Of a stretch of DNA of 64,000 bases, positions 1 through 64,000 are shown one piece after another. The translations under genes and the position numbers were made by a program. The notes beneath the pieces are model-generated. The model made no database searches and was not told where the DNA came from. It saw nothing but the letters and a program-made list of their open reading frames with translations. Source of the stretch: an uncultured Thermoplasmata archaeon (GTDB lineage Archaea > Thermoplasmatota > Thermoplasmata > UBA10834); NCBI GenBank assembly GCA_964488505.1, contig CAZAUI010000007.1, forward strand, positions 725 to 64,724. Reading direction: 5' to 3'. Numbering within the stretch: the first letter of the stretch is position 1; every line of letters starts with the position of its first letter.

Positions 1-1
1 G

Positions 2-298
2 TGCACGCACTGCGTCTCGTGTGGCGAGGAATGCTGCGTCCTGAACTGCCCGGTCGAGGCGATCAAGAACGAGGATGGCATCGTCAGGGTCGAGGAGAGC
101 GAGTGCACGGCGTGCGGCACCTGCGTCGAGGTGTGCCCGTTCGGCGTGATGCGCATGGAGGATGTCGCGTTCAAGTGCGACCTGTGCGGAGGCGACCCGA
201 CCTGCGTGAAGTTCTGCCCGATGGGCGCCATCAAGTACGAGGAGCCCAAGCCCGAGCAGTACGAGCTCGTCAAGAGGCTCCTCAAGGAGGAGGAGTGA
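2..298 (+). CDS. 4Fe-4S dicluster ferredoxin-domain protein, 5'-truncated by the window edge (probable electron partner of the downstream AOR)
   Basis: Own translation of frame 2 (absent from the ORF track because there is no start in the window): CTHCVSCGEECCVLNCPVEAIKNEDGIVRVEESECTACGTCVEVCPFGVMRMEDVAFKCDLCGGDPTCVKFCPMGAIKYEE. It has repeated CxxCxxC...CP cluster motifs. TGA at 296-298 lies 1 nt before the aor ATG. Track ORF 1..303 (frame 1, R/G/V-rich) is the wrong frame. Confidence 0.8.
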   Translation, partial: CTHCVSCGEECCVLNCPVEAIKNEDGIVRVEESECTACGTCVEVCPFGVMRMEDVAFKCDLCGGDPTCVKFCPMGAIKYEEPKPEQYELVKRLLKEEE

Positions 299-299
299 C

Positions 300-2129
300 A
301 TGAAAGGGTTCGCAGGCAGGATACTCAAGATAGACCTCACGACGGGCAGGAGCTCCGTCAAGACGACGGACGAGAGGTATGTGAGGAAGTACCTGGGAGG
401 CCAGGGCTTCGCGGTCGAGCTCGTATACCACGGGGTCCCGGAAGGGGCCGACGCGCTCTCGCCTGAGAACGTGCTCGCGATGGCGCCGGGCCTGTTCGCC
501 GGATACCCGGTCCCGACGGGCGGCAAGACCGCGTTCGCGGGGAAGTCGCCGGCCACGAACACGCTCGCCGAGAGCGTCATGGGCGGGTCCATAGGGGCGG
601 AGCTCAGGCACGCCGGCTATGACGCGCTGGAGATCCACGGCAGGAGCGACGCGCCGGCGTACATATTCATCGAGGACGACAAGGTCGAGGTCAACGAGGC
701 GGAGGACATCTGGGGCAAGGACACCAGGGCCACCCCCGAGACGCTCAAGAAGCGCCACGGCTGGGACGTGAAGGTCGCGTGCATCGGGGTCGCCGGCGAG
801 AAGCTCGTCAGGATGGCGTGCATCGACTGCGACGACAGGCAGTCCGGGAGGGCCGGGCTCGGCGCGGTCATGGGGTCGAAGAACCTGAAGGCCATAGTGG
901 TCAGGGGCACCAAGGACCTCGAGCCCGCGGACCCGGGTGCGCTCCTGGAGATCGCGCTCAGGTACCAGAAGATCATGGAGGCCGCGCCGTCCTTCGTCGA
1001 GGACACGAAGTACGGCACGGGCGAGTTCCTGGGCTGGATAAACAAGGAGAAGGGCGTGTTCCCGACCAGGAACTGGCAGGAGAGCGTGTTCAAGGAGCGG
1101 GAGCAGATCGACCCGTACTACTGGGCCACCAGGTACGTGGCCAAGAACAAGGCCTGCTTCTCCTGCACCAAGCCCTGCGGCAAGCTGTTCGAGGTCAAGG
1201 ACGGCAAGTTCGCGGGGGTCGTGATCGACGGGCTGGAGTACGAGACCCTGTACTCGCTCGGAGGCACCTGCGGCAACTCGAGGATAGAGTCCGTCGCGAA
1301 GGCCAACGAGGTCTGCGACCTCGTCGGCATAGACACCATATCCGCAGGGGTCACGATCGGCTTCGCGATGGAGCTGGTCCAGAGAGGCATACTGACCGAG
1401 CAGGAGGTCGGCATGAAGCTCACATGGGACAACGCCGAGGACGCCGTGCCGATGATGTGCGAGCTCATGGGCAGGCGCGAGGGCTTCGGGGACGTCCTGG
1501 CCGACGGGGTCAAGAGGGCCGCCGAGAGGATAGGCAAGGGCTCCGCGAGGTACGCGATACACACGAAGGGTCTCGAGCCGCCCGCGTACGACGTCAGGGG
1601 CATGAAGGGCCACGGGCTGGCGTACATGACCTCCACCAGGGGCGCGTGCCACCTCAGGGCCGGGTTCTACGCGCCCGAGCTCGTCGGCAAGTTCTGGCGC
1701 TGGGAGGGCATAGACAGGTTCTCCACGGAGGGCAAGGGCGAGAAGGTCGCCACCATGGAGAACTTCATGTGCGTCTACGACTCGGTGGGGCTGTGCAAGT
1801 TCTCGAGGGGCTTCTTCCTCATCGACAAGCTCAGGGAGGTCATCAAGGCCATCACCGGGCTCGAGTTCACCGAGGACGAGCTGCTCAGGACCGGCGAGAG
1901 GATACACAACATGAAGGGCAACTTCAACGTGCTCCAGGGGGTCACCAGGAAGGACTGGCTGCTGCCCCCGAGGGTCCTGGAGGACCCCATACCGGACGGA
2001 CCGTCCAAGGGCTCGAAGATCAGCGTCGAGGAGATGAACAAGATGCTCGACGACTACATGGCCTTCAGGAAGTGGACCTCCGAAGGGGTCCCGACGCCGG
2101 AGAAGCTGAAGGAGCTCGACATAGCGTAG
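300..2129 (+). CDS. aor: Aldehyde:ferredoxin oxidoreductase (tungstopterin AOR family)
   Basis: 609-aa ORF. N-terminus MKGFAGRILKIDLTTG...YLGGQGF and the later ...MENFMCVYDSVGLCKFS... are typical of the AOR family. GGAGGAGGAG lies just upstream and a ferredoxin gene immediately precedes it. Confidence 0.93.
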   Translation: MKGFAGRILKIDLTTGRSSVKTTDERYVRKYLGGQGFAVELVYHGVPEGADALSPENVLAMAPGLFAGYPVPTGGKTAFAGKSPATNTLAESVMGGSIGAELRHAGYDALEIHGRSDAPAYIFIEDDKVEVNEAEDIWGKDTRATPETLKKRHGWDVKVACIGVAGEKLVRMACIDCDDRQSGRAGLGAVMGSKNLKAIVVRGTKDLEPADPGALLEIALRYQKIMEAAPSFVEDTKYGTGEFLGWINKEKGVFPTRNWQESVFKEREQIDPYYWATRYVAKNKACFSCTKPCGKLFEVKDGKFAGVVIDGLEYETLYSLGGTCGNSRIESVAKANEVCDLVGIDTISAGVTIGFAMELVQRGILTEQEVGMKLTWDNAEDAVPMMCELMGRREGFGDVLADGVKRAAERIGKGSARYAIHTKGLEPPAYDVRGMKGHGLAYMTSTRGACHLRAGFYAPELVGKFWRWEGIDRFSTEGKGEKVATMENFMCVYDSVGLCKFSRGFFLIDKLREVIKAITGLEFTEDELLRTGERIHNMKGNFNVLQGVTRKDWLLPPRVLEDPIPDGPSKGSKISVEEMNKMLDDYMAFRKWTSEGVPTPEKLKELDIA

Positions 2130-2175
2130 GCTGCCCGGAAAAGCAAAACCCGCAAACCCCTTGAGCCTTTGATTC

Positions 2176-2523
2176 TCAGATGAGTTTGATCGTATCGGCG
2201 AGCTTGAGCAGCTCCCTCTTCGCGACCGAGGCGTCCGCCCTGGTGGGCAGGACTGTGACGACGAGCGCCTTCCGGCCCGCCCCGACGACGAGCATCTTCG
2301 CGTCCTCGCTCTCCACCAGGACGCTCAAGGGCGTGCCCACCCTGAGCTCGGAGTTGGCCGTCGACGCGGCCCCTATGAGCGTGGCGCACATGATGGCGAA
2401 CGTGTCCATGGACACGCCGTCCGGGAGGTCCGCGGCTATGACGAGCCCGTCCCGGCTTATTATGGCGGATGCGATGGACCCGCAGCTCTGCCTTAGAGCC
2501 CTGAGGGCCGGTTTGAGCTCCAG
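2176..2523 (-). CDS. Roadblock/LC7 (MglB-like) domain protein; initiation codon unresolved
   Basis: The track gives 2176..2415 (GTG). The same frame stays open up to 2637 and encodes the missing N-terminal half of the fold (DLELKPALRALRQSCGSIASAIISRDGLVIAADLPDGV). There is no ATG/GTG/TTG in that stretch, so the upper coordinate is set at an in-frame CTG and is uncertain. Confidence 0.6.
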   Translation of the reverse strand: MELKPALRALRQSCGSIASAIISRDGLVIAADLPDGVSMDTFAIMCATLIGAASTANSELRVGTPLSVLVESEDAKMLVVGAGRKALVVTVLPTRADASVAKRELLKLADTIKLI

Positions 2524-2524
2524 A

Positions 2525-2935
2525 TCAACCGCCTCCCAGAGGTTCCACTCTGAACACGCAGTGCTTGTCGCCCTTGCTGACGCATTCGACTTCCTCGCAG
2601 TGGAGGCGCTTGTGCCCGTTGACCTCGTACACCCTCTTCACGATGCCGCGGAGCCTGTGACATGTCGGGACGTCGGACTGGCAGGCCTCGATCGAGCCCT
2701 CGGCAACGGCGTCCATCTCTTCGAACACGATGTTTTCCACCCATCCCCTCGCCCTGAGCAGGTTGGCGCATATCTCGAAGTACTTGTCCGGCTCCTGGAG
2801 GGCAATCTTCGAGACCTCCTCGCCCAGGATCATGCCCTCCCGGAAGAACAGCCCGTAGCACGCCTGAGACATCACGCCCTCGTAGAGCTTGCGTATCTCT
2901 TCGTACTCCGCCTGGGAGAGCTTGACGAACTTCAT
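2525..2935 (-). CDS. V4R (4-vinyl-reductase-type) small-molecule-binding domain protein
   Basis: The C-terminus ...HKRLHCEEVECVSKGDKHCVFRVEPL matches the V4R Cys...GD..C.F signature. The start is taken at ATG 2935 (MKFVKLSQAEYEEI), 30-37 nt downstream of a TATTTAAT box. The track start at 3013 looks over-extended. Confidence 0.7.
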   Translation of the reverse strand: MKFVKLSQAEYEEIRKLYEGVMSQACYGLFFREGMILGEEVSKIALQEPDKYFEICANLLRARGWVENIVFEEMDAVAEGSIEACQSDVPTCHRLRGIVKRVYEVNGHKRLHCEEVECVSKGDKHCVFRVEPLGGG

Positions 2936-2964
2936 CGCAACCGCCCTTGGATTCATATTGTTGC

Positions 2965-2972
2965 TATTTAAT
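2965..2972. promoter_or_regulatory. AT-rich TATA-like box in the divergent V4R / AMMECR1 intergenic region
   Basis: TATTTAAT is the only AT-rich element between the divergent starts at 2935 (-) and 3043 (+). Confidence 0.4.
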
Positions 2973-3042
2973 GTTTGGCGCACGGACGTCGAGCCCTCGG
3001 ACACGGCCAGCACGCCGTAGCAGAAGCGGTTGAAAAGTCTTT

Positions 3043-3696
3043 ATGGGTGAGATTCGATTGAGCTACAAGGAGAACATGTTTTCCGATGAGGACGGTCGTC
3101 TGGCGGTCGCTGCCGCGAGAGCCGTCGTTGAGAACCATGTGAGAGGCGAGAAACCCGCGAAGCTGGACCTGTCTGACGTGTTCAAGAAGAAGTCGGGCGT
3201 GTTCGTCACGCTCACGACGCACCCGACAGGCGACCTCCGGGGATGCATAGGGTATCCTGAACCGCTTCTGCCCCTTGAGGAGGCGCTCAGGGACTCGGCC
3301 GTGAGCGCGTGCTCCAGAGACCCCAGGTTCCCGCCGGTCAAGCCCGCGGAGCTGGAGAGGGTGAAGGTCGAGGTGAGCCTCCTGACGCCCCCCGAGGAGA
3401 TCAAGGTCAAGAAACCCACGGACCTCCCGAAGCATGTGGAGGTGGGGCTTGACGGGCTGATAGTGCAACGCGGGCTCAACCGCGGCCTGCTGCTCCCCCA
3501 GGTCCCGGTGGAGTGGGGATGGAACTCAGCGGAGTTCCTGTCCCAGACTTGCCTGAAGGCCGGGCTCGCGCCGGACACATGGCTCAGGGAGGGCACGAAG
3601 GTTTTCAAGTTCCAGGCGGAGGTCTTCTCCGAGGACCGCCCCCGAGGAGCGGTCAAGAGAAGGAGTCTGGATGAAGAGAATGGACCTTGTCATTGA
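3043..3696 (+). CDS. AMMECR1 domain protein
   Basis: GCIGYPEPLLPLEEALRDSAVSACSRDPRFPP is the AMMECR1 core motif. The 217-aa length fits archaeal members. Confidence 0.9.
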   Translation: MGEIRLSYKENMFSDEDGRLAVAAARAVVENHVRGEKPAKLDLSDVFKKKSGVFVTLTTHPTGDLRGCIGYPEPLLPLEEALRDSAVSACSRDPRFPPVKPAELERVKVEVSLLTPPEEIKVKKPTDLPKHVEVGLDGLIVQRGLNRGLLLPQVPVEWGWNSAEFLSQTCLKAGLAPDTWLREGTKVFKFQAEVFSEDRPRGAVKRRSLDEENGPCH

Positions 3697-4945
3697 GGGC
3701 GAGTGCTACATATCCGGCCGGTTCGAGAGGGCGTGCATCGCGGTAGATGCGGGCAGGATAGTGGCCCTCGCGCGGAACCTGGAGGGGGAGAGGCGGCTCG
3801 ACTTCGGCAGCAGGAAGATCCTGCCGGCCGCGATAGACTCCCATGTGCACCTCAGGGAACCCGGCATGACCCAGAAGGAGGACTTCGGCACGGGGTCCCT
3901 GGCAGCGCTCCACGGAGGAGTGAGCTGCGTCCTGGAAATGCCGAACACCGTCCCGCCCACGGGCACTGTCCAGGCCCTCGTCGAGAAGTCCGCGCTCGCG
4001 GCATCGAAGTCACTCGCGGACTTCGGGCTGTTCGCGGCCGTGAGGCCAGGCGTCGACATAGCCGCGCTCTCCGAGAGGGCCGTCGGCTTCAAGCTCTACA
4101 TGGCCGGCACGACCGGCGACCTGCTCGTCCCGTCCCTGCAGTCGGTGGAGGCCGAGCTCGCGGCGGTCGCCAGGTCCGGGAAGGTGCTCGCAGTGCACGC
4201 GGAGGACGAGACGCTCAGGCGCAAGGAGCCGGAGAGGTGCCTCGCGGACCACCTGAGGAACAGGCCGAACGAGTGCGAGGCCAGCGCGGTCCGGAAGATC
4301 GCGAAGGCCGCGGAGGCGTGCCGAACGCACATATGCCATGTCTCGGCGAAGGAGTCCCTGCCGCTGGTGCACGGACGGCCCAACATCACCTCGGAGGTCA
4401 CTCCGCACCACCTGCTCCTTGACAGGGACAGGGCGCTGGGGAACTTCGGGAAGGTTAACCCGCCGCTCAGGACCAGGGCCGACAGACAGGCGCTCTTCCT
4501 CGCGTTCAAACAGGGCAAGTTCGACACGATGGCGTCGGACCATGCCCCGCACACGGTCGACGAGAAGAAGGAGGACTTCGAATTCGCCCCCAGCGGGATG
4601 CCGGGGACGGAGACGATGTTCCCCATCATGCTCCAGCACGTGAGAGACAAACACCTCGCCCTGACGACCGTCGTCAGGGCGCTCTGCGAGAGGCCGGGGG
4701 AGATGTTCGGGATCAAGAAGGGCAGGATAGACATCGGATACGACGCGGACCTGATCGTCGTCGATTTCGCGGACGGGCAGGACATCAGGGCGGACGACCT
4801 GTACTCCAAGTGCGGCTGGACGCCATACGAGGGCATGCCGGCGGTCTTCCCGAAGGCGGTCGTCGTCCGCGGCGAGCTCGCGATGAAGGACGGGGAAAGG
4901 GCCGGGGAGCTCAGGGGAAGGGACGTTGTCACGAATGGCCGATGA
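3671..4945 (+). CDS. pyrC: Dihydroorotase (cyclic amidohydrolase superfamily)
   Basis: Metal-ligand motifs AIDSHVHLREPG, ...VHAED... and MASDHAPH, plus a 424-aa length, fit archaeal PyrC. It overlaps the AMMECR1 stop by 26 nt; an alternative ATG lies at 3680. Confidence 0.8.
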   Translation: MKRMDLVIEGECYISGRFERACIAVDAGRIVALARNLEGERRLDFGSRKILPAAIDSHVHLREPGMTQKEDFGTGSLAALHGGVSCVLEMPNTVPPTGTVQALVEKSALAASKSLADFGLFAAVRPGVDIAALSERAVGFKLYMAGTTGDLLVPSLQSVEAELAAVARSGKVLAVHAEDETLRRKEPERCLADHLRNRPNECEASAVRKIAKAAEACRTHICHVSAKESLPLVHGRPNITSEVTPHHLLLDRDRALGNFGKVNPPLRTRADRQALFLAFKQGKFDTMASDHAPHTVDEKKEDFEFAPSGMPGTETMFPIMLQHVRDKHLALTTVVRALCERPGEMFGIKKGRIDIGYDADLIVVDFADGQDIRADDLYSKCGWTPYEGMPAVFPKAVVVRGELAMKDGERAGELRGRDVVTNGR

Positions 4946-6086
4946 CACAGGCGGGCCCGACCTGTCCGAGCTGGACGGGCTGACCTACACCTGCGTCGAC
5001 GGATGTGCGCTCTGTTGCCTGTGCCAGCCCGAGCTCCTCCCTGACGAGGAGCGCAAGTTCAGGGGCGACCCAAGGCTCTCGCTGGGACTCGCGGAAAGAC
5101 ACATATCGCCGGACGTAGAGGGAGCCGCGATAAGACTCCAGGGCGACCACGGCGCGTGCCACTTCCTCAAGGGCCGGAGGTGCTCGATCTACGACTCGCG
5201 CCCGCACTACTGCCGGGCGTTCCCCCTGAGCGTGTTCGCCGGGTGGAGGATACAGGTCAACGCGAACCTGTCATGCAGGGGCATGGGCCTTCCCGGGGAG
5301 GACCTGAGGTCTGTCGGAGAGGCTCTCCTGGCGCGGCTCGGCGAGGCCTGCCTGGCGGAGGAACTGAGGGAGTCGAGGGCAGTCTTCGACGAGTTCACAG
5401 GCAACACGAGGGACGCCAAGGTGGCGCAGTCGGTGCCGTCGCTGAGGACGGCCGCGGACGCCCTAATGCACGAGCTCACCGAGGAGCTGGGGCTCAGCAG
5501 GATCCTGACTTATGCGGAATCAGGGAGCACGCGGCAGAACTCGTCCGCCCAGGACATCGCCAGGAGGGCGAGGGGCGAGGAGCCTGACGCCGACGTGCAC
5601 GAGCTCGGGATGTCCCTCGGGACCGAGCTGTTCGACCTCCCTGACCTGAGCTTCCTGCCGGTCTATGTGGACGAGAGGCTCTCATGGAGGATCTTCAAGC
5701 TCGTAGGGGAGCAGATCGTCGGATACGTCCTCAACGAGGACGGCAGCACCGAGGAGCGGTCCCGGACCGCGCCAGCGGATGTGTCCCTCCTGCCCATGAC
5801 GGGACCAGGCAGGAAGACGCTCGAACAGTACCTGAGGACCGTCAACGGGAGGGACTGCTTCGTGGGGCACGCGGCAAACCTCCTGGACCTCGAGGACTAC
5901 TCCTACAACTTCGCCCAGGCGTACCTGGGCGCGCTGGGCCACTCGGCCGTGGACCTCTGGTGGCGCTCCTCGTTCCTGGCAGGCCTGCACGGGGCGAGCG
6001 CGCTGGACGCCAAGGACGTGAGGGAGGGCATCATCTTCTTCGACATGGACATGCTGGACCAGCCGACCATAGGCGCGTTCCTGTAA
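4935..6086 (+). CDS. YkgJ/UPF0153-type Cys-cluster (Fe-S/Zn) protein with a long uncharacterised C-terminal extension
   Basis: CVDGCALCCLCQPELL ... GACHFLKGRRCSIYDSRPHYCRAFP is the CxxCxxCC YkgJ motif. The start is taken at ATG 4935; the track uses TTG 4926. Confidence 0.6.
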   Translation: MADDTGGPDLSELDGLTYTCVDGCALCCLCQPELLPDEERKFRGDPRLSLGLAERHISPDVEGAAIRLQGDHGACHFLKGRRCSIYDSRPHYCRAFPLSVFAGWRIQVNANLSCRGMGLPGEDLRSVGEALLARLGEACLAEELRESRAVFDEFTGNTRDAKVAQSVPSLRTAADALMHELTEELGLSRILTYAESGSTRQNSSAQDIARRARGEEPDADVHELGMSLGTELFDLPDLSFLPVYVDERLSWRIFKLVGEQIVGYVLNEDGSTEERSRTAPADVSLLPMTGPGRKTLEQYLRTVNGRDCFVGHAANLLDLEDYSYNFAQAYLGALGHSAVDLWWRSSFLAGLHGASALDAKDVREGIIFFDMDMLDQPTIGAFL

Positions 6087-6192
6087 GGCCGGGCCTGACG
6101 GGCCCGGATGGACAGGAATGTACAACGTGTTCCCGAACCGACCTGCGAAAGGTTCGATTGGCGTTCGGTTCGATGGTTGGATTACGAAAGCG

Positions 6193-6200
6193 TTATCTAT
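6193..6200 (+). promoter_or_regulatory. TATA-like box for the Lrp gene
   Basis: TTATCTAT lies about 47-54 nt upstream of TTG 6247. AGAGGGGGA (SD-like) lies 8 nt upstream of that TTG. Confidence 0.4.
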
Positions 6201-6246
6201 CCGATTTTCATGTTACCTTTTCGAACGTTTTAGAGGGGGACCTCAC

Positions 6247-6717
6247 TTGGACAAACCGGACCCGGTCACTTTGGACAAGAGCGACAAGATCATATTGAAA
6301 ATGCTTCAAGAGGACTGCAACATCAGCCTGAAGAAGATCGGGGAGAAGACTGGCCTGTCCTCTTCGACGGTGCACTACAGGGTGAACCGTCTGATCGAGG
6401 AGGGCGTCATCACAGGGTTCAAGGCGTGCGTCAACCCGCTCAAGGTGGGCAAGGAGATACTGGCGATATCGCTCATAACGGGGCGCTACGGTCCTGACTA
6501 CTCCAAGAAGATAGGCGAGAGGATATCGAAGATAAACGGTGTCTGGGCGACCTACTTCCTCCTGGGGAACATCGACTTCGCGGTCCTGCTCAGGGCGTCC
6601 TCGAGGGAGGAGCTGAAGGACATCGTCGACTCGTTCATCAGGATAGACGAGGTCGAGCGCAGCAACACCTACCTCATACTGGACAGGATAAAGGAAGACA
6701 TGACCGTCCAGCTCTAG
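6247..6717 (+). CDS. Lrp/AsnC family transcriptional regulator
   Basis: LDKSDKIILKMLQEDCNISLKKIGEKTGLSSSTVHYRVNRLIEEGVI is the HTH_AsnC part, followed by a RAM-type C-terminal domain. The track start at 6118 is over-extended. In-frame TTG codons at 6247 (with SD) and 6271 are the plausible starts. Confidence 0.85.
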   Translation: MDKPDPVTLDKSDKIILKMLQEDCNISLKKIGEKTGLSSSTVHYRVNRLIEEGVITGFKACVNPLKVGKEILAISLITGRYGPDYSKKIGERISKINGVWATYFLLGNIDFAVLLRASSREELKDIVDSFIRIDEVERSNTYLILDRIKEDMTVQL

Positions 6718-6740
6718 CCGACGAACGGCTGAGCCTCGGC

Positions 6741-7973
6741 CTACTGGTGCTTCAGGGCGGTCGAGAAAGCCGCCAGGTAGTCCTCTATCCGCTTGATGCG
6801 CACGGACACCTTGGACAGGTCGTTGGTGATTGCCTCGACGTTCGGGCTCAGGTCGGGCGGGAGCTTGGGCAGTTCCGGTATCTTGATGTTCTCCGCCATG
6901 GACCTCACGGCAGCGACCTCCCTGACGAGGTCCTCCACCCTCTCCGGCAGTTCGTCCTCGGGCTCCTCCTTGGGCGCCTGGAGCGCGTCCACGGCCTTCT
7001 TGAGCGCGGATATGTCCTCAGACAGGCCCGAGACCGCGGCCTGGAGGCGCGTGTCCCTGGCAGGCGTCTGGGTCGAGGCCACGGCCTTGTCTATCTTACG
7101 GTCTGTCGTGGCCAGTATGACCCCGAGGCCCTTGACGACCTTCTTGTCTATCTCCTTCCTGAACTCGTGCAGCTCCGTCCTGAGCTGCTCCTCGATCGCC
7201 TGCAGCTTCTCGCCCTGGGCCTTGACGTCCTTGAGCATGGCGGAGACCTCCGACATCAGCGCGGAGGTCGCCTGTATCGTCTGGAGGTCCGAGGGGGACA
7301 TCCCGGGGGCCCTCTGGGTAGCCACGTTGTAACGCCTCATGCCGTCGACCATGGCCAGCATGTCCTGGTTGGGCCCGCTACGCTGTATCGCGTGCCTTAC
7401 GGGCTCCAGCCTCGCCATGACTGTCTCCGCCATCTTGACGGGGGCCTTGATCCAGTCGCCCATGTTCCCGAGCTCGGTGATGACCTTCTCGAGCTGACGG
7501 GCGGCCTCCGCCATGTCCGAGCTCTCCATGGCGCGTATGTCCCTGATCGCGTCCCTGCGGCCCTTGGCGGCCGCGTCATCGACCGAGTAGCCTTCGTGCG
7601 GGTACACGGTCGCGAGGTATGAGACCCCTGACATCACCCTGCCCATCACATGGTCCCAGTCCTGGCTCGTGACGGCGATGGTGGGCCGGTCGGACTTCTC
7701 GAACAGGAGACAGAAGCTCTCGTTCGGCATGAAGCAGGCCTCGATCGAATACGGATGGTTCCTGAAGAACAGGGGCGGGTGCTCCGGGCTCTCGCTCTGG
7801 ACGGCGCCCATGTACGCGCTCACATAGGCCCTCGCGTAGTTCGCGAGGTCGATGTCGGTCGGTCCTATGTCTTTCTGGCCGCTAGCTGCCGCGTTCATGC
7901 CTGCACCATGCCCTGAGTCAACCCAGAGTCCACTCTTGACACGATAGAGGGAGAGGGCTGCACCATCCCGCAT
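6741..7973 (-). CDS. Hypothetical protein: N-terminal globular domain plus long C-terminal coiled-coil
   Basis: 410-aa ORF with coding-like composition. The C-terminal 200 aa are heptad-like and rich in E, K, L and A (…LKDVKAQGEKLQAIEEQLRTELHEFRKEIDKK…). No family was recognised. An alternative start is ATG 7898 (MNAAASGQKD). Confidence 0.6.
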   Translation of the reverse strand: MRDGAALSLYRVKSGLWVDSGHGAGMNAAASGQKDIGPTDIDLANYARAYVSAYMGAVQSESPEHPPLFFRNHPYSIEACFMPNESFCLLFEKSDRPTIAVTSQDWDHVMGRVMSGVSYLATVYPHEGYSVDDAAAKGRRDAIRDIRAMESSDMAEAARQLEKVITELGNMGDWIKAPVKMAETVMARLEPVRHAIQRSGPNQDMLAMVDGMRRYNVATQRAPGMSPSDLQTIQATSALMSEVSAMLKDVKAQGEKLQAIEEQLRTELHEFRKEIDKKVVKGLGVILATTDRKIDKAVASTQTPARDTRLQAAVSGLSEDISALKKAVDALQAPKEEPEDELPERVEDLVREVAAVRSMAENIKIPELPKLPPDLSPNVEAITNDLSKVSVRIKRIEDYLAAFSTALKHQ

Positions 7974-8158
7974 CGGGGAGAGTGGTGAAATACCTTTGCG
8001 GTCCCAATCTCAACCGTGATAACAAACCGCCGGGGCTGCGCGAACATAGGCGCATGGACGGGCGCGGACACTGCCCGGGACGGGCCGTCGGAGGGGGTGC
8101 CAGGAGGTCCGCGGACCGCTCAGGCTGACCCGGAAAGGTTTAAGTACAGTACCAGATT

Positions 8159-8395
8159 ATGGGGACTCAGGTGTTTAATTTGATGAAACCCCTGGCAGTT
8201 CTGAACAAGGCGATCAACCAGCAGGTTATCGTGGAGCTTAAGGGGAAGAGGGGGTACCGCGGGACCCTCGACGGATACGACCCTCACATGAACCTCGTGC
8301 TGAGAAACGCCGAGGAGATACTGGACGCGAAGACCACCCGCAAGATGGATGCGATCATCGTCCGCGGGGACAACGTCATATACATTTCGCCGTGA
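8159..8395 (+). CDS. Sm-like archaeal protein (SmAP/LSm)
   Basis: [43 protein letters not shown]...[12 protein letters not shown] carries the Sm1/Sm2 motifs. A TATA-like TTTAAGTA at 8139-8146 suggests the second ATG (8183, MKPLAVL) may be the real start. Confidence 0.93.
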
Positions 8396-8406
8396 GGTAA
8401 GGTAGG

Positions 8407-8574
8407 ATGACAAAGGGCACTCCGTCGATGGGCAAGAGAAGCTCGAAGAAGACGCACATCATATGCAGGCGGTGCGGCAAGAGGGCCTACCATGTCCGCA
8501 AGAAGGTGTGCGCCTCGTGTGGCTTCGGCGCGACCGCGAAGATCAGGACCTATAACTGGGCGAAGCAGCACTAG
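8407..8574 (+). CDS. rpl37e: Ribosomal protein eL37 (L37e)
   Basis: Hand-translated, too short for the track: [55 protein letters not shown]. It has a CxxC...CxxC zinc ribbon. The Sm-L37e gene pair is a conserved archaeal arrangement. Confidence 0.9.
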
Positions 8575-8638
8575 ATGAAACGCTTTCCTTTGATATGGGG
8601 GTTGAGGTCAAACGGAACCTGAGCACCCGAGGGAGGAG

Positions 8639-10024
8639 TGCGGAGTCTTCGCGACGGCGTCAGTCGCGAACGTGTCGATAGACATATTCTATGCTCTGAG
8701 GGTGCTGCAGCACCGGGGACAGGAGTCCGCGGGCATCGCTGTCTACAACCACGAGGGCGTCAAGTGCCTCAAGGGCATGGGACTGGCCCATCAGGCGCTC
8801 AAGACCGACGAGGTCCAGGCCCTCAAGGGCCAGCTCGGCATCGGCCATGTCAGATACTCCACGGTCGGGTCGTCCAACATCAGCAACGCGCAGCCGTTCG
8901 TCGTGTCGACCAACTACGGGGACATCGCCCTGGCCCACAACGGCGAGATCGTCAACTCGGACAAGATCATGGACGAGCTGAAGAAGAAAGGCTGGGCGTT
9001 CATCACATCCTCCGATTCCGAGATCATAGTCAGGCTCCTGGCGAACGAGATCGCGAGCACCGGTGACCCGGTGCGGGCTATCAAGAACGTGATGTCGACG
9101 ATACAGGGCGCGTACTCCCTCACCGTCATGGTCGACAACCGGGTGTTCGCCATCCGGGACCCGTTCGGCTTCAGGCCGCTTTGCGTCGGCAGGACGAAGA
9201 CCGGCTACGCCGCTGCATCCGAGAGCGTCGTGTTCGACACGCTCGGCGGGGAGTTCATCAGGGACGTCGAGCCCGGGGAGATAGTCGAACTGCTGCCGGG
9301 GGAGATCAGGCCCACGAAGACCGGCCTGGCCAAGGGCAGGGCGCACTGCATGTTCGAGTGGGTCTACATCGCGAGGGCCGACTCGGTCATAGAGGAGAAG
9401 CTCGTGTACGAGGTCAGGAGGCGCATAGGGGAGCGCCTCGCGAAGGAGCAGCCGGTCGACGCCGACGTCGTCGTCCCGATACCGGACTCCGGGAGGTCCC
9501 ACGCCATGGGATACGCCGAGGGGTCTGGGATCAGATACTCCGAGGGCCTGATGAAGAACAGGTACGTGGAACGTACCTTCATCATGCCGGAGCAGTCGGA
9601 CAGGACGACCGGCGTCATGCTGAAACTCAACCCCCTGAAGAGCGTGATCAAGGACAAGAGGATCGTGCTCGTGGACGACTCGATAGTCCGGGGCACGACC
9701 ATGAGGAAGATCGTGCAGCTGGTGAGGAACGCGGGGGCCAAGGAGGTCCATGTCAGGATAGGCTCCCCGCCGATCATAGCGCCCTGCTACTTCGGGATAG
9801 ACATGAAGACGAGGGACCAGTTCGCAGCCACGGGCAGGACTGTTGAGGAGATCGGGAAGATGATCACCGCGGACAGCCTCGGCTACATATCCATAGACGG
9901 GCTCGTGGACGCCATCGGGCTCCCTGCGGGCGACCTGTGCCTCGCATGCCTCACGGAGGAGTACCCCCTGGCCGTGCCCGGCGAGAAGGTGAGGTACCAG
10001 AAGAAGCTGGACTCCTTCGCATGA
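8639..10024 (+). CDS. purF: Amidophosphoribosyltransferase (glutamine PRPP amidotransferase); coordinates start at the catalytic Cys codon and the true initiation codon is unresolved
   Basis: The track starts at GTG 8672, but the frame is open from 8606 and encodes EE-CGVFATASVANVSIDIFYALRVLQHRGQESAGIA. That is the Ntn-Cys1 plus LQHRGQ motif of PurF. The PRPP loop VLVDDSIVRGTT is present. Confidence 0.88.
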   Translation, partial: CGVFATASVANVSIDIFYALRVLQHRGQESAGIAVYNHEGVKCLKGMGLAHQALKTDEVQALKGQLGIGHVRYSTVGSSNISNAQPFVVSTNYGDIALAHNGEIVNSDKIMDELKKKGWAFITSSDSEIIVRLLANEIASTGDPVRAIKNVMSTIQGAYSLTVMVDNRVFAIRDPFGFRPLCVGRTKTGYAAASESVVFDTLGGEFIRDVEPGEIVELLPGEIRPTKTGLAKGRAHCMFEWVYIARADSVIEEKLVYEVRRRIGERLAKEQPVDADVVVPIPDSGRSHAMGYAEGSGIRYSEGLMKNRYVERTFIMPEQSDRTTGVMLKLNPLKSVIKDKRIVLVDDSIVRGTTMRKIVQLVRNAGAKEVHVRIGSPPIIAPCYFGIDMKTRDQFAATGRTVEEIGKMITADSLGYISIDGLVDAIGLPAGDLCLACLTEEYPLAVPGEKVRYQKKLDSFA

Positions 10025-10038
10025 TGCGGCGCAGAACC

Positions 10039-10046
10039 TTTAACTA
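10039..10046 (+). promoter_or_regulatory. TATA-like box upstream of tRNA-Ala
   Basis: TTTAACTA lies 30-37 nt upstream of tRNA position 1. Confidence 0.4.
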
Positions 10047-10075
10047 GGGCATGGACATACATCGACAACCCAAAT

Positions 10076-10147
10076 GGGCCGGTAGATCAGCGGCAGATCG
10101 CTCGCTTGGCATGCGAGAGGTCGCGAGTTCAAATCTCGCCCGGTCCA
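10076..10147 (+). tRNA. tRNA-Ala (anticodon GGC)
   Basis: The cloverleaf was folded by hand. Acceptor GGGCCGG/CCGGTCC carries the G3:U70 Ala identity pair. The anticodon arm is CTCGC-TTGGCAT-GCGAG and the T-arm is GCGAG-TTCAAAT-CTCGC. The discriminator is A and no CCA is encoded. Confidence 0.93.
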
Positions 10148-10185
10148 CACTCACGCCCCGTTGCCCCGACGTGCGTATGTGAGAG

Positions 10186-11586
10186 TCATCGTGATTTCGT
10201 CTCTTCCTCGAGGGCCTCCTCCATGATGTCGAGACCCGTCTCCAAGAGAGAGCGCGTGATCGTGAGCGGCGGATGCAGCCTCAGGACATTGCCGAGGTAG
10301 CCCCCGGAGGACACATAGAGCCCCTTCCTGAAGCATCTGAGTCGGACCTCCCTCGCGAACTCTGGAGCGGCTTCCTTTCCTCTCTTAGATTTGACCAGTT
10401 CGATGCCCATCATGGCTCCCAGGCCTCTCGCGTCGCCGACCGCTTCGAACCGGTCCTCCCACTCACTGAGGCGCCTATTCATGACGCTATGGACCATCTT
10501 CACGTTCGGCAACGCCCGTTCGGCCAGCTTGATGGCCTCCAGAGCGCCTGCGCAGCATATCGGATTGCCTCCGTACGTCCCGCCCAAGCTCGCAGGAGCC
10601 GGGGAGGACATGATCTCATCCCTGCCCGTCACCGCCCCGATCGGGAGCCCCATGGACAGCGACTTGCCAGTGACCACTAGGTCCGGTTTGACCTTCCAGT
10701 GTTCGATTGCGAAGAGCTTCCCCGTCCTGCCGAAACCAGTCTGGATCTCATCGTCGATGAACACTATCTCGTTGTCCTCGCAGATCTGCTTGACCCGCCC
10801 CCAATACCCGGTAGGAGGGGTGATGAAGCCACCAGCTCCCTCGACGGGTTCCATGACGAGGCAACAGACATCGTCCTTCAGCTCCTTGGAGGCGACTGCG
10901 TCCTCGACCAGGTCCGTGCAGGCAAGGCCGCATGACGGGTACTCCTGGTCCAGGGGGCACCTGTAGCAGTATGCGATATCCACCAGCCTGACGTCCGGGA
11001 GCATGGGTCCGTAACCCTCCCGGAACGGTTTCTCCTTGCCCATGAGCGAGATCCCGAGGTATGTCCTGCCGTGGTACCCGGTCACGTATGAGATGAGCCA
11101 CCTCTTCCTGTTGTAGGCCCTCGCGATCTTCACGGCATTCTCGATTGCCTCGGAGCCGCTGTTCATGATCAGGCTCTTCCCGAGTCTCCCAGGGCATATC
11201 CGCGACAGTTCCTCGGCGAGCCGGAGGTACGGCTCGTACATCGAGACCAAAGCGCTGATGTGGTCGAGCCTGTCGATCTGGTGCTTCCATGCGTACAGCA
11301 CCTCCCTCGGCCTGTGCCCGCAGTTGAGCGCACCCAAACCCACCGTGAAGTCCAAGTAGACGTTCCCGTCGACGTCCCGAAGGAACGGACCTTCCGCGTA
11401 ATCAATCGAAACAGGGTGACTGACCCCAAGGCCGACAGTCACGAACTTCTCCTTCCTCTTCATCGCAGCCCTAGAATTCGGCCCGGGAGGCTCCACCAAT
11501 ATTCTAGGGCCCTTCAGCCTCCGGCCTCCAGACTTGGAATCACCCTCGGCGACGATTGGCTTGCTGCGGGAATGGCTCTTGTTCAT
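10186..11586 (-). CDS. Class-III PLP aminotransferase (GabT / omega-aminotransferase-like)
   Basis: Motifs seen: GPNSRAAMKRKEKF..., NSGSEAIENAVKIAR, VFIDDEIQTGFGRTGKLFA, and GKSLSMGLP (PLP Lys). The start is taken at ATG 11586 (MNKSHS...); the track start at 11715 is over-extended. It is a paralogue of 45903..47243. Confidence 0.85.
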   Translation of the reverse strand: MNKSHSRSKPIVAEGDSKSGGRRLKGPRILVEPPGPNSRAAMKRKEKFVTVGLGVSHPVSIDYAEGPFLRDVDGNVYLDFTVGLGALNCGHRPREVLYAWKHQIDRLDHISALVSMYEPYLRLAEELSRICPGRLGKSLIMNSGSEAIENAVKIARAYNRKRWLISYVTGYHGRTYLGISLMGKEKPFREGYGPMLPDVRLVDIAYCYRCPLDQEYPSCGLACTDLVEDAVASKELKDDVCCLVMEPVEGAGGFITPPTGYWGRVKQICEDNEIVFIDDEIQTGFGRTGKLFAIEHWKVKPDLVVTGKSLSMGLPIGAVTGRDEIMSSPAPASLGGTYGGNPICCAGALEAIKLAERALPNVKMVHSVMNRRLSEWEDRFEAVGDARGLGAMMGIELVKSKRGKEAAPEFAREVRLRCFRKGLYVSSGGYLGNVLRLHPPLTITRSLLETGLDIMEEALEEETKSR

Positions 11587-11807
11587 TGGCAGAAGGATAT
11601 GAATGACAATGTGAAGAACTTTGTTGCGGGATGATGCCCAGTTCGCGCGGACATCAACGTTACGCTCAATTCGAGAACCGTCTAGCGCGTAGCTTCTTTG
11701 ACTGACAAGGACCATCGATGCCTAGCTCAAGCGAGTTCCGGACTCGCCAGGCCTACTGACCACCCCCTGGAAAAGACCTTAGGGCAGAAAAGCCGATTAC
11801 GACCTCC

Positions 11808-12296
11808 ATGAGAATCGAGTATTTCCACGCGTCTAAGTTCGGCAACGGGGCCATGGTCGCTGAGGAGTTCAAGAGACTCATGGCGGCCAAAGGAATCACG
11901 GTGAATGTCTATCACGTACGGGACGCGCGGCCGAAGGAGATTGCGCCTGCGGACTTGTATGTCTTCAGCTCGCCTGGACGGATCGGCAAGCCGATCGGAA
12001 GCATGCGTCGGTTCCTGAAGAAGGCGCAGTTGCCGCCAGGATCCAGGTACGCAATATTGACGACCGAAGCGCCACCCAAGCCTGACAAGAAGACGGGTAA
12101 GGTGCCCACTGAGGAGGAATTCGCGAAGTACCAGCGCATCAGACCGATAATGAATGAACTGCTGCAGGCGAAGGGCATGAGCAAGGTCGCCGAGGGAAAG
12201 GTCCTGGTGAACCCGAACACCCTGAAGGGTCCTTTGGAGGATGGTTGGCAGGAGAAGGTGGAGGCTTTCGCGGCCCAGATCATGGCCCATGATTGA
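11808..12296 (+). CDS. Flavodoxin-like fold protein
   Basis: MRIEYFHASKFGNGAMVAEEFKRLM...ADLYVFSSPGRIGKP resembles the short-chain flavodoxin-like beta1-loop-alpha1 and beta3 pattern. The family assignment is tentative. Confidence 0.55.
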   Translation: MRIEYFHASKFGNGAMVAEEFKRLMAAKGITVNVYHVRDARPKEIAPADLYVFSSPGRIGKPIGSMRRFLKKAQLPPGSRYAILTTEAPPKPDKKTGKVPTEEEFAKYQRIRPIMNELLQAKGMSKVAEGKVLVNPNTLKGPLEDGWQEKVEAFAAQIMAHD

Positions 12297-12391
12297 CACG
12301 GTTACGGCAGAGCCTGAACCGTGAGGCGGGAACCTTGGGCCGAACGACGAATCACCCGGATCGGCCAATCGCATCCTTCTAACGGCAACGC

Positions 12392-12844
12392 ATGCCAACG
12401 AGGGAAAACAGTATGAGGGAGCCGGCCCATGAGGCGGAGAGCCCGATGAACGCAAGGTCCGTGACAGCCGCCTACTCAATAGCCATAGGGATCATGATGA
12501 TAGCTATGTGGTCGGTTTTCGCCCTGACAGACCAGATTCCGGAGTTCGACGAACGACCGAAGGAGATAGCCTTCCACCTGGCCGCGGAGTTCCTGACGGC
12601 CTCCGCCCTGCTCCTAGGGGGCACGGGCTTGGCTTTGAGGCGCGTGTGGGGGTTCGGCATGAACATGGCCGCACTAGGCATGCTCGCCTATACGGTTGTC
12701 GTCAGCCCAGGATACTACGCGCAGACCGGAGACTACGCGTTCGTCGGCATGTTCGCCGTCTTGATGGTGATGACGCTGGCACTCATGGTGCTGTCCATCG
12801 TCAAGAGGGACGAACTCGCGGTGAAGAGAGAAGCCAGTCAGTAG
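12392..12844 (+). CDS. Hypothetical integral membrane protein (about 4 TM)
   Basis: Four hydrophobic segments are present (AYSIAIGIMMIAMWSVFAL, FLTASALLLGGTGLAL, NMAALGMLAYTVVV, FVGMFAVLMVMTLALMVLSIV). No family was recognised. Confidence 0.55.
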   Translation: MPTRENSMREPAHEAESPMNARSVTAAYSIAIGIMMIAMWSVFALTDQIPEFDERPKEIAFHLAAEFLTASALLLGGTGLALRRVWGFGMNMAALGMLAYTVVVSPGYYAQTGDYAFVGMFAVLMVMTLALMVLSIVKRDELAVKREASQ

Positions 12845-13860
12845 ACCGCGCCGTCCGCCTGCGTCGACACCAGGACCCCTTCCAACGCAGAGAGTTCGTA
12901 TTCCGCACCACCGCTGCCAGTCCATGTCACGATGTTGAACGTGGCAGTGCCGGACATCTTGTACACGGAGACGTCCATGTAGGTCAACGGCGTCCTAGGC
13001 TCGCAGACCTCTGGAGCGCCAGGCGTCCTCAGGAAGTACGCAGCCCCGGCGTCCGTCCATGAGAACATGGTGACCGTGCCGTCCATATCGACCCCTAGGG
13101 CGGTCTCCTCGTCGATGCCGATCCCGAATGCCTCCGTCGCCCAGCCGTCCTGTACTATCCTCGCTAGGAATGTAACGAGCCTCCCCATCCGGTCCCGGGC
13201 CACGAAGTGGCTGTCAGTGATCGTGTCGTCCATGTTGGGCATGTCGAGGAAGTCCTTGGCGAGTGTCACGCGCATGGTGTACGGGTCCCTCAGGGCGGAT
13301 ATGGAATCCACGGAGCCCCTCTGAGCGGCGTACACGAACTCGCCGAGCACGGCCAGTCCGGCGCTCGTGCCCCCTATGGGCGCACCCTTGTTCCGCACAT
13401 GGTGTATCGCCTTCTCGACCGGGGTGCCGTTCCACATGCTGACGTAGTTCCACTGGTTCCCGCCGGCTATGAACAGAGCCTCAGCGTTCCGTATCGTCTT
13501 CAGGACGAACTTGTCGGTGCAGGCCGCATCCGTGTTGAATACGATGGTCTCGACCGAGTTGACTCCGCCGAGCTCCGAGTAGAGGTAATCGTTGTAACCG
13601 TCCTCCCCGGAACACCTGATGATGACGAAATCGCCGCCACCGGACTTGGAGATCATCCATCTCATAGCATCGTCGACGTCGGTGCTCCCGCCTGCGAGCA
13701 GCAGGCACGGAGTCGTTTCCGTGACCACGTCGGCCGGGTCTCCTGTCAGATAGTAATCATAACTCGCGCTCTCCCCCACCGCCGACAACGAGACCATCGT
13801 GGTCGACAGCACCATTACCAGGACTAGAGTCCCTGCTAGCACGCGTCTCCTGAGGTACAC
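12838..13860 (-). CDS. Secreted peptidase S51 family protein (cyanophycinase / dipeptidase-E-like)
   Basis: An N-terminal signal/anchor (RRRVLAGTLVLVMVLSTTMVSLSAV) is followed by FIAGGNQWNY...GAPIGGTSAGLAVLGEF, the S51 nucleophile-Ser context GxSAG. Confidence 0.7.
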   Translation of the reverse strand: MYLRRRVLAGTLVLVMVLSTTMVSLSAVGESASYDYYLTGDPADVVTETTPCLLLAGGSTDVDDAMRWMISKSGGGDFVIIRCSGEDGYNDYLYSELGGVNSVETIVFNTDAACTDKFVLKTIRNAEALFIAGGNQWNYVSMWNGTPVEKAIHHVRNKGAPIGGTSAGLAVLGEFVYAAQRGSVDSISALRDPYTMRVTLAKDFLDMPNMDDTITDSHFVARDRMGRLVTFLARIVQDGWATEAFGIGIDEETALGVDMDGTVTMFSWTDAGAAYFLRTPGAPEVCEPRTPLTYMDVSVYKMSGTATFNIVTWTGSGGAEYELSALEGVLVSTQADGAVY

Positions 13861-13940
13861 AGTTACCTCCCCCGACCCGAGAGCACTGACCAGCCTACAT
13901 TATGCTTGCGTCAGTGTGCCGATCCGGGGCGGACGACATC

Positions 13941-13947
13941 TATATAT
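13941..13947 (+). promoter_or_regulatory. TATA-like box upstream of the surface-protein/ECF operon
   Basis: TATATAT lies about 55 nt upstream of ATG 14000. GAGAGAGGA (SD-like) lies 5-13 nt upstream of that ATG. Confidence 0.4.
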
Positions 13948-13999
13948 CGACCCTCGCCATCCGCGTTATGCTTCAATGAGCATATAGAGAGAGGATATC

Positions 14000-16495
14000 A
14001 TGAGTGGCGACTCCGAAGGAACTAATGACAACGCCTCGTCCGACGCGGGATCCGAGAACATCAGCCCCAAGAGGAAGGGCGCGTCACCTACGGTGAAGAT
14101 AATCGCCGTGGCGGTGATAGTGATCCTGCTCATAGCGGTCCCCGTGGGATACTTCATCCTGACGGGAGACGACGATGGCGATGATGACGATGACGACGAC
14201 GCGGATGAGGCTGTCGATTTCTCCGTCGTCCTGACGGGGAAGGATGGGCAGACTGAGACGGTGAACTACACGGCGTTGGAGGGGATGGACTTCGTTGAGG
14301 CCGTATCCTCATTCCAGAACACCTTCGGGACCTGGAAGGGGCTCGGGACCTACGGCGGGGTGGAGCTGAGAGACCTCGCAGACCTCGTCGGCGGCATGGA
14401 GCCGGGCGACGTCATGACGGTCTCCGCGCCTGACGGCTACGCATGCAACCTCACATACTATCAGGTCTACGCGGCAGAGGAGTACCTCGAGATACAGGGA
14501 CGGATCATCCTGGCGTATGAATACAACAGCTCCATCATGGACGACGAGGATGGCCCTATGGTCGCGGTGCTGTCTCCTGACGGGGCATTCAGCAACGACG
14601 ACTTCAACGCCACGTGTTCGAAGGACCCCGAGTTCTTGTCGCTTACAGGCGCAGGCCCCCTGTGGGTCAAGAACGTTAGCACGATATCTGTCGGCAGTCT
14701 GTACGAGGAATGGACGGTCAATCTCACAAACCTCGACGAGGTAACGACAGAGCTGACCAGGACAGAGTTCGTCAGACTCGCATACTTCAACAGCGCTGAG
14801 TGGACCGACGACGAGGAAGGGGTATGGTCAGGCGCCACATTGTCGTCCGTGCTAGGCCTGATCGACGACGACGACCCGTCGACTTTCAACGAGACGCTTG
14901 CAGACACGGACTACCAGGTACAGATAATGGCGAGCGACGAATACAACAAGACCTTCATCGCCAAGTACCTCGTCGAGAACGGGACCCTGCTGGCCGACAT
15001 GCTCAACGGCACCGCCCTCGGCGAGGAGGACTCCCCGCTGAGGATCGTAGGCGACGGCATGACCGGCGGCCAGATGGTCAGCATGGTCGCTTCTGTCACC
15101 ATGCTCCCGCCCTCGGAGCCCGATGTGCCGGAGGACGTCGTCCTGACCGTGGAAGGGACGACGACGTTGGACTTCACGCTCTCCGAGCTGCAGGGAATGA
15201 CGGCCGTCACGTCCATGGGCGGATTCATAAAGTCGACAGGCACCGTCATAGGGCCGGACGAGTTCACCGGTGTCCCCCTGAATGACCTTGTCGGCATGGT
15301 ATATTCAGGAGGGGAGTACTCGGTCGAGGTGGTCGCCACTGACGACTACACGATCACGTACAACTACTCGCAGGTCGAGGACGGGTTGTTCGAATACTTC
15401 GACTCTGCAACAGGAGACCCCCTTGGATACGACGCCTTCACGATGGTCATGGCCTATGCGCAGGACGGACTACCCCTGGAAAACATGACCCTGCGCATTG
15501 CCATCATCGACGACAGCGAACCAATCACGAGCAGCGACCTGTGGGCGAAGATGGTGAGGACGGTCAGGGTGGTCCCGTTCGTTGAGGAGTGGTCTCTCCG
15601 ATTGAACGGCACCACGGCCATGGACTTGAACAGACAGACATTCGAGGCGATTGCCTCCTGTGACTATCACATGGTCAGTTGGTCGTTCGAGAACGAGACG
15701 GGTGTACACACGTACACCGGCGTCGCATTGTGGGTGCTCGTCTCGGCCGTGGACGGGGCGGACGGGCCGGAAGGGGAGTACTCATTCAACGACCTGCTCG
15801 CATTCGCAGGCTACAGCGTCAGGGTGACCGCCTCGGACGGATACAACAAGGCGTTCACATCGATGCAGGTCGCGAGGAACGACTCCATAATCGTCGCGAA
15901 CAGGCTCGACGGACAACCGCTGCCGGACGACGAATGGCCCCTGAGGATAGTGGGGAACTGGCTGCCGGGCAACATGAAGGTCGGACAGGTGGTCAACATA
16001 TCCCTCGAGGACCTCCAGCCGGTGCCCGACTGGGAGCTGACCCTGATAGGCACTAGGACCATAGTCATGAGCGCGGAATCACTTGCATCTATGTTCTACT
16101 CCGGCCTACACGGGCCGTGGTTCAACTACACCGACGAGGACGGGATGCACGCTGCGTTCTACACCTTCACGAACGAGACCGGCGAACACACGTACGCAGG
16201 GATACCGCTCTGGATGCTCGTCGCGATCGTGGACGGAGAGGACCTGGACCACTACGAATTCAACGAGTCGCTGGCTGACGCGGGGTACGACGTGAATGTC
16301 AGCGCTGTCGACTACAGCACACTCCTTCCGATTTCCACTGTGGCACACAACGACAGCGTCATCCTCGCGTTCATGCTCGACGGGGGGTTCCTCATGGACG
16401 ACGACTACCCGTTGAAGCTCGTGGGCGAGTACCTGTCCGGGTCGCAGAAGGTGAAGGCGGTTGTGACGATAGTGCTGGTCAATCTGCCTGCGTGA
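14000..16495 (+). CDS. N-terminally anchored surface protein with five tandem Moco-less sulfite-oxidase/YedY-like domains
   Basis: 831 aa: cytoplasmic tail, one TM (VKIIAVAVIVILLIAVPVGYFIL), a poly-Asp linker, then five ~135-160-aa repeats. Approximate repeat coordinates are 14216-14695, 14705-15106, 15131-15577, 15584-16012 and 16025-16486. Recurring strings are GV.L.DLV / GV.LW.LV, DGY/SDGYNK and PLRIVG. About 20 N-x-S/T sequons are present. Confidence 0.8.
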   Translation: MSGDSEGTNDNASSDAGSENISPKRKGASPTVKIIAVAVIVILLIAVPVGYFILTGDDDGDDDDDDDADEAVDFSVVLTGKDGQTETVNYTALEGMDFVEAVSSFQNTFGTWKGLGTYGGVELRDLADLVGGMEPGDVMTVSAPDGYACNLTYYQVYAAEEYLEIQGRIILAYEYNSSIMDDEDGPMVAVLSPDGAFSNDDFNATCSKDPEFLSLTGAGPLWVKNVSTISVGSLYEEWTVNLTNLDEVTTELTRTEFVRLAYFNSAEWTDDEEGVWSGATLSSVLGLIDDDDPSTFNETLADTDYQVQIMASDEYNKTFIAKYLVENGTLLADMLNGTALGEEDSPLRIVGDGMTGGQMVSMVASVTMLPPSEPDVPEDVVLTVEGTTTLDFTLSELQGMTAVTSMGGFIKSTGTVIGPDEFTGVPLNDLVGMVYSGGEYSVEVVATDDYTITYNYSQVEDGLFEYFDSATGDPLGYDAFTMVMAYAQDGLPLENMTLRIAIIDDSEPITSSDLWAKMVRTVRVVPFVEEWSLRLNGTTAMDLNRQTFEAIASCDYHMVSWSFENETGVHTYTGVALWVLVSAVDGADGPEGEYSFNDLLAFAGYSVRVTASDGYNKAFTSMQVARNDSIIVANRLDGQPLPDDEWPLRIVGNWLPGNMKVGQVVNISLEDLQPVPDWELTLIGTRTIVMSAESLASMFYSGLHGPWFNYTDEDGMHAAFYTFTNETGEHTYAGIPLWMLVAIVDGEDLDHYEFNESLADAGYDVNVSAVDYSTLLPISTVAHNDSVILAFMLDGGFLMDDDYPLKLVGEYLSGSQKVKAVVTIVLVNLPA
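14168..14209 (+). repeat. GAY-rich low-complexity tract encoding a poly-Asp linker (DDDGDDDDDDDADE)
   Basis: Read directly: gac gac gat ggc gat gat gac gat gac gac gac gcg gat gag, immediately after the TM anchor. Confidence 0.9.
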
Positions 16496-16501
16496 GGTAA
16501 G

Positions 16502-17989
16502 ATGCTTGGGCTCCGGGACCGGAAGACATGGGCCGCGATCACCGTCGCGGCCAGCGCGGTAGTGATACTGGCCGGTTTAGGCTTCACAATGTTGGGAGAT
16601 AGCGTCGAAGCCGAAGGAGGAGATGTACTCACAAGGACCTCGGATAGCATCGTAGTCCGGTGCTCGGGGCCTGAAGTGATTCTCTCACTCGACAACTTCG
16701 ACGGCCGGGTGACGTTCACGAACTGTTTCCCGAACTCCACGCTGACAGGGTGCGACGGCCCGACGAGCGCGGAGGGGTCGAACATGTCTTGTGAGGTCGA
16801 CGGTTCGAAGACCGAGCTGCGGCTTTCGGCCCAGGAGAAGGTGTCGTTCAAGTTCGCGGTGATGGGCGACAGCCAGGGATACAACGACATCCTCGAGGCG
16901 GCCCTCGAGAAGGTGGACGGGTGCGAGTTTGTCATCCACTGCGGGGACGTGACCACGTCCGGGCAGGCGTCCGAGTACGACTCCTTCGAGAAGACCTTGA
17001 GGACCGTGACGGTCCCCGTCATGACGACCCCTGGGAACCACGACGTCAAGCTCGACGGGGGCGACGAGTACGTGTCGAGGCTCGGGGCCATGGCATACAG
17101 TTTCGAGTACTCTAGCATAAGGTTCGCATTCGTGGATTCGTCAGACCAAGTCATCTCGGAGGAGGAGATCGACTGGCTTGCGGATGTCTTCGACGGGGCA
17201 GACAGGAAGGTCCTCGTCACTCACGTGCCGAGCTACGACCCGTTCGGGGACAACCACACGCTGGACGCTGCCTCGTGCGACCGGATACAGGAGTTCATGC
17301 TCGAGGAGGGCGTCGACGCCGTGTTCACCGGCCACATACACGCCTACCACTTCATGCAGGTGGAGGGCATAGACTGTCTGATAACCGGCGGTGCGGGCGG
17401 GACGCTGGTGGACGGAGTCCACCACCTTGTCATCGTGACTGTGGACGAGACCGGCTTCTCATACGAGAAGATAGACCTCGAGACCGTCCCGACATACTCG
17501 CCGCATATCGAGGTCATAGGGAAGGACGGCGCGCGCCTGAACGTGACCTACGACGAACTGATGTTGATGGACATTCTGGAGGCCGATTCGTCTTACGAGA
17601 ACCTGTACGGCAACATCGCAGGGGAAGGACGATACGAGGGCGTCCTCGTCCGGGACCTGCTGGAACTGGTGGGGGGGATGGCCGAGGGCGACCTCCTCAC
17701 GATAACGGCTGCTGATGGATACTCCCAGGACTTCGGGTTCCTGAACGCTTACCCGGACGCTACATGGCTCGCCCTCCAAGGCGATATGATAGTCTCCATC
17801 GAGTTCGACGGCGTCCTGGCCGGCGATTGGACGGACGGCCCGAGGGTCGCCATGCTGCCCGATGACGGACTGTACAGCAATTCCGATTGCGAGCTTACCT
17901 CGTACGAAGGGCAAGGGTTCTGGGTGTCCGAATCCGCCGGAGCCAGATGGGTCAGGAACACACTCACCATCACGGTGGTGGCGGCGTGA
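16502..17989 (+). CDS. Membrane-anchored extracytoplasmic metallophosphoesterase fused to the same YedY-like domain
   Basis: An N-terminal TM (AAITVAASAVVILAGLGFTML) is followed by calcineurin-like motifs VMGDSQG, HCGDVT, PGNHD, VTHVP and TGHIHAYH. The C-terminal 160 aa (nt 17504-17986) align by eye with repeat 1 of the upstream protein (YEGVLVRDLLELVGGMAEGDLLTITAADGY vs YGGVELRDLADLVGGMEPGDVMTVSAPDGY). Confidence 0.8.
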   Translation: MLGLRDRKTWAAITVAASAVVILAGLGFTMLGDSVEAEGGDVLTRTSDSIVVRCSGPEVILSLDNFDGRVTFTNCFPNSTLTGCDGPTSAEGSNMSCEVDGSKTELRLSAQEKVSFKFAVMGDSQGYNDILEAALEKVDGCEFVIHCGDVTTSGQASEYDSFEKTLRTVTVPVMTTPGNHDVKLDGGDEYVSRLGAMAYSFEYSSIRFAFVDSSDQVISEEEIDWLADVFDGADRKVLVTHVPSYDPFGDNHTLDAASCDRIQEFMLEEGVDAVFTGHIHAYHFMQVEGIDCLITGGAGGTLVDGVHHLVIVTVDETGFSYEKIDLETVPTYSPHIEVIGKDGARLNVTYDELMLMDILEADSSYENLYGNIAGEGRYEGVLVRDLLELVGGMAEGDLLTITAADGYSQDFGFLNAYPDATWLALQGDMIVSIEFDGVLAGDWTDGPRVAMLPDDGLYSNSDCELTSYEGQGFWVSESAGARWVRNTLTITVVAA

Positions 17990-19062
17990 GGAAGTACTAC
18001 TTCTCGACGAAGGACCTCGTCACAATAGCCCTCCTGTCCGCTCTCGGCGGCGTGCTGTCGACGTACATAGGGTACCTCGGGAACATGGTCAACCACATCA
18101 TCGGGGTCCCGTTCGGTGCGGGACAGTTCATGGCCGGCCTCCATGTCATCTGGATAATGCTCGCCCTGGGGATAACCCGCAAGAAGGGCGCGGCGACCGC
18201 GACCGGGCTGCTGAAAGGCATCGTCGAGCTGTTCCTGGGGAGCACACACGGCATAATCATAGTGGTGGTGTCGATCATACAGGGGCTCATACCGGACCTG
18301 GTCCTGTTCAGAGACAAGACGAAGACGGACAGGAGCCCGACGATGTACGCCATCGCCGGCGGACTCTCGGCCGCATCGAACGTGGTCGTCTTCTACGCCT
18401 TCTTCCTATCTGGCGTGCCGTTCGTGCTGCTGGGGATGCTGTGCATGCTCGCGGCGGCGTCCGGGATCATATTCGGGGGATGGCTGGTCCTTGAGATGCT
18501 CGAATCGCTCGAGTTCTCCGGGATGGTCCTGGGGAAGAAGAGGATCATCGTCGACGACCCGCAGGTCCGCGAATCCGTATGGACCCAGAGCAAGGAAAGC
18601 AAGCGCAAGGTCTTCGCAGCGATGATGGTAGTGGCGATGTTCCTATCGGCGTTCACGGTCGGGGCCGTCTACTACTTCATGTTCGTATACAACATCACGG
18701 ACGAGGGGTCCGCCGAGGTGACGGGGTCCGTCGCTGACCCGTACACCTTCCGATACGCGGACTTCGAGGACCTCGAGGTCGTCGTCAACGCCGAACTGAT
18801 AGGAACCGTGACACACGTGGAACCGATGGATTACGAAGGGGTCCCGCTGAGAGATATGGTGGACAGAGCAGGGCCGGAGCCTGGCGCATCCCTCGTCTAC
18901 GTGACCGGCAGCGACGGATACTACGCCGCCTTCGGCCTCGAGGATGTCCTCTCGGACAGCCAGCTCATAATCGTCCTCGAGGACGGGAAGCTGAGGGTCG
19001 TCGCAGCCAACTACGACGGGGCCTACTGGGTGGAGGACGTCGTCGAGATAGAAGTGAGGTAG
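17986..19062 (+). CDS. ECF-transporter S-component (6 TM) fused through a 7th TM to an extracytoplasmic YedY-like domain
   Basis: The start is taken at GTG 17986 (GTGA overlap with the upstream stop); the track start at 17887 overlaps the previous gene by 100 nt. Six hydrophobic helices match an S-component pattern (KDLVTIALLSALGGVLSTYIGYL ... GLLKGIVELFLG...). A basic linker follows, then TM7 (VFAAMMVVAMFLSAFTVGAVYYFMFVY), then YEGVPLRDMVDRAGPEPGASLVYVTGSDGY...LRVVAANYDGAYWVEDVVEIEV. Confidence 0.7.
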   Translation: MRKYYFSTKDLVTIALLSALGGVLSTYIGYLGNMVNHIIGVPFGAGQFMAGLHVIWIMLALGITRKKGAATATGLLKGIVELFLGSTHGIIIVVVSIIQGLIPDLVLFRDKTKTDRSPTMYAIAGGLSAASNVVVFYAFFLSGVPFVLLGMLCMLAAASGIIFGGWLVLEMLESLEFSGMVLGKKRIIVDDPQVRESVWTQSKESKRKVFAAMMVVAMFLSAFTVGAVYYFMFVYNITDEGSAEVTGSVADPYTFRYADFEDLEVVVNAELIGTVTHVEPMDYEGVPLRDMVDRAGPEPGASLVYVTGSDGYYAAFGLEDVLSDSQLIIVLEDGKLRVVAANYDGAYWVEDVVEIEVR

Positions 19063-19063
19063 G

Positions 19064-20527
19064 ATGCTCGACGTCAAGGACCTCTATGTGAGGTATGAGA
19101 ACAGGTCCAAGCCGGCCATAGACGGACTCACATTCCACATAGACCCCGGGGAGTTCGTCCTTCTGATGGGCGGGAGCGCGTCCGGGAAGTCCACCGCGAT
19201 GCAGGCCGTGTGCGGCTTCATACCCGAGATAATACACGCGGAGAAGAGAGGGACGGTCAGCATAGACGGGAGGGTGTTCCAGGACGCTGCCTCGGCATCA
19301 AACGTCGTCTGCATGGTGCAGCAGGACCCTGAGACCCAGTTCTGCACCGAGATGGTAGAGGACGAGGTGGCGTTCGGGCCTGAGAACTTCAACATGCCTC
19401 AGAGAGAGATCCAGGCGGCGGTCGACGATGCGCTCGCAAGCGTCGGCGCAACGCACCTGGCCCACAGGAGGCTCTCGACGCTCTCCGGCGGGGAGAAGCA
19501 GAAGGTCGCCATCGCATCGATGCTCTCGGTGAGGCCGAGGCTCCTGATACTGGACGAGCCGACATCCAACCTGGACCCGCGCGCGGTGAGGGATGTCGTC
19601 ACAGTGGTCGATGCCCTCAGGCGCGAGAGGGATATGACGATCGTGGTGGTCGAGCACAGACCAGGACAGTTCATCGACCTCGCGTCTAGGGTCATGGTGA
19701 TGAACAAAGGACGGATGGAACACGACCGGACAAGGCCCGCGGGCGGCTTCGAAGGCAGACCGGTGCAAACGCCCCGGAGGTCAGCGAACCCGACGGCATC
19801 TACGAGCGGCCTCTACGCGGTCTCGACAGAAAGGCTGATGTTCGACATCGGAGGCGTCAGGATACTCGACGATGTCACTTTCGAAGTGCACGAAGGGGCC
19901 ATCGTCGCCCTCATGGGAGAGAACGGCGCAGGCAAGACCACATTACTGAGGCTCCTTACAGGACTTCTTCAGCCGGCCTCGGGGAATATCAAGGTCTTCG
20001 AACACGGGTTCGGCGCGGGCAGGAGGGCGGAGCCGTGGACCGTGGGGAAGGATGTGGGATTCGTATTCCAGAACCCGAACCACCAGATCTTCGAACGGTC
20101 CGTCGAGAAGGAGATACTGTTCGCTGCCGAAAACTACAGAGTCGACAAGAAGGATGCCGTCGCGGCGGTTGAAGGGTTCGAAGCGTCGGAGGAGGTGATG
20201 AGGTTCGTGCACCCCCATTGCCTCAGCTTCGGCCAGAAGAGAAGAGTCAACATCAGGTCCGCGTCCTCCCACGGGCCGAGACTGATACTCATGGACGAAC
20301 CTTTCGCGGGGCAGGATGAAGCGAACGCCGCGAAGATCAGGGAGATGATAGCGGGCATGCAGAAAGACGGGAAGACCACGATAGTGGTCACTCACGACCT
20401 GACATTCGCCAGAGAATGGTGCACTGACTTTCTGTTCATGAGTCACGGCAGGTTGACCAAGTCGGGGTCCGTATCTGACCTCGCCGACAGCGACTGGGAC
20501 GATCTGTTCCCGGGGGTCGGCAGATGA
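19064..20527 (+). CDS. ecfA: ECF-transporter ATPase, tandem (EcfA-EcfA' fused) ABC protein
   Basis: There are two ABC cassettes. Walker A motifs are GGSASGKST and GENGAGKTT. Signature motifs are LSGGEKQKV and LSFGQKRRV. Walker B motifs are LLILDEPTS and LILMDEPFA. Confidence 0.9.
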   Translation: MLDVKDLYVRYENRSKPAIDGLTFHIDPGEFVLLMGGSASGKSTAMQAVCGFIPEIIHAEKRGTVSIDGRVFQDAASASNVVCMVQQDPETQFCTEMVEDEVAFGPENFNMPQREIQAAVDDALASVGATHLAHRRLSTLSGGEKQKVAIASMLSVRPRLLILDEPTSNLDPRAVRDVVTVVDALRRERDMTIVVVEHRPGQFIDLASRVMVMNKGRMEHDRTRPAGGFEGRPVQTPRRSANPTASTSGLYAVSTERLMFDIGGVRILDDVTFEVHEGAIVALMGENGAGKTTLLRLLTGLLQPASGNIKVFEHGFGAGRRAEPWTVGKDVGFVFQNPNHQIFERSVEKEILFAAENYRVDKKDAVAAVEGFEASEEVMRFVHPHCLSFGQKRRVNIRSASSHGPRLILMDEPFAGQDEANAAKIREMIAGMQKDGKTTIVVTHDLTFAREWCTDFLFMSHGRLTKSGSVSDLADSDWDDLFPGVGR

Positions 20528-21279
20528 GCGCCGGACACGAGACGGTTGCGATGCGACTCAACCCTATCAGCAAAGCGACGCTGCTGGTGATGTGCTCGAT
20601 TCTGGTGCTTCTCATATCCGACCCGGTCCAGATTTCTGTCATCGTCGTGTGCGTCCTCGTGGCGAAGAGCCGGTACGAAGCCCGAGGGGTCATGACGAAA
20701 GGCATAATCGCCTTCGCGGCCACGATCTTCCTCGCTCAGGTGATCTTCAACGACTCTGGAGAGGTCGTCGCGGATTGGAGAGTGCTGGAGGTCACGACCG
20801 GCGGCATCTACGACGGCATATCGATAGCCGGCAAGTTCCTCAGCCTCATAATGATGTCATGGGTGTTCGTCGCGACCACGACGCCGACGGAGCTCTCGTC
20901 AGCACTAACAACGGCGGGTTTCAGATACAGGTACGCATTCCTGCCCGCGCTCTCCATGCGGTTCGTGCCCGTGTTCAGGTTCGAGCTCGCGACAGTGAGG
21001 GAGGCTCAGGTCACGCGAGGCATGAGGCTCGATAAGAGCCTCAGAGGAATAATCCGCTCGGCAAGATACACCACCACGCCTATGCTGATGACGGCCATGT
21101 CGAGAGTGAACTCCTTGGCGGCCTCGATGGAGGGCAGGGGGTTCGGCATGTACGACAAGAGGACGCAACTGAAACCCCTCAGGATGACCGCGTTCGACCT
21201 TGCGTTCATCGTGTCATCTGCGACTGCAGTGGTGCTCGCCTACTTCGTTTCGAATTGTCCGTCCCTGCAGGTCGCATGA
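20524..21279 (+). CDS. ecfT: ECF-transporter transmembrane T-component (CbiQ/EcfT family)
   Basis: A polytopic membrane protein with the characteristic coupling-helix Ala-Arg-Gly type motifs (...LATVREAQVTRGMRLD... and ...SLAASMEGRGF). It overlaps the ATPase stop by ATGA. Confidence 0.85.
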   Translation: MSAGHETVAMRLNPISKATLLVMCSILVLLISDPVQISVIVVCVLVAKSRYEARGVMTKGIIAFAATIFLAQVIFNDSGEVVADWRVLEVTTGGIYDGISIAGKFLSLIMMSWVFVATTTPTELSSALTTAGFRYRYAFLPALSMRFVPVFRFELATVREAQVTRGMRLDKSLRGIIRSARYTTTPMLMTAMSRVNSLAASMEGRGFGMYDKRTQLKPLRMTAFDLAFIVSSATAVVLAYFVSNCPSLQVA

Positions 21280-21281
21280 GG

Positions 21282-22001
21282 TCAGATCTTGAGCTCGCCT
21301 CTCTCCAGCCTCGAGGCGAATGACAGGAGTTCCTGCCCGTTCGACCTGAATTGGGAGTAATGGCGTATCGCCGCGGACACGGCGCCAGTCAGTTCCCCGG
21401 CCCTGCGCTGCCCCGAGCAGGCCCAGTACCGGTCAGCAAGGTGCCTCGCGAAGGCGATCTTCTGTTCCGTGAAAGGGGGATTGGTCATCATGGCGCTCGC
21501 GCACAACTGACCCAGGTCCGAGAGCGTATCACCAGTGGCCGCCTCCTCGAAGTCGAGGCCGAAGGCCTCCTGGTCAGTCACGATGAAGTTCCTTAGGATC
21601 GTATCGCCGCGGACACGCCCGAAGTCGAAGGCAACATGGAAGTTGGCCAACCACCGCGCGAGGCTGTCAGCCAACCTCTCCAGCTCCGATGTGAGCCCTA
21701 TCCTCGACGTCGGGACTATGATGCGGTCGAATACCTCCCCCGCCACCTGGCCGTCCACTGGGGTCATTACGATCGCGCCTTCCAGCAAAGCCAGAGGCAC
21801 GGGCACGAGCACGCCCCTCCCGCAGCAGTCCCGCAGCACGTCGTACTCCACCTGTGCCCGCTGACGCCACTCGCCCCTGTAGACCTTGACCACGAACGGT
21901 TCCCCGTCAACGACCGACCTGAACACCCGGTTCTTCTTGCTGTGGAAGAACGGACCCGTCCGCCCTTTCTCTAGGTCGGCAAGCGAGAATGTCACTGGCA
22001 T
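21282..22001 (-). CDS. APH/choline-kinase-fold small-molecule or protein kinase (family uncertain)
   Basis: VFRSVVDGEPFVVKVYRG carries the beta3 Lys context, and HVAFDFGRVRGDTILRNFIV...GLDFEEA resembles the catalytic-loop/DFG-equivalent of the phosphotransferase family. It is convergent with ecfT, with stops 2 nt apart. Confidence 0.55.
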   Translation of the reverse strand: MPVTFSLADLEKGRTGPFFHSKKNRVFRSVVDGEPFVVKVYRGEWRQRAQVEYDVLRDCCGRGVLVPVPLALLEGAIVMTPVDGQVAGEVFDRIIVPTSRIGLTSELERLADSLARWLANFHVAFDFGRVRGDTILRNFIVTDQEAFGLDFEEAATGDTLSDLGQLCASAMMTNPPFTEQKIAFARHLADRYWACSGQRRAGELTGAVSAAIRHYSQFRSNGQELLSFASRLERGELKI

Positions 22002-22054
22002 GCGTATCTCTCACTGAACGAGCAAGCTCGAGACCTCATCGCATTGGACGGATG

Positions 22055-22061
22055 TATATAT
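22055..22061 (-). promoter_or_regulatory. TATA-like box for the kinase gene (minus strand)
   Basis: TATATAT lies about 55 nt upstream of the start at 22001. Confidence 0.35.
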
Positions 22062-22140
22062 GCCGAACCGACCATGGATAACCCAGGGTCCGTGCTCCGC
22101 GCCAGTGCTGTTATCGTAGTTGAGAACGAGGCGCGCACAG

Positions 22141-22148
22141 ATATATAT
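22141..22148 (+). promoter_or_regulatory. TATA-like box for the Spo0M-like gene
   Basis: ATATATAT lies 34-41 nt upstream of ATG 22182. Confidence 0.45.
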
Positions 22149-22181
22149 CACACAGGCTCTAGAACGCCAAGCGGTGTCAAT

Positions 22182-22622
22182 ATGGGGTTCCTAGACAAGA
22201 TGAAGTCCGCCGGCGCAGCCATAACCGGCGGCGCAGCCAAAGTGAGCATAGAATATCCGCACCAGCCTCTGAAACCCGGAGACTCCCTGCCCGTCAAGGT
22301 GACCATCATGTCGATGGGGAAGGAGGTCAAGTCCGGGGGCGTCTTCGTCGACGTCCACGCGGCCGAAGCAGGCCAAGTGAAGTGCAAGCACTGCGGACAG
22401 ATGACCCAGGTTCAACAGGAGACCATAAAGCAGGCCATACCGATAGGGCCAGCGTTCGTGCTGCAGCCGAACGAGACCAAAGTCATAGAGGCGACCGTAC
22501 AGTTGCCCATGGGCCAGCCGTCGTACAGCGGCCAGGTCAGGCACGAATGGAAGATCCGTGGCAGACTCGACGCCTTCGGGAACGACCCTGACTCCGGGTT
22601 CCAGGTCATCGAGGTGCGCTGA
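22182..22622 (+). CDS. Spo0M-like (arrestin-type beta-sandwich) protein
   Basis: MGFLDKMKSAGAAITGGAAKVSIEYPHQPLKPGDSLPVKVTI resembles the SpoOM family N-terminus (M.F.DKLK...G...AKV...PG..V.G.V.I). The start is taken at ATG 22182; the track TTG 22044 is over-extended across the promoter. Confidence 0.55.
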   Translation: MGFLDKMKSAGAAITGGAAKVSIEYPHQPLKPGDSLPVKVTIMSMGKEVKSGGVFVDVHAAEAGQVKCKHCGQMTQVQQETIKQAIPIGPAFVLQPNETKVIEATVQLPMGQPSYSGQVRHEWKIRGRLDAFGNDPDSGFQVIEVR

Positions 22623-22632
22623 CCAAACATTC

Positions 22633-22665
22633 TTGGCCGGTGCGACGGTTCGCCGCGCCGGCCAA
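22633..22665. terminator. GC-rich inverted repeat between convergent genes
   Basis: TTGGCCGG (22633-40) and CCGGCCAA (22658-65) form an 8-bp perfect stem. It lies between the stops at 22622 (+) and 22686 (-). Confidence 0.35.
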
Positions 22666-22685
22666 TCCCTTTCGCCCTGTCATGG

Positions 22686-24161
22686 TCAACGACCTGTTGA
22701 CGGCCTGAACTCAAGGCGCTTCTGGTCGAATCCTTTTGCGTACTCCCTGAGGAGATTCGAAAGACCCTTTGCGACCTCGGGGTCCAACGGGTCTGGCGTG
22801 TGTGACTTCAGTACATCGTACATGCGCGACTTGGCCTTCTCCTCGATCCGCGCAGAGCCGTTCGCAGTCCATTGCTGCCGAGTCATCCTGTCCGAGAGTT
22901 TCGGCACGACGTGCTCCCTGCGGAACTGAGCGAGCGTCTCCTTGTGCTTCAGGAAGTTCCCTTGCGGGCCTATCCGGCCAATCACATCCACCGACAATGT
23001 GCTCTCGTCAACGCGGATGCCCTGGGCGATTCTAACCACGTTCGATGCAATCTCGTCGTCGATCATCAGTTGGACTGGCGAGAACGCGTTGAACGACTCC
23101 GTGGACCCCATGAAGAGCTCGGCGAAATCCGCACCCGACAGCGTCGCCATCAAGGCGGCCTGCGCCTTCTCGTACGAGGTCTGAGCATCCACCGTCTTGG
23201 AGTCGCTCTGGACGCCCATGTCGCTCGGGAGGCCGTAGAACTTCGCCATCTGCACCGCGCCCACTCCCAGCAGAGAGAACTCCGGAGAACCCGTCGCCGC
23301 GATGCCGGACCTCATGTCCAACGGACATGACACCGACCCGTAGACGACTTTGGGCGATTTCGTCACGCACTTCGCTATGGCTATCGTGCTCAATATCTCT
23401 GCGTTCTGCTGGACGAGGAGGCCGGCCAAGGACGCCGGAGCAGTCCCTCCTGCAAGCGCCATCACCATGATGAACACTGGAAGGTCCATCTCAGAGTACC
23501 TGAGGAGCGTGGTCAGCATCAGCTTGTCATGGCCGAGCGGGCTGATTGGGTCGATGTACCCGGGGAACACGGCCTTCTTGGCCACGAGACTCTTGTCCCC
23601 CAGGACCAACTCCGCCATGCGGAGAGTCATCTCGAACTCGAGGTCGTCCCCGCTGCCGCCGTAGCTCGGCTTGGATGTGTGGATGAGTCCCGTCGCCCAC
23701 ATGACCATGCTCATTGCGTCGGCCGAGACGTCTCCAGGATAGACCGGGACATATCCGAGCGCGCAGGTGTCGAGAGCGTCGAGCATGCGCGTGATGCGTA
23801 TGCCGTCCTCCAGCGTGGACGGCCTGAACTCCCCCGTCTCGGGCTCGATGTAGAAAAGGCACTGCGCTCCCGGGCCGAACTTGGTCCTGCCGTCGACGGC
23901 GTCCACCGAATTCTTCTCGCTGCGCGCGTGCCACCTGAAGTTGTGTGCGCAACTCTTCACTGCCTCGTTCACGGACGATTCTGACATCCTCACGATGCGG
24001 GATTTCTTGTCGACACGGTGGCCGTTACGCTCCAGCAGGTCGAGCACCTCGACGGAGTCGACGAACACGCCCGTCCTCTCGAGGACATCCAAAGTGGCGC
24101 CGTGTATCTGCTCAATGTCGGCCTTGTCCAAGACTGTCAGCAAGCTCTTCCTAGCTACCAT
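22686..24161 (-). CDS. MttB-superfamily methyltransferase homologue without pyrrolysine (quaternary-amine:corrinoid methyltransferase-like)
   Basis: An uninterrupted 491-aa ORF. The N-terminus ...LTVLDKADIEQIHGATLDVLERTGVFVDS..., its length and ...FYGLPSDMGVQSDSKTVDAQTSYEKA... are typical of the trimethylamine methyltransferase (MttB) family. There is no in-frame TAG. Confidence 0.85.
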   Translation of the reverse strand: MVARKSLLTVLDKADIEQIHGATLDVLERTGVFVDSVEVLDLLERNGHRVDKKSRIVRMSESSVNEAVKSCAHNFRWHARSEKNSVDAVDGRTKFGPGAQCLFYIEPETGEFRPSTLEDGIRITRMLDALDTCALGYVPVYPGDVSADAMSMVMWATGLIHTSKPSYGGSGDDLEFEMTLRMAELVLGDKSLVAKKAVFPGYIDPISPLGHDKLMLTTLLRYSEMDLPVFIMVMALAGGTAPASLAGLLVQQNAEILSTIAIAKCVTKSPKVVYGSVSCPLDMRSGIAATGSPEFSLLGVGAVQMAKFYGLPSDMGVQSDSKTVDAQTSYEKAQAALMATLSGADFAELFMGSTESFNAFSPVQLMIDDEIASNVVRIAQGIRVDESTLSVDVIGRIGPQGNFLKHKETLAQFRREHVVPKLSDRMTRQQWTANGSARIEEKAKSRMYDVLKSHTPDPLDPEVAKGLSNLLREYAKGFDQKRLEFRPSTGR

Positions 24162-24602
24162 CTCAGGCTCCCTCCACGAACCATCGCACCAATCCCTCGG
24201 CGGAGTCTGGCCGTAGGCAGTGCCGGCGTGGGCCGAACGGATTCCTGATACTTAAGGAGGAGTCCACTCCTTTCAAGTCAGGGACCTCAGTTGGCCTTCC
24301 AGGACATCCACCTGCTCGCGAACAGGGAGAACACTGTGCCCTTGCAGATCGAGAGACTTATGCCATCAGCGGCCGTCGTGTCCGGAGGATATCTCTTGAC
24401 AGGGCCGGCGACTTCCACCACATGGTTTCCCATACGCGGGAAGGTAGGACTTGGCTCGGCTTTACAGTCTCTTCAGGTAGTCGACCGCCCGCTTCTGCCC
24501 AATCGTAATTCACCCCTCGCCACAGGCGAGGGCCCAAAATCGTTAAGTGCAGTGGGAATATTGTCCGATGGCGCGACACATACCTATCAGAGAAGTGACA
24601 AC

Positions 24603-26126
24603 ATGATGAAGGACAGGCTGACTACGATAGCACCGCTGGCAATCATCACGCTCGCACTATTGGTTTCTGGCGCATCAACGGCTGCTGAGCAGCCTGAGTT
24701 CATACAGATCATCATGATCGACAGCTACGAGAAGACTGTCGTCGCCGGGGAGTCCGCGACCTTCAACTGGACGATCCGGAACGTCGACTCCCTAGCTGAC
24801 CTGACGGTATCAGTCGAGGCGCGGATGGCCGGAGACGGATGGTCCGCCAGCCTTGAGAGCTCGTCTTTCGTGCTGTCCCCCGGAGAGCTCGCATCCGTCA
24901 ACGCCACGGCCATCGCCCCGTTCGAGAAGGGCGACGTGACATCGAACTTGACAATAGTGCTCAGCGTCTTCGAGGACGGGTTCCTGGTGCAGGTCGTTTC
25001 AGTGAGCGCCACCACCGAGATCATAAGCGCCTTCGGGAGCGCGAACAAGGTCCTGTGGCTCTTCGACAACCCGCTCCCGTCGCCTCTGGACAACGAATGG
25101 GGCGTGTTCCTACTGGATGTCGTACTGTGGCTCGTGATCGCGGTGGGCATCGCCTACTTCATGGATGCGGTCGCCCACGGCATCACGCGGAAGACGACCA
25201 CGATGCTCGACGACATCGTGCTCAGCATCATACGGACGCCCGTGCTGATACTCATATTCGTGTTCGGGCTGGTGAACTCCCTCTACGCCCTCCACGAACA
25301 TATACCGCTGGATGTCAGGAACTCGGTGCTCTCGATATACAGCGTCGCCGTCATCCTCGTGATCTTCTACCTGGCGTACAAGCTGTTCAAGCAAATACTC
25401 GTGTACTACGGCAAGATGATCGCCAAGAAGACCACGAGCAACATCGACGACGTGCTCGTACCGGTGGTCGAGAAGCTGGGAGTTGTCGTGATTGGCCTTG
25501 CGGCCCTCGGGTACGTCCTCGACATACTCAGCGTCGACCTTACGATGTTCGTGGCGGGCGGGGTCGTCGTCTCAATGGTGCTCGCCTTCGCGGCCCAGGA
25601 CACCCTGTCCAACTTCTTCAGCGGGATATTCCTGCTCCTCGACAGGCCGTTCGCCGAGGGAGACATGATCATACTCACAGACGGGGACTGGTGCGAGGTG
25701 CGCAGGATAGGGCTTAGGACTTGCAGGCTCTACAGATTCTCCGACGCGACGATGATCTCCCTGCCGAACAACAAGCTCGTCAACGACAAGATAGTCAGAG
25801 TGAGCAACGTGTCGGATCCCGCGCGGGTCAATGTCGATGTCGGGGTGGCTTACGGCTCCGACCCCAAGAAGGTCAGGAAGGCCATAACGAAGGCCATAGA
25901 GGCGAGTCCTTACTCGCTGGTCGGGGACGAGAACCGCAAGCCCTTGATACTGTTCGACAGCATGGGTGACTCCGCCCTGCTCTTCAAGGTGATTTGCTGG
26001 ATAAACGACAACTCCAAGCGCCTGGAGGCGAGGGACCTGCTCGTGGAGGAAATGTACGCCAAGCTCACTGACGCGGGCATAGAGGTGCCGTTCCCGCAGA
26101 CGGTCGTTACGATCAGGAAGGAATGA
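24603..26126 (+). CDS. MscS-family mechanosensitive channel with an N-terminal extracytoplasmic domain
   Basis: Signal peptide MMKDRLTTIAPLAIITLALLVSGASTAAE is followed by TM helices and the MscS core FAAQDTLSNFFSGIFLLLDRPFAEGDMI...VRRIGLRTCRLYRFSDATMISLPNNKL. The track start at TTG 24291 is probably over-extended. Confidence 0.85.
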   Translation: MMKDRLTTIAPLAIITLALLVSGASTAAEQPEFIQIIMIDSYEKTVVAGESATFNWTIRNVDSLADLTVSVEARMAGDGWSASLESSSFVLSPGELASVNATAIAPFEKGDVTSNLTIVLSVFEDGFLVQVVSVSATTEIISAFGSANKVLWLFDNPLPSPLDNEWGVFLLDVVLWLVIAVGIAYFMDAVAHGITRKTTTMLDDIVLSIIRTPVLILIFVFGLVNSLYALHEHIPLDVRNSVLSIYSVAVILVIFYLAYKLFKQILVYYGKMIAKKTTSNIDDVLVPVVEKLGVVVIGLAALGYVLDILSVDLTMFVAGGVVVSMVLAFAAQDTLSNFFSGIFLLLDRPFAEGDMIILTDGDWCEVRRIGLRTCRLYRFSDATMISLPNNKLVNDKIVRVSNVSDPARVNVDVGVAYGSDPKKVRKAITKAIEASPYSLVGDENRKPLILFDSMGDSALLFKVICWINDNSKRLEARDLLVEEMYAKLTDAGIEVPFPQTVVTIRKE

Positions 26127-26144
26127 TATCCCGAGGGGGTACAA

Positions 26145-26615
26145 ATGGCGGACGAAAGGCCGATGGACGAACTGAGAGTGTGGGAAGTGCTCGAGATGGC
26201 AGAGGAGGCTTGCCCTCCCGCCACCGTTAGCGCGGACGCGCCCCTGCGCGACGCGGTAGAGGCGATGATTGCAGACGACGACACTCACAAGGTGTACGCC
26301 ATAGGCGAGGACGGGGAGCTAGCGGGGACCATCACGCTCGAAGTGCTCCTCAGGCACGCAGGGTACATGCTCGGCGTGCGCCCCGCTGGGATGTCGTCAT
26401 TCCTGAGGATGCTCGCCGAGGTAGCGGACGAGCGAGTGAACCAGGTCATGGCGAAGCCCGTCAAGGTCTCGAAGGACGAGATGCTGGTGAATGCCACCAA
26501 GCTCATGGTCGAGCACCATCTGAACGACCTGCCAGTGGTGGACAACGAGAACAAGCTCATCGCAGAGCTCAGGGCGATGGACATACTCCGGCTCAGCGTC
26601 CGCAGCTGGAAGTAG
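26145..26615 (+). CDS. CBS-domain pair protein
   Basis: Two CBS-like units are present (...APLRDAVEAMIADDDTHKVYAIGEDGELAGTITLEVLL... and ...VMAKPVKVSKDEMLVNATKLMVEHHLNDLPVVDNENKLIAELRAMDIL). It starts 19 nt after the mscS-like gene. Confidence 0.8.
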   Translation: MADERPMDELRVWEVLEMAEEACPPATVSADAPLRDAVEAMIADDDTHKVYAIGEDGELAGTITLEVLLRHAGYMLGVRPAGMSSFLRMLAEVADERVNQVMAKPVKVSKDEMLVNATKLMVEHHLNDLPVVDNENKLIAELRAMDILRLSVRSWK

Positions 26616-26728
26616 GGTCTCAACGGAATTGTCAGATGGAACAGTTTATGCACCTGCAGCCGGTTCAGGAGCACTGGCGCAGCAAGGGCACGCACGATTA
26701 CTGACACGGCCCCGCAGGCGTCGATACG

Positions 26729-29362
26729 ATGACCGACGGATTCATACGTCTTTCTGACCTGAGCACGTGCGACACGCACACAGTGGGAGGGAAAGCGGCG
26801 AACCTCAACGAACTGATGTCCGCCGGGTTCCCGGTCCCCGAAGGGCTAGTCATACCTGTCCACGAATATGAGCGGTTCATGGAGTCGCACGGTCTCTCCG
26901 AGGCCGTGACCGCCCTGATCCAGGAGACGGACTGGTCGCGAGGCGAATCGTTGTCAATAGTATCTGGGAGGATCAAGGGCTTGATCACTTCGGCGCCTCC
27001 GGACCGCGACCTGGCGAAGGGCATAGTGACTGAGCTGGACCGGGCGGGACCCGGTTCTCTCTGGGCCGTGAGGTCCTCGGCCATCGCTGAAGACCGGGCC
27101 GATGCGTCCTTCGCAGGGCAACAGGACTCATACCTGAACGTCAGGACTGAGGATGTCCCCGACATGGTCAGGCGCTGCTGGGCATCCTACTGGAACGAGC
27201 GCGCCATGGCGTACAGGAACGACTCGGGGATGACCCATTTGGAGCACGGCATTGCCGTCGTCGTTCAGAGGATGGTGGGCGCGAGATCGTCGGGGATACT
27301 CTTCACAGTTGACCCCGTCCGCGGGAGAAAGGACAGGATGCTGATCGAATCGAGCTGGGGCCTGGGAGAGGCCATCGCGTCCGGGATAGTCACTCCGGAC
27401 AGGTTCGAGTGTGACCGGGCATCGGGGGAGGTCCTGGAGAGGACTGTGAGCGAGAAGGCGAAGGAGGTGCTCCTGAGCGACGAAGGGAGCGTCGTCAGGG
27501 ATGTGCCGCTCGAGAACCGACGCGTGCCTTCCATATCTGACGCCGAGGCGCGGCTCCTGGCCGATGTCGGGATAAGGGTCGAGCAGCACTTCGGCAGGCC
27601 GCAGGACATCGAGTGGGCGATCGAAGGCGACAATGTGTTCATACTGCAGTCCCGGCCGGTCACGACCGTCCCGGGAGACGAGGAACTCCTCTGGACAAGG
27701 GCCTACGGGGACGAGTACTGGGCGGACGTCACATCCCCCCTGTTCTTCTCGCTCCTGGGGGCGTACCTGACTGACATCGTGAACCACGAAGGGGCCAGGA
27801 TCATGGGGTACAAGAACCTGACAGACGGGCCCCTCATCAAGGTGCACAAGGGGCACGTCTACTTCAGCTCGGCCGTGCTCGAGGAGGTGTTCACCTACAA
27901 CCCCAAGTTCTCCCGCACCAGGGAGCTGCTCAACTACTTCCCCGAATCTGACCAGGCAAGGATAGCGGCGGCCAGGACCAGGATCCTGGGGAGGGTGGTC
28001 GCGGAGCTGAGGGTCGCGCTCCTTGATACCGACGGCATGATAACCAGGACCGACAAGGCCTATCGGAAGTGGGCGTCCCAGTTCCTAGAGGACATGAAGA
28101 GGTTCGACGAACTCGACCTGCGGACCCTCGATGACAGGCAACTACGCTCTGAGTTCGATTCCATGGAGAAGAGCCTCCTGAAGCACTACCGGCTCATCAG
28201 ATACGGCATGGTCACTCACAGCATCGGCATGAACCTCATGTTGAAGAGATGGCTGACCGACTGGCTGGATGACAGGTCAGGCGCCCTGTACTCCAGGTTG
28301 ATATCCGGCCTGCCGGAGAACAGGACGATTCAGACGAACATCGCCCTTGCGAAGCTCGCAAGGCTCGCGAAGGGAGACCCGGATGTCCTGAGGGCGCTGA
28401 CGACCCTCTCCTCAGGCGAGTTCATTGTCAGGCTGCGGGATGACGACAGGCTCGGGGCGTACGCCGCGGCCTTTGATTCGTTCATAGCCGAGTACGGCCA
28501 CCGGTCGCACACGAGGGAGATCTTCTTCCCGAGATGGAAGGACGACCCGACATTGGTGGTCGACGTCCTGAGGTCCCTTGTCGGCTCCAGCCGGCTAGAC
28601 CTCGAGGAGCTCGAGAGGAGGAAGATCGCCGAGAGGCTGGAGGCCGAGCAGGAGGTCCTGGGCCGAGTGTCGAGGCTGAAGTGGGGGTTTGCCAAGAAGG
28701 TCGTGTTCAGGACGGTCATGCGGTATGCCCAGACATACCTGGTGTTCCGGGAGAACCAGCGGTTCTACCTCGACCACCAGATACTGCGCCAGAGGAGGTT
28801 GTTCCTGGAGTACGGGAGGAGGCTCAAGGAGCAAGGGATCCTGTCCGACCCGACCGACGTCTTCTTCCTGAGCAAGGAGGAGGTGTTCGACGCTGCGGGC
28901 GGCCATGCCCAGGGGAACCTCGGAGCCCTGGCCTGTTCGAGGAGGAAGGAGTTCGACACATACAGGAACATCCTGCCGCCGAAGTTCCTGAGGGGTGACC
29001 GCGAGTTCGACGACACGGTGTCGAAGCTGGGCGGCTCGCTCCGCATAACGGGCACGTCAGCGAGCCCCGGGATAGTCACTGGCACGGTGAGGGTCGTCGA
29101 ATCCATCGAGCAGGTCTCCGAACTGCTCGAGGGCGAGATACTCGTGACCTCGAACACCGACCCCGGGTGGACCGCCGTGTTCTCGAAGCTCGGAGGACTG
29201 ATCACGGAGACCGGAGGGATACTGTCCCACGGCGCGGTCGTCTCGAGGGAGTACGGCATACCGGCCGTAACCGCGGTAATGGGGGCCAGGAAGATGTTGA
29301 GGACGGGCCAGAGGGTCACTCTGGACGGAAACGAAGGAACGATAGTCCTGCAGGAGGCGTGA
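26729..29362 (+). CDS. PEP-utilising-enzyme family phosphotransferase with RPH/PpsA-like architecture (ATP-grasp N-domain plus C-terminal phospho-His swivel domain, no TIM-barrel domain)
   Basis: The N-terminus VGGKAANLNELMSAGFPVPEGLVI is the PPDK_N ATP-binding domain. The C-terminus GTSASPGIVTGTVRVV...ILVTSNTDPGWTAVFSKLGGLITETGGILSHGAVVSREYGIPAV is the mobile His domain. About 450 aa in the middle are unassigned. Confidence 0.85.
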   Translation: MTDGFIRLSDLSTCDTHTVGGKAANLNELMSAGFPVPEGLVIPVHEYERFMESHGLSEAVTALIQETDWSRGESLSIVSGRIKGLITSAPPDRDLAKGIVTELDRAGPGSLWAVRSSAIAEDRADASFAGQQDSYLNVRTEDVPDMVRRCWASYWNERAMAYRNDSGMTHLEHGIAVVVQRMVGARSSGILFTVDPVRGRKDRMLIESSWGLGEAIASGIVTPDRFECDRASGEVLERTVSEKAKEVLLSDEGSVVRDVPLENRRVPSISDAEARLLADVGIRVEQHFGRPQDIEWAIEGDNVFILQSRPVTTVPGDEELLWTRAYGDEYWADVTSPLFFSLLGAYLTDIVNHEGARIMGYKNLTDGPLIKVHKGHVYFSSAVLEEVFTYNPKFSRTRELLNYFPESDQARIAAARTRILGRVVAELRVALLDTDGMITRTDKAYRKWASQFLEDMKRFDELDLRTLDDRQLRSEFDSMEKSLLKHYRLIRYGMVTHSIGMNLMLKRWLTDWLDDRSGALYSRLISGLPENRTIQTNIALAKLARLAKGDPDVLRALTTLSSGEFIVRLRDDDRLGAYAAAFDSFIAEYGHRSHTREIFFPRWKDDPTLVVDVLRSLVGSSRLDLEELERRKIAERLEAEQEVLGRVSRLKWGFAKKVVFRTVMRYAQTYLVFRENQRFYLDHQILRQRRLFLEYGRRLKEQGILSDPTDVFFLSKEEVFDAAGGHAQGNLGALACSRRKEFDTYRNILPPKFLRGDREFDDTVSKLGGSLRITGTSASPGIVTGTVRVVESIEQVSELLEGEILVTSNTDPGWTAVFSKLGGLITETGGILSHGAVVSREYGIPAVTAVMGARKMLRTGQRVTLDGNEGTIVLQEA

Positions 29363-29365
29363 CGA

Positions 29366-30277
29366 ATGCACACTGACGCGATACACCCGTTCGGGGAGCA
29401 CCCGCACTGGAGCGAGAGCTACTACTTCAACTTCTATGACCGGACGAAAGACGTCTGCGGCTTCATGCGCATAGGGCTGAAGCCGAACCTGTCGCTCAAG
29501 GAGATGTTCTGCTACTTCATGATGCCCGACGGCTCGCTGGTCGGCCTCAGGGAATCGGCCCCGTTCGACGGGCCAGGGTTGTCGGCGAAGGGCCTCAAGT
29601 TCGACATGCTCGAGCCTGAGAGGCTCTGGCGGGTCTCGTTCGCAGGCGGCATGGAAAAGACGACCGACAGGAAGGCGAAGAAGAGCCATGTGGAACTGGA
29701 CCTGCAGTTCACGGCACTGAACGAGATCTTCGACTACCGCTCGTGCGTGTCCGGGCGCCCCGAGCAGATATCAAGGACGGTAGCGTCCGAGCACCTGGAG
29801 CAGTTCGGGACGCTGAAGGGCAGGCTATCGACCGGGCTGGACGACTTCGAGATAGACGCGCTCGGCGAGCGGGACCATTCCTGGGGCGTGCGGGACTGGA
29901 CGGCCCCGAAGGGCTGGACCTGGCTGACCTGTCAGTTCTCGGAGTCCCACGCATTCAACCTGACCAAGCTGGTGATGGATGAGGGCGTGGTCGACGCAGG
30001 GTTCGTCTTCCAAGACGGGAAGAACGCCCCCATAACCAAGGCAGACCTGAACGTCAACATGGATTTCGGCAAGAACCCGATGTCCTTCGACATGACGCTC
30101 CAGACCGGCGACGGCGGCTCGCACAGGGTGTTCGGGTCCGTGCTGAAGCGGACCATGCTGCAGTTCAAGTCCCCTGATGGCAGCGCGGTGTCGTCGATGA
30201 ACGAGACGCTCTCGAGATACAACACCGCAGGCAAGAACGGTTACGGGATCGCTGAGTTCCTCAGCAAGGTCGAATGA
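29366..30277 (+). CDS. Hypothetical protein coupled to the RPH-like gene (motifs HWSESYYFNFYD, GERDHSWGVRDW)
   Basis: A 303-aa ORF starting 3 nt after the upstream stop, with coding-like composition. The family is not confidently recognised. Confidence 0.7.
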   Translation: MHTDAIHPFGEHPHWSESYYFNFYDRTKDVCGFMRIGLKPNLSLKEMFCYFMMPDGSLVGLRESAPFDGPGLSAKGLKFDMLEPERLWRVSFAGGMEKTTDRKAKKSHVELDLQFTALNEIFDYRSCVSGRPEQISRTVASEHLEQFGTLKGRLSTGLDDFEIDALGERDHSWGVRDWTAPKGWTWLTCQFSESHAFNLTKLVMDEGVVDAGFVFQDGKNAPITKADLNVNMDFGKNPMSFDMTLQTGDGGSHRVFGSVLKRTMLQFKSPDGSAVSSMNETLSRYNTAGKNGYGIAEFLSKVE

Positions 30278-30306
30278 CTGGGCGATTCGTCCGCACGTCC
30301 GCCTCC

Positions 30307-33063
30307 TCAGTCCTTCTCGTCCTCCAACGCGCGCAGGTTGCCCTCCGCCGCAACCATCGCTGCCTCGTCGCCGAGCGTCTCGGCCTGTCGGCCCGCCTCC
30401 TCGTAATGGGACTCGGCGGCCTCGTACCTTCCCCTCTTCTCTTCGATGTTGCCCAGGACCATGTGCACCGCGACGAGCCCGCCCTTGTCGCCTGCGATAC
30501 TGAGCAGCCTCTCCGCCTCATCCAGGAGGGCTGCGGCCCCGTCGAGGTCCCCGGAACTCTCCCTGACCAATGCCATCTCCAGCTTCGCCTTCGAGTGCAG
30601 GACCGAATCGTCCAGTGATTCCGCGATGTCCAGGAGCCTCTCGATCTGTCGCTCCGCGCCCTTGAGCTCGCCGGACTTCCTGAGGAGTGACACCAGCGCG
30701 AGGGACAGCGATGCGTCCCCGCGGTCATATCTCGAACCCTTCTGGAACAGGCCGCTCTTCCTCTTCAGCTCCGGCCTCGACATCGCCTCCCTGCACTTGC
30801 GGATGCCTTCGTCCGACCTGCCCTGCGAACCGAGTGACTCTGCGCACAACGCCACCAGACGCTTCGCGTCTTCGAGTTCGCCCGCGCGTCTGAACGCCTC
30901 GGACGACTCCATTAGGAGGCTGGTCATCTCGCTCAGCCGCGCCTCCACCCTGTACAGCCCGGCGAGGTTCTCCAGAGCCCTCGCCTCGCCAGGATGGTTC
31001 TTGACGGCGTGCGAGAGCCGGATGGACTCTTTGAACCTCAACTCGGCCTCTCGGAGGCGCCCTTCATCCCATTCGAGCAGCGCGAGGTTGTTCAGGCACG
31101 CAGCTTGCGCGGACCTGTCCTCCTTCGCGGCCGCAAGGGAGAGGGCTTTCGAGTACGCGGCTCTTGCCTTCGGATGGTCTGCCCGCATCCTGTGCGCGCC
31201 TCCGATGTTGAGCCACTCGCGCACCTGGCCGGAGGTGTCGTCGCTCTTCTCATACAATCTGAGGGCCTTCTCGTGCGCGGAGAACGACTCCGTCCACGCC
31301 TCGACCCTGGTCTTCAGCCTCCCGAGGGCTTCGAGCACCATCGCCCTCTCCGCAGGGGACTCGGTCTCGGGGAGGAGGTCCAGACAGGTCTCGTAATGCA
31401 TCGCAGCGGAGACATCGTCCCCCATTGCCTCGCTCAACTGACCTAACAGGAACAGGATGCCGGTGTCCCCGCCCTCCGCCGAACCCTCCGAGGGTACCTG
31501 GGACAGGAGGCTCAGGGTCTCCTGCGGGAACTCCGACAACAAATCCGCGGAGGCACCTAAGGCGACCCTCTTCGCGGACGCGATGTCGTTGGCTTGGATG
31601 TAATGGTGTAGGCTCTCGAGGCGCCAGTCCGCACCGTCCCTGCCCTCGCAGTATGCGGCCGCCGACCCATGCAGCTTCGATTTCGACTCCTGACTCAAAC
31701 GGGAGACGAAGAACTCGCGCAGGACGTCGTGCGTCCACAGGCCCTGTTCCTGCTCCACCAACAAGGCCCTGTCCTTGAGTCCGACCAGGGTCTCTGTGGC
31801 GACGCCGGGGATCGCTTCCGGAGGGACCGGGTGACGGAACACTGAGAGCATCTCCAAGACGTTCCGCTCAGAGGACGAGAGCGACTTGCTGATCTCGCGC
31901 TCCATGAAGGACACGACATCTCCCATCGACTCGGCCAGGCCGCTCTTCAGCATCAGGCTCAGGAGGAGCGGATGGCCCCTGCTCGCGTGTGCGACCTTCC
32001 CGGGGTCCTTCGCGTTCGAGTTCCTGGCGAACTCCGTGGCCGAAGAAGGGTCCAGGCCGGAGAGCTCGAGCACCGTGTTTCCGCGCGCCGTCTTAGAGAA
32101 GTATGCGGGCATCTCCCGGGACATGAGTATGGCTTTGCAGGTCTCCGAGGAACTGACCGCCTCGAGCAGCACCGACAAGGTCAGCGGGAGACGCCCCGTG
32201 GCCTTCTGCACATCGTCCAGGAACAGGACGGCCTTGAGCGCTGTGAGGTCTGCAAGCAGCGGGGAGTAGAGGTCCCCCGACCTCGCTCCTCGTTTGGCCG
32301 CGGCGGCCGTTGAAGACCTTCCAGCGGATTCCAGGAACTTGAGGAGCACGGTCAGGAAGTGCTCCTCCGTGTCCCACGTGTGGAAGGAATACCAGAAGAG
32401 GTGTCTGCGGCCCGAGAGGTCGTCATACATCTTGGATGCGAGCGAGGTCTTCCCTATCCCCGGGATACCCCAGATGAGCATGACCGAGTCGTCGCCTTCC
32501 AAGAGCGCGGATATCGTCCTCCGCTCGGACTCGCGGCCGAAGAAGACCGAGATCTTCGGACGCCCGAATGCGGACTCGACGTATCGCTCCTTCCCTGCCG
32601 AAGGTGTGGAGGGCCTCGCGATATCCGCCGAACGTACCACGGCCCCTTCGCGCGCGCGTTCCACGAGATCCAAGAAACCCTGGGAGCTGCCGCCTGAGGC
32701 CTGCAGACGCTTGACCAACTCCCCCAATGTGACTTCCTCGGACTTCCCTCGGTCCTCGAACAGGACCTTGGAGGTCAGGAGGTCCTCTTTGACGCTGTTG
32801 GCCGCCTTGTGGCCCCTCTCGGTGAGGAAGTAGGCCCTTCTGCGCTTCGGCGCGCCTCGGACATGCGCCAGCCGGTCCATCACCAGGCCTTCCCCCTCGA
32901 GGGCCGAGAGGGCCCGGGAGGTGTTGTGGACCTGCGTCCCAAGCCGCTGCGCGATGCCCTCTTGGCTCGTGCCCAATGGGACCTCGGCCTCGTCCCTGAA
33001 AGCCTCCATCTCCAGGAGATGGAGGAGCAGCCTGTCGGTCTGTGAGACAACCGTCCGCGCCAT
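30307..33063 (-). CDS. STAND-type NTPase: N-terminal wHTH, P-loop ATPase, C-terminal TPR array (MalT/AfsR-like signal-transducing regulator)
   Basis: wHTH: LGTSQEGIAQRLGTQVHNTSRALSALEGEGLVMDR...RRAYFLTERG. AAA_16-like region: FFGRESERRTISALLEGDDSVMLIWGIPGIGKTSLASKMY...VLFLDDVQKA. About 450 aa of TPR-like repeats follow (...ALENLAGLYRVEARLSEM..., ...AHMVLGNIEEKRGRYEAAESHYEEA...). The start is taken at ATG 33063. Confidence 0.8.
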   Translation of the reverse strand: MARTVVSQTDRLLLHLLEMEAFRDEAEVPLGTSQEGIAQRLGTQVHNTSRALSALEGEGLVMDRLAHVRGAPKRRRAYFLTERGHKAANSVKEDLLTSKVLFEDRGKSEEVTLGELVKRLQASGGSSQGFLDLVERAREGAVVRSADIARPSTPSAGKERYVESAFGRPKISVFFGRESERRTISALLEGDDSVMLIWGIPGIGKTSLASKMYDDLSGRRHLFWYSFHTWDTEEHFLTVLLKFLESAGRSSTAAAAKRGARSGDLYSPLLADLTALKAVLFLDDVQKATGRLPLTLSVLLEAVSSSETCKAILMSREMPAYFSKTARGNTVLELSGLDPSSATEFARNSNAKDPGKVAHASRGHPLLLSLMLKSGLAESMGDVVSFMEREISKSLSSSERNVLEMLSVFRHPVPPEAIPGVATETLVGLKDRALLVEQEQGLWTHDVLREFFVSRLSQESKSKLHGSAAAYCEGRDGADWRLESLHHYIQANDIASAKRVALGASADLLSEFPQETLSLLSQVPSEGSAEGGDTGILFLLGQLSEAMGDDVSAAMHYETCLDLLPETESPAERAMVLEALGRLKTRVEAWTESFSAHEKALRLYEKSDDTSGQVREWLNIGGAHRMRADHPKARAAYSKALSLAAAKEDRSAQAACLNNLALLEWDEGRLREAELRFKESIRLSHAVKNHPGEARALENLAGLYRVEARLSEMTSLLMESSEAFRRAGELEDAKRLVALCAESLGSQGRSDEGIRKCREAMSRPELKRKSGLFQKGSRYDRGDASLSLALVSLLRKSGELKGAERQIERLLDIAESLDDSVLHSKAKLEMALVRESSGDLDGAAALLDEAERLLSIAGDKGGLVAVHMVLGNIEEKRGRYEAAESHYEEAGRQAETLGDEAAMVAAEGNLRALEDEKD

Positions 33064-33210
33064 GCTGCATACTCGAACGAGGTGGGTGCCTAATACTCCT
33101 TTCGCAGGCCCCCGGTATGGCAAAACCATTGCAAAACCGCCCTCAGGGTTCAAATACCCCCCTCCGGCCTGTTGATACGATAGAAGCCTCGAAGAGGAGG
33201 TAGGAAGAAG

Positions 33211-34692
33211 ATGAAGAACATGAAGACTAAGACGACATTCGCGGTGACCGCGATCCTGATGATGGTCATTGGGATGGTCGCGGTGCCGCTACAGGCAGCC
33301 GCGGAAGCCGTCACCCTGGATGAACAGATCGAGACGGAGGAGGGAGCCACCGACATACTCGGCGGCGGAGACCACTTCTTCGTCAAATTCGGAACTGATG
33401 CAGTGTTCGGGATCGTATGGGGAACCGAGGGAGAGGAGAATTCAGTCTACTTCGTCGCCATAAAGGCGAGGTATCTCGGGCTCGCCCAGGTCTACAACAA
33501 CGACGGCGAGATGATCGAGGACAACAGGACCATCAAGATATACACGATGTATGCGGTCAAGCTCGACTCGGTCCTCGAGTTCAACGACACGAACGACGAT
33601 GGATTGCTGAACTACACGAGGTCCTATGACGAGGATACCGAGACATTCCTCGAGTACACCTCCGAAGAGACGGTCTACAAGAAGGTGGACCTGACCGCCG
33701 CTTGGAACGCCTCGGATGTCATCGAGACTGAGACCGAGGACGGCCGGATTTGGGACTTCAGCCTGACGGCGAAGAACCTGACCTACGAGCTCGTCAACGA
33801 CTCTGCGGACTCCGATGTCGGCGACAACGTGCTGAACGAGCTCACTCTGACGTTCCACCTGACCGCAGACCTGGCCCAGTACGACAACATCTCCCTGCCC
33901 CAGTGGAGGGTGACTGTCACAGAGGGCCCGCTCGGCAAGGCGGTGTTCATGAAGGCTGACAGGCTGGAGCCGCTGCAGGCCGAGGGCAAGATAATGAAGT
34001 ACGACGTCAAGTGGGACCAGGAGATCGAGGGCTGGGACTTCGACTCGAACAACACGAACCCCGCAGTCCTGATAGAGTTCCACAGCCTTGTCGGCAACTT
34101 CGTGTCCCCGGTCATGGCGACCTGGATGGAGATGAAGACGCTCACGTACATGAACGAGGTCGGCGTGATGAACTGCCAGTCGGTCGAAGGAGAGCTTGCG
34201 GTCAACGAGACGACTGGAGACCTCATCCAGCCCAAGGCGCTGAGCCAGACGAAGCTGACCTTCGGGACAGACTTGACGAAGATCGGCGAGCTGACCTGGG
34301 TCGACAATGTGACGGTCGACGGCGAGCCGGAGCTCGTGAAGGTGCAGATCATGGCCGGCCACAGGGTCGCAGCCATGGCCAAGGTCGCGGGCGAGTGGAC
34401 CACGTTCACCGGCTTCGTGGCCCTGGGAGCCATGGTGTTCCCGGGCGGGAACAGCATATCGCATGACCCGGTGTTCTCGAGCGAAGCGCTCGTGGATGTC
34501 AACGTCGATGACGCACCTGGGCTGCCGGTGTTCCTGCTGCTCATAGCGGCCGTCGTCATCGTCCTGATCGTCGTGGCCGTCGCAGTGGTCTCGTCCTCCG
34601 GCAAGAAGACGGGCAAGGGAGACAGGGGGTCCTATGAGAGGACCAAGAGCTCCCAGCCGGGCGACTGGTCGAAGTACTACGACAAGAAGTGA
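33211..34692 (+). CDS. Secreted surface protein with a C-terminal TM anchor (family unknown; distant paralogue of 37848..39071)
   Basis: It has a Sec-type signal (MKNMKTKTTFAVTAILMMVIGMVAVPLQAAAEA) and an acidic beta-rich ectodomain. The C-terminus carries ISHDP...PGLPVFLLLIAAVVIVLIVVAVAVV plus a basic tail ending YYDKK. SD GAGGAGG lies upstream. Confidence 0.75.
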   Translation: MKNMKTKTTFAVTAILMMVIGMVAVPLQAAAEAVTLDEQIETEEGATDILGGGDHFFVKFGTDAVFGIVWGTEGEENSVYFVAIKARYLGLAQVYNNDGEMIEDNRTIKIYTMYAVKLDSVLEFNDTNDDGLLNYTRSYDEDTETFLEYTSEETVYKKVDLTAAWNASDVIETETEDGRIWDFSLTAKNLTYELVNDSADSDVGDNVLNELTLTFHLTADLAQYDNISLPQWRVTVTEGPLGKAVFMKADRLEPLQAEGKIMKYDVKWDQEIEGWDFDSNNTNPAVLIEFHSLVGNFVSPVMATWMEMKTLTYMNEVGVMNCQSVEGELAVNETTGDLIQPKALSQTKLTFGTDLTKIGELTWVDNVTVDGEPELVKVQIMAGHRVAAMAKVAGEWTTFTGFVALGAMVFPGGNSISHDPVFSSEALVDVNVDDAPGLPVFLLLIAAVVIVLIVVAVAVVSSSGKKTGKGDRGSYERTKSSQPGDWSKYYDKK

Positions 34693-34826
34693 CCACGAGG
34701 ATTCGCGGACAACCGAAACCCTTTGACAAACACTTTCCTTCTGTTTATCGAGAATATGATGCTTCGGGCCCCGTCTTCTCCACGAGGCCCGGGTAGGGTT
34801 TTATCGAGTCAGTGGCGGCGGATCCG

Positions 34827-35552
34827 TCAGAACACGCCGATATGGTCCTCGAACAGATCTGTGTCCTCGTATCGCGCCCACGGGGTCTCAATCGCATCGC
34901 CGTGGAGTGTGTGGTCGAAGACCTCGATCGTCACGAGGACGTAAAGGCTGTCCCCTGCCGAGTGCGACCACTCCAGGTCAGCGGGTATGACGACAGACAC
35001 TACGAGCGCGTTGTCCACTATCTCGTAAGTCATCAAGCCCGAATCGTAGTTGATCTCTACGGTCGACCCGTCTGCCAGCACATCTATGCCAGTTATGGTC
35101 ATCTGGACGGTCGCAGTCGCATCGGACAGGTCGATGGCTTCTGTCTCGTCTGATACGAACGCGAGCGACAGCTTACCGACCTCGATGTCCTTGAGGTTCA
35201 CCGACTGGTTCAGCAGGAAATTCATCCCGTACTTGAACTTGGTGAACGGCGCGCCCAAGGAGCAGTCGTCTGCCACGGCCTTGTACTTCAGGCTCATGAC
35301 GCGCTTCACTGCCGCGTCGCAGTCTTCCCATGCGAGTTCGTCCACTTCCTTGTCGAACACCGTCGTTTCCTGCAGATAGGGCGGACCGCCGTGGTCCTCT
35401 GACCCTCCCATCGCCATCGACAGACCCGCAAGACAGACGAGCAGGGCACACGATGCGACAGCGGCGCCGGCCACGCCCAGCTTCAGGGAGGACCTTGGCC
35501 GTCTCCCAGCCGCGACTTCTTTCCCGAGTTCACTCTCGAACTTCCTCTCCAT
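34827..35552 (-). CDS. Hypothetical N-terminally anchored extracytoplasmic protein
   Basis: The start is taken at ATG 35552 (MERKFESELGK...), preceded by GAGGTGA at -8. One TM is present (LKLGVAGAAVASCALLVCLAGLSMAM). The track start at 35741 adds an R-rich, low-complexity 63 aa. Confidence 0.55.
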   Translation of the reverse strand: MERKFESELGKEVAAGRRPRSSLKLGVAGAAVASCALLVCLAGLSMAMGGSEDHGGPPYLQETTVFDKEVDELAWEDCDAAVKRVMSLKYKAVADDCSLGAPFTKFKYGMNFLLNQSVNLKDIEVGKLSLAFVSDETEAIDLSDATATVQMTITGIDVLADGSTVEINYDSGLMTYEIVDNALVVSVVIPADLEWSHSAGDSLYVLVTIEVFDHTLHGDAIETPWARYEDTDLFEDHIGVF

Positions 35553-35845
35553 GTGTTTCACCTCATTTTCCGCCTCTCTCGCGACGGATTCCCGTCGCCG
35601 AGAGGCTCCGTTCGGCTGCGCATCTCCGGAACGACGTAAATCAAGAGCCGTAGAAGCTCGGAGTCCCCTTGTCGCCCTCAAACTGCGCTTCATCCGCTCA
35701 CCGACCATGAAGGGCTTTACCCGTTGTGGTGCAAGAATCAAAAAATGGAACGGTTATAGAAGGGTTCTACGGTGCAGGCGCCAGGCTCTCGTCGGCCGAG
35801 GCAGGGGGTACTGACCCCGGCCGGGGAACGGGGGGAGACGCGCGG

Positions 35846-37135
35846 TCAGTGCGCCCGCTCAGCGACCTGATTCAACGCTTTCAAGAACGCGATAGCCTCC
35901 GTGTCCGAGTTGTAGTGGACGAAGGTCGCCCTCAGCATCGTCTCTGCCCCATAGAGCGCGGGCACGCGGGAGAAGTAGTCCTCGGCGCCGACCGCCAGCG
36001 CGTACTTGTCCCACAGCAGCTTGGACAGATCCCGGTCGTCCCAGCCATCGATCTTGAACGAGAACGTCGGGTCCCGTCCGATCTTTCCTCCCGTGGTCTT
36101 CGGCCCGTACAGCTTCAGCCCGGGTATGTCGAGCAGGCCTATCGCACTGCCCCTGCCCTCAAGGACGAGGTTGGACAGGCGCTCCTCGTAATCCTCGATC
36201 GTCTCGAACGCCTGAGCGAGCCTGGCGCGCCGCTGCTGACCCGGCTTAGGAGAGCTCTTCAAGGACGGGGCGCCGACCCAGCAGAGATAGTCTATCGCCC
36301 CCGTGATCGCAGCGAACATCGCCTGATCCCTCGTCCCCCACTCCCACTTCTCCGGACCGTGCTCTGGGGAAGGGAGCACCTTGTAGGGGGTGAGGTCCTC
36401 TATGAGCTCAGGCCGCATGTACATGAAACTCCCGTGCCTCGAGAACAGCTTGTACCCGGAGAACACCATGGCGTCGCAGTTCAGGGAAGAGACATCCGTC
36501 AGGCCGTGGGCGACATGGTGGACCGCGTCCACGATGAAATAAGCGCCAGCATCCCTGGCGATCTTGCCAGCCTCAATCAGGTTCGTCCTAGTCCCGAGCA
36601 CGTTGGAGGCGGCGCTCACGGTGACGACCTTGGTGTCGCTGTCCACGAGAGCGGAGAGCTTCTCGAGGTCGAGCAGGCCGGTCCCCAGGTCGAACTCCGC
36701 GAACCTGAGGGACTGTATCTGGCCAGTCGAACCCAGCTCCACCCAAGGGTTGATGTTCGTGTAGTGCTCGTACCCGGTGGCGACCACGTTCTCGTCGCCA
36801 GAGCACTCGCGGCCGAGGGCATAGCTGAGGTTGAACAACAACGACGTGGCTGACTCCCCGGATATGATCGACTCGGGGCCGTTCGCACCAAGGAGGTCAG
36901 AGACCGCCTGGCGGCCTTCGAGTATCGTCCTCTCAGCACCGATCGACTCAGGGAACAAGTTCCCGACGTTCGCGCTCCAGTCGACCCGAGCTGCGGCCTC
37001 CTTCTCGGCGCTGCGCTTGGCCACAAGGGTGCCCGCACCATTGTCCAGGAACGCCCTCCTCCGGCCACTAGGGTCCTTCTCGGCAGCGGGGAACTCCTTG
37101 CGTATCTTGCTGATGAACCTGGCGTCGATCCTCAT
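35846..37135 (-). CDS. Class-V PLP aminotransferase / cysteine-desulfurase-like enzyme
   Basis: Motifs seen: FLDNGAGTL, VTVSAASNVLGTRTNL, FIVDAVHHVAHG and FSGYKLFSRHG (PLP-Lys context). The length is 429 aa. Confidence 0.8.
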   Translation of the reverse strand: MRIDARFISKIRKEFPAAEKDPSGRRRAFLDNGAGTLVAKRSAEKEAAARVDWSANVGNLFPESIGAERTILEGRQAVSDLLGANGPESIISGESATSLLFNLSYALGRECSGDENVVATGYEHYTNINPWVELGSTGQIQSLRFAEFDLGTGLLDLEKLSALVDSDTKVVTVSAASNVLGTRTNLIEAGKIARDAGAYFIVDAVHHVAHGLTDVSSLNCDAMVFSGYKLFSRHGSFMYMRPELIEDLTPYKVLPSPEHGPEKWEWGTRDQAMFAAITGAIDYLCWVGAPSLKSSPKPGQQRRARLAQAFETIEDYEERLSNLVLEGRGSAIGLLDIPGLKLYGPKTTGGKIGRDPTFSFKIDGWDDRDLSKLLWDKYALAVGAEDYFSRVPALYGAETMLRATFVHYNSDTEAIAFLKALNQVAERAH

Positions 37136-37176
37136 GCCATGGAGTATGACGAAGGAGTTGATAAAAATTGACTCAT

Positions 37177-37219
37177 CAGGGCACGCTCACGTGCCCTGAG
37201 ACCGCGCCTACAGGCGCGG
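37177..37219 (-). terminator. Two adjacent GC-rich hairpins followed (on the minus strand) by a T5 tract
   Basis: CAGGGCACG-ctca-CGTGCCCTG (37177-37198) and CCGCGCC-taca-GGCGCGG (37202-37219). The minus strand then reads ...CAATTTTTATC. That tract could also be the TATA box of the class-V aminotransferase gene (ATG 37135). Confidence 0.4.
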
Positions 37220-37314
37220 AATGACTAAGGAAGGAGTTTGTGGTGGACAGGGAGCCGCTACCTTCGTCACAAAAGAGACTTTTGGGGGAGACCCTTTGTC
37301 ACTTGCCAATGCGG

Positions 37315-37563
37315 CTATTCCTGTCCACATGCAGACTGATGCGGAGGCTCCAACTCTGTCTCGCCGTAGAGGAAGTCGTAGTCGTTGCATGAGTCGCAAA
37401 CGTCGTCCTCGACGGTATCGTCCGGACACTCGTCGCACGAGCCGTCCTGGAGCCTATCCTGGTCGCAGTCACCGAGCATGTTCCCGGCAGCTGACACTGT
37501 CGCCAGACCAGCGACCATGACGGCCGCTCCGAGCGCCAATGCAATCCATACCTTCGCAATCAC
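37315..37563 (-). CDS. Small secreted/anchored acidic Cys-rich protein (thrombospondin-type-3-like Ca-binding motif)
   Basis: 82 aa. Signal/anchor MIAKVWIALALGAAVMVAGLATVSAAG is followed by DCDQDRLQDGSCDECPDDTVEDDVCDSCNDYDF, which has 6 Cys and many Asp. Confidence 0.55.
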   Translation of the reverse strand: MIAKVWIALALGAAVMVAGLATVSAAGNMLGDCDQDRLQDGSCDECPDDTVEDDVCDSCNDYDFLYGETELEPPHQSACGQE

Positions 37564-37847
37564 TTACCTCACCTTCTCTCGGGGACGGCGTAACCGTCCC
37601 TGAAGCGACCAACAAGACGCACTTGTTAAGTGGTTTATGGTACAAGAATCAATGACTAGCACAAGCCTCTATGCATCCCATCCAGACATACCTGGACCCG
37701 TCTCCGGACCGGCGGTCAGAGGCACCTTCCGACGGTCCTAGACGAGAACTGCAACGTACTAGTCAGTAGGGCGGCCCACCCCGCTGTTTGCATTTCGAGT
37801 AGTGTACCAAATGGCTTAATACGGCCCGACCTGATGTTGTTATCAGC

Positions 37848-39071
37848 ATGAGAAAAAGACCGTTGTGCCTCGGAGTCCTATCGATTTCACTCGCGCTAGC
37901 GCTCTTGACATCGGCTAGCATCACGGGACGGGCCGCCTCCGATGAAGGCGACATCACTTATGTCTACGAAGACGACCGCATCGTGCTACTGACCGACAAC
38001 ATGAGCGTAGCAATCTCGACCCTGTTCCCGGCCGCCTCGTTGAAGGAGACGGACGCACCTGACAACAGTTCGTACGGCTTCGTCTTCTCATCCATCCTCG
38101 GATACAACGAGAGCGACGAGGATGGGCTCGTACTCGCCGATGTGCCATACCACTCATCTATGGAACACGCGAACTGGACCGTCGAAGAACCGGAGATAGT
38201 CGATGACGGGGACGAGGGTTCCACGGCCCACTTCTCGATGCATTCATCGGTCAGCATGAACAAACGCGTGGCGTTCATCGACGGCAATTCACAGGAACAG
38301 GGACCCGGCATTGAGATCATCGAAGACTGGGCGACCGTCACCGTGGACTTCGTGGTCTCCTCGTCCGACTTCTCGTCGACCTTCGACGGCGCGTTAGACC
38401 CTGGCCTTTACCCCGTCAACGGGTCCACGGAGCTGAAGTTCGACATCACGATCGACATCAACGTACCCATAGACGCGGACCATCTGGCCCTTGACATAGG
38501 CCTGATGATGATGGAGTTCGGCGACTTCGCGCCGACTTCGATGGACGAACAGTACGTGTTCGAAGGGTTCCAGAGCGATGAGGTCAGCATAAGCGACCCG
38601 GACGAGAACGAGACGGTAGACGATGTGCTCATCGTCCACCCGTTCCAACACCGAGAGCAGTTCAAGCAGCTGTTCGCGTTCCTGGAGACGGATGAGACCA
38701 GCTTCTTCTCTTGGGCATCCGACTGCATGCTCCACAACCTGACGGCCGGAGACACCTTCGAGGAACTGTCGACATACTACCGGACCGACGGCGAGGCGCT
38801 GAAGGTCTACATCTCCTCACCCGTGACCCCGGAGACGGCGAAGATCACACACGACCCAAGCCTCGGCCTGTTCCCCTCCCCGGGAGGGATAGTGGACCTG
38901 CCAGACGGCGACATCATCGGCTCCTCTGTGATGTCCACGGCCTTGGGCATACTGATCGGAGCAGCGGTGGCCGGAGGCGCGGGCGTGGCCTTCGCATTGA
39001 GGAGATCGGCGTCACAGGACCAGACGGACACGGTCGTCCTCGAGAAGAACAGGTACTACAAAGGTAAGTGA
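37848..39071 (+). CDS. Secreted surface protein with a C-terminal TM anchor (distant paralogue of 33211..34692)
   Basis: It has a signal peptide (MRKRPLCLGVLSISLALALLTSASITGRAAS) and an acidic ectodomain. The C-terminus carries ITHDP...IIGSSVMSTALGILIGAAVAGGAGVAFAL plus a basic tail ending YYKGK. Confidence 0.75.
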   Translation: MRKRPLCLGVLSISLALALLTSASITGRAASDEGDITYVYEDDRIVLLTDNMSVAISTLFPAASLKETDAPDNSSYGFVFSSILGYNESDEDGLVLADVPYHSSMEHANWTVEEPEIVDDGDEGSTAHFSMHSSVSMNKRVAFIDGNSQEQGPGIEIIEDWATVTVDFVVSSSDFSSTFDGALDPGLYPVNGSTELKFDITIDINVPIDADHLALDIGLMMMEFGDFAPTSMDEQYVFEGFQSDEVSISDPDENETVDDVLIVHPFQHREQFKQLFAFLETDETSFFSWASDCMLHNLTAGDTFEELSTYYRTDGEALKVYISSPVTPETAKITHDPSLGLFPSPGGIVDLPDGDIIGSSVMSTALGILIGAAVAGGAGVAFALRRSASQDQTDTVVLEKNRYYKGK

Positions 39072-39078
39072 GGCTGGC

Positions 39079-39684
39079 TCACTCATCGTGACTTCCGCCA
39101 GGACCCGATGGGGCTTCTCGAACGGCTGGCCTCCCGCTGCTCTCGATGTACATGGCCACGAAGTCGTCCACGAGCTTATCGAGGAAGGTGCGCCTGTAGA
39201 TGATCAGCAGGTCCGCGACCTTGTCAGGGTCTATGACAGTCATCTTCGACTCGCGGCCGACCTTCTCCAACCTGATGACCCCCCTCGTGACGAGCTTCTT
39301 GATGTGATACGAGAGCGTCCCACCTGATATCGTGAAACTGGTCAGGACCTCCCCGTGGGTGGCCCCTGGGTGCCTCATCAGGTACAGGATGATGCCGCGG
39401 GGTATCTCCTGCCTGAGGGCGGAGAGGATGCGCTGCTTCTCGGCGTTGAGCTGGCCGCATGGGAAGTACCTCGAGAAGCTCTCCTGCTTGTCCACGCTGA
39501 GCAAGGACCTGTCGACCAGGTGGTTCAGGTTGTACTCCAGAACACCGATCGGGAGGCTCGTGCGTCTCTGAATCTCCCGGAAGTGGATGCCAGGACTGTT
39601 CCTGACGCACTCGTATATCCTCTTCCGGCTCTCCAGCTCAAGAGGGTCTGGCACCAATTCTACCTCCAAAGCCCCCGAGTGCAA
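39079..39684 (-). CDS. Tandem winged-helix (ArsR/TrmB-like) DNA-binding protein
   Basis: Two wHTH units are present: RKRIYECVRNSPGIHFREIQRRTSLPIGVLEYNLNHLVDRSLL and RGIILYLMRHPGATHGEVLTSFTISGGTLSYHIKKLVTRGVI. Confidence 0.75.
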   Translation of the reverse strand: MHSGALEVELVPDPLELESRKRIYECVRNSPGIHFREIQRRTSLPIGVLEYNLNHLVDRSLLSVDKQESFSRYFPCGQLNAEKQRILSALRQEIPRGIILYLMRHPGATHGEVLTSFTISGGTLSYHIKKLVTRGVIRLEKVGRESKMTVIDPDKVADLLIIYRRTFLDKLVDDFVAMYIESSGRPAVREAPSGPGGSHDE

Positions 39685-39928
39685 TCACGGCCAGCAGGAC
39701 CACGACGTCGACGACGACCAGGACGGTGCCGTCGACCCTCTCGAGCCAGTCAGTGGCGTAAGCCGCAGAAATCAGAAAGGCCGTGAACGCGACGTGGAGC
39801 GAGAGGCCTTCGGAGAGAACCCGCATCGGGCAGAGGCCGCTCCTCCGGTAGGAGACCAGGGAGAGCACCAGCAGGAAGGCGGATGCGCCCAGCAACAGGC
39901 CGAGCGCAGTATCGATCGCAGACACCAT
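39638..39928 (-). CDS. Small 3-TM membrane protein, upstream of and overlapping the tandem-wHTH gene
   Basis: 96 aa with three hydrophobic segments. It overlaps the downstream gene by 47 nt, so one of the two starts may be mis-set. Confidence 0.5.
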   Translation of the reverse strand: MVSAIDTALGLLLGASAFLLVLSLVSYRRSGLCPMRVLSEGLSLHVAFTAFLISAAYATDWLERVDGTVLVVVDVVVLLAVIALGGFGGRIGARPS

Positions 39929-40030
39929 GGATCCTCGGTTTCTGGATACGTCATCCCATTGTTAAATAGATGCCCTGGCACCGGATTCCGACCACGGCAC
40001 GGCCTGAGTCTTCGACCATCGGACGGCCTA

Positions 40031-40966
40031 TCACAATATCCTCTTCAGCCTGAACAGGACCCAGAGGCCCGCGACGCAGGCCGCGGAGACGCCAATGACG
40101 AACCAGAAAGCGTTCGGGTCGTCCTGGAACGGCAGGTCCACGTTCATGCCGTACAGGCTTGCGACGAGCGTCGGGAGTATGAGGATTAGGCTGATGGTCG
40201 TCAGCGTCTTCATGATGAATGACAGGTTGTTGGACACCGCCGTCTCGTAGGCGTTCAGGATGTTCGACATGATCTCCCTGTAGATCGTGGTCATCTCGTA
40301 CAGCTGCGCGACATCGTTCTCGATGTCCTCGGCAAGGTCGAGCTGGTCCTTCGTCATCTGCAGCTGGCGCACGCGCGACAGGAGGGATATCGCGTTCAGG
40401 TTCGACAGCAGGCCGGTGTTGAGCAGGATGAGGCCGTTGCTGAGCGCGAAGGCGCTGTGCGCGACCTCGGCGCTCCTCGCGTGCAGGATTGTCTCCTGGA
40501 TGGCTCCGATCTTCCGCTCCATCGGCCTGATGGTCCGCTCGATGTCCCTGTGCACCCGCCTGACGATCGCCAGGAACAGGTCCTCCTTGGTGTCGAGCCG
40601 GGGCATCCTCTTCAGGTCGGCGCAGAGCTCCTCCGCGTCGAACGCAGCGCCTATACGAACGGTGATTATCTGTCTCGGGGTCGCTATGATGCCTATAGGC
40701 ATCGTCTGGATCCTCTCGGGGGAACGCTCGTCCGTCAGGAGGCTCCGCAGGACGAGCATGTCGTACTTCTCTTCGACCTCCATCCTCGACCGCTCGTTGG
40801 GGTCAAGGCAGTCCGCCATGTCCTGCAGGTCGACATCGAACTCCTTATGGAGCCGTTCGACCTCCTCCGGGGACGGAGCGACGAGGTCTATCCAGAGGAC
40901 TTCGTGTATCTCCGCCTTCTCGACCCTCTTGATGGTCCCGTTCTCTGCGACGTAGAGCCTCATCAT
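40031..40966 (-). CDS. corA: CorA-type magnesium/cobalt transporter
   Basis: It has the C-terminal two-TM region with the signature YGMNVDLPF (GMN motif), and is 311 aa long. Confidence 0.93.
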   Translation of the reverse strand: MMRLYVAENGTIKRVEKAEIHEVLWIDLVAPSPEEVERLHKEFDVDLQDMADCLDPNERSRMEVEEKYDMLVLRSLLTDERSPERIQTMPIGIIATPRQIITVRIGAAFDAEELCADLKRMPRLDTKEDLFLAIVRRVHRDIERTIRPMERKIGAIQETILHARSAEVAHSAFALSNGLILLNTGLLSNLNAISLLSRVRQLQMTKDQLDLAEDIENDVAQLYEMTTIYREIMSNILNAYETAVSNNLSFIMKTLTTISLILILPTLVASLYGMNVDLPFQDDPNAFWFVIGVSAACVAGLWVLFRLKRIL

Positions 40967-41024
40967 CTGGACCGACCCCTTACAGGTCCCGATGGCGACA
41001 GGCGGGATATATGTCTTGTCGGGG

Positions 41025-41591
41025 TCAGGGAAGGGCCGAGCCCCATCTGTCGAGGAATATGTTCTCCCCCTTGGGCTTCCTGTCCGGCCGCCGCTTCTCG
41101 GCCTCCTTCTGCTTGTCAGACAGCAAGGAATCGTCAGTCCCGGGGTAGCCGCATATGACGAGGGTTATGACCGTGTACTCGCTCGGTATGCCGAGGGCGG
41201 ACTTGACCTTGGCCGGGTCGTAGCCCGCGATCGGGTGCGCTATGAGGCCGACCTCGGTCGCCCTCAGCTCCAGCTGTCCGACCGCGAGCCCGCAGTCGAA
41301 CAGGAAGTAGTCCCTGCGGTCGCTGAGCTGACAATCGTCGGTCGGCTGCGCCGCGACCGCGATGATCAGCGGCGCCCTGGTGGCCCACGCGTTCCCCTTC
41401 GACAGGGCGCCCTTCACCGCATCCAGGCTGTCCTTTCCGGTGCAGAACACGAACCTCCAAGGCTGGTTGTTGAAGCACGACGCGGACAGGCGTGCGGCCT
41501 CCGCCAGCGCCTTGACCTTGTCGACCTCGATGCGGTCCTCTGACAAAACGCGCCTAGCTCTCCTTCTGTCGACGGCCTCGGCCACGTCCAA
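41025..41591 (-). CDS. Nitroreductase-family flavoprotein
   Basis: VDRRRARRVLSEDRIEVDKVKALAEAARLSASCFNNQPWRFVF is the nitroreductase N-terminal signature. Confidence 0.88.
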   Translation of the reverse strand: MDVAEAVDRRRARRVLSEDRIEVDKVKALAEAARLSASCFNNQPWRFVFCTGKDSLDAVKGALSKGNAWATRAPLIIAVAAQPTDDCQLSDRRDYFLFDCGLAVGQLELRATEVGLIAHPIAGYDPAKVKSALGIPSEYTVITLVICGYPGTDDSLLSDKQKEAEKRRPDRKPKGENIFLDRWGSALP

Positions 41592-41644
41592 CCTATCACC
41601 GAAGGGGAATCGGGCTCTCAGGATTTATCCCTGCCACCTGAGTA

Positions 41645-42442
41645 TCACAGTTTGAAGGTCCGCCACTTGATGTCGTAGCCCGTCTCGGCTTTCAGCTTCG
41701 TGACGGCTTCGATCATGACATCCGCCGACTCCCTGGTCCCGCAGTAGACCACGTCCACTCCTTTGCTCAAGGCGCTCATGGCAGACTCGACAGGTGCATG
41801 AAGGGTGAGCATCTCCCCGCTGGCCTTCGTGAGCAGGGCCGCGCCCACGGTGTCGCCCGCTGCGAGCATCCCCGGAGAGAAGTCATCTATCCTCTGCCTC
41901 GCCTGTTCTGTGTTCGCCGCCTTGGAGCCGCCGTCCAGCTCAGAAGGCGCTTCGAGGACCAGCAGCCTGCCGAGCTCCATGTCCAAGATCCCCTCGAGGC
42001 CGCCGACGAGCACGTCGTCGCCCTCCTCCGCGTCCTCAAGGGCGATCCCCGTGGACGAGCTCTTCGCATCTCCGAACGCCATCATCATGCCGTCCTCCAT
42101 CACGAGACCCACCGCGGTGCCCTTCTGCAGCTTGCTGCCGGCTACGGCGACGCACTTGTCTACAACCCTTATGTTCCTCAGGATCTCGTCCACGTCCTGC
42201 TTGATGCGCGAGAAGTGCTCCTGCAGGACCTGCATACCCTTCTTGGTGGGCCTCAGGAGCCCCTTCTGCTCCCGCAACAGCCCCTCCTTGCGCATGATGT
42301 TGGTATACTGGCTGACCGCCTGGACCGTGATGCCTAGCCTGTCGCCGACGTCCTTCAGCCTGAAGGATGGGGACTTGATCATCTCGACGAGGATGAGCAT
42401 CTCGGTGTTGCGTTTCAAGTCCCTGAGAGGTATCTCCTTCAA
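41645..42442 (-). CDS. Archaeal HTH-domain putative transcriptional regulator with an uncharacterised C-terminal domain
   Basis: The N-terminus LILVEMIKSPSFRLKDVGDRLGITVQAVSQYTNIMRKEGLL is a wHTH. It lies immediately downstream of, and co-oriented with, the ABC importer genes. Confidence 0.65.
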   Translation of the reverse strand: MKEIPLRDLKRNTEMLILVEMIKSPSFRLKDVGDRLGITVQAVSQYTNIMRKEGLLREQKGLLRPTKKGMQVLQEHFSRIKQDVDEILRNIRVVDKCVAVAGSKLQKGTAVGLVMEDGMMMAFGDAKSSSTGIALEDAEEGDDVLVGGLEGILDMELGRLLVLEAPSELDGGSKAANTEQARQRIDDFSPGMLAAGDTVGAALLTKASGEMLTLHAPVESAMSALSKGVDVVYCGTRESADVMIEAVTKLKAETGYDIKWRTFKL

Positions 42443-42456
42443 CGGGATCGACCACC

Positions 42457-43704
42457 TTATCCTTGGAGGCGCTCAAGCGCCTCATCAAGGCTACTCACCT
42501 CAATCGCTCCGGACCTAATCAAACCCTTGATGGTGTCGGCCGCCTTCCCGCCGACGAAGTCGACCGACGACAGGTCCTTCGGCATCAGCACGATCACCTT
42601 CTTGCCGGACCTCAGAGCGTGCTCCGCGGCCTCGAGGTTCCTGAAGTTGCCAGGTCCGACGGGGAACGGCGAGACCACCACTGCCTCGGATTCACGGACG
42701 AACCTGAGGTTCTCCTCATGGGCGGCGTCGCTGACAGCGGCGAACGGGACCTCCGGGACCGTGGGTATGTGCAGGTCCTTCGCGTTTTCGAAGTCCGAAT
42801 CCAGGACGTTCAGCACGCCCGTGGACACGCCGTAGCCGGCGTCGAGGACCGCCTTCATCACCGGCCCGCCGACTCCTCCGCCGCATATGACGTGTACGCG
42901 CCTGCCGTGCCTGGGCACTGGCGCGACCGCGGAGCGCGGCATGACGTAGACCGCGTTCGTGAACGGGTCCCTCCTGACGGCGACCTCCACGCCGTACACG
43001 CTCTGAATGACCTCGGGGTTGAGGACCTCGCCCGGCGGCCCCATGGCCTCCAGCCTCCCGTTGCTGAGCAGGGCGATCCTGTCGCAGTACCTAGCAGCCA
43101 TGTTCACATCGTGCAGGACGGAGATGACCGTGATGCCCTCCTTCCTGTTCAGGCTCTTGATCAGGTCCATGACCTCGAGCTGGCCGTTGATGTCCAGATA
43201 CACCGTCGGCTCGTCGAGCAGGAGGGCCTCCGGGTGCTGCGCGACCGCCCTGGCTATGATGACCCTCTGCCTCTCCCCGCCGCTGAGGGCGAAGAACGGC
43301 CTGCTCGCGAGCGCCCATGTGCCAGTCCTCACCATCGAGCTCTTGACAGCCTCCGCATCGCCCTTCGATGGGCCTGCGAACCTGTTCCTCCTGTGAGGAA
43401 GCCGCCCCATCATGACGATGTCGTACGCCGAGAAGGTGAAGTCTGTCGAGGAACTCTGCGGCACGACTGCGAAGGTTCGCGCCAGCTTCTCCGGGGACAG
43501 AGACTGTATCGGGGCGCCGTCTATGGATATCGAATCTGCCGGGGGGTTCAGATAGTTCATGACGCAGCGGAGCAGGGTGGTCTTCCCAGACCCGTTCGGA
43601 CCCATGAGACCCATGAACTCGCCGTCCTTGACATCGAACGACACCTCTTTGAGGACCTTCTTCTCGCCGAACGAATACGAGAGGTCCCGGACATCGAGTC
43701 TCAT
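42457..43704 (-). CDS. ABC transporter ATPase (FepC/BtuD type) with a ~160-aa C-terminal extra domain
   Basis: Walker A is GPNGSGKTT, the signature is LSGGERQRV and Walker B is LLLDEPTVYLD. Residues ~255-415 (RRVHVICGGGVGGPVMKAVLDAGYGV...) are additional. Confidence 0.9.
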   Translation of the reverse strand: MRLDVRDLSYSFGEKKVLKEVSFDVKDGEFMGLMGPNGSGKTTLLRCVMNYLNPPADSISIDGAPIQSLSPEKLARTFAVVPQSSSTDFTFSAYDIVMMGRLPHRRNRFAGPSKGDAEAVKSSMVRTGTWALASRPFFALSGGERQRVIIARAVAQHPEALLLDEPTVYLDINGQLEVMDLIKSLNRKEGITVISVLHDVNMAARYCDRIALLSNGRLEAMGPPGEVLNPEVIQSVYGVEVAVRRDPFTNAVYVMPRSAVAPVPRHGRRVHVICGGGVGGPVMKAVLDAGYGVSTGVLNVLDSDFENAKDLHIPTVPEVPFAAVSDAAHEENLRFVRESEAVVVSPFPVGPGNFRNLEAAEHALRSGKKVIVLMPKDLSSVDFVGGKAADTIKGLIRSGAIEVSSLDEALERLQG

Positions 43705-44816
43705 GAGGCCTCACCAGCCAGCCGGTTCCTTCTGAGGAGGTACAGGAAGAACGGGCCGCCACAGAGCGCCGTAATGATCCCGACCGGGAGTTCCGTAGGG
43801 GCTATCACGGTCCTCGCGGCCGTGTCCGCCCATATCAGGAAGATCGCCCCTGACAGGGTCGCGGCCGGCACCAGGATCCTGTGGTCGGCCCCGACCACGA
43901 GCCGGACCATGTGCGGGATTATCAGTCCGACGAAGCCGATGACGCCCGTGAAGGCGACAGCCGCGGCGGTCATCACGGCAGCGACGACGAGCATGAGCGT
44001 CTTCAGGCCCTCAGGGTCGACGCCCAGGTTGTGGGCGGTCTCCTCCCCCAGCAACAAGGCGTTCATGTCCCTGCTCGAGATGAACACGAGGATGATCCCG
44101 ATTGCAGCCGCGATAGCGACGACCGCGACCGCGGACCAAGACGCTAGCGAGAGACTCCCCAGGAGCCAGAAGATTATCCTGTGGTACTGCTGGCCCGCGA
44201 AGTATATCATGACGGACACCACGGCGCCGAGGAAAGCAGCGACGGCTACCCCCGACAGCAGGAGCGTGTTGACGTACACCTTCCCGCCTACCACGCCGAG
44301 CGAGTAGACCACGAAGACCGTCAGCAGCGCGGTCGTGAACGCGAGCGCCGGCGTGATGAGGGCGCCGATGACAGCCACCGTCGCGAACCCCAGCAGGCCT
44401 GCGGCGACAGCGCCGACCGAGGCCCCGGAGGACACGCCGACGATGTATGGGTCTGCCATCGGGTTCCTGAAGACTGCCTGCATCGCGGTCCCGGCGCATG
44501 CTAGTGATGCGCCTACAGCGGCCGCGAGCAAGACCCTCGGTATGCGGACCTCCCAGATCACGTTCGAGTAGTACTCGGGCCAGTCGCCCTGCTCATGGAA
44601 TATCACCCCCAGGGCCTCCCTGAAGGACATGTACTCGGGGATGCCGGGCCCTATGGGCCCGAGGGTGCCGACCAGGACCGCTACGACCGCAGACGCTAGC
44701 AGCCCGATTGCGAGCGTGACAAGCCAGACGAACCTCCGTCTCATCAGCTTGGGGAAGTCGACCCCAGCGGTCCCGGCATCATCCCTTCGGGGTGACATCG
44801 CTTGCTCCCGGCTCAC
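43701..44816 (-). CDS. FecCD/BtuC-family ABC permease (iron-siderophore / cobalamin type)
   Basis: A polytopic protein with the typical ...RIPRVLLAAAVGASLACAGTAMQAVFRNPMADPYI(L)GVSSGA... motif. Confidence 0.92.
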   Translation of the reverse strand: MSREQAMSPRRDDAGTAGVDFPKLMRRRFVWLVTLAIGLLASAVVAVLVGTLGPIGPGIPEYMSFREALGVIFHEQGDWPEYYSNVIWEVRIPRVLLAAAVGASLACAGTAMQAVFRNPMADPYIVGVSSGASVGAVAAGLLGFATVAVIGALITPALAFTTALLTVFVVYSLGVVGGKVYVNTLLLSGVAVAAFLGAVVSVMIYFAGQQYHRIIFWLLGSLSLASWSAVAVVAIAAAIGIILVFISSRDMNALLLGEETAHNLGVDPEGLKTLMLVVAAVMTAAAVAFTGVIGFVGLIIPHMVRLVVGADHRILVPAATLSGAIFLIWADTAARTVIAPTELPVGIITALCGGPFFLYLLRRNRLAGEAS

Positions 44817-45763
44817 GGGAACAGCTCAGGATGGACTATCTCCGCGAGCAGTTCGAGACAGTCGACTATCCTGGGGCCGTACCTGCTGATGAGGTTGGCA
44901 TCCATGCCGTATATGTCGCCGTCTATGACGGCGTCGACCACGTCCCAGCCCGGTCGGTCTATGTAAGTGTCCTCGCTGAGGGTCGACCACCGACCAGTAG
45001 TGTATATGATGATCTCAGGGTCCTGCGCGATGACGAACTCGCTCTCGACCATCGGGTACTCCGAGCTGGTGTTGTGGGCGATGTTGATGCCGCCCGCTGC
45101 CATGATCAGGTCGTCCCCGAAGGACCCTGGACCGTAGGTCCAAAGGCCCATGAACTCGTCATATTCGATGTAGACCCTCGGCTTCGCCGTGGCAGGGTCG
45201 AGCGTCTTGGCCTTGACGGCGTCGATCCTCTCAGAGAGGTTGGTTGCGAGCTCGTCGGCTTCGGTTACATGGCCTGTGATCACGCCTGCGAGCCTGACCG
45301 TCTTCAGGACGTCCTCGAGAGTCCTGTCCGCCAGGAGCACATACGGGATGCCCTGTGACTCGAGCTGTTCCAGTTGCGCGAGCGGGACGAGGTCTCCTCC
45401 GACAATCAGGTCCGGCTGCAGCGCTATGATCGCCTCGAGGTTGAGCGTGTAGTCGCCCACCTTGGGCAGGGCGATGGCCTCCTCGGGGTAGTCACTGTAG
45501 TTGTCCACGCCCACGATCTGCGGGCCGGCGCCTATTGCGAACAGTATCTCGGTCGGCGAGGGCGCGATCGAGACTATCCTCTCCGGTATGGCCGCGAGCG
45601 TCACGGTCCTACCGTAGTCGTCGACGACCGTGAAACCCTCACCAGTCTCGGACACCATCGCGCCGACGAAGTACCCGCCTGTGAACGCCGCGACGCCCGT
45701 CAGCGCCACGACCAGGACTGTCCAAACCGTCTTCGATGTCTTGCTCATGCCTCTTGATGACAT
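44813..45763 (-). CDS. Cluster-A/class-III periplasmic-binding-protein (BtuF/FhuD-like) substrate-binding lipoprotein/anchor
   Basis: The N-terminal anchor is followed by GRTVTLAAIPERIVSIAPSPTEILFAIGAGPQIVGV...DLIVG, the PBP_2 (Peripla_BP_2) pattern. AAAGGAGG lies 9 nt upstream. Confidence 0.88.
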   Translation of the reverse strand: MSSRGMSKTSKTVWTVLVVALTGVAAFTGGYFVGAMVSETGEGFTVVDDYGRTVTLAAIPERIVSIAPSPTEILFAIGAGPQIVGVDNYSDYPEEAIALPKVGDYTLNLEAIIALQPDLIVGGDLVPLAQLEQLESQGIPYVLLADRTLEDVLKTVRLAGVITGHVTEADELATNLSERIDAVKAKTLDPATAKPRVYIEYDEFMGLWTYGPGSFGDDLIMAAGGINIAHNTSSEYPMVESEFVIAQDPEIIIYTTGRWSTLSEDTYIDRPGWDVVDAVIDGDIYGMDANLISRYGPRIVDCLELLAEIVHPELFP

Positions 45764-45902
45764 TGCCTGTGCCTCCTTTGTAAAGCAGACTTGAAATATT
45801 GAAAGTGTATTTTAATCTTTCCGCGCGGGAGGGGGCGCCGGACAGGGTCGAGGAGGTAAAACTGAAGGGAAGCGGTTTGGAGGCGGGGGCGGCCGAGTGT
45901 CC

Positions 45903-47243
45903 TCACTTGGCCTTCGTGGCCTCTGCGAAGCTCTCCTCGAGGATGTCCATCGCCTGCTCCAGCAGCTCGTCTGGCATGATCATCGACGGATGCATCCTGA
46001 TCACGTTGTCATAGGTGCCGCATGTGAGGAGCAGCAGCCCCTTCTTCAGCGCCGCGGCCTTGATGGCCTTGGCCTCGTTCACGGCGGGCGTCTTCGCCTT
46101 CGGGTCGCTGACCAGCTCCACTGCCATCATGGCGCCCATGCCCCTGACGTCGCCGATGATCGGGAAGCGCTTCTGCAGCTCCATGAGCCTCCTCGTCATG
46201 TAGGCGTTCACCTTCGGCACGTTCTTCAACGCCTTCTCGATGATTGGCCACTGCGCCAGTGCCGCGGAGCACGCGACCGGGTTGCCTCCGAAGGTGCCGC
46301 CGAGGCCGCCGACCTGCGGGGCGTCCATGATCTCCGGCTTGCCCGTCGTGGCTGACACCGGGAACCCTCCGCCGATGCCCTTCCCGCTCACGAGCATGTC
46401 GGGTTCGACCCCGGGCCAGTGCTCCACGCACCACATCCTGCCCGTCCTCCCGGCACCCGTCTGTATCTCGTCGTCTATGTACACGGCCCCGTGCTTCTTG
46501 CAGATCTTCGTCACCTTGGCGTAGAACTCCTTCGGCGGGACTATGAACCCGCCCTCGCCCGCGATCGGCTCGCCTATGAGGCACGCGACCTTGCCCTGGA
46601 ACTGCGGCTTTGACCATGTCTCGTCGATCTTGTCCGCGCACGCGATGCCGCATGACGGATATGTCATGTTGAGTGGGCACCTGTAGCAGTATGCGAAATC
46701 CACCTTGTATGTCTCGGGGAGCGGTCCGAACCCGGCCTTGTACGGCATCTCCTTGGACGTGAGGGCCATGGCCATCATCGTCCTTCCGTGGAACGCGTGG
46801 ACGAACGAGAAGGCGGCCGGCTTCTTCGTGAAGTGCCTCGAGATCTTGACCGAGTTCTCCACGGCCTCGGCGCCCGAGTTGTACAGGACCGACTTCGTGA
46901 GACCTTTGCCGGGAGCGCTCTCCGCGAGCTTCTGGGAGAGCCGCAGGTAGCTCTCGTAGGGAGTCACCTGGAAGCACAGATGGAGGAACTTGTCCGCCTG
47001 GGCCTTCACCGCGGCCACGACCTCCGGGGGCCTGTTGCCCACGTTGTTCACGCCGATCCCGCTGCCCATGTCGATGAAGACGTTGCCGTCCACGTCGTGC
47101 AGGAGCGAGCCCTCGGCCTTCTCCATGTACACCGGGGCGACGATGCCCACTCCTTTCGACAGATACTTCTCCCTCAGCTTGTTGAGCTCCACGGACTTGG
47201 GCCCGGGGACCTCTGTCTTGATTGAAGCTTTTTGCGCTACCAT
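45903..47243 (-). CDS. Class-III PLP aminotransferase (4-aminobutyrate/omega-aminotransferase-like)
   Basis: Motifs seen: EVPGPKSVELNKLREKYL, NSGAEAVENSVKISR, VYIDDEIQTGAGRTGRMW and GKGIGGGFP. It is a paralogue of 10186..11586. Both share AYCYRCPL..YPSCG.AC. Confidence 0.88.
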   Translation of the reverse strand: MVAQKASIKTEVPGPKSVELNKLREKYLSKGVGIVAPVYMEKAEGSLLHDVDGNVFIDMGSGIGVNNVGNRPPEVVAAVKAQADKFLHLCFQVTPYESYLRLSQKLAESAPGKGLTKSVLYNSGAEAVENSVKISRHFTKKPAAFSFVHAFHGRTMMAMALTSKEMPYKAGFGPLPETYKVDFAYCYRCPLNMTYPSCGIACADKIDETWSKPQFQGKVACLIGEPIAGEGGFIVPPKEFYAKVTKICKKHGAVYIDDEIQTGAGRTGRMWCVEHWPGVEPDMLVSGKGIGGGFPVSATTGKPEIMDAPQVGGLGGTFGGNPVACSAALAQWPIIEKALKNVPKVNAYMTRRLMELQKRFPIIGDVRGMGAMMAVELVSDPKAKTPAVNEAKAIKAAALKKGLLLLTCGTYDNVIRMHPSMIMPDELLEQAMDILEESFAEATKAK

Positions 47244-47357
47244 CGGAACACCTCGAAGTTCATGCGACCAAACATCGCTTCTGTCGCTGATGGTTGAAAC
47301 AATAGATATTACTTTAGGATTACGGTCAAACGGCTCGTTCCGGCTTATAAGGGGGAT

Positions 47358-48524
47358 TCAACGGTCGACCGGTGTCGCTTTGTGGGTCTCGGCGGGCGAA
47401 CCTGCCACAGCGTCCGAAGGCGATCTCAAGGACGAGGCGCTCTCGTCGGCCTTCTCCCTCATCCTCAGGGCGAGGAAGACGCCCGCCACGGTCAGGGGCG
47501 CGAGGCTGCTCTTGACCGCGACGAAGAGGAACGTGACGGTCGCCAACATCACCCTGTCGTTCATGCTCCTGACCCAGAGGCCTATCACGACCGCCGCAGC
47601 GGTGAGACCGAACCCGATCATCGCGAAGTACGTGCTCCCCGAAGCGATCTCGCTCAGCAATGTGCCACCTGCAGATGTGCCCACGCGCAGGTCCTCGCTC
47701 GTGTGGAAGAACACCGCGGCGTCCATCACCGTGGAGATCCCGAACGGCAACATCACCAGCACGGCGGCCGCCGCCGAGACCCCGGCGGCGATCGCCGTCT
47801 CGGACAGCTTGCGCCAGTCCCTCTTCGAGGCTGAAGACTGCAGGAAGAACAGGAGCATGACCAGGAACGGGATCGCGGCGTACACCTTGGTCAGGACAGC
47901 CATGGCCATGATGATCAGCGAGAGGGCTTCCGGATGCCACTTGACCTTGTGGAGGACGAAGACTGAGCCCATCATGAAGAACAGCGTCAGGGAGGCGTTG
48001 TCCATCGAGTAGAACAGCATCACCGTCCCCGCAATCGGGACGAACGGGAGCCAGGGCGAGCGGGTCAGGTACCTGATCATGAGCATGGCGAGCCCGGCGA
48101 ACACCATGTTCGCGACCACGAACCAGACGGGCGACCCCAACGATCCCAAGACGGCCTCCGCGCCGACATAGGTGAGCAGGTCGAGGGGCATGTAGTTGTA
48201 CGGGCCCAGGCTCCAATCGACGCCGGGGTGATACTTGCTCTTGAACCTGGGGACGACGTAGTCTTCGTAGGGGTTAACGTCGTTGTTCACGCTGGCGACC
48301 GCGCTCTCGACGGCGTCGTCTATGTCGTGTATCTCCGCGAAATGGTCGAAGTTGAAGGCGTACCAGACCGCGAAGGCCACGAACACCGCCCAGAGGAAGA
48401 GCGTGAGGGCCGGCCCCCAACGCTTGAGGGCGGCTATGAGGCGGCCGAACTTCTTGACCCTGATGCTGAGGACCCAGATGAGGACGATAGCCGCCAGTAT
48501 TCCGTTGTACAGGACGTCTATCAT
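47358..48524 (-). CDS. Polytopic membrane protein, GT-C-like (DUF2029/mannosyltransferase-like) - tentative
   Basis: About 10 TM segments with an extracytoplasmic loop after TM1 (...DDAVESAVASVNNDVNPYEDYVVP...GPYNYMPL). The family call is by general resemblance only. Confidence 0.55.
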   Translation of the reverse strand: MIDVLYNGILAAIVLIWVLSIRVKKFGRLIAALKRWGPALTLFLWAVFVAFAVWYAFNFDHFAEIHDIDDAVESAVASVNNDVNPYEDYVVPRFKSKYHPGVDWSLGPYNYMPLDLLTYVGAEAVLGSLGSPVWFVVANMVFAGLAMLMIRYLTRSPWLPFVPIAGTVMLFYSMDNASLTLFFMMGSVFVLHKVKWHPEALSLIIMAMAVLTKVYAAIPFLVMLLFFLQSSASKRDWRKLSETAIAAGVSAAAAVLVMLPFGISTVMDAAVFFHTSEDLRVGTSAGGTLLSEIASGSTYFAMIGFGLTAAAVVIGLWVRSMNDRVMLATVTFLFVAVKSSLAPLTVAGVFLALRMREKADESASSLRSPSDAVAGSPAETHKATPVDR

Positions 48525-48653
48525 GCTCAGCTACCCCCAGTCAGCGCTCCTGGGCGACGGGTGCTGACTCGCGCCAGGCAACCCGGGCCGCGCCTCCGCG
48601 AGCATTAACATCCCAAGTGCCCTATAATACACTTCCTGAGGGCCGAGTCCGCC

Positions 48654-49439
48654 TCAGTAATACCCTGCGACTCTGCTGTTCGGGGATTGGCCCCTGCTCT
48701 GCCTGGCGGTATCCTTGTGCAGGACCTTGAGCTGCGCCTCGAGCCTCTCCGCCTCCTTGCAGAGCGGCTCCACGTTCAGGTTCATGTGCAGGACCATCTG
48801 GTCTATCGCCGCCAGTATCAGCGCTGCGGCTCGGGCGTCGGCCACGTCCGGCCTCGCCTCCGCGAGGAGCGTGATCACATCCACCTGACGCCTCTTGCCT
48901 TCGTTGAGCAGGACGCCGGCGGTCCCCGATATGACGCCCTCCAGGAACGGCTCCGCGTCGGCCTCCTTGAGCAGCTCCTGGGCGGTCTCCGTGCTCCCTA
49001 TGCCGTAAACGGCCACCTCAGCCTCAGCCTCTTCTTCAGGGCTCTGCTCCTCCTCGTCCCTCTCGACGATGAGGCCGCCCGCGGATATGACGAGCCTGCA
49101 CCTCTGTGCGATCGCGAAGTCTATCATCGCGGTGCCTAGCGGCCTGAGGAGTTGCGCCGAGGGCTGTATCTCCGTCGAGAAGACGACCACCTGCTGCTCC
49201 CCGTCCTTCAGACGCGGGCGCGCGTAGACGCGCGCGGGGCCCAGCGGCTCCGAGCCCCTTATCAACGAGACAGTGGGGAAAAGGTCCGAATCCATGACCG
49301 CCACGTACTCCATCTTCAGGAGGGCGATCAGGTAGTTGGCCACGATCGAGCTCACGAGGCCCACGCTCGGGAAACCGTCTATGACGACTGCGTTCCTGAG
49401 GTCGGTCTTCTTCAGCTCGACTATCTCTATCTCGGCCAT
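48654..49439 (-). CDS. PAC2-family (proteasome assembly chaperone-like) protein
   Basis: LRNAVVIDGFPSVGLVSSIVANYLIALLKMEYVAVMDSDLFP is the typical PAC2 N-terminal pattern. Confidence 0.75.
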   Translation of the reverse strand: MAEIEIVELKKTDLRNAVVIDGFPSVGLVSSIVANYLIALLKMEYVAVMDSDLFPTVSLIRGSEPLGPARVYARPRLKDGEQQVVVFSTEIQPSAQLLRPLGTAMIDFAIAQRCRLVISAGGLIVERDEEEQSPEEEAEAEVAVYGIGSTETAQELLKEADAEPFLEGVISGTAGVLLNEGKRRQVDVITLLAEARPDVADARAAALILAAIDQMVLHMNLNVEPLCKEAERLEAQLKVLHKDTARQSRGQSPNSRVAGYY

Positions 49440-49532
49440 CTGTTCCCTTTAGGGAGGTGCACCGCTTTTAAGTTAACTCCAGGCCAGGAGGGGTGTCTCA
49501 CGCAGGCCCGGGGCGGACCCGCGCAACCAAGC

Positions 49533-49540
49533 TTTAATAG
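49533..49540 (+). promoter_or_regulatory. TATA-like box upstream of tRNA-Arg
   Basis: TTTAATAG lies 32-39 nt upstream of tRNA position 1. Confidence 0.45.
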
Positions 49541-49610
49541 AGGGGTGTTTCATCTACAATGAGGCCAGCGTGGGCCGGTGGCTTAGTCAGGATATAGCAC
49601 TGGCCTTCTA

Positions 49611-49637
49611 ATCCGCCCCTGAAGGGGCGGTGAGGCA
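49611..49637 (+). other. tRNA-Arg intron 1 (canonical position 37/38, 27 nt)
   Basis: BHB layout: the outer helix is the anticodon stem and the bulges are CAA (49636-38) and TAA (49609-11). The central helix is 4 bp, 49605-08 paired with 49632-35. The inner hairpin is CCGCCCC-tgaa-GGGGCGG. Confidence 0.75.
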
Positions 49638-49659
49638 AGCCAGTGGTCTCGGGTTCGAA

Positions 49660-49681
49660 AGGCGTCCGAAGCGCCCGAAAG
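49660..49681 (+). other. tRNA-Arg intron 2 (T-loop, between positions 59 and 60, 22 nt)
   Basis: BHB layout: the outer helix is the T-stem (49649-53 with 49683-87) and the bulges are AGT (49680-82) and AAA (49658-60). The central helix is TTCG (49654-57) paired with CGAA (49676-79). The inner helix is GGCG (49661-64) paired with CGCC (49672-75). Confidence 0.7.
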
Positions 49682-49713
49682 TCCCGACCGGCCCGCCTAG
49701 GCCTCCAAAAGAC

Positions 49714-49721
49714 ATATAAAA
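49714..49721 (+). promoter_or_regulatory. TATA box upstream of rpl41e
   Basis: ATATAAAA lies 43-50 nt upstream of ATG 49764. Confidence 0.5.
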
Positions 49722-49763
49722 GGGGGGCGTTGTACGCCCAAAAGACGCTAGGGAGTCTGACTC

Positions 49764-49871
49764 ATGAAGAGGAGCTCACGTGCCTGGAAGAAGCGCGGCA
49801 AACAGAGATGGAAGTGGCGCAAGAAGAAGATGAGGAGACGGAAGAGAGCTCAGAAGCTGAGGAAGAAGTAG
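49764..49871 (+). CDS. rpl41e: Ribosomal protein eL41 (L41e)
   Basis: Hand-translated 35-aa ORF (not in the track): MKRSSRAWKKRGKQRWKWRKKKMRRRKRAQKLRKK. It matches the archaeal L41e pattern KRS.R.WKK.G..RWKW.KK..RR.KR. Confidence 0.8.
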   Translation: MKRSSRAWKKRGKQRWKWRKKKMRRRKRAQKLRKK

Positions 49872-49893
49872 GCTCACCGGCGTCCAAACCACT

Positions 49894-50069
49894 GGGGGTA
49901 TGGGGTAACCTGGTATCCTTACGGGCTCCAGTTATGGGAATGATTTCCGTTGGGTTTGCTGACCAGTGATGAGTAACTGGAGCGATGACCCATAGTCCGT
50001 ATAAACGCGCGGAGTCGCTCTCCGCGTGGAGGAAACCCGTCGATGGGGGTTCAAATCCCTCTGCCCCCA
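49894..50069 (+). tRNA. tRNA-Trp (anticodon CCA) with a 103-nt intron carrying a box C/D guide RNA
   Basis: Hand fold. The acceptor is GGGGGTA/TGCCCCC. The D-loop has A14, G18, G19 and A21. The anticodon arm is ACGGG-CTCCAG[intron 49932-50034]A-CCCGT and the T-arm is GGGGG-TTCAAAT-CCCTC. The 3' intron boundary is uncertain by about 1 nt because of an AAA run. Confidence 0.9.
49932..50034 (+). ncRNA. Box C/D sRNA embedded in the tRNA-Trp intron (predicted guides for 2'-O-methylation of C34 and position 39)
   Basis: Boxes: AATGATT (49939-45, degenerate C), CTGA (49959-62), GTGATGA (49966-72) and ATGA (49985-88, degenerate D). Guide TAACTGGAGC (49974-83) is a perfect complement of pre-tRNA 49925-34. 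The fifth nt upstream of ATGA pairs with C34. Guide GGGTTT (49952-57) pairs with AAACCC (50033-38), and the fifth nt upstream of CTGA pairs with position 39. Confidence 0.75.
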
Positions 50070-50159
50070 CTCCTAGCCTCGTGCCGCCTCAGGCTGTCGG
50101 CTGTACAAGGTACTTATAGCCATCAGCGAATTGCCCTTTCAGGGTCGCGGGGGAAAGGT

Positions 50160-50855
50160 ATGCTCCGGAGGATGGTTTCGTTTGCCGAGAGATATCCCAA
50201 GAATGCTGCCAAGGCGATATTGGCGCTCGCCGTCGCCCTCGCTCTGATCGTGCTTGGCGCCCTCGTCGCCATCCTGGATATCGGAGGACTGTTCTCACCG
50301 CCGGATCCGTCCGAGACAACTCCGCTGAGCTGGGATGACGGTTCAGTCACATGGACGGCAGCTGAAACAGTCATATTCGCGGAGAACCACACGCTTACTG
50401 CAGTCGGCGACGATGATCCTTCCGACTTGTATGAGGAATTCGGTGGCTGGGGACGCAATTACAGCGACATGTGCTTCTCGTGGGGTCATTCACACGGAAC
50501 GATTGGCGGACTAGTTGTCAATGAGTCGGAGCAGCAGGAGCTGAGTCTGGGCTTCGAAGCCACGGTAGTTAGCATCGTGGGCGGGATAATCGTTGACAAT
50601 CATGAATTCGACCTGAGTCTCGAAATCACCGACATTCAAGGAAACGGCGCTTTCGACAGGGGCGATCGAATCATCTTCAAGGTGCCCCCAAGCGCAGTCT
50701 CGTCCGTCTACGCGGACGATGTCTACACACTTGCACTCTGCTATCTCGGGGAGCGTTTTGCGTATGTCGGCGAGTTCAGCTTCGCATTCCATGACGGGGA
50801 GTTCTACTCGTGGGAGAGCGAAGTCCTGAGTTGGGACCAGCCCTGGTGGGAATAG
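50160..50855 (+). CDS. Hypothetical N-terminally anchored extracytoplasmic protein
   Basis: The start is taken at ATG 50160 (MLRRMVSFAERYPKNAAKAILALAVALALIVLGALVAIL). The track start at 50043 lies inside tRNA-Trp. No family was recognised. Confidence 0.6.
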   Translation: MLRRMVSFAERYPKNAAKAILALAVALALIVLGALVAILDIGGLFSPPDPSETTPLSWDDGSVTWTAAETVIFAENHTLTAVGDDDPSDLYEEFGGWGRNYSDMCFSWGHSHGTIGGLVVNESEQQELSLGFEATVVSIVGGIIVDNHEFDLSLEITDIQGNGAFDRGDRIIFKVPPSAVSSVYADDVYTLALCYLGERFAYVGEFSFAFHDGEFYSWESEVLSWDQPWWE

Positions 50856-51022
50856 GGTCATCGAGATTGCGTATCGCACAGTCATCCTGGGCTCACTGAG
50901 AGGGTATGATGAAAGCGTTCGTCCCGGAAAGGAATCCTGTTTGATCCCCTCGGCCCCTCAGACATACAGGCTTGGCAGTAGCTCGAACCCCTAGGGCTAC
51001 CAAGAGGCATAGCCGACCCAGT

Positions 51023-51715
51023 TCAGCCGTTGGGCGGGACCTCCACCTGCAGGAATCTGAAGCTTGTTATGAACATGAGGGATGAGAGAAGGTCGCTCCT
51101 GCCATCGTACTCCTTCGGTAAGAGCACACGCCATTGGACGTAATACGGGATCTGAATCGTCCTCGGCTCGCCCGGGTCCAACAACTTCGCCTTCTTCCGG
51201 CGCTTGTAGTCCGCCCTCGCCTCATCGATCTTGTCGTTCAGTTCCTTCGGGATGTCTCGACGGAGGAGGCCGGCCTGCCTGATATCTGCTGGACCATACT
51301 CCCCCTCCCACAAGACCTCGGCCCCGCCGGAACCGGTCGCGCAGGACAGAGCCGTGGTCAAGAGCTTGGCTTCGAACGACATCTCCCCGCCCTTGGTGAA
51401 CGAGACATTCATCCTCGTACGCGACAGGTTCATGGAGTATCTCGCGACCGGTGTCCCGCCGAGGGTCACCTCGAACGGCCCCAGCAACGAGGGTTTCGCG
51501 ACCTCCATCCTGCCCCATGGAGTGTCAGCGGCCGCACGGTTGTGCCCGAACTCCTGAAATGATATCGGGCCGACCATCGCCCCGTTGCCTTTCCTCACCT
51601 CGAAGGAGTTCTCCTCGGGGGTTGCGTGATTGGGGTCGTAAGGCGAGTTGAAGTCGAGAGACAGACGGGTGTTCCTGCGAAGGATGTGCCCATCCGTACG
51701 CTTGATTTCCTCCAT
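51023..51715 (-). CDS. Hypothetical protein (230 aa, no recognised family)
   Basis: The composition is coding-like. A TATA-like ATGATATAC lies about 25-33 nt upstream of the ATG, suggesting a leaderless transcript. Confidence 0.6.
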   Translation of the reverse strand: MEEIKRTDGHILRRNTRLSLDFNSPYDPNHATPEENSFEVRKGNGAMVGPISFQEFGHNRAAADTPWGRMEVAKPSLLGPFEVTLGGTPVARYSMNLSRTRMNVSFTKGGEMSFEAKLLTTALSCATGSGGAEVLWEGEYGPADIRQAGLLRRDIPKELNDKIDEARADYKRRKKAKLLDPGEPRTIQIPYYVQWRVLLPKEYDGRSDLLSSLMFITSFRFLQVEVPPNG

Positions 51716-51828
51716 GCTGAGTCGAATATCGCCCGCCGTATATCATGATGTCTAGGCACCTTCGTGGACTGGCGCGCAATCGATGAACATGGTCCATCTT
51801 ATTATGTCCGCACGGCTCTGTCCGTGCC

Positions 51829-52167
51829 GTGTCTGGGATCGTGTTCATGGCCACGCGGGCGCTGGAGACTGTCGAAGGATTCTACGTCTCGAGGATGGGC
51901 ATGGAGGTCTGGATAAGGCAGGAGGATTGCGTGGTCCTCCGACACGGGGACATGGCCCTCGGCTTCTGCCAGAGGGAGGATGCGGACACGGGCGGCACTA
52001 TCACGTTCCTGTGCGAGACCGACGAGCAGGTGAACGACCTGTACCGGAAGCTGCGGGACGTCGCCGAGGGGGCGCCCGCTCTGAGCGAGAAGTACAGGAT
52101 ATACCACTTCTTCCTCCGAGACCCGGAAGGGCGCCGGCTCGAGGTCCAACGTTTCCTGGACCTCTGA
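51829..52167 (+). CDS. Glyoxalase/bleomycin-resistance (VOC) family protein
   Basis: TVEGFYVSRMGMEVWIRQEDCVVLRHGDMALGFCQ...YHFFLRDPEGRRLEVQRF shows the paired beta-alpha-beta-beta-beta VOC pattern. An alternative start is ATG 51847. Confidence 0.8.
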   Translation: MSGIVFMATRALETVEGFYVSRMGMEVWIRQEDCVVLRHGDMALGFCQREDADTGGTITFLCETDEQVNDLYRKLRDVAEGAPALSEKYRIYHFFLRDPEGRRLEVQRFLDL

Positions 52168-52210
52168 ATGGCGGGGCGCGCAAGGGAATAATAGCGCGAC
52201 GCCGCTAACC

Positions 52211-52507
52211 GTGCCGTTGAGCGAGAAAGGGACCAGTCAGAGGAAGAAAGGGGGGCGTGGGCGCGCATCCTCGATAGTCAGGGAGGACTTCCCGGTCATC
52301 GTCGTCGTCGGTGCGGTGATGGCGGTCCTGGACTTCGTGTCCTATGAGTGGTTCGTGCCATGGGCCGACGAGATGACCGATAACCAGCTCATGTCGCTGG
52401 GGTACATCGTGACCTTCTTCGTGATCTTCTGCAACCTCATCATATTCTTCGCCCTTGTGGCATACCTCCTGCAGAGAGAATCATACCCGTCGGACAGGTG
52501 GCAGTGA
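52211..52507 (+). CDS. Small 2-TM membrane protein (hypothetical)
   Basis: GTG start. Hydrophobic segments are FPVIVVVGAVMAVLDFV and LGYIVTFFVIFCNLIIFFALVAYLL. Confidence 0.45.
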   Translation: MPLSEKGTSQRKKGGRGRASSIVREDFPVIVVVGAVMAVLDFVSYEWFVPWADEMTDNQLMSLGYIVTFFVIFCNLIIFFALVAYLLQRESYPSDRWQ

Positions 52508-52929
52508 CCTCCGGTACCCGCGGACTCGAAGGATTGAAGTCCGTGCGACCTCGTACTCCCGTCGGGAGTACGGCTGACTTGAGATGCCCCGAGTGCGGCA
52601 AGAGGGTCGGGTTCAATGAGAGAGGCACCAACTGCCCGAGGTGCGGCGCGTGGCTTCTATCGAGGCCCCCGAGCGAGCACATGCTCGAACATATGCAGCG
52701 CGCCGAAGGGAAGGACGATTTCCTCAACGACTTCCCGTGGATAGGGGGGACGCCTGGCAGGAGGGCGATGGCATTCACCGCCATATGGATCTCTGCCCTG
52801 GTCGTGCTCGCGCTCTCCATACTCCTGTCGTTCATTACGATGCACTTCGTCCTCGCTTTCGTCCTGATCGTCTTGACCGCGGCTGTGGGCGTCCTCCCCA
52901 CGCTGTTCCTGATAGGATCCAGGATATGA
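52498..52929 (+). CDS. Zinc-ribbon protein with a C-terminal 2-TM anchor (hypothetical)
   Basis: The zinc ribbon is CPECGKRVGFNERGTNCPRCG. TM segments are FTAIWISALVVLALSILLSFI and FVLAFVLIVLTAAVGVLPTLFLIG. GTG 52504 (GTGA overlap with the upstream stop) is an equally good start. Confidence 0.55.
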   Translation: MAVTSGTRGLEGLKSVRPRTPVGSTADLRCPECGKRVGFNERGTNCPRCGAWLLSRPPSEHMLEHMQRAEGKDDFLNDFPWIGGTPGRRAMAFTAIWISALVVLALSILLSFITMHFVLAFVLIVLTAAVGVLPTLFLIGSRI

Positions 52930-52954
52930 GCGCACCGGGCGGGCCAAAATATTA

Positions 52955-53629
52955 ATGGGCCAGGCCGGATTCACGAGCATGCACAAGGTCGTCACGGTCG
53001 AGATGGAGAAGGACATCCTGTCTGAGAACAGGCACATCGCTGACCACAACCGCGCCCTCCTGGACGAGCACGGCATCAAGGCGTTCGACTTCCTCGGGGC
53101 CATAGGCTCCGGCAAGACACTCATCATAGAGAAGCTGTCCGAGCACCTCAAGTCCAAGGGGAAGAGGGCGGCGGCCATCGCGGGCGATGTCTCGGGAGAC
53201 GACGACTACCAGAGGTTCGTATCCCACGGCATGCCGGCGGCGAACATCAACACCGGGAAGGAGTGCCACTTGGATGCGCACCTCGTCGACCACGCGCTCG
53301 ACGACCTCCCGCTCGAGGACATCGACTACCTGTTCATCGAGAACGTGGGGAACCTCGTGTGCCCCGTCGATTTCCCAGTGGGGTCGCACGCCCGCGTCGT
53401 GGTCATCAGCGTGACGGAAGGGGACGACATGGTGAGGAAGCATCCCGCGATATTCGCGTTCTCGGACATCATCGTGATAAACAAGGTCGACCTCGCCGAG
53501 GCGATGGAGGTCGACCCCAGGATACTGGAACGCGACGCGAAGAGGATCAACCCCGGCGCGAAGATCATAATGATGGATGCAAGGCGCGGCAAGGGGATGG
53601 ACCAGCTGGCGTCGGCGCTCGGGCTCTAG
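52955..53629 (+). CDS. hypB: Hydrogenase nickel-incorporation GTPase HypB
   Basis: Motifs seen: GAIGSGKT (P-loop), ENVGNLVCP and INKVDL. Confidence 0.93.
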   Translation: MGQAGFTSMHKVVTVEMEKDILSENRHIADHNRALLDEHGIKAFDFLGAIGSGKTLIIEKLSEHLKSKGKRAAAIAGDVSGDDDYQRFVSHGMPAANINTGKECHLDAHLVDHALDDLPLEDIDYLFIENVGNLVCPVDFPVGSHARVVVISVTEGDDMVRKHPAIFAFSDIIVINKVDLAEAMEVDPRILERDAKRINPGAKIIMMDARRGKGMDQLASALGL

Positions 53630-53638
53630 AGGTAACCG

Positions 53639-55846
53639 ATGAAGATCACCGTGTACGGCATAGTCCAAGGGGTCGGTTTCAGGCCGACCGTCTTCAGGGT
53701 CGCGAAGGCCATGGGACTCAGGGGCTATGTGCTCAACAACGGCTCCAACGTCGAGATACACATCGACGGCGATGCCCAGGAGTTCCTCGGACGCCTTAGG
53801 GAGGCGCTCCCGTCGCTCGCGAGGATAGACCGCGCGGACATCGAGGAGACGCAAGAGGAGCTCGGCGAGTTCTCCATCGCGCAGAGCACCGACGGGAAGA
53901 GGGTCTCACTCATACCGACGGACACGGCCATCTGCAGCCGGTGCAGGGAAGACTTCGAGTCCGAGGGGAACAAGAGGTACTTGTTCCCCTTCACGAACTG
54001 CACGGAGTGCGGTGCGCGGTTCACAGTCATCGCCGACGTCCCCTTCGACAGGGCGAGGACGAGCATGTCGGACTTCCCCGTGTGCCCGTCGTGCCACCAC
54101 GAATACTCCTCCCCCGAGGACCGGAGGTTCCATGCGCAGACCCTCTCGTGCCCTGCCTGCGGCCCTGCTTATACGTTATACGATAAGGAGCAGCGGCCCG
54201 TCCCCGGGGAACCGTTCCCCGAGTTCGCCGAGCAGATAGAGGCGGGAGCGGTCGGCCTCCTGAAAGGGTGGGGGGGCATGCACATAGTCTGCACCTTCGA
54301 GAACGCCTCGAAGCTGAGGAAGGTCTACAGGCGGGGCGACAAGCCGTACGCGGTGATGATGCGGGACCTTCAGACGGCTGAGAGGTATGCTGTCATGAAC
54401 GAGCAAGAGCGCGGACTCCTCACATCCCCGCAGCGGCCCATCGTGCTCCTTCACAAGAAGGGATCGGCGACTGAGGAGTTGGAGAAGGTCTCGCCGGGCC
54501 TGGGGAACTTGGGCGTCATGCTCCCGTACTCTGCGGCCCACCTCCTGCTGTTCAGACACCTGCGGTCCGACGGGGTCATCATGACCTCCGCGAACCCGCC
54601 TGGAGAGCCGATGGTCACGAGCAACGAGGCGGCCTTCGGCTTGGGTCTCGACCTGTACCTGCTGCACAACAGGCGGATCATACACAGGTGCGACGACAGC
54701 GTGGTCAAGGTCAACTCCGGCCTCACGAACTTCACCAGGAAGTCGAGGGGGTTCGTACCCGTGCCCATCAAGGCGAACCATAAACACTCCGTAATCGGCG
54801 TCGGCGCCCAGTGGGACGTCACCGGCTCGGTCAACCGCAACGGCGAGATGTTCCTCACGCAGTACATAGGGGAGTCGCACCAGCACCCGACCCTGGAATA
54901 CCTGGACGACGCGATACACCACCTGGCGAGGCTCCTGGGTGTTAAGGAGGTCGAGGCCGTGGGCCTCGACAAGCATCCGAGGTACTCCACGCGGATAGTC
55001 GCGCGCAGGCTCGCCGAGGAGTACGGCTGCCCCATGGTGGAGACGCAGCACTACCACGCGCATGCGGCCTCGCTGAAGATAGACCGCGGCGTAGACGGGC
55101 CTCTGACCTGCCTCACATGGGACGGCACGGGCTACGGCGACGACGGCACATCGTGGGGAGGAGAGAGCATGGTCGCGGACTTCTCGGGTTTCGAGAGGTT
55201 CGGCACCCTGCAGGGCATACCGCTGCTGGGAGGGGACAGGGCCGTGTCTGACCCGAAGCGGGTCGTGACCGCGGTCGAGCTGATGTCGGGCAGGGAACCG
55301 ACGATGGTCGACGGCGAGGCCGCCGACCTGTACGCGAAGATGCTGCCCAAGAGCGTGCTCGCATCGAGCATGGGCAGGGTGTTGGACGCTGTCTCGTGCA
55401 TACTGGACGTGAGCTGCAGGAGGACCTACGAGGGCGAGCCCGCGATAAAGCTCGAGAGATGGCTGGAGGCGGGAAGACCGCGCGTGGGTTTCGACCTAGC
55501 ATTCGAAAGGGCCGGAGAGCTCGAGGTCGCGCAGACGGTCCCGATGCTCGTCCAGCTCATGGAGCTGGGCGCGGAGTCCGAGAGGGACCGGGCCGACGCG
55601 GCAGCGTCCTTCGTAAGGACGCTCGCGACGGGCCTCGCGGACAGGGCGTGCGACCGGGCGTCCTCGGAAGGGCTGAGGCAGGTCGGGCTGACGGGCGGCG
55701 TGTCCTTCAGCGGCCCTATAACCGCATGGGTGAAGGAGGCGGTCGAGGGAAGGGGGATGGAGTTCGTCGGGCACGAGAGGATCCCGAACGGCGACGGCGG
55801 CGTCTCGACTGGCCAGAACGCCATCGCAGGCGAAAGGCTCGGCTAA
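53639..55846 (+). CDS. hypF: [NiFe]-hydrogenase maturation carbamoyltransferase HypF
   Basis: The acylphosphatase-like N-terminus is VYGIVQGVGFRP. Two zinc-finger CxxC pairs are present (CSRCREDF...CTECGARF; CPSCHHEY...CPACGP), followed by YrdC-like and Kae1-like domains. The length is 735 aa. Confidence 0.95.
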   Translation: MKITVYGIVQGVGFRPTVFRVAKAMGLRGYVLNNGSNVEIHIDGDAQEFLGRLREALPSLARIDRADIEETQEELGEFSIAQSTDGKRVSLIPTDTAICSRCREDFESEGNKRYLFPFTNCTECGARFTVIADVPFDRARTSMSDFPVCPSCHHEYSSPEDRRFHAQTLSCPACGPAYTLYDKEQRPVPGEPFPEFAEQIEAGAVGLLKGWGGMHIVCTFENASKLRKVYRRGDKPYAVMMRDLQTAERYAVMNEQERGLLTSPQRPIVLLHKKGSATEELEKVSPGLGNLGVMLPYSAAHLLLFRHLRSDGVIMTSANPPGEPMVTSNEAAFGLGLDLYLLHNRRIIHRCDDSVVKVNSGLTNFTRKSRGFVPVPIKANHKHSVIGVGAQWDVTGSVNRNGEMFLTQYIGESHQHPTLEYLDDAIHHLARLLGVKEVEAVGLDKHPRYSTRIVARRLAEEYGCPMVETQHYHAHAASLKIDRGVDGPLTCLTWDGTGYGDDGTSWGGESMVADFSGFERFGTLQGIPLLGGDRAVSDPKRVVTAVELMSGREPTMVDGEAADLYAKMLPKSVLASSMGRVLDAVSCILDVSCRRTYEGEPAIKLERWLEAGRPRVGFDLAFERAGELEVAQTVPMLVQLMELGAESERDRADAAASFVRTLATGLADRACDRASSEGLRQVGLTGGVSFSGPITAWVKEAVEGRGMEFVGHERIPNGDGGVSTGQNAIAGERLG

Positions 55847-55881
55847 ACGTTTATCATCGGAACCCACATACTGACGGACCG

Positions 55882-56109
55882 ATGTGCCTAGCCGTTCCAG
55901 CCGAGGTCAAGTCGATCGACGGTGTCATGGCGAACGTCGATTTCGGAGGCGTCACGAGGACCGCGAACATCTCGCTGGTGGATGCGAAGGTCGGCGACTT
56001 CGTAATCGTCCACGCGGGGTACGCCATTCAGATACTCGACCGCGAAGAGGCCGAGAAGACCCTCGAACTCTTCAGGGAGATGCTCGAGATGGAGGACGCG
56101 GGTGACTAG
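55882..56109 (+). CDS. hypC: Hydrogenase assembly chaperone HypC
   Basis: MCLAVPAEVKSIDG... carries the invariant N-terminal Met-Cys. It is 75 aa long and sits inside a longer spurious track ORF (55396..56109). Confidence 0.92.
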   Translation: MCLAVPAEVKSIDGVMANVDFGGVTRTANISLVDAKVGDFVIVHAGYAIQILDREEAEKTLELFREMLEMEDAGD

Positions 56110-56112
56110 GCC

Positions 56113-56487
56113 ATGCACGAATTCTCAGTCATGAGCCAGATGGTCGCGGGCATAATCGAGGAGGCGAAGAAGTGGAACGCGACCAAGGTCGAGGAGGTCG
56201 TGCTCGAGCTCGGCGAGTTCACGATGCTGGGCGAGGAGCAGCTCCAGTTCGCCTATGAGATCTTGACGAAGGACACGATCCTGAAAGGGTCCGCGCTCAC
56301 GATTGTCCCGGTCAAAGGCGTCATCGAATGCGATTGCGGCTTCAGAGGGGACATGTCGCCCTCCGAGGACACGCCTCACAGGTCCGTGCCCATCCTCGAA
56401 TGTCCCAAATGCGGGAACCCTGCCAGGATAGTCGGCGGCAGGGAGTGCACGGTCAAGAACCTCAGGGCGGTGGTCCCGGATGTATAG
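56113..56487 (+). CDS. hypA: Hydrogenase nickel-insertion protein HypA
   Basis: The MHEFS N-terminus is the Ni site. The zinc site is CDCG...CPKCG. Confidence 0.92.
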   Translation: MHEFSVMSQMVAGIIEEAKKWNATKVEEVVLELGEFTMLGEEQLQFAYEILTKDTILKGSALTIVPVKGVIECDCGFRGDMSPSEDTPHRSVPILECPKCGNPARIVGGRECTVKNLRAVVPDV

Positions 56488-57562
56488 GCTCAGGGACAAG
56501 GAGACCGCGAAGAGGATCATGGACAAGCTCGATGAGATGAAGCTCGACATCACGCTCATGCATGTGTGCGGGACACACCAGGACACCCTGATGAAGTCCG
56601 GCCTGGACACCGAGTTCGCGCGCGTCGGCGTGGACATCAGACAGGGACCAGGATGCCCCGTGTGCGTCACGCCGCCGAAGGAGGTCGAGGAGGTCTTGGC
56701 CCTCGCGAGGGCGGGCGTCATAGTCACGGCCTTCGGAGACATCATGAAGGTCCCCGGTGAGAACGGCTCCCTGAACGACGCGAAGGCCGAAGGGTCCGAT
56801 GTTAGGATAGTGTTCGGCGTCGACGACGCCGTCGCGATCGCCAAGAAGACGCGCAAGGAGGTAGTGTTCATGGGCATAGGGTTCGAGACCACAGCTCCCA
56901 CGACTGCCTCGGCGCTCCTGTCCGACCCGCCCGAGAACTTCTCTGTCATGAGCTGTCATCGGACCGTCCCGCCCGCGCTCGCGGCAATCATAGGCATGGG
57001 CGAGGTCCGCCTGCAAGGGATGATCCAGCCAGGCCATGTGAGCGCGATAATAGGGACGCGGCCGTACGAGTTCCTCTCGACCAAGCACCGCATACCCCAG
57101 GTGGTCGCAGGCTTCGAACCCCTCGACATGATGATGGGCGTGTACATGCTAGCTCGCCAGATCGAGCAGGGGAGGGCCGAGGTGGAGAACGAGTACTCGA
57201 GGGTCGTGCACACGGACGGCAACCCGACGGCCGTCAAGGCGATGGACAACGTGTTCGAGCCTTCGGACGTGCTTTGGAGAGGGTTCCCGGTCATCGCCGG
57301 GAGCGGGCTCGCAATCAGGCGGAGGTTCGAGGAGCACGATGGGAGGAAGAGGTTCGAGGACATCCTGAGACCTGTCGAGGAGAAGGAGTACGGCGAGGTC
57401 GAGGGTTGCCGATGCGGCGAGATGCTCAGGGGCATACTGACGAGCGAGGAGTGCCCGCTCTTCGGAAACGCGTGCACGCCGATGACCCCCATGGGGCCGT
57501 GCATGGTATCCCGCGAAGGGACCTGCTACATCGCCCACAGGTACCGGCGGAAGAACGGCTGA
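56480..57562 (+). CDS. hypD: Hydrogenase maturation Fe-S protein HypD
   Basis: Motifs seen: MHVCGTHQD, GPGCPVCVTP and ...GFETTAP... Confidence 0.95.
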   Translation: MYRLRDKETAKRIMDKLDEMKLDITLMHVCGTHQDTLMKSGLDTEFARVGVDIRQGPGCPVCVTPPKEVEEVLALARAGVIVTAFGDIMKVPGENGSLNDAKAEGSDVRIVFGVDDAVAIAKKTRKEVVFMGIGFETTAPTTASALLSDPPENFSVMSCHRTVPPALAAIIGMGEVRLQGMIQPGHVSAIIGTRPYEFLSTKHRIPQVVAGFEPLDMMMGVYMLARQIEQGRAEVENEYSRVVHTDGNPTAVKAMDNVFEPSDVLWRGFPVIAGSGLAIRRRFEEHDGRKRFEDILRPVEEKEYGEVEGCRCGEMLRGILTSEECPLFGNACTPMTPMGPCMVSREGTCYIAHRYRRKNG

Positions 57563-57601
57563 GCCGTAAGCGACGGGCATGTGGTCAGAGCGCCTTACGG
57601 C
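57563..57601 (+). terminator. Inverted repeat directly after hypD
   Basis: GCCGTAAG (57563-70) and CTTACGGC (57594-601) form an 8-bp stem with a 23-nt loop. No T-tract follows, so terminator function is uncertain. Confidence 0.3.
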
Positions 57602-57739
57602 TGTAACGCACTAGATTAGTCGGCACTTCGTCCCGTCAACAGGTGGCGTAAGCGAAACATCTTTAGCGGTCTTGTGTTTCACCTATCTCGGGCGTGTTTC
57701 GCCACGAAAGGTGGTGGCGAGAAACCTCGATTATACGAT

Positions 57740-57831
57740 TTTCGAAATTCTCCCGCGTTTCCTGAAATAGAAACTGCGATTACCCTTAGCCGCCTTAACG
57801 ATAATCGCCTGGTGACCTGCGTTTTTCGAAA
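57740..57831. promoter_or_regulatory. Pair of TTTCGAAA palindromes (57740-47, 57824-31), with related half-sites, upstream of the hdrA TATA box
   Basis: Read directly: gatTTTCGAAAttc and gttTTTCGAAAgac, 84 bp apart. TTTCG-cca-CGAAA lies at 57697-57709 and GCGTTTC-type repeats lie at 57693, 57755 and 57819. Confidence 0.35.
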
Positions 57832-57847
57832 GACATGCGTCGAAACC

Positions 57848-57855
57848 TATATAAA
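57848..57855 (+). promoter_or_regulatory. TATA box of the hdr operon
   Basis: cgaaaccTATATAAAgc has a purine-rich BRE-like CGAAA upstream. It lies 137-144 nt upstream of ATG 57992. Confidence 0.5.
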
Positions 57856-57991
57856 GCACCTCTTTATTATCTGCATCCGTCCGACACCTAGGCCGAGTGG
57901 GAACGCCAGTCGGTGGAAAATGGCGTCCTTTCGCGGGGTCACTCGGGCCGTCGAGCACTTCGACACGACAAGTCGAGGAGGAGGGGGAACC

Positions 57992-60079
57992 ATGGGGTCA
58001 CCCGAACCTCTCAAGAAGGATCCTGTGACAAGCACGCCAACGGCAGCAAGAGCCGAGTCGACCGCGCCCAGAATCGGAGTTTTCGTGTGCCACTGCGGCA
58101 GCAACATAGCTGGCGTCGTGGACTGTCCCAAGGTCACGGAGGAGGCGTCGAAGATGCCGGGCGTCGTCGTGGCCAAGGACAACAAGTACACCTGCTCCGA
58201 CCTCGGCCAGGACGAGATCGTCAAGGCCATCACCGAGGCGAAGGCGGACAGGGTCGTCATAGCATCATGTTCCCCCAGGATGCACGAGCCGACGTTCAGG
58301 GCCTGCATACAGAGGGCCGGCCTGAACCCGTACGTGCTGCACATGGTCAACATCCGGGAGCAGTGCTCCTGGGTCCACAACCAGGAGAAGGACAAGGCGA
58401 CCCAGAAGGCGATCGACCTCGTCCGCATGGGCGTGTCCAAGGCCGCGAGGCTCGTGCCCCTCGAAGCGAGGGAGGTGCCAGTCGAGCCGAAGGCCCTCGT
58501 CGTCGGCGGCGGCGTCGCCGGCATCCAGGCGTCGCTGGACCTGGCCAACATGGGCTTCAAGGTATACCTGGTGGAGTCCAAGCCGAGCATAGGCGGCGTC
58601 ATGGCCCAGCTGGACAAGACATTCCCGACTGGCGACTGCGCGATATGCATACTCGCCCCCAAGATGGTCGAACTGGCCAGGCATCCCAACATCACACTGC
58701 TCTCGTACTCCGAGGTCGAGGACGTCAAGGGATACATCGGCAACTACGACGTCAAGGTCAGGCGCAAGGCCAGGTTCGTGCACGAGGACAAGTGCGTCGG
58801 ATGCGGCGTCTGCGCCGAGGTGTGCCCGGTCAAGGTCGACAACGAGTTCGACATGGGCTTCGGCAAGAGGAAGGCGATCTACGTGCCCTTCCCGCAGGCC
58901 GTGCCCCTCAAGTACACGATAGACAAGGACAGCTGCCTGCACTTCAAGAGCGGCAAGTGCCTCCTGTGCGTCAAGGAGTGCACGAACAATGCGATCGACC
59001 ACAAGATGCAGGACGAGGTCCTGGACCTCAAGGTCGGGACCATCATCGTCGCCACTGGCTTCGAGCCGTACGTGCCCATGAGGAAGGGCGTGTACAAGTA
59101 CTGGGAGTACGACAACGTCATCACCTCGCTCGAGCTGGAGAGGCTCCTGAACGCGTCCGGGCCGACCGGAGGGCATCTCATCAGGCCCTCGGACCAGGGC
59201 GTCCCGAAGCGGGTCGCGTTCATCCAGTGCGTGGGTTCGAGGAACAAGAAGATCGATAGGAACTACTGCTCCAGGGTCTGCTGCATGTATGCGATCAAGA
59301 ACGCCCAGATCATCAAGGAGCACGAGCCCGACACCGAGATAACCGTGTACTACAACGACATCAGGGCGTTCGGGAAGGGCTTCGAGGAGCTCTACCACAG
59401 GGTAAGGGAGGAGTTCGGGGTCGAGTTCTTCCGGGGCAGGCCAGCGAAACTGAGCGAGAACCCGGAGTCCAAGAGCATCATGATCAGGGCGGAGGAGACC
59501 CTGCTCAACAAGATCACCGAGAGGGAGTTCGACCTCGTCGTCCTGTCCGTCGGGCTGCTGCCCTCGGAGGGCAGCAAGAGGATCGGCAAGACCCTCGGGC
59601 TGTCATTGAGCTCGGACGGGTTCTTCGCAGAGGCCCATCCGAAGCTGAGGCCGGTGGACACCGCGACCGACGGGATATTCCTGGCGGGGTGCGCCCAGGG
59701 GCCGAAGGACATACCCGACTCGGTGGCGCAGGCCAAGGCGGCGGCGTCATCCGCGGCCGCGATAATGTTCTCCGGAAAGGTCAAGATCGAACCTCTCACG
59801 GTCCAAGTGGACGAATCGCTCTGCGTCGGGTGCGGCCTGTGCGCGGAGATGTGCCCGTACGGGGCCCCGGAGATGTACCAGACCGAGGAGGGCAGGACCA
59901 GGGCGAGGATAGTGGAGGCGCTCTGCCACGGCTGCGGCACATGCGCGGCATCTTGCCCGCAGAAGGCGATCACGGCGACGCAGTTCACGGACGACCAGAT
60001 ATGCTCCGAGCTCGTGGCGGCGCTCTCGCCGAACGGGCAGGCGAAGTCGGCCAAGAAGAAGGCCGGGGCGGAGGTGTGA
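57992..60079 (+). CDS. hdrA: Heterodisulfide reductase subunit A (flavin-based electron-bifurcating subunit)
   Basis: Motifs seen: RIGVFVCHCGSNIAGVVD (N-domain Cys cluster), ALVVGGGVAGIQASLDLANMGFKVYLVE (FAD), DKTFPTGDCAICIL, inserted and C-terminal 2x[4Fe-4S] motifs (CVGCGVCAEVCP, CVGCGLCAEMCP, CHGCGTCAASCP). The start is at ATG 57992 after GGAGGAGGAGGGGG. The track start at 57674 runs through the promoter. Confidence 0.93.
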   Translation: MGSPEPLKKDPVTSTPTAARAESTAPRIGVFVCHCGSNIAGVVDCPKVTEEASKMPGVVVAKDNKYTCSDLGQDEIVKAITEAKADRVVIASCSPRMHEPTFRACIQRAGLNPYVLHMVNIREQCSWVHNQEKDKATQKAIDLVRMGVSKAARLVPLEAREVPVEPKALVVGGGVAGIQASLDLANMGFKVYLVESKPSIGGVMAQLDKTFPTGDCAICILAPKMVELARHPNITLLSYSEVEDVKGYIGNYDVKVRRKARFVHEDKCVGCGVCAEVCPVKVDNEFDMGFGKRKAIYVPFPQAVPLKYTIDKDSCLHFKSGKCLLCVKECTNNAIDHKMQDEVLDLKVGTIIVATGFEPYVPMRKGVYKYWEYDNVITSLELERLLNASGPTGGHLIRPSDQGVPKRVAFIQCVGSRNKKIDRNYCSRVCCMYAIKNAQIIKEHEPDTEITVYYNDIRAFGKGFEELYHRVREEFGVEFFRGRPAKLSENPESKSIMIRAEETLLNKITEREFDLVVLSVGLLPSEGSKRIGKTLGLSLSSDGFFAEAHPKLRPVDTATDGIFLAGCAQGPKDIPDSVAQAKAAASSAAAIMFSGKVKIEPLTVQVDESLCVGCGLCAEMCPYGAPEMYQTEEGRTRARIVEALCHGCGTCAASCPQKAITATQFTDDQICSELVAALSPNGQAKSAKKKAGAEV

Positions 60080-60081
60080 CC

Positions 60082-60660
60082 ATGGGAGAAGTCGAGAAGA
60101 CCTTCATCAGCGGGCTCAAGGAGGAGCTGGTCGAGGAGAAGGTCATAGACGAGTCGCAGCTGGAGCCCGACTTCGCGAAGGAGATCAAGAAGTACGGCGG
60201 CAAGGACGTGATGACCTGCCTCCAGTGCGGCAACTGCACGGGCGTGTGCCCGATAAGTCTCAAGATCGACTACAAGACCAGGAGCATCATCAAGTACTGC
60301 CAGTTCGGGCTCAAGACTTACACGTTAGGTACCAGGTGGGTCTGCGCGACCTGCTACAGGTGCTACGAGCACTGCCCGGCGGACATCAACCCTGCCGAGG
60401 TGATGATCGCCCTCAGGCACATCGCCGTCAGGGAGGGCGTCATACCGCCGTTCATCAAGGTCGCGGCCACGAACCTCGTCAGGTACGGGCAGAGCGTCAA
60501 GCCTGACGACGAGATCAACAAGATCAGGAAGGAGCTGGGCCTCGGGGACATACATACCTTCATGCCCGAGTACAAGAAGGTCCTTAGGGAGATCAGCGTC
60601 CTCGTCCACGCGTCCAAGTACGACAAGCTCATAGGCATCGAGGAGGAGGTGAAGCCTTGA
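60082..60660 (+). CDS. hdrC: Heterodisulfide reductase subunit C
   Basis: CLQCGNCTGVCP and CATCYRCYEHCP are two [4Fe-4S] motifs. The length is 192 aa and the start lies 2 nt after the hdrA stop. Confidence 0.9.
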   Translation: MGEVEKTFISGLKEELVEEKVIDESQLEPDFAKEIKKYGGKDVMTCLQCGNCTGVCPISLKIDYKTRSIIKYCQFGLKTYTLGTRWVCATCYRCYEHCPADINPAEVMIALRHIAVREGVIPPFIKVAATNLVRYGQSVKPDDEINKIRKELGLGDIHTFMPEYKKVLREISVLVHASKYDKLIGIEEEVKP

Positions 60661-61574
60661 GCCAATACGCCTACTTCTTCGGATGCGTCATACCGAACAG
60701 GTACCCCGGCATCGAGTACGCCGTCAGATGGGTCTGCGGGAAGGAGGGGTACGACCTCGACGTGAAGGACATACCCGAATTCTCCTGCTGCCCCGTGCCG
60801 GGCATATTCTACTCGACCGACAAGGACACTTGGCTCCTGCTCGCGACAAGGAACCTCGTGCTCGCCCAGGACGAGAGGCGGGACATACTGACCGTCTGCA
60901 ACGGCTGCCTCACATCCCTGATGAAGGCGACCGAGTACCTCAAGGACCCCAAGAGCATGGGCAGGGTCAACAGAGTCCTGGCACAGGTCGGCAAGAAGTA
61001 CACCGGCATACCCAAGAAGACCGAGGGGAGACGGAGGGTCTTCGAGCCGGTCACGGTGAGGCACTACATCGAGTTGATGGCCAAGGACATCGGGCTCGAG
61101 GCGATCCAAGCCAAGGCGACGCGGCCGCTGAAGAACGTCAGGGTCGCGGTCCACTACGGCTGCCACTACCTGAGGCCGACCGAGAGCAGGACCATCGACG
61201 ACCCGAACAACCCCGTCCTGCTGGATAACATAGTCGAGGCGTGCGGCGCGACCAGCGTCGACTACGAGGACAAGCTCGACTGCTGCGGGGCCGGGGGAGG
61301 CGTCAGGTCCCACGTCGTGGATTTGGCGAACTCGCTCACGGAGGACAAGTGCAGGAACATCAACGCAGCCGGGGCGGACTGCATCGTGACGGGCTGCCCG
61401 TTCTGCCTCCTCCAGTTCGACAACGCCCAGAAATCGTTCTCCAAGGACGGCATACCCGTGATGCACGTGTCCCAGTTCCAGGCGCTCTCGATGGGCATCG
61501 ACCCGATATCCCTCGGGTTCGACACGCACCACGTGTCGGCCCACTCGCTGCTCAGGAAGCTCAGGGGGTCCTGA
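60657..61574 (+). CDS. hdrB: Heterodisulfide reductase subunit B (CCG-domain catalytic subunit)
   Basis: YAYFFGCVIPNRYP, ...EFSCCPVPG... and ...KLDCCGAGGG... are two CCG (Cx31-39CCx35-36CxxC-type) domains. The TTG start overlaps the hdrC stop (TTGA). Confidence 0.93.
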   Translation: MSQYAYFFGCVIPNRYPGIEYAVRWVCGKEGYDLDVKDIPEFSCCPVPGIFYSTDKDTWLLLATRNLVLAQDERRDILTVCNGCLTSLMKATEYLKDPKSMGRVNRVLAQVGKKYTGIPKKTEGRRRVFEPVTVRHYIELMAKDIGLEAIQAKATRPLKNVRVAVHYGCHYLRPTESRTIDDPNNPVLLDNIVEACGATSVDYEDKLDCCGAGGGVRSHVVDLANSLTEDKCRNINAAGADCIVTGCPFCLLQFDNAQKSFSKDGIPVMHVSQFQALSMGIDPISLGFDTHHVSAHSLLRKLRGS

Positions 61575-61576
61575 AC

Positions 61577-62029
61577 ATGAGCACGCACGCGAAGAAGGAA
61601 CAGGCCCACGACGAGGAATCGCTCTACGACCCCACGATCGTTGCGTTCTGCTGCAACTGGTGCTCGTACGCGGGCGCGGACCTGGCTGGGACGACCAGGA
61701 TACAGTACCCTCCCAATGTGAGGATAGTCAGGGTCATGTGCTCCGGCAGGGTCGACCCGGCCTTCGTGCTGAAGGCGTTCGAGCTCGGGGCGGACGGGGT
61801 ACTCGTGGCGGGCTGCCACCCGGCGGACTGCCACTACATCAACGGCAACGAGAAGGCCGCCATGCGCGGCGACTTCCTGTCGTCGTTCCTCGAGGACGCG
61901 GGCATAGAGTCCCAGAGGTTCAGGATCGAATGGATTGCCGGCTCCGAAGGGCAGAAGTTCGCCCAGGTGGTCAAGGAGATGGTCTCCGAGCTCCAGAAGC
62001 TCGGCCCGATACACGCGGAGGTGGCCTGA
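61577..62029 (+). CDS. mvhD: MvhD-type [2Fe-2S] subunit (methyl-viologen-reducing hydrogenase delta / FlpD-like)
   Basis: IVAFCCNWCSYAGADLAG...VRIVRVMCSGRVDP...GADGVLVAGCHPADCHY is the MvhD signature. The start is taken at ATG 61577, within the longer track ORF 61241..62029. Confidence 0.9.
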   Translation: MSTHAKKEQAHDEESLYDPTIVAFCCNWCSYAGADLAGTTRIQYPPNVRIVRVMCSGRVDPAFVLKAFELGADGVLVAGCHPADCHYINGNEKAAMRGDFLSSFLEDAGIESQRFRIEWIAGSEGQKFAQVVKEMVSELQKLGPIHAEVA

Positions 62030-62030
62030 G

Positions 62031-64000
62031 ATGGCCGACCAGAGGACCGTCGGGGCAGTGATGGTGGTCGGAGGCGGACCGGCGGGCATACAGGCCGCGC
62101 TCGACCTCGCCGACTCGGGGTTCAAGGTCTACATACTCGAGGCGGGGCTCAGCATAGGCGGCACCATGGCCCAGCTGGACAAGACCTTCCCCACCAACGA
62201 CTGCGCCATGTGCATCGTGTCCCCGAAGCTCGTCGCGACGGGCAGGCACGAGAACATCACCATGCTGACGAACGCGGAGCTGAAGAAGGTCGACGGGAAG
62301 GCCGGCGACTTCAAGGTCACCCTCACCAGGCGCTCGAGGTACATCATCGAGGAGAAGTGCACCGGCTGCGGCGTGTGCGCGGAGCACTGCCCGGTCGAGG
62401 GCCTGAACTCGTTCGACAGGGACCTGGCGCCGGCGAAGGCGATATACGTGCCGTTCCCTCAGGCCGTCCCGCTGGTCTACACGATCGACCGCGGGCTGTG
62501 CATCGGCTGCGGGATATGCGAGAAGTTCTGCGAGGCCAAGGCGATCAGCTACTCCGAGAAGCCCGACAAGGAGGAGGTCATCGAGGTCGGGTCGATCATC
62601 CTCAGCCCGGGGTACGACGTGTACGAGGCCTCTAAGAAGGCGGAGTACGGCCACGGGGTCTACGCCAACGTGCTGACCAACATAGAGTTCGAGAGGATGC
62701 TGAGCGCGTCGGGGCCGACGGAGGGGCATGTGATACGCCCGTCCGACGGAGACGTGCCGAAGAAGATCGCGTTCGTCCAGTGCGTGGGCTCGAGGGACGC
62801 CCAGACGGGGAACACCTACTGCTCGTCCTACTGCTGCATGGCGTCGCTCAAGCAGGCGGTCATAGGCAAGGAGCACGTGCCCGGCCTGAGCACGACCATA
62901 TTCTTCATGGACACGCGCGCGTTCGGGAAGGAGTTCGAGGAGTACCTTATGCGCGCAGAGAACGAGTACGGCGTGCGCGTGCTCAGGAACAACAGGATAT
63001 CCAAGCTGCAGGAGGACCCGGCGACCGGGAACATCGTCCTCAGCTACCTCGAGGGCGCGGACATAGCGGAGGAGGCGTTCGACCTCGTGGTGCTCGCAGC
63101 CGGCGCGCGGCCCCCTGAAGGGGTCGGGCCGATCGCGAAGGCGCTCGGGGTCAACCTGAACAAGTTCGGCTTCTGCGAGACCGACGAGCTCTCACCCGTG
63201 GAGACCTCCGTGCCCGGCATATACGTCTGCGGGGCGTTCTCGGGGCCGAAGGACATCCCTGACTCCATCGCCCAGGCCAGCGGCGCGGCCGGGAAGGCCG
63301 CCGCTCTGCTGTCCGAAGGCAGGGGCACGCTCGTGACGAAGAAGGAGTACCCGGCAGAGAAGGAGGTCGCGGGCAAGGAGCCCAGGACAGGCGTGTTCGT
63401 CTGCCACTGCGGCATCAACATAGGCTCGGTCGTCGACGTTCCCAGGGTCATGGAGTACGCCAAGACGCTCCCGGGGGTCGTCGTCGCCGAGCAGAACCTG
63501 TACACCTGCTCCCAGGACACACAGAAGAAGATCAGGGAGACGATCGAGAAGCACGACCTGAACAGGGTCGTGGTCGCGAGCTGCACCCCGAGGACCCACG
63601 AGCCCCTGTTCCAGAACACCGTCAAGGAGGCGGGGCTGAACAAGTACCTGTTCGAGATGGCCAACATAAGGGACCAGTGCTCATGGGTGCACAGGCGTGA
63701 GCCCGAAGAGGCCACGGAGAAGGCCAAGGACCTCGTCAGGATGGCGGTGGCGAAGGCCGCGAAGCTCGAAGCACTCCCGCAGCCCAGGATACCGGTGACG
63801 CCGGCCGCCCTGGTGATCGGCGGCGGCCTGAGCGGCATGACCGCGGCCCTCGAGATCGCGAAGTCCGGGTTCGACGTCCACCTGGTCGAGAAGAGCACGC
63901 ACCTGGGAGGGCACCTGAGGCGCATACACAGGACGCTCATAGGCGTCGACCCGCAGGAGACCTTCAGGGGCCTGGAGAAGGAGATAACGGACAACCCCAG
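62031..64000 (+). CDS. Tandem HdrA-like protein: an N-domain-less HdrA FAD/ferredoxin module fused to a second, complete HdrA unit (3'-truncated by the window edge)
   Basis: Not in the ORF track (no stop before the window end); hand-translated frame 3. It reads MADQRTVGAVMVVGGGPAGIQAALDLADSGFKVYILE...DKTFPTNDCAMCIV...CTGCGVCAEHCP...CIGCGICEKFCE...YCSSYCCM...PGIYVCGAFSGPKDIPDSIAQA. A linker follows, then TGVFVCHCGINIGSVVD...IRDQCSWVH...ALVIGGGLSGMTAALEIAKSGFDVHLVE... Confidence 0.85.
   Translation, partial: MADQRTVGAVMVVGGGPAGIQAALDLADSGFKVYILEAGLSIGGTMAQLDKTFPTNDCAMCIVSPKLVATGRHENITMLTNAELKKVDGKAGDFKVTLTRRSRYIIEEKCTGCGVCAEHCPVEGLNSFDRDLAPAKAIYVPFPQAVPLVYTIDRGLCIGCGICEKFCEAKAISYSEKPDKEEVIEVGSIILSPGYDVYEASKKAEYGHGVYANVLTNIEFERMLSASGPTEGHVIRPSDGDVPKKIAFVQCVGSRDAQTGNTYCSSYCCMASLKQAVIGKEHVPGLSTTIFFMDTRAFGKEFEEYLMRAENEYGVRVLRNNRISKLQEDPATGNIVLSYLEGADIAEEAFDLVVLAAGARPPEGVGPIAKALGVNLNKFGFCETDELSPVETSVPGIYVCGAFSGPKDIPDSIAQASGAAGKAAALLSEGRGTLVTKKEYPAEKEVAGKEPRTGVFVCHCGINIGSVVDVPRVMEYAKTLPGVVVAEQNLYTCSQDTQKKIRETIEKHDLNRVVVASCTPRTHEPLFQNTVKEAGLNKYLFEMANIRDQCSWVHRREPEEATEKAKDLVRMAVAKAAKLEALPQPRIPVTPAALVIGGGLSGMTAALEIAKSGFDVHLVEKSTHLGGHLRRIHRTLIGVDPQETFRGLEKEITDNP

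What the first reader, a model, noticed from the sequence alone, without database searches (positions are those of the whole stretch)
14000..21279. One operon joins three surface-anchored proteins that share a single extracytoplasmic domain to a complete ECF importer
Seen in sequence:
- Five co-oriented genes are packed with a 6-nt gap, a GTGA overlap, a 1-nt gap and an ATGA overlap.
- The same domain appears in repeats 1 and 3 of the 831-aa protein (YGGVELRDLADLVGGMEPGDVMTVSAPDGY; FTGVPLNDLVGMVYSGGEYSVEVVATDDY).
- It also appears at the C-terminus of the metallophosphoesterase (YEGVLVRDLLELVGGMAEGDLLTITAADGY) and at the C-terminus of the ECF S-component (YEGVPLRDMVDRAGPEPGASLVYVTGSDGY...LRVV...VEDVVEIEV).

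Established knowledge: the string W/Y-x-G-V-P-L-x-D-L ... D-G-Y ... P-L-R-(I/L)-V ... V-x-x-I-x-V is the C-terminal two-thirds of the sulfite-oxidase/YedY (Oxidored_molyb) fold.

Inference:
- I cannot find the CxGNxR-type molybdenum-cysteine segment in any copy; repeat 2 has no Cys at all. The domain therefore looks like a cofactor-less binding or scaffold module.
- A shared ectodomain on an enzyme, a multivalent surface protein and the transporter's own substrate-capture subunit suggests a capture-process-import machine for an unknown ligand.
- I know of no characterised system with this layout.
Basis: partly seen in the sequence, partly recalled or inferred. Interest (0 to 1): 0.72.

Follow-up and report, generated by a model that had tools for sequence, protein, structure and literature searches.

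The report
Candidate tungsten/molybdenum pterin-cofactor salvage importer
A tightly packed archaeal gene cluster joins a vitamin-type (ECF) importer to surface proteins built from cysteine-less copies of the molybdenum-cofactor-binding fold, a surface phosphoesterase and a small kinase; bacterial copies sit behind a tungsten-cofactor riboswitch, so it may be the first prokaryotic uptake system for a molybdopterin-type cofactor.

Summary
Five co-oriented genes (14000-21279) have exactly the junctions described. One domain occurs seven times: five repeats in the 831-aa protein, the C-terminus of the metallophosphoesterase, and the C-terminus of the ECF S component.

The domain is a sulfite-oxidase-type Moco-binding fold. 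It lacks the Mo-ligand cysteine in six of seven copies. Its nearest functional analogue is PruR, a cysteine-less periplasmic pterin binder.

New findings:
- The cluster is conserved in Thermoplasmata, Asgard archaea and syntrophic Bacillota (80 loci examined; 235 species genomes have a relative).
- A sixth conserved gene, a small kinase-like protein (21282-22001, minus strand), abuts the T component gene.
- In 8 of 12 assessable bacterial loci the operon lies behind a P3-less (tungsten-cofactor type) Moco riboswitch, sometimes co-transcribed with tungstate transporter genes (tupABC).
- The S core is YkoE-like and keeps the Glu/Gln pair that reads thiamine's aminopyrimidine ring.

Best reading (about 0.45): the system captures, trims, imports and re-phosphorylates a molybdopterin-type cofactor or fragment.

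Main rival: it acquires tungstate or molybdate.

I found no published description. The ligand is inferred, not shown.

The parts
14000..16495 (+). 831-aa surface protein. It has an N-terminal membrane anchor (residues 32-54), an Asp-rich linker and five tandem SUOX-like domains.
   Evidence: ORF. PF00174 E 1.9e-21. It has 23 N-glycosylation sequons (2.8 per 100 aa) against 0.2-0.4 per 100 aa in the ATPase and T proteins. Orthologues carry 2 to 10 domain copies.
14201..14692 (+). Repeat 1 (type A, residues 68-231). It has SSFQN in the hairpin region, a D-G-Y motif and a C-terminal G-x-x-W.
   Evidence: HMM A i-E 1.8e-60. It is 38% identical to the metallophosphoesterase C-domain.
14705..15112 (+). 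Repeat 2 (type B, residues 236-371). It has no Cys.
   Evidence: HMM B i-E 6e-40. Cys positions.
15128..15577 (+). Repeat 3 (type A', residues 377-526).
   Evidence: HMM A3 i-E 2.7e-61. A versus A3 HHalign probability 99.8%.
15584..16018 (+). Repeat 4 (type B, residues 529-673). It carries the conserved C-x-x-H (Cys554).
   Evidence: HMM B i-E 4e-60. The Cys is kept in 74 of 86 homologous copies. HHalign to YedY gives 64% probability, E 6.5e-5, over 141 columns.
16025..16489 (+). Repeat 5 (type B, residues 676-830).
   Evidence: HMM B i-E 3e-49. This is the best Pfam PF00174 stretch, residues 728-827.
16502..17989 (+). Membrane-anchored extracytoplasmic metallophosphoesterase. Its parts are a TM helix (residues 10-32), a beta-sandwich domain, the catalytic domain (16847-17449) and a type-A SUOX-like domain (17480-17980).
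   Evidence: PF00149 E 9e-18. AF2 model pLDDT 90.8, pTM 0.82, helix 2-30. The closest folds are purple-acid-phosphatase-type, GpdQ and Rv0805 phospho(di)esterases. The metal-ligand residues are invariant: D123, D149, N179, H180, H241, H278, H280.
17986..19062 (+). ECF S component with a YkoE-like six-helix core, an extra seventh TM helix (18610-18693) and an extracytoplasmic SUOX-like domain (18712-19059).
   Evidence: PF09819 E 1.3e-19. AF2 model pLDDT 80.7, helix 196-234 followed by a beta domain. Foldseek matches 5edl (YkoE) at 6.5e-7, and SorA, SoxC, YedY and PruR for the ectodomain. The profile matches 5edl at E 8.4e-10.
19064..20527 (+). Fused double ECF ATPase (A-A'), as in YkoD.
   Evidence: Two PF00005 domains. 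TIGR04520 330 bits, above the cut-off of 315.
20524..21279 (+). ECF T component (CbiQ family).
   Evidence: PF02361 E 3.2e-24. Two x-R-G coupling motifs (VTRGM, EGRGF) are visible in the translation.
21282..22001 (-). Small kinase-like protein (APH / Bud32 / RIO-like). It is convergent with the T gene and abuts it. This is the sixth conserved member of the cluster.
   Evidence: PF01636 E 7e-12. It lies next to the T gene in all 40 Thermoplasmata loci with room and in 5 bacterial loci, and on the other flank of the cluster in 2 Asgard loci. K39, E52, D133, N138, D150 and E152 are invariant.

Best explanation
This is a dedicated (group I) ECF import system belonging to the cell's tungsten/molybdenum-cofactor economy. 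Its most likely job is to salvage a molybdopterin-type pterin cofactor or fragment from the surroundings: Moco, Tuco, their dinucleotide forms, or molybdopterin (MPT).

Proposed steps:
1. Sec-exported, membrane-anchored proteins display cysteine-less copies of the Moco-binding (SUOX) fold. These bind the pterin moiety, as PruR does. The multi-repeat glycoprotein gives multivalent capture at the cell surface.
2. The anchored metallophosphoesterase uses its own copy of the domain to hold the ligand. It removes the nucleotide and/or the terminal phosphate.
3. The copy fused to the S component, behind an extra seventh helix, hands the trimmed pterin to the YkoE-like pocket. The A-A'/T module drives import.
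4. The adjacent small kinase may re-phosphorylate the compound in the cytoplasm. Metal, supplied as tungstate by TupABC-type transporters, can then be inserted.

Shown: the anatomy, the folds, the conservation, and the riboswitch and tupABC linkage in bacterial orthologues.
Inferred: the ligand, the order of steps, and the enzyme and kinase specificities.
For: 1. A complete ECF module with a YkoE-type S core and a YkoD-like fused ATPase.
2. The YkoE residues that hydrogen-bond thiamine's aminopyrimidine, Glu77 and Gln95 (PMC5037267), align with invariant E81 and Q99 here. The stacking Trp49 is replaced by invariant H53. This suggests an N-heterocyclic organic substrate that differs from thiamine.
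3. Seven copies of one domain have the SUOX fold. They resemble PruR, which is structurally shown to bind pterins without the Mo-ligand Cys: Foldseek TM about 0.6, profile hit to 7rkb at E 0.029, and PMC11194511. The most conserved motif, D-G-Y, aligns with PruR's pterin-contacting N102-x-Y104.
4. Many polar and aromatic residues are invariant across archaea and bacteria in the metallophosphoesterase C-domain. This argues for a ligand site rather than a spacer.
5. N-terminal anchors without twin-arginine motifs, an extra TM7, and dense N-glycosylation sequons place all copies outside the cell. They are exported unfolded and therefore without cofactor.
6. RF01055 Moco-riboswitch aptamers (61-78 bits, gathering score 36) lie directly upstream of the orthologous operon in 8 of 12 assessable Bacillota loci. 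The five whose alignments were printed lack P3, the tungsten-cofactor-associated class of PMC2408646. Most of the ten leaders examined carry a terminator hairpin plus U-run right after the aptamer, including the two in front of tupA.
7. In L069 one riboswitch precedes tupA-tupB-tupC-MOT1-MPE-S-A-T. In L073 one precedes two tupA-like genes followed by S-A-T-kinase.
8. The metallophosphoesterase fold is closest to purple-acid-phosphatase, GpdQ and Rv0805 phospho(di)esterases. The top hit is a diphosphonucleotide phosphatase/phosphodiesterase.
9. A kinase-like gene with intact catalytic motifs is conserved next to the cluster.
10. The window encodes a tungsten-type aldehyde:ferredoxin oxidoreductase at 300-2129.
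11. Stand-alone anchored ectodomains and stand-alone S cores exist elsewhere, a fusion/fission pattern.
Against: - No ligand has been shown.
- The riboswitch evidence comes from bacterial orthologues (40-47% identity to the window's S component), not from this archaeal window. Rfam finds nothing in front of the operon here.
- A Moco/Tuco riboswitch is equally expected in front of a tungstate or molybdate transporter, or in front of genes for cofactor-using proteins.
- Four assessable bacterial loci show no riboswitch.
- Sequence matches to PruR are weak (E 0.03-0.7). PruR's P-W motif is absent, and the equivalent of its W160 could not be checked.
- The kinase-like protein is closest to Bud32 and RIO, which are protein kinases or ATPases, not clearly small-molecule kinases.
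- No Moco-biosynthesis gene family was enriched next to the cluster. I could not test whether carriers lack de novo synthesis.
- Molybdopterin is chemically labile, and no molybdopterin kinase is known (my own knowledge).
Confidence: 0.45

Rival explanations
1. The system acquires the metal rather than the pterin. It would be an ECF-type high-affinity uptake route for tungstate or molybdate, or for thio- or organically complexed forms. The surface domains and the dinuclear phosphoesterase centre would act as oxyanion traps.
For: Tungsten-cofactor-type riboswitch control, and co-transcription or adjacency with tupABC and a MOT1-family transporter. Tup/Mod-type binding proteins are the most frequent extra neighbours in bacterial and Asgard loci. 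Anion-symporter genes (Na_sulph_symp/CitMHS) recur next to the cluster in Thermoplasmata. Metallophosphoesterase centres bind tungstate and molybdate as phosphate analogues (my own knowledge). Repeat 4 has a conserved C-x-x-H.
Against: It would be a third or fourth oxyanion transporter in the same operon in L069. The S core keeps the Glu/Gln pair that reads an aminopyrimidine ring in YkoE. No ECF transporter for an oxyanion is known (my own knowledge). This reading does not explain a conserved kinase, nor the conservation of the pterin-contact-like D-G-Y motif in a fold whose known ligands are pterins.
Confidence: 0.2
2. The system imports a different organic micronutrient. Candidates are thiamine or HMP, as the automatic annotations say, or a non-molybdenum pterin such as a folate or methanopterin precursor or a neopterin/monapterin-type pterin. 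The phosphoesterase would remove phosphates before uptake and the kinase would restore them.
For: The S core is the closest relative of YkoE. JGI names it a thiamin/HMP permease. PruR, the nearest functional analogue of the ectodomain, prefers small reduced pterins and cannot take Moco. The trim-import-rephosphorylate logic is generic for vitamins.
Against: No TPP, THF or other riboswitch was found in 23 bacterial or Asgard loci scanned, only Moco/Tuco aptamers. YkoE's thiamine-stacking Trp49 is not conserved. The type-A hairpin region is longer than PruR's truncated one: about 14 residues against about 8 between the Cys-equivalent position and the aromatic-x-G motif.
Confidence: 0.15
3. The shared domain is only an assembly or scaffold module. 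It would hold the enzyme, the repeat protein and the transporter together at the cell surface or in the S-layer, and the ligand of the transporter would be unrelated to the domain.
For: The same domain sits on all three surface proteins. Copy number in the repeat protein varies from 2 to 10. The Mo-ligand Cys is lost.
Against: Numerous invariant polar and aromatic residues persist across two domains of life at 35-45% identity. The motif that contacts pterin in PruR is conserved. The riboswitch links the operon to a pterin cofactor.
Confidence: 0.1
4. The repeat protein is a genuine extracytoplasmic Mo/W oxidoreductase of the YedY/MsrP type. The riboswitch would be there because the operon encodes cofactor-using enzymes.
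For: PF00174 hits above threshold. B-type repeats align with SUOX enzymes through the C-terminal half at E about 4e-4. Repeat 4 has a conserved Cys near the ligand position. Moco riboswitches do precede cofactor-using enzymes in some genomes.
Against: No twin-arginine signal is present for export of a cofactor-loaded protein. Six of seven copies lack the Cys, and the repeat-4 Cys is absent from 12 of 86 copies. No dimerisation or haem partner domain was detected. This reading does not explain the ECF module, the phosphoesterase fusion or the S-component fusion.
Confidence: 0.05

Closest known systems
YkoEDC, the group I ECF thiamine/HMP transporter of Bacillus subtilis (S component structure 5EDL)
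   Same: Dedicated operon with an S component, a fused double ATPase and a T component. The S core is the best sequence and fold match (E 8.4e-10; Foldseek 6.5e-7). The Glu77/Gln95 equivalents are invariant.
   Different: The stacking Trp49 is replaced by His. There is an extra seventh helix plus an extracytoplasmic SUOX-like domain. Bacterial orthologues are under a Moco/Tuco riboswitch rather than a TPP riboswitch. The system has accessory surface proteins, a phosphoesterase and a kinase instead of YkoF.
PruR, the periplasmic pterin-binding protein of Agrobacterium and other Proteobacteria (7KOU, 7RKB)
   Same: A small extracytoplasmic SUOX-fold module without the Mo-ligand Cys. The pterin-contacting N-x-Y aligns with the conserved D-G-Y. 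It is the best PDB profile hit of the type-A domain.
   Different: Sequence similarity is weak. There is no P-W motif. The hairpin is longer. The domain is fused to or tandemly repeated in membrane-anchored proteins. Its partner is a transporter, not the DcpA c-di-GMP enzyme. It occurs in archaea and Bacillota rather than Proteobacteria.
SUOX-family molybdoenzymes (YedY/MsrP, SorA, SoxC, sulfite oxidase)
   Same: Same fold. PF00174 hits. The C-terminal 'P-L-R-x-V ... V-x-x-I' half aligns.
   Different: There is no canonical Cys ligand in six of seven copies, no dimerisation domain and no Tat signal. The domain occurs as repeats and as fusions to a phosphoesterase and a transporter.
TupABC / WtpABC / ModABC oxyanion importers under Moco/Tuco riboswitches
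   Same: Same regulatory element, and sometimes the same transcript, in Bacillota.
   Different: They are type I ABC importers with a soluble or lipid-anchored binding protein for a tetrahedral oxyanion. The present system is an ECF importer with a YkoE-like pocket.
Extracellular-trimming vitamin salvage routes, for example NadN nucleotidase, PnuC and NadR kinase for NAD in Haemophilus (my own knowledge)
   Same: Same logic: a surface phospho(di)esterase removes nucleotide or phosphate, the neutral core is imported, and a cytoplasmic kinase restores the phosphate.
   Different: The proteins are unrelated. Here the enzyme, a multivalent binder and the transporter share one ligand-binding domain, and the ligand class would be new for such a route.

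Membership tests
Group I (dedicated) ECF transporter | S component with a six-helix ECF S fold | tested here: met
   PF09819 at 71 bits against a cut-off of 25.2. Foldseek to 5edl, and also to 4hzu_S and 5kc4_E.
Group I (dedicated) ECF transporter | T component (CbiQ/EcfT) with coupling x-R-G motifs | tested here: met
   PF02361 E 3.2e-24. VTRGM and EGRGF are present in the translation.
Group I (dedicated) ECF transporter | Two ECF-type ABC ATPase domains encoded in the same operon as S and T | tested here: met
   Fused A-A' with two PF00005 domains. TIGR04520 330 bits, above the cut-off of 315. Overlapping or abutting genes.
YkoE thiamine/HMP S components | Thiamine-pocket residues Trp49, Glu77, Gln95 (also Tyr46, Asp131) | tested here: not met
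   Glu and Gln are conserved (E81, Q99), but Trp49 aligns with invariant His53 and Tyr46 with Ala.
YkoE thiamine/HMP S components | Control by a TPP (THI-box) riboswitch in bacteria | tested here: not met
   No TPP riboswitch was found in 23 bacterial or Asgard loci. Moco/Tuco aptamers were found instead.
SUOX-family Moco enzymes (PF00174) | Moco-binding domain fold | tested here: met
   PF00174 E 1.9e-21. Foldseek to SorA, SoxC, YedY and sulfite oxidase at E 1e-3 to 3e-6.
SUOX-family Moco enzymes (PF00174) | Conserved Mo-ligand cysteine in the beta-hairpin | tested here: not met
   Type A has an invariant Ser (SSY(Q/E)N). The S-component copy has A-E-L-x-G. Type A' and repeats 2 and 5 have no Cys. 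Repeat 4 has C-x-x-H, three residues out of register with YedY Cys102. That copy alone is inconclusive.
SUOX-family Moco enzymes (PF00174) | Export as a folded, cofactor-loaded protein (Tat signal), or cytoplasmic location | tested here: not met
   N-terminal signal-anchor helices without a twin-arginine motif. The S-component copy follows an extra TM helix.
PruR-type pterin-binding proteins | Small extracytoplasmic SUOX fold lacking the Cys | tested here: met
   Foldseek to 7rkb, 7kou and 7kos with target TM 0.60-0.62. Profile hit to 7rkb at E 0.029.
PruR-type pterin-binding proteins | Pterin-contact residues N102, Y104 and W160, and the P-W70 motif | tested here: inconclusive
   The D-G-Y motif aligns with N-x-Y. 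The P-W motif is absent. The W160 equivalent (a conserved C-terminal Trp exists) could not be aligned, because model coordinates and the PruR C-terminus were not available.
PruR-type pterin-binding proteins | Operon partner DcpA (a GGDEF-EAL enzyme) | tested here: not met
   The neighbours are an ECF module, a phosphoesterase and a kinase.
Calcineurin-like metallophosphoesterases (PF00149) | Conserved metal-ligand motifs (GD, GDxx, GNH, H, GHxH) | tested here: met
   D123, D149, N179, H180, H241, H278 and H280 are invariant in 31 homologues. PF00149 E 9e-18.
Moco/Tuco riboswitch regulon | RF01055 aptamer upstream on the same strand | tested here: met
   Met for bacterial orthologues: 8 of 12 assessable loci, 61-78 bits. 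Not met in the archaeal window, which has no hit.
Molybdopterin/Moco salvage importer (hypothetical class) | Binding and transport of a molybdopterin-type ligand | not testable with these tools
   This needs anoxic binding and transport assays.

The most novel reading that the evidence does not exclude
This is the first dedicated prokaryotic uptake and salvage pathway for the molybdenum/tungsten pterin cofactor, either Moco/Tuco or a dephosphorylated or de-nucleotidylated molybdopterin. It uses cysteine-less Moco-domain modules as extracellular receptors, a surface phosphoesterase for trimming, an ECF importer and a cytoplasmic kinase. If so, anaerobic archaea (Thermoplasmata, Asgard) and syntrophic Bacillota would exchange this cofactor as a shared community resource, as happens with cobamides.
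Probability: 0.4. Interest if true: 0.9.

Novelty: new variant of a known kind. Interest (0 to 1): 0.8.

Why it matters
- ECF importers are defined as working without extracytoplasmic binding proteins. Here the substrate-capture subunit itself carries an outside ligand-binding domain, and the same domain also decorates an enzyme and a multivalent surface protein.
- Whether prokaryotes can take up molybdopterin-type cofactors, and how pterins cross membranes at all, is open. A June 2026 review states that the route is unknown (PMC13259868).
- If the ligand is confirmed, this cluster gives a direct genetic and biochemical handle on cofactor sharing in anoxic communities.
- It would also help explain W/Mo enzyme dependence in uncultured Thermoplasmata and Asgard archaea, and it would add a new target class to the Moco/Tuco riboswitch regulon.
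- If the ligand turns out to be tungstate, it would still be the first ECF-type oxyanion importer.

Tried and rejected
- Rfam on the whole window found only a tRNA at 10076-10147 and no riboswitch before the operon.
- A single-sequence PDB search with the 831-aa protein gave only a spurious streptavidin hit through the Asp-rich linker.
- HHalign of type-A and type-A' profiles against YedY was uninformative (probability below 1%). The Ser-for-Cys equivalence in type A therefore rests on motif position only.
- The repeat-4 Cys could not be placed unambiguously relative to YedY Cys102.
- AF2 model coordinates are not exposed. No pocket-level superposition on YedY or PruR and no ligand docking could be done.
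- Neighbour-gene family surveys of 125 bacterial/Asgard and 106 Thermoplasmata ORFs found no Moco-biosynthesis family among the 25 most frequent families. They gave no evidence for or against biosynthetic auxotrophy.
- The look-up of encoding contigs returned only a sequencing-run record for the exact protein, so the organism could not be named beyond Thermoplasmata. The closest relatives are 80% (L001) and 77% (L002) identical.
- The kinase-like protein could not be assigned to a small-molecule kinase family. Its nearest relatives are Bud32/TP53RK, RIO and APH.
- Six literature searches for an ECF, molybdopterin or riboswitch description of this system returned nothing relevant.
- ON versus OFF direction of the riboswitches was not proven. 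Only the aptamer-plus-terminator architecture was seen.

Full report
**1. The observation**

Five + strand ORFs occupy 14000-16495, 16502-17989, 17986-19062, 19064-20527 and 20524-21279. GC content is flat across the region at 0.59-0.62.

Pfam and NCBIfam identify the products as follows:
- An 831-aa protein with Oxidored_molyb (PF00174, E 1.9e-21, three stretches).
- A metallophosphoesterase (MPE; PF00149, E 9e-18).
- An ECF S component (PF09819, E 1.3e-19) with a C-terminal PF00174 match just under threshold (23.3 bits against a cut-off of 24).
- A fused double ECF ATPase (TIGR04520, 330 bits, above the cut-off of 315).
- A CbiQ-type T component (PF02361, E 3e-24).

**2. The shared domain**

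Repeat 1 of the 831-aa protein and the MPE C-terminus are 38% identical over 182 aa (E 1e-32). I collected copies of the domain from 80 related loci and built profiles for four subtypes:
- type A: repeat 1 and the MPE C-domain;
- type A': repeat 3;
- type B: repeats 2, 4 and 5;
- type Sc: the S-component copy.

All profile pairs match at 98-99.8% HHalign probability. In the 64-kb window these profiles hit only the three genes, seven copies in total.

An AF2 model of the S component (pLDDT 80.7) shows a helical core, a long extra helix (residues 196-234) and a C-terminal beta domain. Foldseek matches the core to the YkoE structure 5edl. It matches the beta domain to SorA, SoxC, YedY and sulfite oxidase. 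It also matches the PruR pterin-binding proteins 7rkb, 7kou and 7kos, with a target TM-score of about 0.6.

The domain covers the whole Moco-domain core, YedY residues about 65-223. I verified the YedY sequence against 1xdq.

**3. The cysteine question**

- The S-component copy has an invariant A-E-L-x-G in the hairpin region and no conserved Cys.
- Type A has SSY(Q/E)N with an invariant Ser and Asn.
- Type A' has no Cys.
- Repeats 2 and 5 of the window protein have none in that region.
- Repeat 4 has C-x-x-H (Cys554), kept in 74 of 86 homologous copies. It aligns three residues out of register with YedY Cys102, so its equivalence is unresolved.

The proteins carry N-terminal signal-anchor helices without twin-arginine motifs (AF2 helix 2-30 in the MPE). 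In the S component the domain follows an extra TM helix. The 831-aa protein has 23 N-glycosylation sequons. All copies are therefore outside the cell. They are exported unfolded, which means without a cofactor loaded in the cytoplasm.

**4. Conservation**

The S-component fusion is a family. More than 120 clusters at 50-100% identity are all about 345-362 aa long. A scan of one genome per species found relatives in 235 species. The 80 best loci comprise 53 Thermoplasmata, 6 Asgard archaea (Heimdall-, Hermod-, Thor- and Promethearchaeota) and 21 Bacillota or other bacteria (Syntrophomonadaceae, Pelotomaculum, Desulfosporosinus, Syntrophaceticus).

Many of these contigs are truncated. Even so, across the 80 loci:
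- the S component carries the ectodomain in 79;
- an MPE is present in 64, and 60 of those carry the domain;
- a multi-repeat protein is present in 61, with 2 to 10 domain copies.

In a library of 1.84 billion representative proteins only 353 match at E up to 1e-3. They include stand-alone anchored ectodomains and stand-alone S cores, a fusion/fission pattern.

**5. A sixth gene**

The ORF at 21282-22001 on the minus strand ends two bases from the T gene. It belongs to the APH phosphotransferase family (PF01636, E 7e-12).

A homologue lies next to the T gene in all 40 Thermoplasmata loci with at least 800 bp of sequence there, and in five bacterial loci. In two Asgard loci it lies on the other flank of the cluster. 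The kinase motifs are invariant: the beta-3 Lys, the helix-C Glu, G-D-x-x-x-R-N-F and D-F-E. Its nearest solved relatives are Bud32/TP53RK, RIO kinases and APH enzymes. Its substrate class is therefore open.

**6. The regulatory link**

Rfam finds nothing before the operon in the archaeal window. In the bacterial loci, the Moco RNA motif (RF01055; 61-78 bits, gathering score 36) lies on the coding strand just upstream of the first cluster gene in L057, L058, L061, L063, L067 and L079.

In L073 it lies before the repeat-protein gene, and a second copy lies before two tupA-like genes followed by S-A-T-kinase. In L069 it lies before tupA-tupB-tupC-MOT1-MPE-S-A-T. L078 has a riboswitch-controlled tupABC next to S-A-T-kinase. 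That makes 8 of 12 loci with enough upstream sequence.

The five aptamers whose alignments were printed lack the P3 stem. Regulski et al. associate that variant with tungsten-cofactor metabolism (PMC2408646).

In most of the ten leaders examined, a terminator hairpin with a U-run follows the aptamer, including the two in front of tupA. That layout is typical of OFF switches. The direction of switching is not proven.

The window itself encodes a tungsten-type aldehyde:ferredoxin oxidoreductase at 300-2129.

**7. The transporter pocket and the enzyme**

A profile of the S family aligns with YkoE at E 8.4e-10. In YkoE, Glu77 and Gln95 hydrogen-bond the aminopyrimidine ring of thiamine and Trp49 stacks on it (PMC5037267). 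Here the Glu and Gln equivalents (E81, Q99) are invariant, and Trp49 is replaced by invariant His53. This fits an N-heterocyclic organic ligand that is not thiamine.

The MPE model is confident (pLDDT 90.8, pTM 0.82). Its closest folds are purple-acid-phosphatase-type enzymes, GpdQ and Rv0805. The top hit is a plant diphosphonucleotide phosphatase/phosphodiesterase. All metal-ligand motifs are invariant.

Its C-domain has about twenty invariant polar or aromatic residues across archaea and bacteria. The D-G-Y motif, the most conserved feature of all subtypes, aligns with the N-x-Y of PruR. In PruR those residues hydrogen-bond and stack on the pterin (PMC11194511).

**8. Interpretation**

The reading that accounts for every part is salvage of a molybdopterin-type cofactor:
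1. Surface modules capture it.
2. The anchored phospho(di)esterase removes nucleotide and/or phosphate.
3. The S component's own ectodomain hands it to the YkoE-like pocket.
4. The ECF module imports it.
5. The kinase may re-phosphorylate it.
6. Tungstate arrives separately through Tup-type transporters.

Only the anatomy, the folds, the conservation and the riboswitch linkage are shown. The ligand and the individual steps are inferred. I put this reading at about 0.45.

The main rival is tungstate or molybdate acquisition (0.2). It fits the riboswitch and the neighbours equally well. It leaves the YkoE-like Glu/Gln pocket, the pterin-type fold and the kinase unexplained. It would also make the system redundant with tupABC and MOT1 in one operon.

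Lesser rivals are another organic micronutrient (0.15), a pure scaffold role for the domain (0.1) and a genuine extracytoplasmic molybdoenzyme (0.05).

**9. Comparison with what is known**

The system is a member of the group I ECF importers, since all defining parts are present. It is not a YkoE thiamine transporter: the Trp is lost and there is no TPP riboswitch. Its domain has the SUOX fold but is not a SUOX enzyme: no Cys ligand in six of seven copies, no Tat signal and no dimerisation domain. It resembles PruR in what it probably does but is not a PruR family member: similarity is weak, there is no P-W motif and there is no DcpA partner.

In logic it resembles extracellular-trimming salvage routes such as NadN-PnuC-NadR (my own knowledge).

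No paper describing it was found. A June 2026 review says it is unknown how pterins cross membranes.

**10. Verdict**

It now has a specific, testable ligand hypothesis. I rate it a new variant of a known kind (an ECF importer) with high interest.

Noticed in passing
window 300-2129 (+): Aldehyde:ferredoxin oxidoreductase family gene (PF02730 and PF01314, E 1e-73 and 4e-125). This is a tungstopterin enzyme class, so the organism is a consumer of the W-pterin cofactor.
   Followed up: partly
window 17947-17985 (+): An upstream in-frame ATG would add a His-rich N-terminus (MGQEHTHHHGGGG) to the S component, overlapping the end of the phosphoesterase gene. Most homologues start at the position of the GTG; one (P0096) has a similar extension.
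   Followed up: partly
window 14162-14200 (+), residues 55-68 of the 831-aa protein: A run of about 13 Asp-rich residues (DDDGDDDDDDDADE) lies between the membrane anchor and the first domain. It caused a spurious PDB hit to an engineered streptavidin.
   Followed up: no
L069 13480-13600, then 13710-14660 and 14653-19509: A second P3-less Moco riboswitch directly after the ECF cluster precedes a dockerin-containing protein and a 1618-aa protein. L073 similarly has a riboswitch before an 1859-aa protein with six copies of the domain.
   Followed up: partly
Thermoplasmata loci, for example L011 14202-15737, L012 14179-15729, L018 14209-15774, L021 14185-15732: Na_sulph_symp/CitMHS-type anion symporter genes recur just beyond the kinase-like gene (8 of 106 neighbouring ORFs in 16 loci). 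There is none at that position in the window.
   Followed up: no
protein library hits P0336, P0355, P0356, P0360, P0363, P0374 and many proteins of 180-210 aa: Stand-alone versions exist of the S-type ectodomain (about 170 aa, apparently with an N-terminal anchor) and of the S core alone. The two parts are therefore sometimes encoded separately.
   Followed up: no
MPE residue Cys463 (window about 17888-17890): The D-C pair in 'YSNSDCExTS' is invariant in all 31 phosphoesterase homologues but is replaced by D-F or D-L in repeat 1 of the multi-repeat proteins. It may be a ligand or disulphide residue specific to the enzyme's copy of the domain.
   Followed up: no
window 22686-24161 (-); L008 903-2300 (-): An MttB-family methyltransferase gene lies near the cluster, and an MtmB gene lies in a related locus. 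This hints at methylated-amine metabolism in these Thermoplasmata.
   Followed up: no
window 12838-13860 (-): A divergently oriented, apparently secreted Peptidase_S51-family protein lies directly upstream of the operon. Its conservation in relatives was not examined.
   Followed up: no
L067 1538-1673; L057 15164-15424: A c-di-AMP riboswitch and a T-box leader occur in the flanks of two bacterial loci. Both appear unrelated to the cluster.
   Followed up: no
Thermoplasmata loci: Heliorhodopsin genes (PF18761, E about 1e-99) occur among the neighbours in three of the 16 loci surveyed.
   Followed up: no

What the first reader, a model, noticed from the sequence alone, without database searches (positions are those of the whole stretch)
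17986..19062. ECF S-component carrying a 7th TM helix and an external ~120-aa domain
Established knowledge: ECF importers are defined by a small integral-membrane S-component (about 6 TM, both termini cytoplasmic) and, unlike canonical ABC importers, use no extracytoplasmic binding protein.

Seen in sequence:
- Six helices are followed by a basic linker (GKKRIIVDDPQVRESVWTQSKESKRKV).
- One further hydrophobic helix follows, then a soluble YedY-like domain.

Inference: by the positive-inside rule the C-terminal domain is outside. An S-component with its own external domain would be an unusual hybrid of the two ABC-importer logics.
Basis: partly seen in the sequence, partly recalled or inferred. 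Interest (0 to 1): 0.65.

Follow-up and report, generated by a model that had tools for sequence, protein, structure and literature searches.

The report
ECF importer subunit with external domain
A membrane subunit of a vitamin-type (ECF) importer in an uncultured archaeon really does carry an extra membrane helix and an outward-facing domain resembling a pterin-binding domain, and its conserved gene neighbours, together with riboswitches in bacterial relatives, tie it to tungsten/molybdenum-cofactor supply, pointing to an undescribed uptake route.

Summary
Window 17986-19062(+) encodes a 358-aa protein with four parts:
- a YkoE-family ECF S-component (six helices);
- a basic, variable linker;
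- a seventh TM helix;
- a ~120-aa truncated sulfite-oxidase-fold (SUOX) domain without cysteine, whose compact structural relatives include PruR periplasmic pterin-binding proteins.

Positive-inside counts on 50 homologues place the domain outside the cell. The fusion is not an assembly artefact. More than 120 full-length protein clusters share it, and 235 species genomes encode a relative; all 80 loci kept match over nearly the full length (Thermoplasmatota, Asgard archaea, anaerobic Bacillota).

The gene sits in a conserved module:
- a surface protein built of SUOX-like repeats;
- a membrane-anchored metallophosphoesterase carrying the same domain;
- the S-fusion itself;
- a fused A-A ATPase;
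- a T component;
- a small kinase.

In Bacillota, 7 of 12 evaluable operons lie behind Moco/Tuco riboswitches, and the five shown as alignments lack P3 (the Tuco type). Others adjoin tupABC, moeA or AOR genes. No TPP riboswitch was found.

Best reading (inferred): a scavenging importer of the W/Mo-cofactor regulon. External SUOX-like domains capture a pterin-type compound, the phosphoesterase dephosphorylates it, the ECF complex imports it and the kinase traps it. Tungstate uptake is the main rival. I found no published description. It is a new variant of a known kind, of high interest.

The parts
14000..16495 (+). 831-aa surface protein: N-terminal membrane anchor, poly-Asp tract, then repeated SUOX-like (Oxidored_molyb-like) domains
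   Evidence: Pfam PF00174 scores 76.8 bits in 3 stretches. Six matches to the S-fused-domain HMM, with DGY and G..WV motifs. Orthologues of 335-1570 aa occupy the first position of the module in all three phyla. They contain 1-2 'long-type' domains scoring 120-156 bits against the phosphoesterase C-domain HMM.
16502..17989 (+). 495-aa membrane-anchored metallophosphoesterase with a C-terminal 'long-type' SUOX-like domain (about aa 340-495)
   Evidence: Pfam Metallophos scores 65.8 bits. The closest solved structures are GpdQ at E=1.8e-6 and purple acid phosphatases. Metal and catalytic motif residues D123, D149, N179-H180, H241, H278 and H280 are invariant or nearly so (at least 98%) in 60 sequences from 3 phyla. 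The C-domain matches the S-fused domain HMM.
17986..18519 (+). S-component core of the fusion protein (aa 1-178; six TM helices, YkoE/PF09819 family)
   Evidence: Supported. Cross-phylum invariant residues include Y30, N36, the VPFGAGQ loop, H53, W56, K77 and E81.
18520..18609 (+). Cytoplasmic basic linker (aa 179-208), probably a flexible tether
   Evidence: It carries 8 K+R. Length varies from 15 to 50 aa, the sequence is not conserved, and pLDDT is about 56.
18610..18687 (+). Seventh transmembrane helix (aa 209-234), in-to-out
   Evidence: Hydropathy maximum 2.2. AF2 helix 196-234. G226 is invariant and Y229/Y230 are nearly invariant across phyla.
18697..19059 (+). External truncated SUOX-fold domain (aa 238-358), Cys-less, PruR-like in size
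   Evidence: Foldseek hits SorA/SoxC, YedY and PruR. The domain profile hits SoxC at E=2e-8. Cross-phylum invariant residues are G247, E270, L271, G273, G285, D310-G311-Y312, F316, G345 and W348. It contains no cysteine (sequence).
19064..20527 (+). Fused double ATPase (EcfA-EcfA', YkoD-like), 487 aa
   Evidence: Two ABC_tran domains. NCBIfam ECF_ATPase_1 scores 330 bits, above its cut-off (315); ECF_ATPase_2 scores 318 bits, just below its own (330).
20524..21279 (+). ECF T component (CbiQ family), 251 aa
   Evidence: Pfam CbiQ scores 86 bits. It holds a conserved position in all loci long enough to show it.
21282..22001 (-). 239-aa protein-kinase-like (APH/Bud32-like) kinase, convergent with the operon end; linked to the module in three phyla in different arrangements
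   Evidence: Pfam APH at E=7e-12. Synteny is shown. K39, E52, D133, N138 and D150 are invariant. The AF2 model has pLDDT 93.7. The nearest folds are Bud32/PRPK, followed by small-molecule kinases.

Best explanation
SHOWN. The gene encodes a genuine, conserved group-I ECF S-component of the YkoE family. A seventh TM helix places a ~120-aa cysteine-free, truncated SUOX-fold domain on the outer face of the membrane. The gene is the centre of a conserved module of six genes:
- a surface protein made of repeats of the same domain class;
- a membrane-anchored, catalytically intact metallophosphoesterase ending in that domain;
- the S-fusion itself;
- a fused A-A ATPase;
- a T component;
- a compact kinase with all catalytic residues.

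In Bacillota the orthologous operons belong to the tungsten/molybdenum-cofactor regulon: they lie behind Moco/Tuco riboswitches (the five shown as alignments lack P3, the Tuco type) and next to tupABC, moeA or AOR genes.

INFERRED mechanism. The module is a high-affinity scavenging importer that serves W/Mo-cofactor supply.
1. The external SUOX-derived domains have lost the Mo-ligand cysteine and its hairpin, as PruR pterin-binding proteins have. They capture a pterin-type, phosphate-bearing compound; molybdopterin or tungstopterin, or a precursor or derivative, is the leading candidate.
2. The external phosphoesterase removes the phosphate or nucleotide.
3. The S-fused domain is tethered by TM7 and a floppy cytoplasmic linker, so the six-helix core can still topple. 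It hands the ligand to the S-component pocket, which keeps the Glu that binds the aminopyrimidine ring in YkoE (and, in the Thermoplasmatota, the Gln too).
4. The dedicated ECF module drives import.
5. The kinase re-phosphorylates and so traps the compound.

I put the architecture, topology and regulon link at about 0.85, an organic phosphorylated substrate at about 0.55, and a pterin or molybdopterin type specifically at about 0.3-0.35.
For: Architecture and topology.

Conservation of the fusion and of the module in Thermoplasmatota, Asgard archaea and Bacillota.

Same domain class in the three exported proteins.

SUOX homology without Cys. Residues 28-45 of the domain replace a roughly 37-residue SorA segment, so the hairpin is truncated.

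PruR precedent: a compact, Cys-less SUOX fold that binds free pterins outside the cytoplasm, with the pterin sandwiched by Tyr104 and Trp160 and hydrogen-bonded by Asn102 (PMC11194511). Foldseek matches PruR chains 7rkb and 7kos with target TM-score 0.58-0.59. The invariant D310-G-Y312 and W348 sit at the corresponding motif positions.

Regulon:
- RF01055 matches at E=1e-12 to 1e-17 lie directly upstream of the operon in L059, L060, L063, L069 and L081. In L075 one precedes two tupA-like genes that run into the S gene. In L071 one stands at the head of tupABC followed by the module. That is 7 of 12 loci with enough upstream sequence.
- Additional copies precede stand-alone SUOX-repeat proteins (L071, L075).
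- All five aligned copies lack P3, the Tuco-associated type (PMC2408646).
- Terminator-like hairpins follow the aptamers and are compatible with P1, an OFF-type layout.
- TupA-like genes are adjacent in L071, L075 and L080. MoeA and an AOR gene lie directly upstream in L078. An AOR gene is present in the window itself.
- No TPP, THF or preQ1 riboswitch was found in 24 loci or in the window.

Phosphoester logic: the phosphoesterase motifs are conserved in 60 sequences and the kinase catalytic residues are invariant. The kinase is linked to the module in three phyla in three different gene orders, and its family is small and has no other domain context.

S-component pocket: YkoE Glu77 and Gln95, which bind the aminopyrimidine, align with E81 and Q99. 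E81 is invariant across phyla; Q99 is invariant only among the Thermoplasmatota sequences. The thiamine-stacking Trp49 is replaced by an invariant His53, and Tyr46 by Ala.
Against: - No ligand has been tested.
- The riboswitch link exists only in Bacillota. Archaeal loci show no Mo/W neighbour apart from an AOR gene 12 kb away.
- Tuco riboswitches in Eubacterium limosum also precede iron transporters, FocA and the tungstoenzyme WOR1 (PMC11725836). Regulon membership therefore does not identify the substrate, and the ON/OFF polarity is not established.
- Molybdopterin is chemically labile, and no prokaryotic uptake or 'MPT kinase' is known (own knowledge).
- Five of 12 evaluable Bacillota operons have no riboswitch.
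- The equivalence of Y312 and W348 with the PruR pterin sandwich rests on motif position, not on a superposition.
- The kinase's nearest structural neighbours are Bud32/PRPK, so it could be a protein kinase or an ATPase.
- A pocket carboxylate does not exclude tungstate: WtpA coordinates tungstate through carboxylates (own knowledge).
Confidence: 0.45

Rival explanations
1. Tungstate/molybdate ECF importer. The S-component binds the oxyanion, and the external SUOX-like domains, and possibly the dinuclear metal site of the phosphoesterase, act as oxyanion receptors. This would be a fourth class of W/Mo uptake system beside ModABC, TupABC and WtpABC.
For: - Transporters behind Moco/Tuco riboswitches are classically Mod/Tup systems (PMC2408646).
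- The operons carry P3-less riboswitches.
- In L075 two tupA-like genes share the transcription unit with the S-fusion. In L071 tupABC and a SulP-like gene directly precede the module.
- Glycine-rich external loops (VPFGAGQ, GSTHG) and the invariant K77 and H53 (H88 is nearly invariant) could coordinate an anion.
- Tungstate and molybdate bind tightly to metallophosphoesterase active sites (own knowledge).
Against: - This reading does not explain why the phosphoesterase keeps every catalytic residue in 60 sequences.
- It does not explain why a cytoplasmic kinase is linked in three phyla.
- The system would be redundant with tupABC in the same locus.
- The S-component belongs to a heterocycle-binding family and keeps the ring-binding Glu (and, in the Thermoplasmatota, the Gln).
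- SUOX and PruR folds bind pterins; they bind oxyanions only through the bound metal cofactor.
Confidence: 0.2
2. The external domains are scaffolding only. Homotypic SUOX-like domains dock the surface protein and the phosphoesterase onto the transporter, or onto the cell envelope, without binding the substrate. The substrate is some other phosphorylated micronutrient co-regulated with Tuco demand.
For: - The same domain occurs in all three exported proteins of the module.
- Copy number in the surface protein varies widely, from 335 to 1570 aa.
- Tuco regulons include nutrients other than W or pterin.
- Many repeats lack the Trp of the G..WV motif.
Against: - D-G-Y and W348 are invariant across three phyla in the S-fused copy. 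These are positions that line the pterin site in SUOX and PruR proteins.
- The domain is maintained at a 1:1 fusion with the S-component over deep divergence, down to 26% identity.
Confidence: 0.15
3. Cofactor export or delivery. The ECF complex runs outward and supplies Tuco/Moco (or MPT) to Sec-exported SUOX-like proteins that work as extracytoplasmic oxidoreductases. The analogy is FAD export by the Listeria RibU/FmnA ECF system for extracytosolic flavinylation (own knowledge).
For: - Moco/Tuco riboswitches also precede genes for cofactor-using enzymes.
- All three exported proteins carry Moco-domain relatives and lack twin-arginine signals, so they would need the cofactor outside.
- The phosphoesterase C-domain has an invariant Cys.
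Against: - The S-fused domain and most repeats lack any Cys and the hairpin that carries the Mo ligand.
- The domains are truncated to 120-155 aa and have no dimerisation domain.
- The external phosphoesterase and the cytoplasmic kinase have no role in this scheme.
- The terminator layout looks like repression by the cofactor.
Confidence: 0.08
4. Ordinary thiamine/HMP importer, as the automatic annotations say (YkoEDC-like), with a decorative or accessory external domain.
For: - JGI names several homologues 'ABC-type thiamin/hydroxymethylpyrimidine transport system permease subunit'.
- The family matches YkoE at E=4.9e-10, and the operon has the S / fused A-A / T layout of ykoEDC.
- E81 and Q99 align with the pyrimidine-binding Glu77 and Gln95.
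Against: - Identity to YkoE is only about 21%.
- The essential stacking residue Trp49 is an invariant His here, and Tyr46 is Ala. W49A abolished the thiamine-induced fluorescence quenching used to measure binding in YkoE (PMC5037267).
- No TPP riboswitch occurs in any of 24 loci or in the window, whereas ten Moco/Tuco riboswitches do.
- The neighbours are tupABC, moeA and AOR genes, not thi genes.
Confidence: 0.07
5. Assembly or sequencing artefact that joins an S-component gene to a downstream gene for a membrane-anchored domain.
For: None was found. A few short 'half' proteins appear in the 50%-identity library (P0144, P0145).
Against: - The same continuous ORF occurs in more than 120 independent clusters and in all 80 genome loci kept, from many studies.
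- The 'unfused' P0145 is a gene cut by a contig end.
Confidence: 0.01

Closest known systems
YkoEDC, the group-I ECF thiamine/HMP importer of Bacillus subtilis (YkoE structure 5EDL)
   Same: - Homologous six-helix S-component (PF09819; profile E=4.9e-10; Foldseek target TM-score 0.76).
- A dedicated module with a fused double ATPase and a T component in one operon.
- The Glu that binds the aminopyrimidine ring is retained (and, in the Thermoplasmatota, the Gln too).
   Different: - YkoE ends after helix 6 in the cytoplasm. This protein adds a linker, a seventh TM helix and an external domain.
- The thiamine-stacking Trp49 is His and Tyr46 is Ala.
- Regulation is by a Moco/Tuco riboswitch in Bacillota, not a TPP riboswitch.
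- The operon has extra genes: an external phosphoesterase, a SUOX-repeat surface protein and a kinase.
PruR, periplasmic pterin-binding proteins of Proteobacteria (7KOS, 7RKB)
   Same: - A compact SUOX fold that lacks the Mo-ligand cysteine and has a shortened hairpin.
- An extracytoplasmic location.
- It binds a free small molecule, not a prosthetic Moco.
- Conserved Tyr and C-terminal Trp lie at corresponding motif positions.
   Different: - PruR is a soluble signalling protein that controls the DcpA c-di-GMP enzyme.
- The domain here is covalently tethered to a transporter subunit and repeated in operon partners.
- Sequence similarity was not detectable with profiles; only the fold matches.
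- Ligand-residue equivalence is not verified.
Sulfite-oxidase family Moco domains (SorA, SoxC, YedY/MsrP; PF00174)
   Same: True homology of the C-domain: the profile hits SoxC at E=2e-8 and SorA at E=1e-6, and Foldseek gives about 1e-5 to 1e-4. It shares the Y/W-x-G-V-P-L and G-x-x-W-V motifs.
   Different: About 120 aa in place of a Moco domain of roughly 170-250 aa plus dimerisation domain. It has no cysteine. It is exported without a Tat signal, so it is probably not a catalytic molybdoenzyme.
Type I ABC importers with substrate-binding domains fused to the translocator (OpuA, GlnPQ of Lactococcus lactis; own knowledge)
   Same: An extracytoplasmic receptor domain is covalently tethered to a membrane subunit of an ABC importer, which raises the local receptor concentration.
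   Different: Those are type I importers with classical two-lobed SBP folds. This is an ECF (type III) importer, whose S-component is itself the binding protein, and the fused domain has a SUOX fold.
Metal ECF systems with extra extracytoplasmic parts (CbiMNQO, Nik(MN)QO with NikK/NikL; own knowledge)
   Same: Group-I ECF transporters whose S unit is extended by additional TM segments or partnered with exported accessory proteins.
   Different: These are unrelated accessory proteins with metal-ion substrates. No CbiM or CbiN family was detected here.
Moco/Tuco riboswitch regulon (RF01055)
   Same: Bacillota orthologues of the operon lie directly behind P3-less (Tuco-type) aptamers, as tupABC and MPT-biosynthesis genes do.
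   Different: No ECF transporter or SUOX-repeat surface protein was described in the riboswitch papers I could read. The archaeal window has no riboswitch.

Membership tests
ECF S-component, YkoE family (PF09819) | Six-helix S-component fold and family sequence signature | tested here: met
   Pfam scores 71 bits against a cut-off of 25.2. The family profile hits 5edl at E=4.9e-10 over residues 9-188. Foldseek finds 5edl at E=1.3e-6 with target TM-score 0.76. Six AF2 helices are predicted.
ECF S-component, YkoE family (PF09819) | Encoded with a dedicated ECF module (A, A', T), i.e. group I | tested here: met
   The fused A-A ATPase at 19064-20527 and the T component at 20524-21279 are directly downstream. 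The arrangement is conserved in all loci long enough to show it.
ECF S-component, YkoE family (PF09819) | The protein ends after helix 6 with both termini cytoplasmic | tested here: not met
   A linker, TM7 and a 120-aa domain follow helix 6. The literature states that H6 delimits S-components (PMC11109136).
ECF S-component, YkoE family (PF09819) | Thiamine-binding residues of YkoE (Trp49, Tyr46, Glu77, Gln95, Asp131) | tested here: not met
   Glu77 aligns with E81 (invariant across phyla) and Gln95 with Q99 (invariant among the Thermoplasmatota sequences only). Trp49 is replaced by an invariant H53 and Tyr46 by A50. Asp131 falls in an insertion absent here.
ECF S-component, YkoE family (PF09819) | TPP-riboswitch control or thiamine gene context | tested here: not met
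   No TPP riboswitch was found in the window or in the 24 related loci scanned. Moco/Tuco riboswitches were found instead.
SUOX-fold molybdopterin-binding domain (PF00174) | Fold and sequence homology to the Moco domain | tested here: met
   Foldseek hits SorA, SoxC, nitrate reductase and YedY at E=1e-5 to 1e-3. The profile hits SoxC at E=2e-8. The window protein scores 23.6 bits, just below the Pfam cut-off of 24, while the distant fused relative P0230 scores 52 bits.
SUOX-fold molybdopterin-binding domain (PF00174) | Mo-coordinating cysteine on the long beta-hairpin | tested here: not met
   The window C-domain has no cysteine, and none is conserved across the 28 cross-phylum sequences. About 18 residues replace a SorA segment of about 37 residues.
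SUOX-fold molybdopterin-binding domain (PF00174) | Complete Moco domain plus dimerisation domain, with a pre-folded cofactor-loaded state | tested here: not met
   The domain is about 120 aa and ends at the G-x-x-W-V strand. It is placed outside by a TM helix, with no Tat signal (sequence).
PruR-type pterin-binding proteins | Compact, Cys-less SUOX fold located outside the cytoplasm | tested here: met
   Foldseek hits 7rkb at E=6.7e-4 and 7kos at E=1.3e-3, with target TM-score 0.58-0.59. The family definition is from PMC11194511.
PruR-type pterin-binding proteins | Pterin sandwich Tyr104/Trp160 with hydrogen-bonding Asn102 | tested here: inconclusive
   The invariant D310-G-Y312 and W348 lie at the corresponding motifs. 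No residue-level superposition was possible, and PruR was not retrieved by sequence profile.
PruR-type pterin-binding proteins | Operon with a DcpA-type GGDEF-EAL protein | tested here: not met
   The neighbours are ECF, phosphoesterase and kinase genes.
Classical SBP-dependent ABC importer | Two-lobed periplasmic-binding-protein fold serving as receptor | tested here: not met
   The fused domain has a SUOX fold. TupA-like SBPs occur only as neighbours in three Bacillota loci.
Moco/Tuco riboswitch regulon | RF01055 aptamer in the operon leader | tested here: met
   Met for Bacillota orthologues, in 7 of 12 evaluable loci. All five aligned copies lack P3. Not met in the archaeal window, where no such riboswitch is expected.
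Metal ECF S units (CbiM/CbiN, NikMN) | CbiM/NikM fold with an N-terminal metal-binding motif and a CbiN/NikN partner | tested here: not met
   No CbiM or CbiN Pfam match was found; the best family is PF09819.

The most novel reading that the evidence does not exclude
The module would be the first salvage pathway for the pyranopterin (molybdopterin/tungstopterin) cofactor in prokaryotes. Cys-less SUOX-derived domains on the cell surface would capture cofactor or its derivatives released in anoxic habitats. A tethered phosphoesterase would strip the phosphate or nucleotide. An ECF transporter whose S-component carries its own receptor domain would import the pterin. A dedicated protein-kinase-like enzyme, an 'MPT kinase', would restore the phosphate. 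In Bacillota the whole system is feedback-controlled by Tuco riboswitches.
Probability: 0.27. Interest if true: 0.92.

Novelty: new variant of a known kind. Interest (0 to 1): 0.72.

Why it matters
ECF transporters are defined by doing without an external binding protein, and their toppling mechanism is modelled on free six-helix S-components. A conserved, widespread family breaks that rule: 235 species genomes in three phyla encode a relative, and the S-component carries a tethered external domain. The family gives a natural test case for how toppling tolerates a seventh helix.

Its regulon link suggests an unrecognised acquisition route feeding tungsten/molybdenum enzymes in anaerobic archaea and syntrophic bacteria. 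No uptake system for the pterin part of Moco/Tuco is known in prokaryotes. If the substrate is a pyranopterin, cofactor cross-feeding in anoxic communities becomes directly testable. If it is tungstate, this is a new class of W/Mo transporter.

The finding also corrects the automatic annotations ('thiamin/HMP permease', 'cobalt transport').

Tried and rejected
1. Thiamine reading. I searched for TPP riboswitches in the window at gathering threshold, in the operon leader at E<=1, and in 24 related loci. None was found. The key YkoE thiamine residues are not conserved.

2. Retrieving PruR by sequence. A profile of the C-domain found only SoxC and SorA. No coordinates or PruR sequence were available for a residue-level check.

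3. Naming the kinase. Pfam, NCBIfam and PDB sequence searches gave only generic APH/Bud32/RIO similarity. A homologue search found 40 clusters, with no fusions and no informative names. The fold search is ambiguous between Bud32/PRPK and small-molecule kinases.

4. 'Unfused' close relatives. P0145 proved to be a gene truncated by a contig end. P0166 is a real solitary 189-aa homologue, but on a 3-kb contig with no informative context.

5. Contig look-up for the window protein returned only an 11-kb contig, so I annotated the window with Pfam in batches. No Moco-biosynthesis or W/Mo transporter gene was found among the 27 window proteins scanned; there was only an AOR gene.

6. BLAST of TupABC, the SulP-like protein and AOR against all fetched loci found co-location only in L071, L075 and L080, and none in archaeal loci.

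7. Literature searches found no description. The term sets were: ECF with fusion or extracellular domain; Moco riboswitch with ECF; energy-coupling factor with molybdenum cofactor; ECF with tungsten; S-component with molybdopterin. The Geotalea paper concerns CbiMNQO only.

8. I considered using the conserved pocket Glu as an argument against an oxyanion substrate. I rejected it as weak, because WtpA coordinates tungstate through carboxylates (own knowledge).

9. Whole-genome presence or absence of moaA, moaC and moaDE in carriers could not be tested with the tools available.

Full report
**1. The observation**

The mechanically listed ORF is 17887..19062. The N-termini of homologues coincide with it. 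The product is 358 aa.

Hydropathy and an AlphaFold2 model built on 50 homologues (mean pLDDT 81) agree on the layout:
- six helices at 8-39, 50-64, 69-83, 91-106, 118-140 and 146-178;
- a poorly ordered basic linker (pLDDT about 56);
- a long helix at 196-234 that contains a hydrophobic span at about 209-234;
- a beta-rich domain at 242-357 (pLDDT about 90).

**2. Identity of the two halves**

*N-terminal half.* It matches Pfam PF09819 at 71 bits against a cut-off of 25.2. A family profile matches the crystal structure of YkoE, the thiamine S-component of the B. subtilis group-I ECF transporter, at E=4.9e-10 across all six helices. Foldseek agrees, with target TM-score 0.76. The next two genes encode a fused double ECF ATPase and a T component, the ykoEDC layout.

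*C-terminal half.* It is a real relative of sulfite-oxidase-family Moco domains. Foldseek finds SorA, SoxC, nitrate reductase and YedY, and also the compact PruR pterin-binding proteins (7rkb and 7kos, target TM-score 0.58-0.59). A 25-sequence cross-phylum profile of the domain hits SoxC at E=2e-8 and SorA at E=1e-6.

The window's domain has no cysteine, and none is conserved across the family. The segment that carries the Mo-ligand hairpin in SUOX enzymes is cut to about 18 residues. PruR proteins are described in the same terms: a truncated hairpin, no Mo-ligand Cys, and a free pterin held between a Tyr and a Trp (PMC11194511). Residues invariant across phyla are D310-G311-Y312, F316, G345 and W348. 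W348 aligns with the Trp of the SorA and SoxC G-x-x-W-V strand. Equivalence with PruR Y104 and W160 is plausible but was not verified.

**3. Topology**

Over 50 homologues, mean K+R per segment is:
- N-terminus 2.9, loop 2-3 2.9, loop 4-5 3.4, linker 6-7 6.5;
- the alternate loops 0.3, 0 and 0.

This is the canonical N-in S-component topology followed by an in-to-out seventh helix. The linker stays K/R-rich in all 28 Thermoplasmatota, Asgard and Bacillota sequences examined, although its length varies from 15 to 50 aa and its sequence is not conserved. The C-domain is acidic.

The same domain class occurs in the two upstream gene products behind N-terminal membrane anchors, and in Bacillota in proteins whose N-termini look like lipoprotein signals. 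This independently argues for an extracytoplasmic location. No dedicated topology predictor was available.

**4. Not an artefact, and not rare**

- More than 120 clusters at 90% identity cover 97-100% of the query at 343-372 aa.
- An exhaustive search of 50%-identity representatives finds 353 relatives, with full-length fusions down to 26% identity.
- 235 species genomes encode a relative. The best 80 loci all match over nearly the full length (one is cut by a contig end). They come from Thermoplasmatota, Asgard archaea (Heimdall-, Hermod-, Thor- and Promethearchaeota) and anaerobic Bacillota (Syntrophomonas, Pelotomaculum, Desulfosporosinus, Syntrophaceticus).

Variants exist. Some have an extra C-terminal stretch of about 100 aa, there is an S-A-A fusion, and one distant fused relative scores 52 bits on PF00174.

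**5. A conserved module**

ORF-level comparison of 82 loci shows the same gene string in all three phyla:
- a surface protein of 335-1570 aa made of SUOX-like repeats;
- a roughly 495-aa membrane-anchored metallophosphoesterase ending in a 'long-type' (about 155 aa) SUOX-like domain;
- the S-fusion;
- a fused AA ATPase, sometimes fused to T as well;
- the T component;
- a protein-kinase-like protein of about 240 aa. It is convergent in Thermoplasmatota, co-directional after T in several Bacillota, and upstream in Asgard loci.

The phosphoesterase keeps its metal-binding and catalytic residues in 60 sequences. Its closest solved relatives are GpdQ and purple acid phosphatases. The kinase keeps K39, E52, D133, N138 and D150. 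It folds with high confidence, resembles Bud32/PRPK and then small-molecule kinases, and belongs to a small family with no other context.

**6. The regulon clue**

Rfam scans of the bacterial loci found ten Moco/Tuco riboswitch aptamers (RF01055, 61-78 bits against a gathering score of 36) and no TPP, THF or preQ1 riboswitch.
- In L059, L060, L063, L069 and L081 the aptamer lies directly upstream of the first gene of the module.
- In L075 it precedes two tupA-like genes that run into the S-fusion gene.
- In L071 it heads tupABC, a SulP-like gene and then the module.
- Further copies precede stand-alone SUOX-repeat proteins.

Of 12 Bacillota loci with enough upstream sequence, 7 have the riboswitch. 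L080 lies next to a riboswitch-controlled tupABC. L078 has an AOR fragment, a radical-SAM gene and moeA immediately upstream.

All five aptamers shown as alignments lack stem P3. Regulski et al. correlated this variant with tungsten-cofactor metabolism (PMC2408646). Terminator-like hairpins follow the aptamers without overlapping P1, which suits repression by the cofactor. The polarity is not proven.

The archaeal window has no riboswitch, but it encodes an AOR-family tungstopterin-type enzyme at 300-2129.

One caveat applies. In Eubacterium limosum, Tuco riboswitches also precede iron transporters, FocA and WOR1 (PMC11725836). The riboswitch therefore assigns a regulon, not a substrate.

**7. 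Mechanism**

*Shown:* the architecture, the conservation, the regulon link in Bacillota, and intact catalytic motifs in the phosphoesterase and the kinase.

*Inferred:* the three exported proteins reach the outside without Tat signals and cannot carry pre-loaded Moco. Their SUOX-derived domains therefore most plausibly bind something from outside. An external phosphoesterase, an importer and a cytoplasmic kinase together form the standard logic of cofactor salvage (own knowledge: TPP/thiamine, FAD/riboflavin, NAD/NR).

The S-component keeps the Glu that holds the aminopyrimidine ring in YkoE (invariant across phyla; the matching Gln only within the Thermoplasmatota) but replaces the thiamine-specific Trp49 and Tyr46. 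A different nitrogen heterocycle is therefore likely.

The most coherent candidate is a pyranopterin-type compound that feeds Tuco/Moco synthesis. On this view tupABC in the same loci brings the metal and the ECF module brings the pterin. TM7 and the floppy linker would let the six-helix core topple while the receptor domain stays outside.

My confidence is about 0.85 for the architecture, topology and regulon link, about 0.55 for an organic phosphorylated substrate, and about 0.3 for a pterin specifically.

**8. Rivals**

- *A tungstate/molybdate ECF importer (0.2).* It fits the regulon and the tupA linkage. It leaves the conserved phosphoesterase and kinase unexplained and would be redundant with tupABC.
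- *Scaffolding-only domains with another substrate (0.15).*
- *Outward cofactor delivery to extracytoplasmic SUOX-like enzymes (0.08).* It is weakened by the missing Cys and hairpin.
- *An ordinary thiamine/HMP importer (0.07).* It is contradicted by the pocket residues and the riboswitch class.
- *An artefact (0.01).*

**9. Comparison and novelty**

The protein is a member of the YkoE S-component family by fold and sequence. It fails that family's defining C-terminal topology, thiamine-site residues and regulation. Its extra domain belongs to the SUOX superfamily but fails the Moco-enzyme criteria. It works most like PruR, although membership in that family is unproven.

Tethering a receptor domain to an ABC importer subunit is known for type I importers (OpuA, GlnPQ) but, to my knowledge, not for ECF transporters. 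A 2024 survey of the S-component fold states that H6 ends S-components. Five targeted literature searches found no description of this family or of an ECF system in the Moco/Tuco regulon.

Verdict: the feature is real and is a new variant of a known kind. Its substrate is unresolved but testable.

Noticed in passing
window 300-2129 (+): A complete aldehyde:ferredoxin oxidoreductase family gene (AFOR_N plus AFOR_C, E=1e-125), i.e. a tungstopterin-type enzyme, lies 12 kb upstream of the module. The organism is therefore a W/Mo-pterin user.
   Followed up: partly
window 16502-17989 (+), residue C463 of the product: The 'long-type' SUOX-like domain at the C-terminus of the phosphoesterase has an invariant cysteine in the motif LP.DG.YSN.DC..TSY.GQG (60 sequences). 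The cysteine is not kept in the equivalent domains of the multi-domain surface protein. It is also not at the position of the Mo-ligand Cys of sulfite oxidases.
   Followed up: partly
window 14000-16495 (+), about aa 56-70: A poly-aspartate tract (GDDDGDDDDDDDADE) directly follows the N-terminal membrane anchor of the 831-aa SUOX-repeat protein. The protein is rich in N-x-S/T sequons, as archaeal surface proteins often are.
   Followed up: no
window 22044-22622 (+): A 192-aa protein with a weak Spo0M match recurs just beyond the kinase gene in related Thermoplasmatota loci (L003, L006, L008, L009). It may be a further conserved neighbour of the module.
   Followed up: no
window 22686-24161 (-): An MttB-family methyltransferase (277 bits) with an uninterrupted reading frame, so a non-pyrrolysine member of the trimethylamine methyltransferase superfamily.
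   Followed up: no
window 53639-60079 (+): A hydrogenase-maturation cluster (HypF at 53639-55846, HypD at 56480-57562) is followed by an HdrA-like flavoprotein with Fe-S domains (57674-60079).
   Followed up: no
window 30307-33153 (-): A 948-aa STAND-type NTPase (NB-ARC/AAA_16) with an N-terminal HTH and C-terminal TPR repeats. A similar gene flanks the module in L002.
   Followed up: no
L078 1-4301 (Desulfosporosinus sp. MAG): An AOR C-terminal fragment plus ferredoxin domain, a group II intron-type reverse transcriptase, a radical-SAM protein and MoeA lie directly upstream of the module. A 173-aa SUOX-like protein (Oxidored_molyb, 46 bits) with a lipoprotein-like N-terminus follows the T gene.
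   Followed up: partly
L075 4747-5520 and 6064-7863: A DUF364 ('putative heavy-metal chelation') gene sits between tupC and the riboswitch. Two tandem TupA-like binding-protein genes then lie between the riboswitch and the S-fusion gene, with no permease of their own in that unit.
   Followed up: partly
L071 11480-17041 and L075 12273-17008: Second Tuco-type riboswitches directly precede very large (about 1400 aa) secreted proteins containing SUOX-like domains. These surface proteins are therefore riboswitch-controlled in their own right.
   Followed up: partly
P0197; L057 3006-5720; L069 9202-11808; P0138, P0146, P0148: Other fusion states exist in the family. P0197 is an S-A-A fusion (717 aa, no SUOX domain). 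L057 and L069 carry AA-T fusions (868-904 aa). P0138, P0146 and P0148 are S-fusions with about 100 extra C-terminal residues (about 455 aa).
   Followed up: partly
L074 5268-6569: In this bacterial locus the phosphoesterase of the module is a purple-acid-phosphatase type (Pur_ac_phosph_N plus Metallophos) without the SUOX-like C-domain. A separate 184-aa SUOX-like protein with a lipoprotein-like N-terminus precedes the S gene.
   Followed up: no
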